The notes under the pieces: model-generated
Told to the model about the DNA's origin: nothing
Seen by the model: only the letters and a program-made list of their open reading frames with translations
The model's database searches: none
Made by a program: the position numbers and the translations under genes
Assembly (NCBI GenBank): GCA_002269645.1
Contig: NIVC01000754.1
Coordinates: 310,001-374,000 of the forward strand
From: Macrostomum lignano
Lineage: Eukaryota
Direction of reading: 5' to 3'
DNA length: 64,000 bases
Shown: one piece after another, positions 1 through 64,000 of the stretch
Layout of the letters: each line of letters opens with the position of its first letter
How positions within the stretch are numbered: the first letter of the stretch is position 1

Positions 1-1876
1 GGACTCTGAGACACTGGGACTCTGAGACACTGGGACTCTGAGACACTGGGACTCTGAGACACTGGGACTCTGAGACACTGGGACTCTGAGACACTGGGAC
101 TCTGAGACACTGGGACTCTGAGACACTGGGACTCTGAGACACTGGGACTCTGAGACACTGGGACTCTGAGACACTGGGACTCTGAGACACTGGGACTCTG
201 AGACACTGGGACTCTGAGACACTGGGACTCTGAGACACTGGGACTCTGAGACACTGGGACTCTGAGACACTGGGACTCTGAGACACTGGGACTCTGAGAC
301 ACTGGGACTCTGAGACACTGGGACTCTGAGACACTGGGACTCTGAGACACTGGGACTCTGAGACACTGGGACTCTGAGACACTGGGACTCTGAGACACTG
401 GGACTCTGAGACACTGGGACTCTGAGACACTGGGACTCTGAGACACTGGGACTCTGAGACACTGGGACTCTGAGACACTGGGACTCTGAGACACTGGGAC
501 TCTGAGACACTGGGACTCTGAGACACTGGGACTCTGAGACACTGGGACTCTGAGACACTGGGACTCTGAGACACTGGGACTCTGAGACACTGGGACTCTG
601 AGACACTGGGACTCTGAGACACTGGGACTCTGAGACACTGGGACTCTGAGACACTGGGACTCTGAGACACTGGGACTCTGAGACACTGGGACTCTGAGAC
701 ACTGGGACTCTGAGACACTGGGACTCTGAGACACTGGGACTCTGAGACACTGGGACTCTGAGACACTGGGACTCTGAGACACTGGGACTCTGAGACACTG
801 GGACTCTGAGACACTGGGACTCTGAGACACTGGGACTCTGAGACACTGGGACTCTGAGACACTGGGACTCTGAGACACTGGGACTCTGAGACACTGGGAC
901 TCTGAGACACTGGGACTCTGAGACACTGGGACTCTGAGACACTGGGACTCTGAGACACTGGGACTCTGAGACACTGGGACTCTGAGACACTGGGACTCTG
1001 AGACACTGGGACTCTGAGACACTGGGACTCTGAGACACTGGGACTCTGAGACACTGGGACTCTGAGACACTGGGACTCTGAGACACTGGGACTCTGAGAC
1101 ACTGGGACTCTGAGACACTGGGACTCTGAGACACTGGGACTCTGAGACACTGGGACTCTGAGACACTGGGACTCTGAGACACTGGGACTCTGAGACACTG
1201 GGACTCTGAGACACTGGGACTCTGAGACACTGGGACTCTGAGACACTGGGACTCTGAGACACTGGGACTCTGAGACACTGGGACTCTGAGACACTGGGAC
1301 TCTGAGACACTGGGACTCTGAGACACTGGGACTCTGAGACACTGGGACTCTGAGACACTGGGACTCTGAGACACTGGGACTCTGAGACACTGGGACTCTG
1401 AGACACTGGGACTCTGAGACACTGGGACTCTGAGACACTGGGACTCTGAGACACTGGGACTCTGAGACACTGGGACTCTGAGACACTGGGACTCTGAGAC
1501 ACTGGGACTCTGAGACACTGGGACTCTGAGACACTGGGACTCTGAGACACTGGGACTCTGAGACACTGGGACTCTGAGACACTGGGACTCTGAGACACTG
1601 GGACTCTGAGACACTGGGACTCTGAGACACTGGGACTCTGAGACACTGGGACTCTGAGACACTGGGACTCTGAGACACTGGGACTCTGAGACACTGGGAC
1701 TCTGAGACACTGGGACTCTGAGACACTGGGACTCTGAGACACTGGGACTCTGAGACACTGGGACTCTGAGACACTGGGACTCTGAGACACTGGGACTCTG
1801 AGACACTGGGACTCTGAGACACTGGGACTCTGAGACACTGGGACTCTGAGACACTGGGACTCTGAGACACTGGGAC
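1..1876. repeat. 16-bp satellite (GGACTCTGAGACACTG)n, ~117 copies, open at the window start; degenerate copies continue to ~2115
   Basis: Sequence lines recur every 240 bp (15 x 16). No variant unit is visible until 1876, after which come GAGACACT/AAGACACT-type degenerate units. Confidence 0.98.
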
Positions 1877-2634
1877 ACAAGCCACCAAGACACTGAGACA
1901 CTGAGACACTTGGACTCTGAGACACCAAGACACTAGGACACTGAGATACTGAGACACCAAGACACTAGGACACTGAGATACTGAGACACCAAGACACTAG
2001 GACACTGAAATACTGAGACACCAAGACACTAGTACACTGAGACATTGAGACACTGGGACTCTGAGACACTGGGACTCTGAGACACTGGGACTCTGAGACA
2101 CCAAGACACCAAGACAAGGCAAACAGACACTGTGACGTACACAGAAGTTAGGTGAACCTATACCAATCAGTTTTATAAATGAACCGATGAGCTATAAAAG
2201 ATGATCAAAGTTGACAGATTCAAAGCAAGAAGAAGGGATCTTTGTCTGCAGGAGGGCAGAGGACAGCTGGGATTACTTGAATGCTTGCAGTTTGAGCAGC
2301 AGAGCCCTCGAGCTCAGCAGGCATTGAGACAGCTCAAATCACAAGAGTTACTTGGCATGTGATCGATAAACAGAATCAGGATGGCAGTCACATGATGCAG
2401 CCCAGCGATTCCCTTAAATCCTTGTACCAGGTAATGAAGCATTGTAGGAAAACATATTTTTGCGAATCCTAATCAGCAGAGATCTGATTTTATTCATGTC
2501 CAAAACCGACTTTGAGTGCCGCCCACTTGATGTTCAATCCGGTTCCACGATGTGTCTAACCGGTTCTAATCAAAATGCATTAAACAGATGCGGATTTCAT
2601 TTCATTTGAAGCCAGTAAAGTTGCTGTCGTGCTA

Positions 2635-3230
2635 TATACTGTCCGTCAAAAGTTCCAGAACCCTTGCTACGATGTCTTCTAGCGGACATAATTTCAGTCC
2701 GTTTCAATTGTAACTTGATTTAAATGAAAGCTGCGGATCTCAGCTCCATGATGTGGTCAAGAAAAAGTTTATTCGAAGGAGCGCGTGTGAACAGGCCAGT
2801 GTTATGTACATAAAGGTTAGAGAAAAAAAGTGAGGAAAAGACAAACAAGCAATTGTCTATGGTTGCTGAGTCTATGGAGCAAACACACATGGGAAGGAAT
2901 CGGTTTGCGCGCAGTGTTCAGCCTGGCTAACATTAGTCTATGGCCAAAACTTGTGTTGAAATCAACAGGCTCTTATGGATTCTTCTTCAGTCAGCTTTCA
3001 TGGGAGAGTCAATTGCTTGTTTGTCTTTTCCTCACTTTTTTTCTCTAACCTTTATGTACATAACACTGGCCTGTTCACACGCGCTCCTTCGAATAAACTT
3101 TTTCTTGACCACATCATGGAGCTGAGATCCGCAGCTTTCATTTTAATCAAGTTACAATTGAAACGGACTGAAATTATGTCCGCTAGAAGACATCGTAGCA
3201 AGGGTTCCGGAACTTTTGACGGACAGTATA
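2635..3230. mobile_element. Foldback/MITE-like non-autonomous element with 221-bp terminal inverted repeats (2635-2855 and 3010-3230) around a 154-bp spacer
   Basis: The left arm TATACTGTCCGTCAAAAG...CAAGCAATTG is the reverse complement of the right arm CAATTGCTTG...CTTTTGACGGACAGTATA, with 2 mismatches seen. TA dinucleotides at both ends are compatible with a Tc1/mariner-type TA TSD. Confidence 0.85.
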
Positions 3231-3824
3231 AGTTAGTTATATAGCTTTTTGTCTCACGATTTCGCGGGCAAGACCGGCCTAAGGAATCGTCAGTGTGTTG
3301 CCCGCAGATTTTGTCTATGGCATAAGCGTAAACGTTTGTAACGCAAGAATTTTTTGTATTTTTTTGCGATTAAACTTGAAAAGTACAAAGTTCTAGTTTG
3401 GACTGCGGGCTTTTAATTTGGACATGCAGAGTTGAGCAAAGCCCAGAGAATGCTGGCTAGTCTATGGCACAAACCAGAAGCAACTGACGGGCTTTTAAAT
3501 TCGACAGCGGGCACAAATTTGGACACAGAAGACAAGAAGATCAAAGTTAAGAACGACAGTAATCAGCTTTTGATGGTAGGTTATGAATCTGTATATTTGA
3601 GCCAAACATTGGACTTATCCAAACCGTTAGATACAATTTTCTAAAACTTTAAACTTTAAAACTCTTGCATTGTCAGAGCCTGTTTCTTCCTTCTAAAAAA
3701 CTCGTCGTGTACTTTGTGCGCTGGCTCAAGAAAAAACATGCAAGAGAAAGGGAAAGGAAAAGACTGTCAAAATTTGTGCCCGCTGTGGAATTTAAAAGCC
3801 CGTCAGTTGCTTCTCAGTGCCAGC

Positions 3825-4006
3825 GATATGGCACCAAAGTCAGTGCTAGCAATATGGCGCTAAAGTCAGTGCTAGCAATATGGCGCCAAAGTCAGTGCTA
3901 GCGGTATGGCGCTAAAGTCAGTGCTAGCGGTATGGCGCTAAAGTCAGTGCTAGCGGTATGGCGCCAAAGTCAGTGCTAGCGGTATGGCGCTAAAGTCAGT
4001 GCTAGC
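3825..4006. repeat. 26-bp minisatellite, 7 copies (consensus GGTATGGCGCTAAAGTCAGTGCTAGC)
   Basis: Direct reading; 182 bp = 7 x 26. Confidence 0.95.
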
Positions 4007-4446
4007 GATGGCCCACTGCGAACTTACCTCAGTGAATTTTATCTCGCACTGCATCAGAAGCAGTGCCAGCAAACACAGGCTTGCTGGCTTCATATCCGGT
4101 TTTGTGAATAATTGGCCCTCCTGAAAAAGCTAATTAAACAAAATGAAATCTGATGCCTGATCGAGTCTGACTGAGATTCCCTTGTGGGGCCTTTCGTGAC
4201 CTGAACGTCTGCCGCTTTTGTGCAGCATGACGGGGGTGGGCCTGGGCGTACTTCCAGAAAACCAATGCACTTAATGCTGCACTGCTATTGGCTATCGCAC
4301 AGATCGAGCGAGCGGTTGACAGGCCATTGCGAGCAGCACCTGCGCTACATGGGCAATCGAAAACTGACACAGGTGAGGCAATAAAGGTGTCAGATTTTTA
4401 AGAAAGAAATTTTGCACTATCGTACGTAATTACTTTTATTAGCTAC

Positions 4447-5985
4447 GGAGGAGAGTGGGGAGAGTGGGAGAGTGGGAGAGTAGGGAGAGTGGAGAGAGTG
4501 AGGAGAGTAGAGAGAGTGGGGAGAGTAGAGAGAGTGGGGAGAGTAGAGAGAGTAGGGAGAGTAGAGAGAGTAGGGAGAGTAGAGAAAGGGGAGAGAGGGG
4601 GGAGTGGGGAGGGTAGAGAGAGTGGGAGAGTAGAGAGAGTAGGGACAGTAGAGAAAGTGGGGAGAGTGGGGAGAGTAGAGAGAGTGGGGAGAGTGGGGAT
4701 TGGGGAGAGTAGAGAGAGTAGGGAGAGTAGAGAAGGGGAGAGGGGGGAGAGTGTAGAGAATGGAGAGAGTGAAGAGAGTGAGAAGAGTAGAGAGAGTAGG
4801 GACTGGGAAGAGTAGGGAGAGTGAGGAGAGTGAGGAGAGTAGAGAGAGTGGAGAGTAGAGAGAGTGGAGAGTAGAGAGAGTGGAGAGTAGAGAGAGTGGA
4901 GAGTAGAGAGAGTGGAGAGAGTGGGGAGAGTGAGGAGAGTAGAGAGAGTGGGAAGAGTAGAGAGAGTGGGAAGAGTAGAGAGAGTGGAGAGTAGAGAGAG
5001 TGGAGAGTAGAGAGAGTGGGGAGAGTGGAGAGAGTGAGGAGAGTAGAGAGAGTGGGGAGAGTAGAGAGAGTGAGGAGTGGGGAGAGTAGAGAGAGTGGAG
5101 AGTGGGGAGAGTAGAGAGAGTGGGGAGAGTAGAGAGAGTGAGGAGTGGGGAGAGTAGAGAGAGTGGAGAGTGGGGAGAGTAGAGAGAGTGGAGAGTAGAG
5201 AGAGTGGAGAGTAGAGAGAGTGGAGAGTAGAGAGAGTGGAGAGAGTGGGGAGAGTGAGGAGAGTAGAGAGAGTGGGAAGAGTGGGGAGAGTGGAGAGAGT
5301 GAGGAGAGTAGAGAGAGTGGGGAGAGTAGAGAGAGTGAGGAGTGGGGAGAGTAGAGAGAGTGGAGAGTGGGGAGAGTAGAGAGAGTGGAGAGTGGGAAGA
5401 GTAGAGAGAGTGGAGAGTGGGGAGAGTAGAGAGAGTGAGGAGAGTAGAGAGAGTGGAGAGTGGGGAGAGTAGAGAGAGTGGAGAGTAGAGAGAGTAGAGA
5501 GAGTGGAGAGAGTGGGGAGAGTAGAGAGAGTGGAGAGTGGGAAGAGTAGAGAGAGTGGAGAGTGGGGAGAGTAGAGAGAGTGGAGAGAATGGAGAGAGTG
5601 AAGAGAGTGAGAAGAGTAGAGAGAGTAGGGACTGGGGAGAGTAGGGAGAGTGAGGAGAGTGAGGAGAGTAGAGAGAGTGGAGAGTAGAGAGAGTGAAGAG
5701 AGTGGGGAGAGTGGAGAGAGTGATGAGAGTAGAGAGAGTGGGGAGAGTAGAGAGAGTGGGGAGAGTAGAGAGAGTGGAGAGTGTGGAGAGTAGAGAGAGT
5801 GGGGAGAGTAGAGAGAGTGGAGAGTGGGGAGAGTAGAGAGAGTGGAGAGTGGGGAGAGTAGAGAGAGTGGAGAGTGGGGAGAGTAGAGAGAGTAGAGAGA
5901 GTGGAGAGAGTGGGGAGAGTAGAGAGAGTGGAGAGTGGGGAGAGTAGAGAGAGTGGAGAGTGGGTACTGGGGAGAGTGGGGGAAT
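4447..5985. repeat. Purine-rich low-complexity satellite (GAGAGTAGAGAGAGTG/GAGAGTGGG-type units)
   Basis: Almost exclusively G/A with interspersed T; the long ORFs over it are L/S/P/T low-complexity artefacts. Confidence 0.95.
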
Positions 5986-6647
5986 AGGACGCGAAGAGGA
6001 CACGGTAGCTGATACTGACTGGCTGGCTTCTCAGCTAATCTAGTTAATACAATATCTAAATCATATCGGAAAAATGCTATTATGAAGTTGTAAAACGAAG
6101 ACTGAGCGTTGCCATACGACCGCATATTAATTGCTCCACAACAAGCAGGCCATAATTAAGCCCCATCTCGTCAATCAAGCTATGAAACCTTTGTGCATGC
6201 CCCTAAATTGATGAAGCATGCGGCTTGGCAGCTGATTGACTGACAGTTGTGGATTGAGATTGGCTCAGTGCGTTTGCCGAAAAAAATCAAATGAGGGTCT
6301 AGTGAATTAGATTAGCTGTAGATGCAGTCTCCTCATGGTTGCTTAGCTTAATCAGAGACCTGCCACGCTGCCCTGCCCAAGCAGAGAGTATGTAATCTTG
6401 AAGATAAGAATCGCAGCGCGCTGCTTCAAAGATGCCTTCTTCCTTGCTCAAGTGAACTTGGTATTTTATGATGCTGTAGGTTTTCTAGTAGCAAGTCAGA
6501 GTATTGAAAAAGCACCACTCTTTAAGACACAATCTCTGACATTCGAGATGATTGAGTACGAGAGCTCAGTGGCTAGCTTTAGCATTAGAAAAGAAACTTT
6601 TTTGCCGATACATGTAACTCTGCGTATTGTCATGCGGCACGCGGCCT

Positions 6648-7070
6648 GATTCAGTGCCCTATCATAATGAGTCACATTATGGGCGCGTGATTTAAGGTCC
6701 TATCATGATGAGTCACGCTATGGGCGCGTGATTCAAGGTCATATCGTGATAAGTCACGCTATGGGCGCCTGATTTAAGGTCGTATCGTGATAAGTCACGC
6801 AATGGGCGCCTGATTTAGGGCGTATCGTGATAAGAGACGCAATGGGCGCCTGATTTAAGGTCGTATCGTGATAAGTCATGCTATGGACGCCTGAATGAAG
6901 GTCATATCGTGATAAGTGACGCAATGGGCGCCTGATTTAAGGTCGTATCGTGATAAGTCATGCTATGGGCGCCTGATTGAAGGTCGTATTGTGATAAGTC
7001 ACGCTATGGGCGCGTGATTCAATTTTGCATTGCGGTGAGTTACACTATGGGCGCGTGATTTAAGGTCGTA
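6648..7070. repeat. ~42-bp minisatellite, ~10 diverged copies (TGATTTAAGGTCGTATCGTGATAAGTCACGCTATGGGCGCC)
   Basis: Direct reading of the recurring unit. Confidence 0.9.
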
Positions 7071-7077
7071 AATACGA

Positions 7078-7793
7078 GTATAATCTTGGAGGTACATGTT
7101 CGTCTGCTCAGGATTGATGGCACAACTCTCGTATTGTTACTTTTGATTCTCGAATAAACTACTCACAAAAAGTAGTATCGTTGAATTTGAGTGTGAAAAC
7201 TATAAACCCCACAACCCAAAAGTTATCGACAGTGTTCTTTGAACTGTTTTTAACACCCTTTTTTTATTAGAGGCAGGGGGGTTGTGTGCACCCTGGCGCA
7301 ATTTAAGCGTCATTGGCACACAACCGGCGAGAGGCATTACTGCCCATTCCGCCGACTCCCCTGAGCAGGCATACAAGCGCGCGGATACGTTACGCAGGCA
7401 CATGCACACTCACACAGGAGTGTACAGCGGCCCTAACTTTATCAATTGTTAGGCATGTACACTTCACTGCGCCTTGGGGGGGGGTTGGCTCTCAAGGCCG
7501 TTAATTGCACAAGCGAGCCAAGCCAAGATTCCAATCCAGCCCCAAATTAATGTGGCTGCACTTGGAATCGAGCCTGGGTCGCTGGCACACCAGAGCAGCT
7601 GCGCTACCGCTGTATAATCTTGCAGGTACATGTTCGTCTGCTCAGGATTGATGGCACAACTCTCGTATTGTTACTTTTGATGCTCGAATAAACTACTCAC
7701 AAAAAGTAGTATCGTTGAATTTGAGTGTGAAAACTATGAACCCCACAACCCAAAAGTTATCGACAGTGTTCTTTGAACTGTTTTTAACACCCT
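7078..7793. repeat. 182-bp direct repeat pair (7078-7259 and 7612-7793) flanking a SINE
   Basis: GTATAATCTTG...TTTTTAACACCCT occurs twice, with 3 substitutions seen. Confidence 0.93.
7260..7611 (-). mobile_element. tRNA-derived SINE, slightly 5'-truncated, ending in CTCTAATAAAAAAA
   Basis: The reverse complement aligns over its full length with the copy at 22500-22861, including the B-box-like GGCTCGATTCC and the A-rich tail. Confidence 0.9.
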
Positions 7794-8325
7794 GAGCTGA
7801 ATAGTTCATCAAGAGCCATCGATCGGTTTTACAGACTTCAATTTAAAAGTTTTCGAAGTAAAATTTTTAGACCTTTCTGAAAAAGGCATCGGAATAGTAC
7901 AAGCAATACTTATTAAAATGATATGCGAGCAATTAGTTTATGACTCGTCATTTATTTTGTGTTTTATTGAGGAAGTTCAAACGCAAGCTCTGAGCATTGA
8001 TACGCTGATGCTAGAGCCTCATGTAGTGAAAAATACGGTTTCTATCCGGTCCTGCCTAATTAGGCTTGCAAAATACTTTTTTAAACAGTTTACAACCTAG
8101 AGACCAACTGTACTGCTCGTTTGAACAATAAATAATTCATTTGACATTCTAATTGGACTCAGGAATTTGCAGTTCAACTACTTCTATAACTCTTAGATTA
8201 ATTGAGTTCGCGTGAATAATTTATTGCTTATTTTAGAGCTTGTTTAATGACATATTTGAAGATTACCATGTGAAAGTGATATTACTGCTTTGACTGTTCT
8301 CACTTACCTTGGCGTCTCAGCAACT

Positions 8326-9355
8326 CCCTCTTTGAGCCTTGACATTGCGGCAACTCTCTCCTTGAGCCTTGGCAACTCATAAACTCCCTCCATGAGCCTT
8401 GGTTGAGCCTTAGCATCTCAGCAACTCATAAACTCCCCCCTTGAGCCTTGGTTGAGCCTTAGCATCTCAGCAACTCATAAACTCCCCCCTTGAGCCTTGG
8501 TTGAGCCTTGGCATCTCAGCAACTCATAAACTCCCTCCATGAGCCTTGGTTGAGCCTTAGCATCTCAGCAACTCATAAACTCCCCCTTGAGCCTTGGTTG
8601 AGCCTTAGCATCTCAGCAACTCATAAACTCCCCCTTGAGCCTTGGTTGAGCCTTGGCATCTCAGCAACTCATAAACTCCCTCCATGAGCCTTGGTTGAGC
8701 CTTAGCATCTCAGCAACTCATAAACTCCCCCTTGAGCCTTGGTTGAGCCTTGGCATCTCAGCAACTCATAAACTCCCTCCTTGAGCCTTGGTTAGCCTGT
8801 GCATCTCAGCAACTCTCTTCCTGAGCCTTGGCAACTCATAAACTCCCTCCATGAGCCTTGGTTGAGCCTTAGCATCTCAGCAACTCATAAACTCCCTCCA
8901 TGAGCCTTGGTTGAGCCTTAGCATCTCAGCAACTCATAAACTCCCTCCTTGAGCCTTGGTTAGCCTTGGCATCTCAGCAACTCTATTCCTGAGCCTTGGC
9001 ATCTCATAAACTCCCTCCTTGAGCCTTGGCATCTCATAAACTCCCTCCTTGAGCCTTCGTTGAGCCTTGGCATCTCAACAACTCCCACCTCGAGCCTTGG
9101 CATCTCATAAACTCCCTCCTCGAGCCTTGGCATCTCATAAACTCCCTCCTTGAGCCTTTGTTGAGCCTTGGCATCTCAACAACTCCCACCTCGAGCCTTG
9201 GCATCTCATAAACTCTCCTTGAGCCTTGGTTGAGCCTTGGCATCTCAACAACTACCTCCTTGAGCCTTGGCATCTCAAAAACTCCCTCATTGGGCCTTGT
9301 CATCTCATAAACTCCCTATTTGAGCCATAGCATCTCAGCAACTCCCTCCTTGAGC
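8326..9355. repeat. 48-49-bp minisatellite (TTGAGCCTTGGTTGAGCCTTAGCATCTCAGCAACTCATAAACTCCC..) with shorter derivative units at the right end
   Basis: The GCATCTC anchor recurs at 8462, 8511, 8560, 8608 and onward. Confidence 0.93.
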
Positions 9356-10920
9356 CCTTAATCCCGGGCCTTTTGCAAAAGTTTTTCCCAATCTATCTAT
9401 TTGTCCTCCTATATGGCACGTTATGGATAGAAATTTCACTTATCTCATTAAACATATGTTTAAAACGAAAATTCAATGAAAATTTCAAAAAATCAAAATA
9501 ACTAGGAAGTAATTATTCCCTAACCTAAAGTCCAAGAATTCTTATAACATTGTCTATGGCTCAAACTACCTCAAAAATTATCTGCAGCTTTTTCAAGTAA
9601 GATTAAGTCTTTGAGACTCTGTAGGGAGCCTGTGTCGGTGGATTCTAGAAGGCCCGTAGTCGGAATACCCAAGCAGACTAAGTTCGACCAGAGGCCCAGA
9701 CATCGAATCCTGGACTCTTCTCGAGTCGAGTCGAGTCTGATGGAGTGTCGGCGGCAGATGCTGGCCCAACGAGCTGAAGTCTTCATCGCTTGATGTGAGT
9801 TCACGATAATTTTGAGGCGCATTTTGATAACTCTCATCGACCAAGCAGTGTGCATGTGCACACTCTGTGCTGTGGGGGTTGATCTCTCTCTACTACTAGT
9901 CGGGCGCTCTACAACTCTGCCACCCAACTCCTGCCATTTTGTTTCAATATAGCTTTGTCTCCTTGTAGCTTGTGCTCTTGCGCCAACGCGTTGAAACGTG
10001 AGCAGTCCTGTCTGATTTGATTGTCTGGAGAGGCTGAGGCTTAAAGGCGAGGCGTTGGGAAACAGAAGGGGCTTTTAAGTCTCGGGATTAAGAAAGACAG
10101 AAAAAAAATTAATTTCGAGAAATGACTGCAGCTGTAGACGCTGCAGAGAACAACAAAATGAAGATGTTGAAAGCTACAATCAGCCCAGATTAGTTCGGTC
10201 TCTTTTTGCTTCTTCCTGCTCGTGCACCGAGCATCCGCTAACTACCCGCATCTGCCTGTATGCCTGCATGCGCTTCTCATTTGCACAGTGTTATCTACCC
10301 TCAGGCCTTCCTCGCCACTTCGCCTCCTCTAATCTTGCCTCGTTTTGGCGCTTTGCAGACAGAGGAGAAAATCTGGTCTACGATTTCATTATAAACACAG
10401 TCGCTCCGAACCCAGAGACAGGCGCGGAAGCGTTGAGCTCAGGAGTAGACAAACTAGCGGAACAGCTGGTAGGTTGTCATTGGTGACCGACGACTGACTC
10501 GCATCGGGCTAAATCACAGGTGGATGTACCGGGGGATGAGGCGACAGAGAGGCGGGGGTTGCAACTGGGGGGGGGAGCGGTGATAATCTCTATCCCTCTC
10601 TCCGAGGCAGCATACAGAGTCCGTACATTTCATTTGCGGGATGGGGAGTAGGATTTTTGGTCGGTTCACCCTCAAGCAGCTGCAATCTAGCGCGGTCTAC
10701 GATTGCATAGAGCTTGTTGTAACTCAGGATAGAAATGGAGAAGGGAATCAGGGGGAGGTGGTGAGGAGTAGGGGCCGGAGCTACCTGCCAAGCTCTGCTT
10801 AGGTAGAAGGGAAGGACGAAAGCGCGGCGTAGGGTCTGGCTGGGCAGATTTTGACTCCAGATCGGAGCGGCGTGCAACGAACAAAAAATGCTTTTTTCTC
10901 TACAGTTTCCCTCCTCTCCC

Positions 10921-10921
<1 letters not shown>

Positions 10922-10971
<50 letters not shown>
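10922..10971. repeat. (CT)n microsatellite
   Basis: Direct reading. Confidence 0.95.
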
Positions 10972-10975
<4 letters not shown>

Positions 10976-11520
10976 TTTCTGCTGCTCGCCGTCTCGGTAG
11001 ACCAGTGCTGGTCCAAAGCGGCACTGGTGGGGCTGAGTGAGCGCTGAGCTCTGAAAAAATCTTCAGCTCCATTTTACCTGGACCTGGTTTCTGTCTTCGC
11101 GTCTGTCTTCGAATTTGCTACAAAATTCATCCCGTTGTTGAACCGTCGCAGTGTCGCAGCAGGCGGCCAGCCGCTGCTACCGAAACGCTGCCGCTCTTCG
11201 AGCTGTTCCACTGCTGCTGCAGCGGCCTCCGCCGCCGCCACAGCCACCACGGTCATAGTTGCCATCGAAATCTGCGACAACTTCGCCACCAGCGCAACGG
11301 CAGCCGTCAGAAACAGTCCGAGGATGTCGAAAAAGATCGATGCAGCAGCCTTGGCGAAAGAATTAGCGGCGTCGGCGGTGAGGGCGTCGGTGGTGGCGGC
11401 TGCTGCAGCAGCATCGGTGGCTTCAGCGATGTCAACAATCAGGAATCCGACAATACTGACGATATATGCGCAGTCTGCGGGCTCTGCGGCGGTCAGTGGC
11501 GTCGTTGGCGACCGCTGCCG

Positions 11521-12368
11521 CTCGGGCTGGCCAGCTACGCTCACCAGGTGGGCGGGCACGGCCTGTTGTGCGGCGAGAAGGCCAGAATCCTCTCCGACGG
11601 CCGGGGAATTCTCTTCAAACCGGTGCAGCGCGAGCCCAAAGGCTGGCAGGAGGTCGACTTCTACCGGGTGGCGTCCAAGTGTCCAGGGGAGCCGCTGATT
11701 GAACGTCTGGCCGCCTTCCTGCCGCGCTACTGGGGCTGTTCCGCCACCCAAGTACTGGCAGGTTCTACATCGGCATGGAGGACCTGCTGCGGGGTCTCCG
11801 ACGGCCCTGCGTGATGGACTGCAAGATGGGCGGCCGGTCCACCCCGCCTGGTGCGCCGGCCTCCAAGCACCTGCTACAGAGGGCAATGTACGCGCACCGG
11901 GAGAAGCTGGGCTTCATCATAACAGGCTTTAAAGTGTTCCCGCCAGGTAAGAAGGCCAGGTATTACTCCATCATGCACGGCCGCTCGCTAAATGAGGAGG
12001 GCGTCTTCGCCAAAGGGTTTCTACCGTTCCTTGAGCCAGCTGGCAGCTCAAGTCGAATCTGTCGGGTTGCGACAGAAATAGTTCGCCAGCTGGAGCAGCT
12101 GCGAGCTTGGTTCACCGAGCAGAGGATCTACCTGTTCTACGCCAGCTCGCTGCTCATCGCCTACGAGTCGGCGCCAACCCAAGCCGACGAGCTCGGAGTA
12201 GTGGTCAGAATGGTGGACTTCGCCCACGCCACTCCCGCTGCTGCTGCGACAGCTGCAGCGATGGCTACAGCAGCCGCTCCAGACGAGAATTACCTGCTCG
12301 GCCTCGGACGGCTCATCGACTACTTTCGACGGGCGGTGGCCGAATCCGCTGCACTCCCACCTGGTTGA
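11521..12368 (+). CDS. IPMK: Inositol polyphosphate multikinase (IPK superfamily); two overlapping frames joined by a 1-nt frameshift at the GGGG run 11732-11735; start codon unresolved
   Basis: The first frame gives HQVGGHG...KPVQREPKGWQEVDFY...FLPRYWG. The second gives FRHPSTGRFYIGMEDLL, PCVMDCKMG (PxxxDxKxG inositol-binding motif), GFIITGFKVF, YSIMHGRSL, ASSLLIAYE (SSLL motif), VRMVDFAH (IDF-type motif) and DENYLLGL. These match IPMK better than IP6K or IP3K. Confidence 0.85.
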
Positions 12369-15300
12369 GTCACAATTTACTTACAATAGTTATCCGATAC
12401 TCACACGAGTAGTTATGCGCCAGCGCTACTCTCTACTTGCCAGCAAAGTAGGCAGTCTGGGGGTATTTCGTTGCGACAGCATTAAAAATACCAAAGGAAA
12501 AACAATACTGATATTTTGTCGGCGTTTATTTCAGCTTTCAATGTCTGCTCTGATAACTTCTGTCCGTTTATTATTGTCATTTTAGTTCCTTTGATGTTCG
12601 ATATTATTTGTCCTCGTGTCAACTTACTTCTGTCTGTGCCCGATTCTTTCTAGAAATTTTGCTTTTTTGTAGTTTGAAAAGCTAGTAGCCACCCTAGAAA
12701 TGGGTGCTTTCAGAAGTTCCAAGACATTGGTATCGGGCGTTTGGTATATCAAATTCCAAAAATGCCTGGGTATCAATAAACTGTATCTGAAATCCCAAAA
12801 GTATTATAAAAATTGTCTCAAAAACACTTTGGAATTCCAAGCTGTACTCGAAGTCTGTGGGCCATTATATATCTGTTTTTATGTCATAATTAGTCATTTG
12901 TGTATTTTTATTTACAAGAAACAACAAAATTAACTGTCAAACGTACAAGTCCCTACAGTGCCGCAAGAAGAAAGACATTCCAAGTTAATTTATTGAACTG
13001 CCAATTCTTTGCACCGTTTTGTTTTATTAGCAATCTGAAAAAAAGTTTTTTAATGTATTGAATATTTCAATTTAAATTTTGATTTAAACATTTAATTTTT
13101 TAATATTTTCAATCTTTGTCCAACCGTAGTCTTTGTGCGAATGCTTCACAGCCTACGAGTCCAAAACAACGAAAATGTATTATTTAAAGCAAATAAACAA
13201 AGCGATTGTCGATAACAATCGATAAACAAATGTCAATAAAAAATTGTTTTTATGTACTATAAATGTACAGCGTAATTAGTCTCTTTTTTGATTTTCAACT
13301 CACGTGATAAAAACTTCATCACATCGGTGAGAGATATTGACTTAATGTCAGTATACCGACGTGTAGCCTCAACAAATACTATTGTAAAAAATACAATAGA
13401 TTAATAACCATTTAACTATAGCTACTTCTAATTTCTTGACCAAGTGCTCGATATTTTCAATTTTGTTTATATTTTACCGGTATGGTAAAATGGAATAATG
13501 GAAATTTGCATGTTTACTACACATGAAGACTTTATTTTAAAGCACTAAAAAGCAGCTACGAGTTTTTGGAAATATGCACGTTTTCTAATCTAACTTCTGC
13601 AAAAAAACTATAAAAACTATTTGAATCTCTGATTTTTTAAAATTAAACAGCTACTAAAAATTGGCTTATGATTCAAACAGAAAGCTACTGAACACTATCT
13701 CGAGCTTTAGCATTGGAATATACTGAAAAATGAGCTTTTTCGATCTGATTCTAATAAAAATGTTAGTTAAAATTTTGCTAAAAAGTCCGAAAAATGTACG
13801 CAAAGTTCCCAATGTAGGTACTCCATAGACCAGATTTGTCTCAGAAACTCATTCAACAAAAACGATTCTAAGAAACGATGTGTCTCATCTTACTAATACT
13901 TGAATCGTTGATGAGTGCTTTTACATTTACCTGGTACATGTGATTTCCTTTTCAGGGATGTGATGTGATACGTGCTGACTATGCTGCGACTGATTCCAAA
14001 TTCCAATTAAAAAATACTAAGTAGAGCATCGAGTACATCTCCGTTTTTATAATTTAGCATATTTTCCTTCTCTACTATACTGAAAGTAAAGTAGCTAGAA
14101 ATTTTTTGTTTGGATTTGTTTACTTATAAATACATAAGCACGTAAGCACTTACGCGTTCGGCCATTGCTGTAAGTTACCCTTTTAAAGTTTAAGGAAAAA
14201 ACGCGGGCTTCATAGGATTTTGCACGATTTTCGAGAGTTTTGCACCCAATTCTGCTTGAGTTGTCCATGACTTCTACTTTTATACTCAACAAAACGGTTA
14301 TGTAACAGCATTCTCATTAATTTCTAAATGATCCAACTAGGACAAATCAACTGTTTCTCAGTGTTGAAAGTAGTAACTCTAGAAACAAACTCCAATATTA
14401 AGGAACAAGCAACGAAAAATTGCTATTTAACAAAATGTCGATTATTCCACTTTATTATATCTCATGCATGTTGATTCGGCAAATAACTTTAACATCATTA
14501 CGTTTTTGTATTTGCTTGCAGATGCAGCTCATAATGGCCACTATATAAAGCTGTACAATGTGGATTTCTCTATGAAAGCTGCTTAAAGGAGGCAGACAGA
14601 TTTGAAGGAAACAAAATGGGTATTAACAAAATCATTCGCATGAATATATTTTAAAATTAATTCGATTACTTAACTGACAGATTGCTGTGTTATCCACTAC
14701 TTGTGTTTCTACAATCTTATGAATGAAACTGGGACTATCCCATTTTTTAATTGAAAAGTATTGTCCACTGGGTGCTGAAAAAACAGAAAATTATGCCTAT
14801 ATTTCGGGGCAAAAACCCATAGTAATTTGTACGATTCAAGAGTGTAGCAAGGGATAGTGGGCGAAGAAAAATATATGTTCACACCAATCGCCAGCCAATT
14901 CGCATAGAGGAGGGATAGAGAGGGCGTTGAAAGGGTTCGAAAGAGAAATCTTACCAATTAAAGTACACTCCAACCTCAGCCAATAAGAATCGAGGAGGGT
15001 AGAAAGTCCGTTCCCATGGGATAGAAAGAGCTGCTAAGTATACCCTCGCGCCAGCCAATTAGAATCGAGGAAGGGTAGACAGTCCGTCCCCATAGGATAG
15101 AAAGAGAAAGCTGCTACCAGGTAAGTACACTCTCGCGCCGGCCAATTAGCGCTCAGAGGGATAGACAGTGGGTTCCAAAAGATGGAAGGAGAAAAAGAGA
15201 AAATAAGTTTCTACCAAAGATATTAATCTCTTGACACAATCTGCCAATTTCGCAATCCAAAACAATTGTTAATTACATGCATGTTTTTGAATTTAAAAAA

Positions 15301-15546
15301 CTAATTCGCAATTGAAAGACAAAGCAACAGAACATGGACTGGCAAACTAAGCGGTAAAGAGCGAAGCTCTCATCTGTTAAGCTTTCCTTTGTGAGCTGCC
15401 CTTTAAGGGACGCAAATAGATTAGGATGACAGCAAAGTGACGATTTGTCAAGGTTCAATACGAGTCTGGGGGAACAATAATAATGTCATACTTGATTGCG
15501 TAACTTCTAGGCAAACAAAATTCGGTGCTGCACAACAATGGGAGAT

Positions 15547-39390
<23,844 letters not shown>

Positions 39391-42289
39391 CTTAGCCGAC
39401 TCGCTAAACACCGCTGCAGTTGTCACCTTTGACGGCTGGGACGGCAATCCGGGCATCGCCTTTTGATGCGTTCTCAACCTGGCCGCTGGGACCTTGGCGG
39501 CGTCTCGTTTTCTTCTTCTTTGAACTTTGCTCAGAACGGCGTTGTGTAATTTAATTTTTTAAACTTTTTGAATCGGCCCGGCTATGCAAACAGGCGATTG
39601 TCACCTTCTGCCAGTTGGACCGCAGGTAAATAATTGCTTGGAGTAGGGGGGGGGGGTGCTGTCAGACTCAACTGTTGAGGCTGTGAGCAGGGCTTGGCAC
39701 TGCCGTTATTATCATTATAGTTGAGTCTGTAGGCAACCTGCTCAAGCCGTATGACTAATAGGAGATGTTGGGGCCGCGGGTCAAGAGGATTTTTTATCGC
39801 GTCTTTGTACCGCCCGTCGTGTCGTTGTGGGAGATTTTCTCCTCTTTCTTTATTTCTCTTTGGCTCTTAGTCGGTTTGAGCAGCACGTTGGTAGTTTTTT
39901 TCTCACCAGTCAGTAAATAGTTGAATGCGATTCACCTTCAGAGAGCGGAGCGAGTTTAAATGGCGGAAGGAACTGAGAGGAGCTGCATGCAAGGGTAGTC
40001 TAAAACTTTAATGTCCCGCGCGAGACCTTTGGCCCTGACAGGACCTGAGCGAGAGGGAGTTGTGCTTGCGGGGTAGCGGGGCAGGACCCTCCCTTATGGT
40101 TAGAGAAGGGTCTAGTGGTCTGCCAACTCAGGCAACAGTAGTCGAACCAACCAATCCGCAGCTTCGGGCCAAAGCAGTTCGTCCAATGGTAGCCGGTCTC
40201 CTGTGCCTGCCTCTTGGTCTTGCCAGTGCATTTGGCTTTAGTGGGTATCGTGTTAAAGACAATTGGGACATAGGGAAAGAAATATGGAATGGCGCCCCTC
40301 CGATCCAATATGAAAAGGCGCCCCTGTCAAATTAAACGGCGCGGCCCTCTCTCATAGTAAATGGCGTCCCTCTGATTTGATATGGCACCCTTCTCAAGAA
40401 TAGCACATCCGCTCCTATATGAAATGGCACCCCCTCAAATAAAATGGGTGCGCTTGTCTCAAATGAAATGGCGCCCCCTAAAACGAAATGGCGTCCCTCG
40501 GGATGAAATTCATGATGTACCCCTTCAAATTAAGTGAAATTGAGGATTTGATTGGGTGAAATGAGATACATATACTCGTACATGTAAATAATCTGAAATA
40601 TTTAAAATACGCAGATGCCGATCGATACTCATAGCTCGCTAATTCGCAATGTCGTAGTTGTAATGCTTGTATATTTAAGAAACAAAAGCATGAATAAAAT
40701 ATCTAATTTAATAACGAAAAGCTAACCCTGAATTATACAATCTGCAATAGGGTTACGGTCACGGATGTCGGTTCAAGCTTGGGGATCTGTCTCGCACTAC
40801 AGACGCGGGCTTTCCAACACTGTCTTACAACACTTAGGATTATAATTCCATTCGAAAAATTGAAAAGTTAGAGAAATGCTGAGTAGCTGGCTACCTAATT
40901 ACATGTGCATGTACATGTACATCTGTATAGATGACGGCATGCGCGTCAATGCTTAGCTAGACATGCAATTTAAATTAAGTTTGCATGAATTTCGCATAAA
41001 TTTTGTAGGAAACATGAGCTATTATGAATTGTATAACTTCTAGTTGATCACTTCTTTTAGTTTCATCTTTTAGTTTCAAAAAAAATAAATTCGGCCAAAT
41101 ATACAGATTGAAAATAATCATTTGAACTTTAATTTCTTTAAATAACGATTAAGTTCAAGATTTAGGTCATGAGCTAAGATGTTTTATTTTAAATTAAAAC
41201 TAAGTTAAACTCTATCTGACTCGATTAGGAATTTAAATTTATTAAAAATGGTAGTTACCACAGTCATTTAGCGGGATTTGTCGCTTCACATATTAAGTTA
41301 AAACAAACTGAACGAATAGACTTTAAATATAGTGAGTAAAATATAATTAAGCTTGCAAAATTAATGGCAAAAAAATATACCATATAAAAAAATTACGTTA
41401 TAAAGGTTATTTATAATGGCTTTGTCGGCGTGGTAGCAACAGGGGGTCCTCTCAAAGAGCTTAAAGCTACAATTTTTTGAAGTTCTTTTTTCACTTGATC
41501 GAGCGTTGGTTTCTTGCTCTAGCGAAGCGAAACAAACACAGTTAGTGTGGATAGCTAAGCATGAAAACTCGTCAAGATTATCGACGTGTAAAGCTGTCAG
41601 TTTACAACATATTGTCACGTGGTAGCTGGTTTGGCTTCCTTATAAGCTTAAGTCAAAGTGTCTGCAGTTCCTGCAATTTGCACTTAATATGTTTTAGATA
41701 GATAAGCTAGAAATTTAGTAATATTTCTTTACCGTTATGTAATATACTGTGTATATTTTATAAGAGATAAACATCCTTTTTGGAGTAAAAGAAATGACAA
41801 GGCTGCAGTTAACTATTACCAGAAAGTACTCGTATTACTTTTATCTTTCAAAATTTCGATTGGATTTAAGATTTAAGTATATGAGCTAAGATTTTGTGCT
41901 TTTAGTGTCTAAATTGAAAACTTCACTTTAAACTCACATTCGAGTCTTTTAAGAAATTTAAATTTATTTTTAAATTAGTATTAACAGTAAATAAATAGCA
42001 ATAATATATAATGTCAAAGCTATTTTTTGTCAATGGCAGCAAAACCAAATGCTTGAGAAGTTTTCAAGTATCAATGTGTAAGAATGAATAATTAGATTTA
42101 ATTTTATTAGATTTTTTTAAATGAAAGGAATTTTTTGATTCGTTCAATTCGAGAGTCAACTAACCAGACAGTTAGCAATGTTCATTTTGAATTTCAAACT
42201 GACATCATTTTCTTCATGCTCGATAATCGTCAGGATTAATCCAGCCTCCCAAGTTAGCCGACAAGTCTAGTCAAGAAAGCAATTCAACA

Positions 42290-45200
42290 ATGGTCTACAA
42301 CTACACTAAGCCCCGCGGGCCAGTGGCCGCCATGTACAGCAGCCCCGGGCCGAAGTACGGCCTACCCGGCCTGGTTGGCCATCCGCACCATGACCCCCGC
42401 TCCGTACACAACCGCGGCCCGGCATATCCGTTCGGCGTTCGTCACGGCAAATATGCCGACGACTCGAGTCCGGGACCTTGCTACATGCCGCAGGAGAAGA
42501 CTTATCGTGACGGTCGGGACGCGGCGCCGCAGTTCTCCCTATATGGCAGGCCGCGGGACAGCACCGCGTTCTCGGCTCCGGGACCGGGCGCCTACCGGCC
42601 CGAGGCGACATCAATGGACAAAGCGCCCAGCTACAGCTTCGGGATGCGGCACCAGCAGTTCCGGACTGACAACACGCCTGGTGAGTCTTGAAGGGTCTCA
42701 GGATGGTGTGTCTGCCAGGATGATGTGTCTCAAGATGTTGTGTCTCTGGCTGTTGTGTCTGCCAGGATGATGTGTCTCAAGATGTTGTGTCTCTGGCTGT
42801 TGTGTCTCAGGATGGTGTGTCTTTCAGGATGTTGTATCTCAGGATGTTGTGTCTCAGGATGGTGTGTCTGTCAGGATGATGTGTCTCAAGATGTTGTGTC
42901 TTTGGCTGTTGTGTCTCAGGATGGTGTGTCTGTCAGGATGATGTGTCTCAAGATGTTGTGTCTTTGGCTGTTGTGTCTCAGGATGGTGTGTCTGTCAGGA
43001 TGATGTGTCTCAAGATGTTGTGTCTTTGGCTGTTGTGTCTCAGGATGGTGTGTCTGTCAGGATGATGTCTCAAGATGTTGTATCTCAGGATGTTGTATCT
43101 CAGGATGTTGTATCTCAGGATGTTGTATCTCAGGATTTTGTATCTCAGGATGTTGTGTCTCAGGATGTTGTATCTCAGGATGTTGTATCTCAGGATGTTG
43201 TATTTCAGGATGTTGTATCTCAGGATGTTGTATTTCAGGATGTTGTATCTCAGGATGTTGTATCTCAGGATGTTGTGTCTTTCAGGATGTTGTATCTCAG
43301 GATGTTGTGTCTCAGGATGGTGTGTCTCAGGATGTTGTATCTCAGGATGTTGTATCTCAGGATGTTGTATCTCAGGATGTTGTATCTCAGGATGTTGTAT
43401 CTCAGGGTGTTGTGTCTCAGGATGTTGTATCTCAGGATGTTGTATCTCAGGGTGTTGTGTCTTTCAGGTTGTTGTGTCTTTCAGGGTGTTGTCTTTCAGG
43501 GTGTTGTGTCTTTCAGGGTGTTGTGTCTTTCAGGTTGTTGTGTCTTTCAGGGTGTTGTCTTTCAGGGTGTTGTGTCTTTCAGGGTGTTGTGTCTTTCAGG
43601 GTGTTGTGTCTTTCAGGTTGTTGTGTCTTTCAGGGTGTTGTGTCTTTCAGGTTGTTGTGTCTTTCAGGGTGTTGTATCTCAGGGTGTTGTGTCTTTCAGG
43701 TTGTTGTGTCTTTCAGGGTGTTGTCTTTCAGGGTGTTGTGTCTTTCAGGGTGTTGTGTCTTTCAGGTTGTTGTGTCTTTCAGGGTGTTGTCTTTCAGGGT
43801 GTTGTGTCTTTCAGGGTGTTGTGTCTTTCAGGGTGTTGTGTCTTTCAGGTTGTTGTGTCTTTCAGGGTGTTGTGTCTTTCAGGTTGTTGTGTCTTTCAGG
43901 GTGTTGTATCTCAGGGTGTTGTGTCTTTCAGGTTGTTGTGTCTTTCAGGGTGTTGTCTTTCAGGGTGTTGTGTCTTTCAGGGTGTTGTGTCTTTCAGGTT
44001 GTTGTGTCTTTCAGGGTGTTGTCTTTCAGGGTGTTGTGTCTTTCAGGGTGTTGTGTCTTTCAGGGTGTTGTGTCTTTCAGGTTGTTGTGTCTTTCAGGGT
44101 GTTGTGTCTTTCAGGTTGTTGTGTCTTTCAGGATGTTGAGACTTTTGTTGTTGTTGTATCTCAGGATGTTGTCTCAGTGCATCAGCATGATATTTCTAAC
44201 GATCGTTTAAGTAGCTATGGTGAATGCATGCCTTCCAAAAACCGCATCTTAACCCCTACAGGCCCCAACGCTTACTTACCCGACAGTATGGTGGGCAGAA
44301 GCATTCGCAGCCAGAAGAAGTCCGCGCCGGCCTATTCGCTCACGGGTCGCTCCAAGAACGGCGGGTTTCACGAGGATTTGCAGAAGGTGCGCTGGCAGCT
44401 CTGAGAAAATCTTTGCGTACTTATCGGCATTTGGCGAGGTGCTTTCTCACCCAGGCTGGGTTATTGTGTCCAACCAGCATACATGTAAAAGTAAAAGCTC
44501 CGGAGTTCAATGCCTTGGCATGGCCGCAATAAGATTCAATGTGAATCCACCATTAGCAATCCAGCCCGATAAAGACTTGTGTCTTCTTTACTCTCCTCTA
44601 TCCCCTCTCCTCTCTCCTCTCTCCCCTCTCCTCTCTCCTCTCTCCCCTCTCCCCTCTCCTCTCTCCTCTCTCCTCTCTCCTCTCTCCTCTCTCCTCTCTC
44701 CTCTCTCCTCTCTCCTCTCTCCCTCTCCCCTCCCCTCTCTCCTCTCTCCTCTCTCTCTCTCTCTCCTCTCTCCTCTCTCCTCTCTCCCTCTCCTCTCTCC
44801 CCTCTCCTCTCTCCTCTCTCCTCTCTCCTCTCTCCCTCTCCTCTCTCCCCTCTCCTCTCTCCCCTCTCCTCTCTCCTCTCTCCTCTCTCCCCTCTCCCCT
44901 CTCCTCTCTCCTCTCTCCCCTCTTCTCTCTCCCCTCTACTCTCTCCTCTCTCCCCTCTCTTCTCTCCTCTCTCCCCTCTCCTCTTTCCTCTTTCCTCTCT
45001 CCTCTCTCCCCTCTCCCCTCTCCTCTCTCCTCTCCCCACTCTCTTCTCTCCTCTCTCCTCTCTCCTCTCCCCACTCTCTTCTCTCCTCTCTCCTCTCTCC
45101 TCTCCCCACTCTCTTCTCTCCTCTCTCCTCTCTCCCCTCTCCTCTCTCCACTCTCCCCTCTCTCCTTGCTCCTCTCTTTTGTTAAAAACTTGAACTCTCC

Positions 45201-45815
45201 AACCCAACATGCAACTATCTGCAGACTCCGGGTCCAGGCGCTTACAACACCACCCAGTCGGCGCACTACAGGAGCAGCGCCCCCAGCTACAGCATGACCA
45301 GCCGGAACGCCATGCCAGGGGACACCACCGTGAAGCCGGGGCCTGGCGCCCACTCGCCCGAGAAGGTGAGTCACTAACACCCGATTTTTATTTGGGACTA
45401 TTATCATATAGTATTGCACAATTTCACAAGCAATTTCACATGTAGCCAATCGTTTGTATGGCTCTACGTCAGTTGATAGAATCTCAGTACGCAAATAAGT
45501 CAAACCAAATGTGTTGACTCTTAATGGTGTACATTTTAGATCTTGCTTCTCTTGTGTGACGTCACCCCATAGAGAACTATTTTTAGAACGCTAGGCCTTC
45601 CCACCACAATGACAGTCGGAAAAGCCACACACATTGAAGTTAGTGGTGAATCATATTTTCAGGCTGAAAAGCTAAATTACGAGTAATAACTATTCAACTT
45701 CACAATTCATTTCCAGGTGTACGACAATTCGAAAAAAGCCGCCCCAAAGCACAGCTTCGGAATCCGGCACTCGCAGTACAAGGGCGAGTTCATCACGGGT
45801 GCCGACTTGGATTGA
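42290..45815 (+). CDS. ODF3: Outer dense fiber protein 3-like / SHIPPO1-repeat ciliary microtubule-associated protein; exons 42290-42680, 44262-44386, 45225-45365, 45717-45815 (756 nt, 251 aa)
   Basis: Repeated PGP(G)xY SHIPPO motifs (SSPGPKY, SSPGPCY, APGPGAY, TPGPNAY, TPGPGAY, KPGPGAH) with intervening APxYSF/GxR motifs and the N-terminal PRGPVAAMYSSPGP typical of ODF3. All introns are GT-AG with matching phases 1,0,0. Confidence 0.93.
42695..44175. repeat. Graded satellite filling ODF3 intron 1 (composite units -> 15-bp CAGGATGTTGTATCT -> 17-bp TCAGGGTGTTGTGTCTT)
   Basis: Direct reading. Confidence 0.93.
44590..45175. repeat. CT-rich (CTCTCCT)n tract in ODF3 intron 2
   Basis: Direct reading. 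Confidence 0.92.
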
Positions 45816-46629
45816 GGACCGCGGAAGACAAATTTGACAAATTAACCAAAGATATTCCTCAGCTTGCACCAACCGCTTGCTTGCTTGCGTGTTTTTTTTG
45901 GAAAAAATCAGAATCAAGAATTCGGCTATTTGTTTTTTTCACTCTAGTGTTTTTCCTGTTGCCCGATATTTTTCTCTGCTTTGAATTTCAGTTTCAGCTT
46001 TTTGTGCTGCTTGAGTTTTTTAGTTTCGGGGGTGTTTTTTGTTTTTGCGCAGAGCACGCTGATTTACTCCTGCTCATACTGCTGATTCGCCTCTCATTAA
46101 CACCTGGGAATGCCGGTTAGCAACTAGTTAGCAACTAGTCAAACAACAATAAGGCTTATGCTTACATAAATCAGTTTTTTTCATATAGTTTTTTGTGTTC
46201 CTAGTCACTTTTTTCGTTAAAAAACCTTTTATCTACTGTTAGTAGAGTTTTTAAAAACGAGAAAGAAAATAATTTCGCTGTTTTTCTTTTTTAATGCAAA
46301 GCAATTTCTAGCAAAAAGTAGCAGACAGCCATGCGATTAATTTTGATACCTTATACATGTACATGTGTGTTCAATATATTAATACAATAGTGCAATATTT
46401 GCAGAGCTAACTTTGTCAATGGACTTCAAACACTGAAGTGGTTCTTTTAAAAACTGTCACGACGTTTCCTTATTGTCGTTGCTTTGACGGCTCTTTCTTT
46501 GAACAAATAGTTGATCTATTAACAATTGCAGCCCGTAACAAAGAGTTTGACTCAACAATAACAATGTACATTCAAATATTGAAGCAGACACTGCTGTCAA
46601 GAACACGGGTCGGGCAAAATATTTTTATC

Positions 46630-47230
46630 TCAAGGGTCAGGTGTAGAGAGGGGAGGAGGGGAGCCAGAGGAGGGGAGAGAGGAGAGGGAATAGAGAAAAG
46701 ACGAAGGAACTAGGAGAAAGGAGAGACGAATGAATTTAGAAAACGAGCAGATGAAAGGAGAGAAGAGATTAATTAAGAGAGAGGAGAAATGAGAAAGGAG
46801 AGATAAGAAAGGAGAAAGGAGAGAGGAGAGATGAGAGAAGAGAGAGGAGAGATGAGAGATGAAAGATGAGAGATGAGAGAGGAGAAATGAGAGAGGAGAG
46901 ATAAGATAAAAGAGATGAGAGATGAGAGATGAGAGATGAGAGATGGGGGATGAGAGAGGAGAGATGAGAGATGAGAGATGAGAGATAAGAGATGAGAGAG
47001 GAGAGACGAGAGAGGAGAGAGGAGAGATGGGGGATGAGAGAGGAGAGATGAGAGATGAGAGATGAGAGATAAGAGATGAGAGAGGAGAGACGAGAGAGGA
47101 GAGAAGAGAAGAATGATGAGAAGAGCTGAGGAGAGAGGAGAAAAGGGAGAGAGGAGAAAAGGGAGAGAAAAGGAGAGAGGAGAAAAAGAAAAGTGAGAGA
47201 AGATTAGAGAGAAGAGCGATGAGAAGAGAC
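46630..47230. repeat. GA-rich low-complexity tract (GAGAGAT/GAGAGGA units)
   Basis: Direct reading. Confidence 0.88.
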
Positions 47231-47366
47231 GCAAACCATGAGTTTCACGGACCCGAGGGCCGTATAGAGAAGCTATTCGCAAGTTAATCGTATTAAATAA
47301 CAATGCATGTATTCGATTTATTGTAGATATTATCTACTAAATAAATAGGCATTATAGCACAAGCTT

Positions 47367-49769
<2,403 letters not shown>

Positions 49770-49772
49770 ATG

Positions 49773-50065
49773 AGTAGTAGGGCGAATTATGATACTGCCG
49801 CACTAGCACTGGCGAGATAGGCGGCAATGCAAATGTATAGGGAAAAATACACTGCGGAGATATGAGCCCTATCTCTGTGCATTGGGGACGGCTAAGCACT
49901 GCAGAGATATGAGCTCTATCTCTGTGCATTGGGGACGGCTAAGCACTGCAGAGATATGAGCTCTATCTCTGTGCATTGGGGACGGCTAAGCACTGCAGAG
50001 ATATGAGCTCTATCTCTGTGCATTGGGGACGGCTAAGCACTGCAGAGATATGAGCTCTATCTCTG
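49773..50065. repeat. Left terminal inverted repeat: 89-bp unique end + four full and one partial 47-bp units
   Basis: Reverse complement of 57876-58168; ATGAG anchors at 49862, 49909, 49956, 50003 and 50050. Confidence 0.95.
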
Positions 50066-50341
50066 CTTAACACAGGAGTGATAGGAGAAGAGGCGGCCTA
50101 TTTCTTTACACTGGAGATGGTTAACACTGCAGAGATAGGAGGAGAGGCGGCCTATCTCTTTGCATTGGGGTGGTTAACACTGCAGAGATAGGAGGAGAGG
50201 CGGCCTATCTCTTTGCATTGGGGGTGGTTAACACTGCAGAGATAGGAGGAGAGGCGGCCTATCTCTTTGCATTTGGGGGTGGTTAACACTGCAGAGATAA
50301 GATGTTAATCTATGTAATTGGAAATAATGTTTGCGAAAGAG

Positions 50342-50402
50342 CCAATCACAGAGCCCGGAGTGGGATGGGTGGTTTGGGGTGGTTCGGTCGAGGGTATATA
50401 AG
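50342..50402 (+). promoter_or_regulatory. Putative Pol II promoter (CCAAT at 50342; TATATAAG at 50395) for the left-end gene
   Basis: Motifs lie ~110-165 bp upstream of ATG 50507; an AATAAA at 51490 follows the ORF. Confidence 0.55.
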
Positions 50403-50506
50403 CCCCGAAATTGACAAGAAAGAATTCTCAATTTTTCAAATCCAAAATTTCATCCGAAATTTTCCTCAGCTTTTAACTTTTGTGAGTTTTCAATTGCGAA
50501 AGGAAA

Positions 50507-51283
50507 ATGGACATCTGTGAAGGCTATAAGGCACAAGTCCAGGAGTTTGAAGGACAAAAATTTATCGCTATTCGCAAATTTTACCGACACGGCAGCACGG
50601 CAAGTCTGAAGCCAGGCGTCCCAGGATTCAACCTGAATGTTCACCAATGGAAGAAATTGAAGGAGGTGAAACGCTCACTTGTGATTTCTGCACGCAACAA
50701 CGAGCCCAAGGTCGTGAAACTCGGCTTCGATAAGTTTGTGGAAGTCAAAGGCGGCATCATTTGGCTCAAACGGCTGCCGGAAGATTGCTGCGAGGAGTTT
50801 TTGAGACGAAACGCCGTACCACTGACTCCGCCGCTGTGGCAGAAGCTCTGGAAAATCGCCTCCTGGATCGACGGTCAGCTGGTGGCTCCCTTGAGGAACA
50901 CAATGCAGTACGAGCTGGAGTCTGATGAGGAAGAGGAGGAAGAGGACAAGAAGCTCAAGTTGGAGGCTGACCAGGACACGAAGCCCATAATGGAGACTGA
51001 TGAGGGCGGAGATCATGCTGATGACGAGGACGTTAGCTCGCCCACAAGGCCGCGCATTGTGACTGAGCCAATCACATCCACACCGATACCTTCGGTTGAT
51101 TCTGATGCTGGACTGCTTCCGCAGCGGGACACCAACCTTGAGGAAGATCCGGTGTGGTATCAGTTCAGGGCGCATGCAGCGGCTTCGACGGTGAGCAGCA
51201 GCAGCAGGAAGCGAAAGCTGCCATTTCAACTTCGTCGGCAGGACGCGATGAGGCTGCAGCCCAATGTTCGCTTTGATAACTGA
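50507..51283 (+). CDS. PC4-like (transcriptional coactivator p15 / ssDNA-binding fold) protein with a probable second PC4 repeat and an acidic tail, 258 aa
   Basis: KAQVQEFEGQKFIAIRKFY...LKPGVPGFNLNVHQWKKLKE parallels the PC4 consensus (VSVRDFKGKVLIDIREYW...KPGRKGISL..EQW..LKE). A second, weaker repeat reads KFVEVKGGIIWLKR...VPLTPPLWQKL, followed by an E/D-rich stretch. Confidence 0.75.
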   Translation: MDICEGYKAQVQEFEGQKFIAIRKFYRHGSTASLKPGVPGFNLNVHQWKKLKEVKRSLVISARNNEPKVVKLGFDKFVEVKGGIIWLKRLPEDCCEEFLRRNAVPLTPPLWQKLWKIASWIDGQLVAPLRNTMQYELESDEEEEEEDKKLKLEADQDTKPIMETDEGGDHADDEDVSSPTRPRIVTEPITSTPIPSVDSDAGLLPQRDTNLEEDPVWYQFRAHAAASTVSSSSRKRKLPFQLRRQDAMRLQPNVRFDN

Positions 51284-51603
51284 ACAGCTAGAATGCTTTG
51301 AATGCATTGGACTAACTAAATTACTTTTAGCTTGCACATGATTATCCAGCCTGACGGCACTATGCTGTTTTTTATCTCTGCTATTTCTGAAATGCTGGTG
51401 TGCGAGTGTTTTAGTGTTCGTTTTTATGGATTGTTTGCTTTCGGAAAATACACCGACTGTTACGATGTTAGAGGTTTCAATCTGACAGTAATAAATTAAT
51501 TTGCCACTCGTTTCTCTATCATTTAATTGTAATATAAATTTCTACTTAAGAAAAAATACTGTACAGCTAGAGCAGGTGGATAGGCACGTATCTTGATAAA
51601 CCC

Positions 51604-52674
51604 ATGATGGAGAAAATTTATTTGAAACCTGAGCAACCGGCTAGTTTTTCTTGTGCCTCAAAGTTGCTGCATGAAGTGAGGCAAAGAGGTGATCGAATAT
51701 CTGCAAAGAGCATTGAGCAGTGGCTCAGCGAGCAGCCAGTGCACACTCTGCACAAGCCAGCTAGGAGGCGATATCCAAGGGCCCCAATCATAGTGCGCGC
51801 AATCGATGATCAGTGGGAACTTGACTTAGTGGAAATGATTCCATTCGCAAAGCATAATAAAGGCTACAAATATATTCTCACATGCATTGACGTGCTCTCA
51901 AAATGTGCTTGGGCCAAGGCACTGAAAAATAAATCTGCTGCAGAAGTGAAGTCAGCATTCGAGAGCATACTGAGAAGTTCAAAGCGCCAGCCACGCACAG
52001 TTCGCACAGATCAGGGGAAGGAATTTATCAACTCTACTTTCCGTCAATACTGCATTGACAGAGGGATTCTGGCTTTCCCAACTAACAGCGAGCAGAAGGC
52101 AGCTGTCATTGAGCGATGGAATCGAACTCTGAAAAGTAGAATGTGGCGCTACTTCACCTACAAGAGCACACTGCACTGGCTTGATGTGCTGCCTAAGCTG
52201 GTAAAATCCTACAACAATACCTACCACAGAAGCATCAAAATGGCACCCACTAGTGTCTGCAAAGAGAATGAATCTGAAGTGTGGATGAACCTGTACGATG
52301 GAAAAGCAGTCGAGACTCTAGAAAAATTAAAGAAGCCTAAGTTCGCTGAAAACCAGTCAGTGAGAATTTCCAATGCTCCACGGATATTCAAAAAGGGATA
52401 CAAAGCGAGCTGGAGTGAGGAAGTGTACACCGTGGTGAGCAGAGCCCCAAAACATTATCCCTACATGTACAAGATTAAAGACATGCGGGGGCAAGAGATT
52501 CGAGGACTCTTCCATGAGCACGAGCTGCAGGCTGTCCCGGACTCACAGCGGCTGTATGTGATTGAGAAGATCCTGAAAACGGAGAAGCGGAAGGGAAAAA
52601 TTCGCTATCTGGTGAAATGGGCGGGCTACGACTCGACTGGCTGGGTGGATGAAAAAGACTTAAGAAAGGTTTAG
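51604..52674 (+). CDS. int: Polinton retroviral-like (rve) DDE integrase with C-terminal chromodomain, 356 aa, intact
   Basis: WELDLVEM (D), VRTDQGKEF (D), VIERWNRTLK (E; D-x33-E); C-terminal YVIEKILK...YLVKWAGYDSTGWV chromodomain. Confidence 0.95.
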   Translation: MMEKIYLKPEQPASFSCASKLLHEVRQRGDRISAKSIEQWLSEQPVHTLHKPARRRYPRAPIIVRAIDDQWELDLVEMIPFAKHNKGYKYILTCIDVLSKCAWAKALKNKSAAEVKSAFESILRSSKRQPRTVRTDQGKEFINSTFRQYCIDRGILAFPTNSEQKAAVIERWNRTLKSRMWRYFTYKSTLHWLDVLPKLVKSYNNTYHRSIKMAPTSVCKENESEVWMNLYDGKAVETLEKLKKPKFAENQSVRISNAPRIFKKGYKASWSEEVYTVVSRAPKHYPYMYKIKDMRGQEIRGLFHEHELQAVPDSQRLYVIEKILKTEKRKGKIRYLVKWAGYDSTGWVDEKDLRKV

Positions 52675-52702
52675 CTTTGGCACAGCCCTCATCATGTAGT
52701 TT

Positions 52703-53521
52703 ATGATTATAATGCGAACTATTTTGATTAACAGTGAGCATGCTGAAGGTACTCCTAGTGACTTTAATTTTTACCTGCCTTCACCTATTTACTTGGATCG
52801 AAATGTGGACTATGAGGCAGGTCTGGCTGAAATCCATCTGCCTGCTGCATGGTTCAATGTTGACGAGCCTTACTGCTTCACTGTCTCAGATGGAAGAGAG
52901 CATGAGGCCCTGGTTCTTCAACCCGGACGCTTTGCTAGAGTGGAGGAGCTGGTGGAGCGCCTGAATGAGCTGCTGGCCAACTCTGATTCGCTGTTCTTTG
53001 ATGCAATGAGTGACAGGGAGTCTGAGATGGAGGCTGATGAGTCCGGCCTGATGGGGCGTAGTGGCAACAGGGAATTTGGTATGAAGTTCGAAATCCGCAA
53101 CTCACGAACTGTGGTGCACAACAACACTGCGAGAGCAGAGCTGTTTCTTCCATCTAGTAAAATTCTGCATTGGCTGGGATTTGGAAACCAGGCTGTGAAA
53201 ATCCAGCCAGGGAGCCGCGTATCCGAGCATTGCATTGGCTGCCCGCGCACCAGCTTAATCAATGTGCACTGCAGTATCGTTGAGTCAACTAATTGCAACT
53301 GGAGCTCCTTGTTGAGAACAGTTGGAATGAAAGCTGGCATTGAATGGGGCAACTATCAAACAAAAATATTTAAGAAAACAATATTCTTCCCGATTCAACG
53401 AATCAGTCTTCTTCACAGCATTCGAGTTCAGCTGCGGGACATCTATGGTTGCCCACTGATTGCACAGACTCACAGCCCTGTTCTGCTTACAGTTCAAATT
53501 CAGGAGAAACGCATTCAATGA
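52703..53521 (+). CDS. Minor capsid protein (penton, single jelly-roll), 272 aa
   Basis: GTPSDFNFYLPSPIYLD..YEAGLAEIHLPAAWFNV and the C-terminal INVHCSIVE...LLRTV...FFPI...IRVQLRDIYG match the Polinton penton pattern; the position between integrase and MCP also fits. Confidence 0.82.
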   Translation: MIIMRTILINSEHAEGTPSDFNFYLPSPIYLDRNVDYEAGLAEIHLPAAWFNVDEPYCFTVSDGREHEALVLQPGRFARVEELVERLNELLANSDSLFFDAMSDRESEMEADESGLMGRSGNREFGMKFEIRNSRTVVHNNTARAELFLPSSKILHWLGFGNQAVKIQPGSRVSEHCIGCPRTSLINVHCSIVESTNCNWSSLLRTVGMKAGIEWGNYQTKIFKKTIFFPIQRISLLHSIRVQLRDIYGCPLIAQTHSPVLLTVQIQEKRIQ

Positions 53522-53895
53522 ACTACCAGCAGCTAATCCAGCAATATTCGGGGGTGAGGACAGGACACGAAAAGCCTGCACTCTATGGCTGTGGGAGCTT
53601 CCCAGGGATCATGACATACCAGCCTCCGCCAGCGGCTATATCATCATCATCAGCCTCGACGCTTAGCAACGTCAGGCGCAAAAGAAATACTGAAGCAAGT
53701 CCGAAACGATTGAAGAAAAAGAAGGGCACCCGAAAGGCAACTGGTGGAAATCGCAGTAAGAGGTCGAGCAAGGCTAGTGGGAAAAAGCTTAAGAATAGGA
53801 AGACGAAAGCAAAGAAGAATAGAGCAGGCGGAGGAAAGCGAAAGCAAAAAGTCAGCAAGAAAACTGTGAAACGCGTGCTCGACTCTCTGTCATAG
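53518..53895 (+). CDS. Small Lys/Arg-rich core-protein-like ORF (pVII-like), 125 aa
   Basis: The ATG overlaps the penton stop (ATGA); N-terminus MNYQQLIQQY...LYGCGSFPG followed by a highly basic tail; ends 2 nt before the MCP ATG. Confidence 0.65.
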   Translation: MNYQQLIQQYSGVRTGHEKPALYGCGSFPGIMTYQPPPAAISSSSASTLSNVRRKRNTEASPKRLKKKKGTRKATGGNRSKRSSKASGKKLKNRKTKAKKNRAGGGKRKQKVSKKTVKRVLDSLS

Positions 53896-53897
53896 AC

Positions 53898-54662
53898 ATG
53901 GCTTACGGATTCAATCCCAGACTTGATTTATTTAAGACGCCCGTTCTACAAACCTGCATTGAAAAAGCTACTTATGTTGATATTCACCCAGTTAATTCCA
54001 TTGTTGCAAACTCTCCCATTGAATTTGACTGCCACCAATCTGCCGATGAATATACAGATCTGCTTAATTCTTTTCTTTATATTCGCTGCCGCCTTGTGAG
54101 ACTGGATGGGGGTTTGCTGAGGGAGGATGTTCGAGATGGAGATGGCATCATCACCGAGCGCAGAGACAGTGACGTGCACCCAGAAAATTTTGTTCTGTCT
54201 ACAGCCTTCTCAGATGTAATTGTGAGCATTAACCAGCGAGTGGTGTCTGGTGGAGACCAGCTCTATCCCTACCATGCGTACTTCAAAGCACTAATGAGCT
54301 CATCCGATGCCCAGCAACTAAAACTTTACCCTGCTGGCTTCCTGGAGCCGAACTCGGCAGCTGAAGAGCACACGGAGAGCCACAGGGAATCCCAATGGAT
54401 GGAGTATGCGGGGCCGCTCTTCAGCGATGTTTTCCAGTGCCCAGTGTTTCTGCTAAGCAATCTGCACCTGCACATCAAACTGGTCCCCAGCGATGGGGCC
54501 TTTGCCATCAGAACCCCGAATGCAAACAACGCGGCATACCGAATGGAAATCTCTCACAGCATTCTGCATCTTCGCCGAGTCAAAGTGATGCCCCACATCA
54601 GCCTGGCCCATGAGCAGGGGCTGACAAACCAAAATGCACTGTATCCCATCGAGCGAAGCTGA
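53898..54662 (+). pseudogene. Major capsid protein (double jelly-roll), C-terminally truncated at 254 aa
   Basis: LDLFKTPVLQTCIE, HPVNSI..SPIEF, EYTDLLNSFLYIRCRL, FSDVIVSINQRVVS, LYPYHAYFKALM and YPIER match the N-terminal half of Polinton MCPs; the ORF stops abruptly where an unrelated 18-bp repeat begins. Confidence 0.85.
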
Positions 54663-54965
54663 CTCGCTGCTGGCTGCTGACTCGCTGCTGGCTGCCGACT
54701 CGCTGCTGGCTGCCGACTCGCTGCTGGCTGCCGACTCGCTGCTGGCTGCCGACTCGCTGCTGGCTGCTGACTCGCTGCTGACGTCATGGTCCACCCAAGG
54801 GTGGTCATACTCGATCCACGAGTGGTCATCCTCCATCCACGAGTGGCCATTCTCCATCCATGAGTGGTCATTCTCCATCCATGAGTGGTCATTCTCCATC
54901 CATGAGTGGTCATTCTCCATCCATGAGTGGTCATTCTCCTGCTCCATCCAGGAGTGCTCAACCAT
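54453..54965 (-). CDS. Hypothetical repeat ORF (ENDHSWM-type and SESAAS-type repeats) running antisense into the MCP remnant
   Basis: ATG at 54965; 21-bp and 18-bp codon-phased repeats; no recognisable homology. Confidence 0.3.
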   Translation of the reverse strand: MVEHSWMEQENDHSWMENDHSWMENDHSWMENDHSWMENGHSWMEDDHSWIEYDHPWVDHDVSSESAASSESAASSESAASSESAASSESAASSESAASSESASLDGIQCILVCQPLLMGQADVGHHFDSAKMQNAVRDFHSVCRVVCIRGSDGKGPIAGDQFDVQVQIA

Positions 54966-55846
54966 AGAAAAGGCAAGCAGTTAAAAGCTGACAGTGTTTA
55001 CTGGCTGCAACTGAGTGTCATAAGCAACTGGGAGTGAATATTGGAAATCTTTTTCGTAAGTCTTTATTGCTGCAATACTGGTACAATATCCACACTTACA
55101 AGCTAGTAGATGCTGGTTATATTTTTTTGGTTCTCCCTTAAGCTAGCTCTCTGCATGCATATTCTATTGATCCCTATTCGTAAAAGTTCGTTTCTATTTG
55201 CCTCCTACGCAGACTCAATCGGTAAAAAATGCAAAATGAAGCCAATAGTTAATTAACAAACCAATCACCGAGTGGAAAAATGCTGACATTATATATATAT
55301 ATTTTAAAAAAATTATCGAATTCACATGGTGCAATCATAGTCAATAAACAATGCATGGAACAATGAATTACAAATACAGACGAGAGTTTAGAAGCAGAAA
55401 TATAGCTGAAAAGTTCAATAATTAAAGAATGAGGAAACACCGCGTCAAAGCAGTAGAAAGAAAATTATACCTAATCAATCGCACCAAGCATACGAAACAT
55501 CACCAATTTATTGAAAGTATGTTATGTTGATTTTAATTTGTTAAATTCAACTGTATATGTTTCACCTACTTTTCAAATAATTTTTTTTACCTCGGATACC
55601 AAAAAAATATTGGTTGCCACTACGAGCTACGAGCTTTTTTTAAAACTAATTTGGAAATGAAAACTGAAAACTTATAAGCAAGATTCCTAGAAGCGAATAC
55701 AGAGTTATGAGATGATCAAATCATTAATTAATGTACCTACTTTCAACTTTAAAAAGCTAGTTGAAATAAAGTTTTAGCAATAATTGCAATAAATGGGTAG
55801 ATTTCTCACTCCACACAGAAAGCAAAAAAGTACAAAAATTGCTTAG

Positions 55847-57205
55847 TCACAGCGGCACAATTCTAATACGATTTTCGAAAATCGTTACCTCGTACCCAGC
55901 CCTGCCGACAGGAGGCAGAAAGAAGGCAACTCCAGCTGGCACGGGTGGAGTTTCGGATTGAGAAGCTGGAATTGTAGAGGCTGCAGCTGGGGCGGCTGGA
56001 GCAGCTGGGGCAGCCAGAGCAGCTGGGGCGGCTGGAGCAGCTGGGGCGGCCAGAGCAGCTGGGGCGGCCAGAGCAGCTGGGGCGGCCAGAGCAGCTGGGG
56101 CGGCTGGAGCAGCTGGGGCGGCCAGAGCAGCTGGGGCGGCTGGAGCAGCTGGGGCGGCTGGAGCAGCTGGGGCGGCCAGAGCAGCTGGGGCGGCCAGAGC
56201 AGCTGGGGCGGCCAGAGCAGCTGGGGCGGCCAGAGCAGCTGGGGCGGCCAGAGCAGCTGGGGCGGCCAGAGCAGCTGGGGCGGCCAGAGCAGCTGGGGCG
56301 GCCAGAGCAGCTGGGGCGGCCAGAGCAGCTGGGGCGGCCAGAGCAGCTGGGGCGGCCAGAGCAGCTGGGGCGGCCAGAGCAGCTGGGGCGGCCAGAGCAG
56401 CTGGGGCGGCCAGAGCAGCTGGGGCGGCTGGAGCTGCAGGTGGCACAATTGCATTATGCGACTCATTGTCGCTGCCCTCCTCTTCTAGGATTTCCATTTC
56501 GTGGTCGTCTTCAATTAGATGAAGTTGTTTTCCAGCAATCACCGGAACCGAAGAGACAGGTTGCTGCTGCTGCTGACCAGCGTTGAATTCCCTGAGGAAC
56601 TGATCCAGGACATCTTCCTCTATGAAGTTTATGACAGCAGCAGCCTCGACTCCAGCAGCCTCGACTCCAGCGGCCTCGACTCCAGCAGCCTCGACTCCAG
56701 CAGCCTCGACTCCAGCAGCCTCGACTCCAGCAGCCTCGACTCCAGCAGCCTCGACTCCAGCAGCCTCGACTCCAGCAGCCTCGACTCCAGCAGACAGCTC
56801 AACTTCAAATTCTGCAGCTGCTGAAGACCCGCTTGGCCTCATCCTCTTCAATGTAGAGTCAATTACTTGACTCAAGTGAGCTGATAGCAGACTCCTGCTG
56901 GCTCCTTTTTTCTGCTGGATCTTCTTTTCTCTCTCGTTGCTCTTTTTGATGGCGCGGATTACTTTCCAGCGGTTACTTTCTTGCTTTTTCTTGTCATCGC
57001 TGACGATCCTGTGTCCTCGATGATATGCTGGAATTTTTCCCTCCTGCAGAGCTTCGACGGTGCCGCACTGGTCGCATGCCAACCAGCATGAGACCAGACA
57101 GTTCTCATTCTCGTGGTGTCTTGGGGACACGCCTCCAAGCAGGCACACTTCGCAGCTTATACAGACCTCATAGAGGTCTCTATGACAACTTTTAAAAGTT
57201 TTCAT
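55847..57205 (-). CDS. Hypothetical element accessory protein, 452 aa: Cys-rich N-terminus, basic helix, (AGVEA)n, acidic spacer, (APAAL)n, short hydrophobic beta-rich C-terminus
   Basis: Long ORF with non-repetitive flanks in one frame; C-x2-C-x2-C-x14-C-x3-C-x3-C-x2-C cluster; TATATAAGC box ~100 bp upstream (57314-57306). Confidence 0.65.
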   Translation of the reverse strand: MKTFKSCHRDLYEVCISCEVCLLGGVSPRHHENENCLVSCWLACDQCGTVEALQEGKIPAYHRGHRIVSDDKKKQESNRWKVIRAIKKSNEREKKIQQKKGASRSLLSAHLSQVIDSTLKRMRPSGSSAAAEFEVELSAGVEAAGVEAAGVEAAGVEAAGVEAAGVEAAGVEAAGVEAAGVEAAGVEAAAVINFIEEDVLDQFLREFNAGQQQQQPVSSVPVIAGKQLHLIEDDHEMEILEEEGSDNESHNAIVPPAAPAAPAALAAPAALAAPAALAAPAALAAPAALAAPAALAAPAALAAPAALAAPAALAAPAALAAPAALAAPAALAAPAALAAPAALAAPAAPAAPAAPAAPAALAAPAAPAAPAALAAPAALAAPAALAAPAAPAAPAALAAPAAPAAPAAASTIPASQSETPPVPAGVAFFLPPVGRAGYEVTIFENRIRIVPL

Positions 57206-57305
57206 TTTGAAAGAGAAAGAGTTGTTTTTTAGAAGTAGTAAGGTTTTTAAAAATCATTTTATACAATTTGTTTTTGTCTATTTGTTTATTTGTACTTGCG
57301 TGGCT

Positions 57306-57314
57306 GCTTATATA
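57306..57314 (-). promoter_or_regulatory. Putative TATA box (TATATAAGC) for the right-end gene
   Basis: Same 9-mer as at the left end, in mirror position relative to the TIR. Confidence 0.5.
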
Positions 57315-57656
57315 GTAATTTGTACATGCATGCCCTCTCCTTATCATATCGTATATGAACATCCAGCCATGCTCAGGTAATAATTACTTTACCGTTATAG
57401 AGGCCACCGGCTGTAATTAGTGTATCCCCCCGTCCCCTTATCCAGGTAAGCAACACCAGCCGTCCTCTGTGCAGTTGTAAAACTTTATAACCTTACCCTA
57501 ACACAGAGCACAGAGATTGGCCACCCCTCTTATCTCTGCAATGTTTAGCCGTTCCCAATGCACAGAGATAGGATCCTCTCCGCAGTGTATTTTTCCTATA
57601 TCCTTTTTGCCGCCTATCTCGCCAGTGCTAGTGCGGCAGTATCATGAATCGCCTCC

Positions 57657-58168
57657 ATCTCCGCAGTGCTTAGCCGTCCCCAATGCACAGAGATAGAGCT
57701 CATATCTCTGCAGTGCTTAGCCGTCCCCAATGCACAGAGATGGGGCTCATATCTCTGCAGTGCTTAGCCGTCCCCAATGCACAGAGATAGAGCTCATATC
57801 TCTGCAGTGCTTAGCCGTCCCCAATGCACAGAGATGGGGCTCATATCTCTGCAGTGCTTAGCCGTCCCCAATGCACAGAGATAGAGCTCATATCTCTGCA
57901 GTGCTTAGCCGTCCCCAATGCACAGAGATAGAGCTCATATCTCTGCAGTGCTTAGCCGTCCCCAATGCACAGAGATAGAGCTCATATCTCTGCAGTGCTT
58001 AGCCGTCCCCAATGCACAGAGATAGAGCTCATATCTCTGCAGTGCTTAGCCGTCCCCAATGCACAGAGATAGGGCTCATATCTCCGCAGTGTATTTTTCC
58101 CTGTACATTTGCATTGCCGCCTATCTCGCCAGTGCTAGTGCGGCAGTATCATAATTCGCCCTACTACT
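57657..58168. repeat. Right terminal inverted repeat: nine 47-bp units + 89-bp unique end
   Basis: GCAGTGCTTAGCC anchors every 47 bp from 57663 to 58039; the terminal segment matches the left end with one mismatch seen. Confidence 0.95.
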
Positions 58169-58657
58169 CATATGCTTTGTCCATGTCCATGTTGTCATTG
58201 CTTTTCATGGGCGTAACTAGTTGTTTTTTAGTTTTTTGAAACTTTCGTCAGGCTCTCAGGAGTAGTCCGGAATGGTTAAAAACCCAAAAACATGAAAATT
58301 TAGCTTACCTTCATTGGTGGTGGCAGCCAGATTTGTTAGTCTCCTATGTGCTTTCAATGAGAACTGGGTTTGAAATGGGGCCGATTTCAAATTTAAGCTG
58401 CTTTTTTATGAGCAAAAGTTTAGTTAATTTCATTAGGTCTCCACGCCTCTGTTGAAGTTCAGGTATACAAAATCAATCCCCATGAAGAATCTCCCCACCC
58501 TAATCCCCCATTCCCCATGTTCCAGTTGATGGGTTGAAGCTGCATAAAAATAATGCCAAAATTTGAAATCAGCACCATCAAAAACCAATTTTGATTTAGA
58601 GACATAATTACTATCCTATCAAAACTGCAACTTATATACCTATAATTCAAGAAGTCT

Positions 58658-58912
58658 CATTACTGCCCATTCGGCCGATTCCCCTGAGCGCAGGCACACA
58701 AGCCAAACGCACAGGCACACACTCACACAGGAGTGTACAGCGGCCCTAACTTTATATTATCGCTAGGCATGTACACTTCACTGCGCCTTTGGGGGGGGTT
58801 GGACCTCAATGGCGTTAATTGCACGAGCAGAACCAAGCCGAGATTCCAATTTAGCCCCAAATAATTGTGACCGCACTTGGGAATCGAGCCTAGACCACTG
58901 GCACACCAGAGC
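58658..58912 (-). mobile_element. Diverged, 3'-truncated SINE copy
   Basis: The reverse complement aligns with the 22500 copy (GGCTCGATTCC head region through GAATGGGCAGTAATG), with more substitutions than the other copies. Confidence 0.85.
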
Positions 58913-59708
58913 TGGCACACAATTATTTACACACAAATTAGAAATATTTACCCTGCCATTTTTTTCTTCGGCTGTAGTTCTCATTTTCGATGCAGTAAGC
59001 CTGGCACTCGAACCCGTGGCTTCGGAGCCCTTCTGCGTTGAAGTCTCGTCAGCCCTGCACCAGATGTAGTTCCCCAGGCTGGCAGAAGTTGCACCAAATT
59101 TTATTCAATAATTTACGAGGAAATAAGATAGCCACAGGCTTCGCAAGGTTTATGAAATATTATTTATCATATAGCATCTCCGTCATCAAGCCAGCATATC
59201 CCGAACACTGTAGGGCTTTGACTGCCGAGGTGACTACCTCTTGGCCATAGACACTAGCAAGAGTAATTAATACTGCAAAACTCTAGGCAAGCATCGATTT
59301 GAACTAATTTTTCTGATATATCTGGGTACTAAAAACCTTTCTAACCCGCCTCACGCCGCTGACAAGCTCAGTAGTAGTCTCGGAACATAGATAGAATTTT
59401 TTGCGCTGCTTTTTCATTTTCAGAAACATTTTCAACAATAAAGTGAAAACAATATTTTCACGTAGATCGTTAACCAGGGTGTATTTATTAGTTGATTGAT
59501 TACTTGTCAGTTTTATTAGCATTGGAACCCGTCACCAAAGGTAGTTCATGGAGCATGTCTAATTCATAGACTTCAGCGCTCATCTTGAGTAGATCTCAAG
59601 TCTGAAAAATGGAGGTAAAAAATTAACTTATCCGATATGTTTAATATATTATTTCAATATTCGCAGGCCTTTTTATTAAATGGGAATCTCTCACCTTTCA
59701 TGCTCAGA

Positions 59709-62700
59709 TTATTGCAAAATCATTCTTTTGCTTATTTTTCTTCTTCTTGTTCTTTTGCGTTTACTTTTGCTTTTGCTTTTGCTTCTGCTTCTGCTATTGC
59801 GACGGGGAGCAACTTGAGCCAAGCGACGCTTCACCCAGCGCTGAACGGTTCGACGACCGCGGTATCGCATTGATCGGCTGATTTTTTTTACCTTGCGAAA
59901 AATGATTTTCTTAAAACGGCGTCGGCTAGACCAACTTCGAAGCACCTGGCGTTTTACAATCCTCCTGCCGCGCCTCAGCATCTTCCGTTTCTCTCTTCGC
60001 AGTTGAATTCGGATAGTTCGTCGGAGAACTTTCATGCCTTGCCTTAGTTTCTTTTTGATGCGTCTAGAACTTAGTCTGGAGACTCGAACGCGTCTTCTCA
60101 CTGACTTTCTTGATGCTCGCCGAGCCCGTCGAGCTGCTCGGCGTTTGAGTCGTCTTAGTATTGATCGACTAGCCGCACGACTGGCTCTTCGTACATTACG
60201 TCTGACCCTACTGACAGGCTTAGAAACTTCTTTCAAAATGTCTTGCAAACAGGCCAGCTTACTAGACTGCTCTAAAAAGTGAAAAAGACAAGTGCGTAAA
60301 TTAAAACAATAGTTAGATCAGGGAGAAAATATGGGGAACAAGGAATAAAATATGCAAGAAGACAATAGTGCTTACTTGGCAAACAAACTCTAACACCACG
60401 AAGAGCCGCTTTAAAGTTCTTCTTTGCGATTTTTAGCTTAGCATTCACAGATGAAACAAAATCTTTCTTTTCCGTCTCCGAAAAATCTCTAGAACCGACA
60501 CGTTCCAACGACTTTCGAAGAAGACGCTTTGCATTGCGCCACAGAGCTATGTCTTTTTCAGACAAAATAGTGAAGCACTCCTCGCTTTCAGAAATGCCTA
60601 ATGAGTCTCCGAAAAACTTCAGCAGCTCATTCGAAGACGCAAAAAGACGTCTCTTTGAAGCGCGCCTACGTCTTCGGATTGCCAGTTTGCGTCGTCGGAT
60701 TGCAAGTCTGCGTCTTCGGATTGCAGCACCTCTTTTGGCAGCGCGTCTCTTGGCAGCGCGTCTCTTTGCAGCGCGTCTCTTTGCCGCGCGTCTCTTTGCT
60801 GCGCGTCTCTTGGCAGCGCGTCTCTTGGCAGCGCGTTTGCGTCTTCGGATTGCTAGTCTGCGTCTTCGGATTGCAGCGCGTCTCTTTGCAGCGCGTCTCT
60901 TTGCAGCGCGTCTCTTGGCAGCGCGTCTCTTTGCCGCGCGTCTCTTTGCTGCGCGTCTCTTTGCAGCGCGCCTACGTCTTCGAATTGCCAGTTTGCGTCG
61001 TTGGATTGCGAGTCTGCGTCTTCGGATTGCAGCGCGTCTCTTTGCTGCGCGTCTCTTGGCAGCGCGTCTCTTTGCAGCGCGTCTTCGTCTTCGGATTGCC
61101 GCGCGTCTCTTTGCTGCGCGTCTCTTTGCAGCGCGTCTCTTGGCAGCGCGCCTACTTCTTCGGATTGCCAGTTTGCGTCTTCGGATTGCCAGTTTGCGTC
61201 TACGGATTGCCAGTTTGCGTCTTCGGATTGCTAGTTTGCGTCTACGGATTGCCGCGCGTCTTTTGGCAGCGCGTCTCTTAGCAGCGCGTCTCTTTGCAGC
61301 GCGTCTCTTTGCTGCGCGTCTTTTGGCAGCGCGTCTCTTTGCAGCGCGCCTACGTCTTCGGATTGCCAGTTTGCGTCGTCGGATTGCGAGTCTGCGTCTT
61401 CGGATTGCAGCACGTCTCTTTGCAGCACGTCTCTTTGCTGCGCGTCTCTTGGCAGCGCGTCTCTTTGCAGCGCGTCTTCGTCTTCGGATTGCCGCGCGTC
61501 TCTTGGCAGCGCGTCTCTTTGCAGCGCGTCTCTTGGCAGCGCGTCTCTTTGCCGCGCGTCTTTTTGCTGCGCGTCTCTTTGCAGCGCGCCTACGTCTTCG
61601 GATTGCCAGTTTGCGTCGTCGGATTGCGAGTCTGCGTTTTCGAATAGTCATTCTGCGTCTTCGGATTGCCAGTCTGCGTCTTCGGATTGCCAGTCTGCGT
61701 TTTCGAATTGCCAGTCTGCGTCTTCGGATTTGGAGTCTGCGTCTACGGATTGCCGCGCGTCTCTTTGCTGCGCGTCTCTTTGCTGCGCGTCTCTTTGCAG
61801 AGCGCCTACGTCTTCGAATTGCCAGTTTGCGTCGTCGGATTGCGAGTCTGCGTCTTCGGATTGCAGCGCGTCTCTTTGCAGCGCGTCTCTTTGCAGCGCG
61901 TCTCTTGGCAGCGCGTCTCTTTGCAGCGCGTCTCTTTGCAGCGCGTCTTCGTCTTCGGATTTGGAGTCTGCGTCTACGGATTGCCGCGCGTCTCTTGGCA
62001 GCGCGTCTCTTTGCAGCGCGTCTCTTGGCAGCGCGTCTCTTTGCCGCGCGTCTCTTTGCTGCGCGTCTCTTTGCAGCGCGCCTACGTCTTCGGATTGCCA
62101 GTTTGCGTCGTCGGATTGCGAGTCTGCGTCTTCGGATTGCAGCGCGTCTCTTTGCAGCGCGTCTCTTGGCAGCGCGTCTCTTGGCAGCGCGTCTGCGTCT
62201 TCGGATTGCCAGTTTGCGTCGTCGGATTGCGAGTCTGCGTTTTCGAATAGCCAGTCTGCGTCTTCGGATTGCCAGTCTGCGTTTTCGAATTGCCAGTCTG
62301 CGTCTTCGGATTGCGAGTCTGCGTCTTCGGATTGCAGCGCGTCTCTTGCAGCGCGTCTCTTTGCAGCGCGTCTCTTGGCAGCGCGCCTGCGTCTTCGGAT
62401 TGCCAGTTTGCGTCGTCGGATTGCGAGTCTGCGTCTTCGGATTGCAGCGCGTCTCTTTGCAGCGCGTCTCTTTGCAGCGCGTCTCTTGGCAGCGCGCCTG
62501 CGTCTTCGGATTGCCAGTTTGCGTCGTCGGATTGCGAGTCTGCGTCTTCGGATTGCAGCGCGTCTCTTTGCAGCGCGTCTCTTTGCAGCGCGTCTCTTGG
62601 CAGCGCGTCTCTTTGCCGCGCGTCTCTTTGCTGCGCGTCTCTTTGCAGCGCGCCTACGTCTTCGGATTGCCAGTTTGCGTCGTCGGATTGCGAGTCTGCG

Positions 62701-64000
62701 TCTTCGGATTGCAGCGCGTCTCTTTGCAGCGCGTCTCTTGGCAGCGCGTCTCTTGGCAGCGCGTCTGCGTCTTCGGATTGCCAGTTTGCGTCGTCGGATT
62801 GCGAGTCTGCGTTTTCGAATAGCCAGTCTGCGTCTTCGGATTGCCAGTCTGCGTTTTCGAATTGCCAGTCTGCGTCTTCGGATTGCGAGTCTGCGTCTTC
62901 GGATTGCAGCGCGTCTCTTGGCAGCGCGTCTCTTTGCAGCGCGCCTACGTCTTTGGATTGCCAGTTTGCGTCGTCGGATTGCGAGTCTTCGTCTTCGGAT
63001 TGCAGCGCGTCTCTTTGCAGCGCGTCTCTTTGCAGCGCGTCTCTTTGCAGCGCGTCTCTTGGCAGCGCGTCTCTTTGCAGCGCGTCTTCGTCTTCGGATT
63101 TGGAGTCTGCGTCTACGGATTACCGTGCGTCTCTTGGCAGCGCGTCTCTTTGCAGCTCGTCTCTTGGCAGCGCGTCTCTTGGCAGCGCGTCTCTTGGCAG
63201 CGCGTCTCTTGGCTGCGCGCCTACGTCTTCGGATTGCCAATTTGCGTCGTCGGATTGCGAGTCTGCGTCTTCGGATTGCAGCGCGTCTCTTAGCCGCGCG
63301 TCTCTTTGCTGCGCGTCTCTTGGAAGCGCGTCTGCGTCTTCGGATTGCGAGTCTGCGTCTTCGGATTGCAGCACCTCTTTTGGCAGCGCGTCTCTTGGCA
63401 GCGCGTCTCTTTGCAGCGCGTCTCTTTGCCGCGCGTCTCTTTGCCGCGCGTCTCTTTGCCGCGCGTCTCTTTGCTGCGCGTCTCTTGGAAGCGCGTCTGC
63501 GTCTTCGGATTGCGAGTCTGCGTCTTCGGATTGCAGCACGTCTCTTTGCAGCGCGTCTCTTTGCTGCGCGTCTCTTGGCAGCGCGTCTGCGTCTTCGGAT
63601 TGCCAGTTTGCGTCGTCGGATTGCGAGTCTGCGTCTTCGGATTGCAGCGCGTCTCTTAGCCGCGCGTCTCTTTGCTGCGCGTCTCTTGGCAGCGCGTCTG
63701 CGTCTTCGGATTGCGAGTCTTCGTCTTCGGATTGCAGCGCGTCTCTTTGCAGCGCGTCTCTTGGCAGCGCGTCTCTTGGCAGCGCGTCTCTTTGCAGCGC
63801 GTCTGCGTTTTCGGATTGCCAGTTTGCGTCTACGGATTGCTGCGCGTCTCTTGGCAGCGCGTCTCTTTGCAGCGCGTCTCTTGGCAGCGCGTCTCTTTGC
63901 CGCGCGTCTCTTTGCTGCGCGTCTCTTTGCAGCGCGCCTACGTCTTCGGATTGCCAGTTTGCGTCGTCGGATTGCGAGTCTGCGTCTTCGGATTGCAGCG
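59709..64000 (-). CDS. Very large Arg/Ala/Lys-rich repetitive basic protein (AAKRR and LAIRRRR repeats), 5' end outside the window; exons >64000-60376 and 60271-59709; one 1-nt frameshift near 62347
   Basis: Repeat variation is almost entirely synonymous (GCA/GCC/GCT/GCG). A 104-nt GT-AG intron (CCAA|GTAAGC ... CTTTTTAG|AG) joins the repeat-plus-unique domain in phase to a 187-codon Arg-rich exon; AATAAA lies ~30 nt after the stop. Confidence 0.82.

Follow-up and report, generated by a model that had tools for sequence, protein, structure and literature searches.

An 8.4-kb Polinton-derived element in Macrostomum lignano is a member of a young ~16.8-kb family minus one internal deletion

The window (a 64,000-nucleotide stretch of Macrostomum lignano DNA, positions 310,001 to 374,000 of contig NIVC01000754.1 in assembly GCA_002269645.1) contains an 8,396-bp element at 49773 to 58168, with an AGTAGT tip at its first base and an ACTACT tip at its last (Table 1). 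The two arms of its terminal inverted repeat (TIR) differ at 1 of 293 positions, and the hexamer CATATG lies immediately outside each of them. CATATG is palindromic and could belong to the TIR only, so its status as a target-site duplication calls for a separate test at homologous sites. Besides its own site, the left flank has two matches in the assembly (C894 and C875), and both read across one CATATG and then into the right flank, with no element between; the hexamer is therefore a true duplication, and the ends, the duplication, and the near-identical TIRs reported in the initial annotation are all borne out. The element is present at one of three homologous sites, making the insertion polymorphic. 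It is young.

Table 1. Coordinates of the element, its genes, and associated features within the window
Feature	Positions	Strand	Basis or remark
Left target-site duplication CATATG	49767..49772		Single CATATG at two empty homologous sites
Left TIR: AGTAGT tip, then 47-bp tandem units	49773..50065	+	Looser 53/54-bp units continue to ~50315
PC4-like ORF, 258 aa	50507..51283	+	PF02229, E 5.5e-8
Four TAAGAA boxes (putative promoters)	51547, 52661, 53371, 53790 (51547..53795)	+	42-147 nt before integrase, penton, core-like, and capsid start codons
rve integrase with chromodomain, 356 aa	51604..52674	+	PF00665, E 3.2e-13; PF00385, E 1.4e-5; D, D, E motifs found
Penton (minor capsid protein), 272 aa	52703..53521	+	Predicted structure, pLDDT 89.3; mavirus penton, E 6.5e-10
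Basic core-like ORF, 125 aa	53518..53895	+	35/125 residues K/R
Truncated major capsid protein	53898..54662	+	Residues 1-253 of 427, then one junction-made residue and stop
Deletion junction	54657..54658		8,422 bp absent relative to sister copy C906
18-bp tandem array (7 units), then 21-bp array	54658..54939		Sister rows: 8-12 18-bp units in 28/28
Orphan ORF, 452 aa	55847..57205	-	Cysteine-rich N terminus, repeat-coded tail
Partial inner copy of right tip	57607..57653		Oriented like tip
Right TIR	57876..58168	-	47-bp units reach inward to ~57657
Right target-site duplication CATATG	58169..58174

The ORFs kept in the element are uninterrupted, and the assignments first made for them stand up, the PC4-like, integrase, and chromodomain regions by Pfam match and the penton by structure prediction. 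The penton model, built with 24 aligned sequences of the 33 available, has the mavirus penton as its top PDB match, and adenovirus pentons come next. The 125-aa ORF matches no Pfam family, and its basic composition alone suggests a core-like function; the 452-aa orphan likewise has no Pfam match above the cutoff, and its best Atlas score (0.75) offers only a lead. Of the 254 residues of the truncated capsid ORF, 253 agree with those of the 427-aa ORF in a sister copy. Judging from the structural model, it would retain the first jelly roll and the linker helix together with the beginning of the second roll; given what is established about capsid structure, such a remnant would not form a capsomer. 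As initially annotated, no pPolB, ATPase, or protease is found between the element ends. The element thus carries the marks of a Polinton/Maverick (AGTAGT TIRs with a 6-bp duplication, an rve integrase, and a penton) and lacks those of an autonomous one (a whole double jelly-roll capsid protein, pPolB, and packaging ATPase and protease). Its early description as a recent, non-autonomous insertion is thus supported.

TAAGAA occurs four times in the element, each time on the plus strand and 5′ of a start codon, with a rough positional P of 0.0009 that is not independent of the choice of motif; their number by itself does not exceed that in shuffled sequence (4 versus 1.8; P = 0.11).

The terminal motif of the element occurs 79 times in the genome at one mismatch and 83 times in a looser search. 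Contigs carrying both ends include six copies of 16.5 to 17.1 kb, three with insertions (17.9, 20.2, and 26.2 kb, two of these long ones being assembly joins of different loci), and three short copies of 5.5, 7.9, and 8.4 kb, the last of which is the window copy. The anticipated full-length relative, with these same ends and a pPolB, is indeed present: a 1.5-kb probe from the deleted part is found whole in 39 of the 40 candidates scored (out of 64), and such relatives appear to occur dozens of times in this genome. With insertion-polymorphic sites and copies that are 98 to 100% alike, the family is very young.

As seen in these sister copies, the DNA lost from the window copy encodes the remainder of the capsid protein, a protease, an ATPase, three further ORFs, a TBP-like protein, and pPolB. 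The model of the 427-aa sister capsid protein is a double jelly roll that matches PBCV-1, mavirus, and Sputnik (E 9e-15), and the protease is of the adenain type (PF00770, 23.0 bits versus a cutoff of 21.3). The P-loop ATPase scores 0.99 in Atlas to Pox_A32 clusters, with no Pfam match at E 0.01 in any of three sequences and with weak, ABC-type matches in the PDB. The TBP-like protein (PF00352, E 7.9e-25) is encoded by an ORF 99% identical to a database protein labeled Macrostomum lignano; if it reads the TAAGAA boxes, even the kept integrase would need a helper for its expression. The pPolB (PF03175, E 1.8e-12) also contains an endonuclease VII domain. Its commonest length occurs in 13 of 31 sister rows (which are not distinct loci), and many assembled copies have broken frames, at some of which the run contigs disagree with the assembly. 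A search for group I introns returned no Rfam match in 8 stretches totaling 78,402 bases.

Sister copies match the window copy exactly up to 54657, and the match resumes inside the 18-bp tandem array, so that the junction initially placed near 54660 was located to within 3 bases. The element and the missing segment sum to 16,818 bp (8,396 plus 8,422), versus ~16.8 kb for the parent family: the element is a member of that family minus one 8,422-bp deletion. Scoring of 31 of the 238 candidates gives at least 30 further matches to the left arm, at 98 to 100%, each of which stops at the junction, and all 10 loci with an exact anchor continue past the junction point into the capsid gene. Between 52250 and 54657, 16 of 31 sister rows show no substitution relative to the window copy. 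Over 6,161 bp, the window copy has 3 positions at which it differs from every row, and these could be either mutations or errors in the assembly. The junction sequence has 1 match in the assembly and none in controls, and of the 40 candidates scored out of 151, one matches it over the full span; the same deletion at different target-site duplications, as the initial annotation had envisaged, is not seen in these sets. No piece bridging the junction was found among the 32 contig pieces listed for runs X1, X2, X7, and X8 (72 more fall outside the listing), nor any joint among contigs of runs X1, X7, X3, and X13 on the full-length stretch; contigs drop rare variants, and both results count neither way.

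We consider it somewhat probable that one ~16.8-kb Polinton copy underwent this single 8,422-bp internal deletion, likely after integration, and that the product is likely a dead end. By such a route, a full-length genome would have integrated by its own rve integrase, yielding the 6-bp duplication; a break in the integrated copy would then have been mended by end joining or by interrupted gap repair, landing in the 18-bp array. The deletion cuts the capsid gene after codon 253 and takes the protease, the ATPase, three ORFs, the TBP-like gene, and pPolB. Interrupted gap repair is described as yielding internally deleted transposons (PMC3014272). The initial annotation had named, as the outcome that would overturn its own proposal, a single-copy short form deleted after insertion, with a full-length allele at the orthologous site. 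The first part holds, in that the short form is single-copy; the second does not, in that no full-length allele was found at the site and both homologous sites are empty, so that the deletion may have come before or after insertion. The proteins of full-length sisters could in principle move an end-intact short copy, and there is no sign that this one has spread.

Other members of the family are also rearranged. Pairing target duplications among the 80 flanked termini (of 83 found) yields 20 loci, plus 2 when variable terminal AGT units are allowed, or 22 in all; ~0.8 chance pairs are expected among the cross-contig duplication matches, and empty sites were examined for 2 of the 22 loci. Five of the 22 (the window copy, C1228, C318, C1023, and C2301+C3189) retain both ends and have lost pPolB wholly or in part, and two further rearranged copies, C664 and C436, lack a paired duplication. 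The integrase is kept in all five end-intact loci. When the four simple deletions are placed at random, the integrase is kept and pPolB struck in all four with P of 0.09 to 0.10, a value not far from suggestive over four events; no selection is thus needed to account for the kept genes, and selection for an "integration plus virion" set is unsupported. Three of the five rearranged loci have nearly no private substitutions. This and the proportion of rearranged loci are much for passive decay, and point to a process tied to the activity of the element.

One such process would be extrachromosomal copying, in which pPolB, while copying the capsid gene, skipped to the 18-bp array and produced a defective genome that kept both origins, was integrated by proteins of a full-length helper in the same cell, and was not amplified. 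This origin is possible, and we hold it only tentatively. The clean ends and duplication of the window copy are consistent with it, as are the intact ends of all five loci without a full pPolB, at whose junctions zero or few bases are shared. The terminal AGT units vary from one to three, as slippage at a protein-primed start might give. The C2301+C3189 locus is unusual: it consists of two left arms, inverted head to head, on contigs that enter one site from opposite flanks. The site, with the duplication AGTGAG and three empty homologous sites, lies within a tandem repeat, and both flanks continue in register; the common junction has 2 matches in the genome and a 5-base shared word. The arms are ~0.7% different and come from different subfamilies, so that two templates have been joined. 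Such a join would result from a polymerase that switched templates within a mixed replicating pool, and also from ectopic-copy repair, and it is a weakness of the extrachromosomal reading that repair from an ectopic chromosomal copy yields the same structures throughout. It is a further weakness that the contigs show no free genomes and that no junction recurs: the 8 junctions from 7 rearranged loci are each limited to their own locus among 124 stretches. The broader proposition, that the family sheds defective genomes during extrachromosomal replication, that these are integrated with helper proteins, and that the window copy, three end-intact deletions, and the two-left-arm recombinant form a fossil record of defective interfering genomes, we judge rather unlikely. 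If true, it would indirectly indicate that several Polinton genomes had replicated together in a single germ-line cell.

That a chimeric long read or a mis-join dropped the center of a full-length copy is very improbable. The assembly does join different loci (the ends of C1021 and C1063 carry duplications that belong to other contigs), and contigs of two runs differ from the window at three single-base indels in noncoding spacer. However, the 1-kb neighborhoods of the two breakpoints have no mutual alignment and no common word longer than 10 bases, leaving no repeat on which to collapse; both flanks match the empty site; and similar but distinct deletions are present in other copies. Least credible of all is the view that the window copy belongs to a satellite lineage, or is half of a split Polinton, and spreads by borrowing its polymerase, ATPase, protease, and capsid: the genome does contain a helper family with matching ends, but the junction is single in the sets given above, no complementary polymerase-only segment with the same ends occurs among the 80 mapped termini (of 83; the split-half version is rejected on this ground), and the capsid gene is cut within its second jelly roll. 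The satellite or defective-interfering-like lineage retaining chosen genes, as initially proposed, gives way to the geometry of a central deletion, which explains the kept set.

The AGTAGT ends, 6-bp duplication, chromodomain-bearing rve integrase, and penton of the window copy are those of animal Polintons/Mavericks (adintoviruses; PMC8502044, PMC8097293, PMC5718144), and the parent family further matches these in its double jelly-roll capsid, adenain-type protease, A32-like ATPase, PF03175 pPolB, and length of 16.5 to 17.1 kb; the window copy differs in lacking pPolB, ATPase, protease, and the second jelly roll. The alpha class of adintoviruses is defined, in the text of PMC8502044, by an OTU domain at the pPolB N terminus plus PF03175, and the comparison with the parent family extends to the PF03175 half only. 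Among vertebrate Polinton copies, 96% are given as defective, mainly through stops, frameshifts, and insertions (PMC8097293), whereas the ORFs kept here remain open and a single deletion accounts for the defect. Of 33 resolved EMALEs of Cafeteria, 3 are reported as short yet TIR flanked, and one type lacks morphogenesis genes (PMC8547959); these are protist virophages dependent on a giant virus, whereas the window copy has an animal host, and any helper would be a sister Polinton. Internal deletion is a standard route to nonautonomous transposons (PMC3014272). Such internally deleted DNA transposons resemble the window copy in keeping their ends, losing their center, and being mobilizable in principle by full-length elements, but they often amplify and outnumber their parents, whereas the window copy is single.

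The window copy is a Polinton-derived defective element, neither an autonomous Polinton nor a demonstrated satellite. Nonautonomous Polinton families are present in Repbase. Defective interfering genomes of linear DNA viruses keep both replication ends and lose the replicase, and inverted-duplication forms of them exist; the window copy likewise keeps both ends without a replicase, and is known here from contigs alone. A literature search, largely at the level of article records, turned up no account of animal Polintons that act as defective interfering genomes or as satellites.

Overall, the window copy is probably no satellite virus but an ordinary dead end. A single deleted copy matters little in itself, defective copies being the norm for Polintons. 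What it offers is a lead to a very young family, and the broken members of that family can serve to test how Polintons replicate. Should the short and two-left-arm forms exist as free DNA, they would be direct evidence that an animal Polinton replicates outside the chromosome and is complemented there, a point that in the cited papers has so far been a matter of inference.

One insertion, spanning two contigs of the searched assembly (C2301 and C3189), is a single element of ~15.1 kb built from two left arms that are inverted relative to each other and belong to different subfamilies. It contains neither pPolB nor a right arm, is flanked by the 6-bp target-site duplication AGTGAG, and has three homologous sites that lack the element. 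Other copies of this Polinton family are rearranged or carry insertions of their own (see the table), and the repeat-rich insert lies at an identical position in its two host copies. The number of terminal AGT units differs among copies, from one to three, with the 6-bp duplication retained despite these differences (L006, L065, L035, and L036).

Full-length sister copies encode a TBP-like protein, which also matches TBP in the PDB (E 2.1e-18) and for which 5 homologues were found among 256 candidates. In PMC8502044, the sole mention of TBP is in a figure legend, within the section on non-animal hosts.

Outside the element, the window holds host ORFs and tandem arrays. Several of the arrays contain extended reading frames free of stop codons, which are unlikely to be genuine genes.

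Features of the window and of related Polinton copies (G000, searched assembly; C, contig; L, fetched stretch)
Feature	Location	Strand	Details
Two-left-arm Polinton insertion	G000:C2301:56054-70947; G000:C3189:41270-55822		L027, L028, L074, L075
Rearranged Polinton copy	G000:C664 (L061, L118)		Right arm replaced by short left end, inverted order
Rearranged Polinton copy	G000:C436 (L053)		Older, ~4 kb, 13-kb deletion
Insertion within copy C382	L119:3974-5578		ORF: THAP, P-element-like transposase
Insertion within copies C1785 and C2880	L123:705-6802; L105 from 8874		6.1 kb, repeat-rich
TBP-like ORF, full-length sisters	L013:4231-4803		190 aa; PF00352, E 7.9e-25
Host ORF, inositol polyphosphate kinase	window 11703-12368	+	PF03770, E 1.4e-39
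Host ORF, sperm-tail PG-rich repeat protein	window 42227-42691	+	PF07004, E 4.1e-10
Long simple and short-unit tandem arrays	window 4400-6150, 16800-20900, 25900-27300, 42900-45400, 59700-63300		Strong strand skew

Contigs C1021 and C1063 each carry two element ends whose duplications match other contigs, and thus the assembly fuses distinct loci across near-identical copies. The copies themselves are mosaics, in that variants common to several copies occur in differing arms (window positions 50320-57640 versus the sister loci). Assembly joins could contribute to this pattern, but the mosaic copies suggest that recombination within the Polinton family is frequent.

What the first reader, a model, noticed from the sequence alone, without database searches (positions are those of the whole stretch)
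59709..64000. Giant polycationic repeat protein (AAKRR)n with a small embedded helical domain
About 1,390 codons are visible and the gene continues beyond the window. The repeats AAKRR and LAIRRRR/K vary almost only at synonymous Ala and Arg positions, which argues for selection on protein rather than a neutral satellite. A unique ~110-aa segment (LFASSNELLKFFGDSLG...VCLPKQSSKLACLQDILKEVSK, with Cys residues) spans a canonical intron, followed by a non-repetitive Arg-rich tail ending in an SKSKSK motif. Candidate roles: protamine-like sperm nuclear protein far larger than usual, or a secreted cationic glue/cement or antimicrobial granule protein. K/R-rich repeat regions are known in the Macrostomum adhesive protein ap1, but no lectin or vWD domain is visible here.
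Basis: partly seen in the sequence, partly recalled or inferred. Interest (0 to 1): 0.75.

Follow-up and report, generated by a model that had tools for sequence, protein, structure and literature searches.

The report
Giant arginine-rich repeat protein gene
The end of this window holds the last two exons of an unannotated gene of the flatworm Macrostomum lignano that encodes a huge, almost purely positively charged repeat protein with no detectable relatives; it looks like a real gene, but this copy has one frame-breaking base loss and its role (packing nucleic acid, or a secreted glue-like polycation) is still open.

Summary
The window is Macrostomum lignano Mlig_3_7, NIVC01000754.1:310001-374000. 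An array of 15-nt (AAKRR) and 21-nt (LAIRRR[RK]) units at 60647-64000 reads on into 108 unique codons. A canonical 104-nt GT-AG intron (60375-60272) follows, then a 169-residue non-repetitive Arg/Lys/Ser tail, a TAA stop (59711-59709) and AATAAA 32 nt later.

Variation among units favours this frame. Of 36 distinct variant types, 22 are synonymous (30% expected). Of the 15 types present in at least 4 units, 13 are synonymous and 2 are Arg->Lys.

This may be a PacBio assembly error or a lesion in one of three near-identical copies of the region.

The unique domain and tail have no Pfam, PDB, protein-database, metagenome or viral relative.

It is not the known adhesive protein Mlig-ap1: that protein's repeats are Gly/Arg/Lys-rich, and none of its 18 primers nor its epitope occurs here.

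I read it as a real, unannotated polycation gene. Nucleic-acid or sperm-chromatin binding is slightly favoured over a secreted glue-type role. The N-terminus and expression are unseen.

The parts
59672..59677 (-). AATAAA polyadenylation-type signal, starting 32 nt after the stop codon
   Evidence: read directly from the sequence
59709..60271 (-). Last exon. It supplies the second and third bases of a split Lys codon, then the end of the unique domain (QSSKLACLQDILKEVSK), then a 169-aa non-repetitive tail (R 34%, K 13%, S 12%; RRAS x2, RRNS, SRSRSKSKSKSKRKR). The TAA stop is at 59711-59709. This frame has 0 stops; the other five frames have 3-13.
60272..60375 (-). Predicted intron: 104 nt, CAA|GTAAGC ... 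TTTTTAG|AG, 32% GC. It moves the reading frame exactly as needed to join the two open frames.
   Evidence: Inferred from sequence; no RNA evidence.
60376..60646 (-). Unique, non-repetitive part of the upstream exon (LFASSNELLKFFGDSLG...RGVRVCLP). It is the only region with acidic residues and is predicted as a helical hairpin. No Pfam, PDB or database relative was found.
60647..64000 (-). Coding tandem array, cut by the window end. It holds AAKRR pentads (15 nt) and [LA]AIRRR[RK] heptads (21 nt) in blocks of 2-8 pentads, 1-8 heptads and one extra Arg. Composition: R 47%, A 28%, K 12%, I 7%, L 5%; 660 Lys+Arg, no Asp/Glu, and 2 Gly+Pro in 1,118 residues.
62335..62348 (-). Aberrant 14-nt unit (a 1-nt loss in a short T/G run) that breaks the AAKRR frame. 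It sits at the edge of a 308-nt stretch that is 100% identical to a copy 572 nt away.
61648..61651 (-). ATGA. The TGA ends the frame-shifted (acidic LQRDA/SEDAD) reading that comes from upstream. The overlapping ATG is the only Met codon of the AAKRR frame in the array. Both arise from one variant heptad (MTIRKRR).

Best explanation
This is the 3' part (two exons) of a real minus-strand gene of Macrostomum lignano that is missing from the GenBank annotation.

What it encodes:
- At least 1,395 residues are visible, about 171 kDa, with more than 750 net positive charges.
- More than 1,100 residues are Ala/Arg/Lys pentads and Leu-Ala-Ile-Arg heptads. This part has no acidic residues and almost no Gly or Pro, so it should form helices once its charge is neutralised.
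- A 108-residue helical hairpin domain follows, then a 169-residue Arg/Lys/Ser tail.

How it arose: the array grew by unequal crossing-over of 15- and 21-nt units. Selection on the protein left mainly synonymous and Arg<->Lys variants at high copy number.

How it works (inferred): it binds and condenses a polyanion electrostatically. I think the most likely partner is nucleic acid. In that case it is a sperm-nuclear-basic-protein or arginine-rich-motif type condenser, with the Ser-rich tail (RRxS, SR/SK runs) as a phosphorylation switch and the hairpin as a protein-protein contact.

The frame break at 62335-62348 is either an uncorrected long-read error or a lesion in this one of three near-identical copies of the region.

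My estimates: that this is a genuine coding gene on this strand, about 0.7. That the partner is nucleic acid or chromatin, given a genuine gene, about 0.5-0.55.
For: Shown:
- Frame-specific constraint. In the AAKRR frame 202 differences from consensus are synonymous and 74 are not (29% synonymous expected). The other two same-strand frames give 5/270 and 35/240.
- By distinct variant types the count is 22 synonymous to 14 non-synonymous (binomial p about 1e-4). The other same-strand frames show no enrichment.
- Of the 15 variant types present in 4 or more units, 13 are synonymous. These include the first-position change AGA->CGA. The other 2 are Arg->Lys.
- The same frame runs without a stop from the array through 90 unique codons. 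A canonical GT-AG intron of exactly the right phase joins it to a 186-codon frame that has no start codon of its own near its 5' end. That frame is open in one frame only, keeps the basic composition without being repetitive, and ends in TAA followed by AATAAA.
- Control minisatellites in the same window with periods divisible by 3 show weaker skew by codon position, and several break frame often.
- The gene's absence from the annotation is expected. Transcripts overlapping repeat annotations were removed before GenBank submission (PMC5730564).

Inferred, in favour of a nucleic-acid partner:
- The array composition (Arg 47%, Ala 28%, Lys 12%) resembles protamine-like proteins. It does not resemble the Gly/Lys/His/Ser composition of flatworm glue polycations.
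- There are no Cys-rich, lectin, vWD or EGF modules and no Thr/Ser glycosylation tracts.
- The tail carries RRAS, RRNS and SRSRSKSKSKS motifs.
Against: - One frame-breaking 14-nt unit lies inside the array.
- No homologue of the unique domain or tail was found in 5.8 billion and 1.84 billion protein sets, Pfam, PDB sequences, PDB folds, JGI metagenomes or IMG/VR. There is therefore no comparative proof of constraint outside the repeats.
- Units are copies of each other, so variant counts are not independent events. Rare (young) variants are only weakly enriched for synonymous change, 9 to 12.
- Unit lengths of 15 and 21 nt keep the frame automatically.
- The genome is about 15% simple and tandem repeats, and this window has 89 tandem-repeat rows.
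- The N-terminus is unseen, so a signal peptide cannot be excluded. No expression data were available.
- No known sperm nuclear basic protein is anywhere near this size, and 12% Leu+Ile is atypical for them (my own knowledge).
Confidence: 0.4

Rival explanations
1. The gene is real, but the product is a secreted polycation stored in gland vesicles. It would be a glue or cohesive, rhabdite, cement or prostate-gland component working like the KR regions of Mlig-ap1 or the separate ap3 proteins of other flatworms. It would bridge negatively charged glycans or surfaces and be released by a secreted polyanion.
For: - Flatworms are the one group where giant secreted polycationic low-complexity proteins are documented.
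- Mlig-ap1 has more than 3,600 aa of KR regions with calculated pI above 14.
- Tmed-ap3 is 3,700 aa, 88% G/R/K/H/S, and has a signal peptide. Mile-ap3a/b are similar.
- The gene-structure and constraint evidence is the same as for the best explanation.
Against: - The composition differs sharply: Gly 0.2% and Ala 28% here, with Arg far above Lys, against Gly/Lys(/His/Ser)-rich repeats in the known proteins.
- Double knock-down of ap1 and ap2 already removes the adhesive vesicles in M. lignano.
- None of the 18 Mlig-ap1 primers nor the epitope is in the window.
- The visible part has no Cys-rich or carbohydrate-binding module.
- A signal peptide cannot be checked.
Confidence: 0.25
2. This copy does nothing. 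It is either a decaying duplicate (pseudogene) of a polycation gene, or an ordinary minisatellite that expanded next to a small basic ORF and is not translated as a giant protein.
For: - There is a frame-breaking 14-nt unit.
- The sequenced DV1 line has extra large chromosomes and 180-312 Mb of duplicated sequence.
- Two more collinear copies of this region, 95-99.6% identical, are in the assembly, so one copy could decay freely.
- The window is saturated with minisatellites.
- Synonymous variants could have been inherited by copying.
- Rare variants are close to neutral expectation.
Against: - There is only one frame break in 3.35 kb. It sits at the edge of a perfect 308-nt duplicate in a PacBio/Canu assembly polished with short reads, where an assembly error is plausible.
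- High-copy variants are all synonymous or Arg->Lys.
- The intact unique exon, splice sites, tail ORF and AATAAA argue against long-standing decay.
Confidence: 0.2
3. The coding strand is the plus strand. A gene starting near ATG 60549 would read rightwards as (AARLF/AARLL)n and (RLRIASL)n, a Leu/Ala/Arg repeat protein, and the minus-strand frame would be its shadow.
For: - A 762-codon plus-strand ORF spans 60534-62822 and is open across the unique region.
- Its wobble positions coincide with those of the minus frame. It also shows synonymous enrichment: 164 to 111 by occurrence and 20 to 16 by type, p = 0.006.
Against: - The enrichment is weaker than for the minus frame.
- Its common replacements include the radical change Leu->Arg in 15 units; on the minus strand this is the synonymous AGA->CGA.
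- It leaves unexplained the 186-codon minus-strand tail ORF of matching basic composition, the phase-correct GT-AG intron, and the stop plus AATAAA.
- It is broken by the same 1-nt loss.
Confidence: 0.07
4. It is a cargo or core (DNA-condensing) protein gene of a mobile element or endogenous virus, linked to the integrase-bearing element next door.
For: An 8.4-kb element with 299-nt perfect inverted ends and an rve + chromodomain integrase ends 1.5 kb from the gene's stop codon.
Against: - The gene lies outside the inverted repeats.
- The unique domain and tail have no Pfam, PHROG-type or IMG/VR relative.
- It has a spliceosomal intron and a host-type poly(A) signal.
Confidence: 0.03

Closest known systems
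Lys/Arg-rich (KR, 'GRK') regions of the flatworm adhesion protein Mlig-ap1, and the stand-alone ap3 proteins (Tmed-ap3, Mile-ap3a/b)
   Same: - Same animal group, and for Mlig-ap1 the same species.
- Thousands of residues of tandem low-complexity sequence with more than half basic residues and extreme pI.
- Encoded by long in-frame minisatellite-like arrays that short-read assemblies and annotation pipelines break or drop.
   Different: - The repeat chemistry differs: Ala/Arg/Ile/Leu with almost no Gly, His, Ser or Pro here, against Gly/Arg/Lys(/His/Ser).
- Arg is far more abundant than Lys here.
- The repeats here are helix-prone rather than Gly-rich and flexible.
- No C-lectin/vWD/C8/TIL/EGF core is visible.
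- No Mlig-ap1 primer or epitope is in the window.
- Signal peptide and gland expression are unknown.
- Homology cannot be claimed or excluded for low-complexity sequence.
Protamines and protamine-like sperm nuclear basic proteins (my own knowledge of the family)
   Same: - Arg-dominated composition with Ala, Lys and some Ser, and no acidic residues.
- Ser in RRxS and SR contexts in the tail, as in phosphorylation-regulated protamines.
- The expected mode of action is charge neutralisation and condensation of DNA.
   Different: - At least 1,395 residues, against roughly 30-500.
- A strictly tandem pentad/heptad architecture.
- 12% Leu+Ile.
- No histone H1 winged-helix domain (no Pfam hit).
- Testis expression not shown.
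Non-coding minisatellites of the M. lignano genome
   Same: - A tandem array of short units with higher-order blocks and recent internal duplications.
- The genome is about 15% simple and tandem repeats.
   Different: - Frame-specific synonymous bias.
- The open frame continues into unique sequence, an intron, a basic tail, a stop codon and a poly(A) signal.

Membership tests
Mlig-ap1 (M. lignano adhesion protein 1) itself | Sequence identity with the published gene (scaf1170, GenBank MH586844): its ISH/RNAi primers and its antibody epitope SRKPRRKNRKSRKP | tested here: not met
   None of the 18 primers (up to 3 mismatches, both strands) nor the epitope in any of six frames occurs in the 64-kb window. 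The Mlig-ap1 protein sequence is not held as text, so no direct alignment was possible.
Flatworm glue polycations (Mlig-ap1 KR regions / ap3) | Repeats dominated by Gly, Arg and Lys (plus His and Ser in Tmed-ap3) | tested here: not met
   The array is R 47%, A 28%, K 12%, I 7%, L 5%, G 0.2%, against the published 'GRK'/'GRKHS' composition.
Flatworm glue polycations (Mlig-ap1 KR regions / ap3) | Giant tandem low-complexity region with more than 50% basic residues | tested here: met
   660 Lys+Arg in 1,118 array residues, with no Asp or Glu.
Flatworm glue polycations (Mlig-ap1 KR regions / ap3) | N-terminal signal peptide, and expression in adhesive gland cells | not testable with these tools
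   The 5' end lies beyond window position 64000. Five look-ups of window ORFs (four of them within 13 kb of the window end) found no record from which to extend. No expression data were available.
Protamine / protamine-like sperm nuclear basic proteins | Arg-rich (or Arg+Lys-rich) composition without acidic residues | tested here: met
Protamine / protamine-like sperm nuclear basic proteins | Small size (tens to a few hundred residues), or a histone H1-type winged helix in the PL-I class | tested here: not met
   At least 1,395 residues are encoded. There is no Linker_histone or any other Pfam hit. Processing into small peptides cannot be excluded.
Protamine / protamine-like sperm nuclear basic proteins | Spermatid-specific expression and presence in sperm chromatin | not testable with these tools
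   No transcript or proteome data were reachable. Literature searches found no such M. lignano protein.
Protein-coding exon (as opposed to a non-coding satellite) | Excess of synonymous over non-synonymous variation in one frame only | tested here: met
   202 to 74 by occurrence and 22 to 14 by distinct type (p about 1e-4) in the AAKRR frame. The antisense wobble-matched frame is weaker (20 to 16). The other four frames show no enrichment. Caveat: the units are related by copying.
Protein-coding exon (as opposed to a non-coding satellite) | Uninterrupted reading frame | tested here: not met
   One 14-nt unit at 62335-62348 shifts the frame. Whether this is an assembly error or a real mutation is unresolved.
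Protein-coding exon (as opposed to a non-coding satellite) | Spliced, polyadenylated transcript | not testable with these tools
   Only sequence signals were seen: GT-AG in the correct phase, and AATAAA starting 32 nt after the stop.
Transposon or viral protein | Match of the unique segment or tail to a known mobile-element or virus protein family | tested here: not met
   No match in Pfam, IMG/VR by protein or by DNA, or the protein databases.

The most novel reading that the evidence does not exclude
Macrostomum makes a helix-prone poly-arginine protein of at least 170 kDa that acts as its sperm-chromatin (or RNA) condenser. That would be protamine function reached by minisatellite expansion, at 10-30 times the size of any known sperm nuclear basic protein, with a folded hairpin domain and a phosphorylatable tail. 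A stranger variant, if the 1-nt shift is real: the same array is read in two frames, giving a polycation fused to about 235 residues of the acidic LQRDA/SEDAD frame, a self-neutralising coacervate former.
Probability: 0.15. Interest if true: 0.75.

Novelty: new variant of a known kind. Interest (0 to 1): 0.5.

Why it matters
- Flatworms are the only animals in which giant secreted polycations have been shown to drive a reversible glue. A second polycation gene in the model species, chemically different (Ala/Arg, helix-prone) and with no detectable relatives, would either add a component to that system or show the same design used inside the cell.
- If it packs sperm DNA, it would be far outside the size range of known sperm nuclear basic proteins.
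- It is also a practical warning. The GenBank annotation of this genome removed transcripts that overlap repeat annotations, so coding minisatellite genes of this kind are systematically missing from protein databases.

Tried and rejected
Homology and structure searches that found nothing:
- Unique domain, 136 aa spliced, against 5.8 billion proteins: no hit.
- The 95-aa exon part against 1.84 billion representatives: two hits, both spurious. One is a translated tandem repeat sharing GDSLG.IES..CF; the other is a plant PPR protein.
- An 843-aa query (repeats + domain + tail): no hit.
- Pfam: none. PDB sequences: only E = 0.2 noise.
- AlphaFold2 plus Foldseek against PDB: best E = 0.14, generic alpha-hairpins.
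- JGI metagenomes and IMG/VR: none.
- BLASTP of the tail against the array: no alignment, probably because of low-complexity masking.

Extending the gene beyond 64000: five ORF look-ups found no record.

Identity with Mlig-ap1: rejected on composition and primers. The Mlig-ap1 sequence itself is an image in the supplement.

Literature: 'AAKRR', 'Macrostomum + protamine', 'Macrostomum lignano + arginine-rich' and 'polycationic / repeat protein / flatworm' gave nothing on such a protein.

Other checks:
- Rfam over the window: no hits.
- Structure of the neighbouring ORF 53898-54662: pLDDT 33, unusable, so no fold search was run.
- Frame conservation as evidence for coding was discounted, because 15- and 21-nt units keep the frame by construction.
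Full report
SOURCE. An inositol-polyphosphate-kinase ORF in the window (11775-12368) is on record in NCBI assembly GCA_002269645.1. The fetched locus is 100% identical to window 1775-22368. The window is therefore NIVC01000754.1:310001-374000. NIVC01 is the Mlig_3_7 assembly of the flatworm Macrostomum lignano, line DV1 (PMC5730564). That paper reports three relevant facts:
- Simple and tandem repeats make up about 15% of the genome.
- The assembly was made with PacBio/Canu and polished with Pilon.
- Transcripts overlapping repeat annotations were removed before GenBank submission.
Two other contigs carry collinear copies of the region at 95-99.6% identity.

THE OBSERVATION. The feature is real and lies on the minus strand.
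- From 64000 down to 60647 there are 107 units of 15 nt (GCTGCAAAGAGACGC, AAKRR) and 79 units of 21 nt (CTGGCAATCCGAAGACGCAGA, LAIRRRR/K, or AAIRRRR at block starts). They form irregular blocks of 2-8 pentads, 1-8 heptads and one extra Arg codon.
- The unit occurs nowhere else in the window. A 30-nt double unit matches 80 times against 0 expected.
- The same frame continues into 90 unique codons (60646-60377).
- A CAA|GTAAGC donor and a TTTTTAG|AG acceptor define a 104-nt, 32%-GC intron (60375-60272). Its length shifts the frame exactly onto a 186-codon open frame.
- That second frame has no stop, while the other five frames have 3-13. It has no start codon near its 5' end, keeps an Arg/Lys/Ser-rich composition without being repetitive, and ends at TAA 59711-59709. 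AATAAA lies at 59677-59672.

One unit (62335-62348) is 14 nt long, so the AAKRR frame shifts there: 551 codons upstream and 843 downstream. The short unit lies at the edge of a 308-nt stretch that is identical to a copy 572 nt away. Read literally, the upstream frame passes into the acidic +1 frame (LQRDA/SEDAD) for about 235 codons, to a TGA at 61650-61648. That TGA overlaps (as ATGA) the only Met codon of the AAKRR frame. Two explanations are plausible, and I could not decide between them:
- an uncorrected long-read indel, in an array where short-read polishing cannot work;
- a real lesion in one of three copies of the region.

IS IT CODING?
- Differences from the unit consensus are 202 synonymous to 74 non-synonymous in the AAKRR frame (29% synonymous expected). 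The other two same-strand frames give 5/270 and 35/240.
- Units are copies of one another, so I also counted each distinct variant once. That gives 22 synonymous to 14 non-synonymous (p about 1e-4).
- Of the 15 variant types found in at least 4 units, 13 are synonymous. These include the first-position change AGA->CGA. The other two are Arg->Lys.
- Variants found in 3 units or fewer are 9 synonymous to 12 non-synonymous, only slightly above the neutral expectation.
- Other minisatellites in the window with periods divisible by three show weaker codon-position skew, and several break frame often.
- Frame conservation itself is weak evidence, because 15- and 21-nt units keep the frame automatically.
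- The antisense frame whose wobble positions coincide with the gene frame is also open (60534-62822, AARLF/RLRIASL) and is also enriched (20 to 16, p = 0.006). Its common replacements include Leu->Arg, and it cannot explain the intron, tail, stop or poly(A) signal. I treat it as a shadow ORF.
- Overall I put the chance of a genuine minus-strand coding gene at about 0.7.

THE PRODUCT. The visible conceptual product has 1,395 residues (about 171 kDa).
- The array has 660 Lys+Arg, no Asp or Glu, and only two Gly+Pro in 1,118 residues (R 47%, A 28%, K 12%, I 7%, L 5%).
- The unique 108-residue segment is the only part with acidic residues (14 Asp+Glu against 22 Lys+Arg) and has 3 Cys.
- AlphaFold2 without an alignment predicts three helices with a long hairpin. 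Mean pLDDT is 63, and 70-80 over the hairpin.
- The tail is R 34%, K 13%, S 12%. It contains RRAS twice, RRNS once and SRSRSKSKSKSKRKR.

RELATIVES. None were found.
- Pfam: no hit.
- 5.8 billion proteins with two different queries: no hit.
- 1.84 billion representatives: two spurious hits.
- PDB sequences, PDB folds (best E = 0.14), JGI metagenomes, and IMG/VR by protein and by DNA: nothing.
- The window's own ORF is also absent from the protein database. This agrees with the annotation filter described, so its absence says nothing about expression.

COMPARISON WITH WHAT IS KNOWN. The nearest documented things are flatworm glue polycations.
- Mlig-ap1 (5,407 aa) has Lys/Arg-rich regions A-C at both ends. 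They total more than 3,600 aa, with calculated pI above 14, around a lectin-vWD-C8-TIL-EGF core.
- Later papers describe those regions as Gly/Arg/Lys ('GRK') repeats. They show that in other flatworms the repeats form separate ap3 proteins. One example is Tmed-ap3: 3,700 aa, with a signal peptide, and 88% G/R/K/H/S.
- The present gene is not Mlig-ap1. That gene is on scaf1170 with 'GRK' repeats, and its primers translate to SGRKLTK-like sequence. None of its 18 primers nor its antibody epitope is in the window.
- The present gene shares the design (giant, tandem, more than half basic) but not the chemistry (Ala/Arg/Ile/Leu, almost no Gly, Arg far above Lys).
- By my own knowledge of sperm nuclear basic proteins, the composition is closer to protamine-like proteins. 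The size and tandem architecture are far outside that family, and there is no H1 winged helix.

MECHANISM (inferred). Such a protein can only work by binding polyanions.
- The array lacks helix breakers and is rich in Ala, Arg, Lys and Leu, so it should be disordered alone and helical when its charge is neutralised.
- Several features make me favour a nucleic-acid or chromatin partner: Arg dominance, the absence of secretory-type modules and glycosylation tracts, and the RRxS and SR/SK motifs of the tail. This would be a sperm-nuclear-basic-protein-like or arginine-rich-motif-like condenser. I give it about 0.4 overall.
- A secreted glue or granule polycation gets about 0.25.
- A non-functional copy or an untranslated expansion gets about 0.2.
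- A plus-strand gene gets about 0.07, and mobile-element cargo about 0.03.
- The neighbouring integrase element ends 1.5 kb away. The gene lies outside its inverted repeats.

LIMITS. I could not fetch sequence beyond 64000, the two collinear copies at the right distance, or any transcript data. The N-terminus, expression, the reality of the frameshift and conservation outside the repeats all remain open. The steps that would settle them are listed in the next-steps field.

VERDICT. This is a real and unusual feature. It is most likely an unannotated gene for a giant Ala/Arg polycation with no detectable relatives. I class it as a new variant of a kind already known in flatworms. Its function is undetermined, and this copy has one unresolved frame break. 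Interest is moderate (0.5).

Noticed in passing
window 49767-58174: An 8.4-kb element bounded by 299-nt, 100% identical inverted repeats (ends CATATGAGTAGTAGG...). The repeats carry 47-nt tandem arrays. Inside are a PC4-like ORF (50507-51283), an rve + chromodomain integrase ORF (51604-52674), unknown ORFs at 52703-53521 and 53898-54662, a Lys-rich ORF at 53449-53895, and a repeat-laden minus-strand ORF at 55847-57205. The perfect ends suggest a recent insertion of an integrase-type DNA transposon or a Polinton-like derivative. No target-site duplication could be made out.
   Followed up: partly
whole window, e.g. 1-2101, 4450-5988, 19100-20770, 25916-27292, 32307-34775, 42695-44172: Extreme minisatellite density: 89 tandem-repeat rows in 64 kb. 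Examples are a 16-mer x132, (AGAT)x418 and a 23-mer x107. Many give long spurious ORFs in several frames. This is the background against which any repeat ORF in this genome must be judged.
   Followed up: partly
window 11775-12368; loci L001-L003: The inositol-polyphosphate-kinase ORF is present, identical, on three contigs (NIVC01000754.1, NIVC01000894.1, NIVC01000875.1). Their flanks are collinear and 95-99.6% identical. This fits the duplicated large chromosomes of line DV1. L002 also carries a second, 194-aa IPK ORF about 9 kb downstream.
   Followed up: partly
window 42290-42691 and about 44210-44404 (+): Exons of an ODF3/SHIPPO-type sperm-tail PG-repeat gene. The intron between them is filled by a 15/17-nt minisatellite (42695-44172). 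This is a sperm gene 15 kb from the polycation gene, and the proximity may be coincidence.
   Followed up: no
window 61648-62352 (-): The +1 frame of the AAKRR array encodes an acidic repeat (LQRDA, SEDAD, SQSDDANWQ). After the 1-nt loss, the upstream basic frame would continue into it for about 235 codons. It would end at a TGA that overlaps, as ATGA, the only ATG of the basic frame.
   Followed up: partly
window 60534-62822 (+): An antisense shadow ORF of 762 codons (AARLF/AARLL and RLRIASL repeats). Its third codon positions coincide with those of the minus-strand gene frame, so it inherits part of the synonymous-site signal.
   Followed up: yes
window 55847-57205 (-): An ORF inside the inverted-repeat element with a Cys/His-rich N-terminus and two in-frame repeat runs: (AGVEA)x10 from a 15-nt array, and (PAALAA)n from an 18-nt array. 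This is another possible coding minisatellite. No significant family match was found.
   Followed up: no
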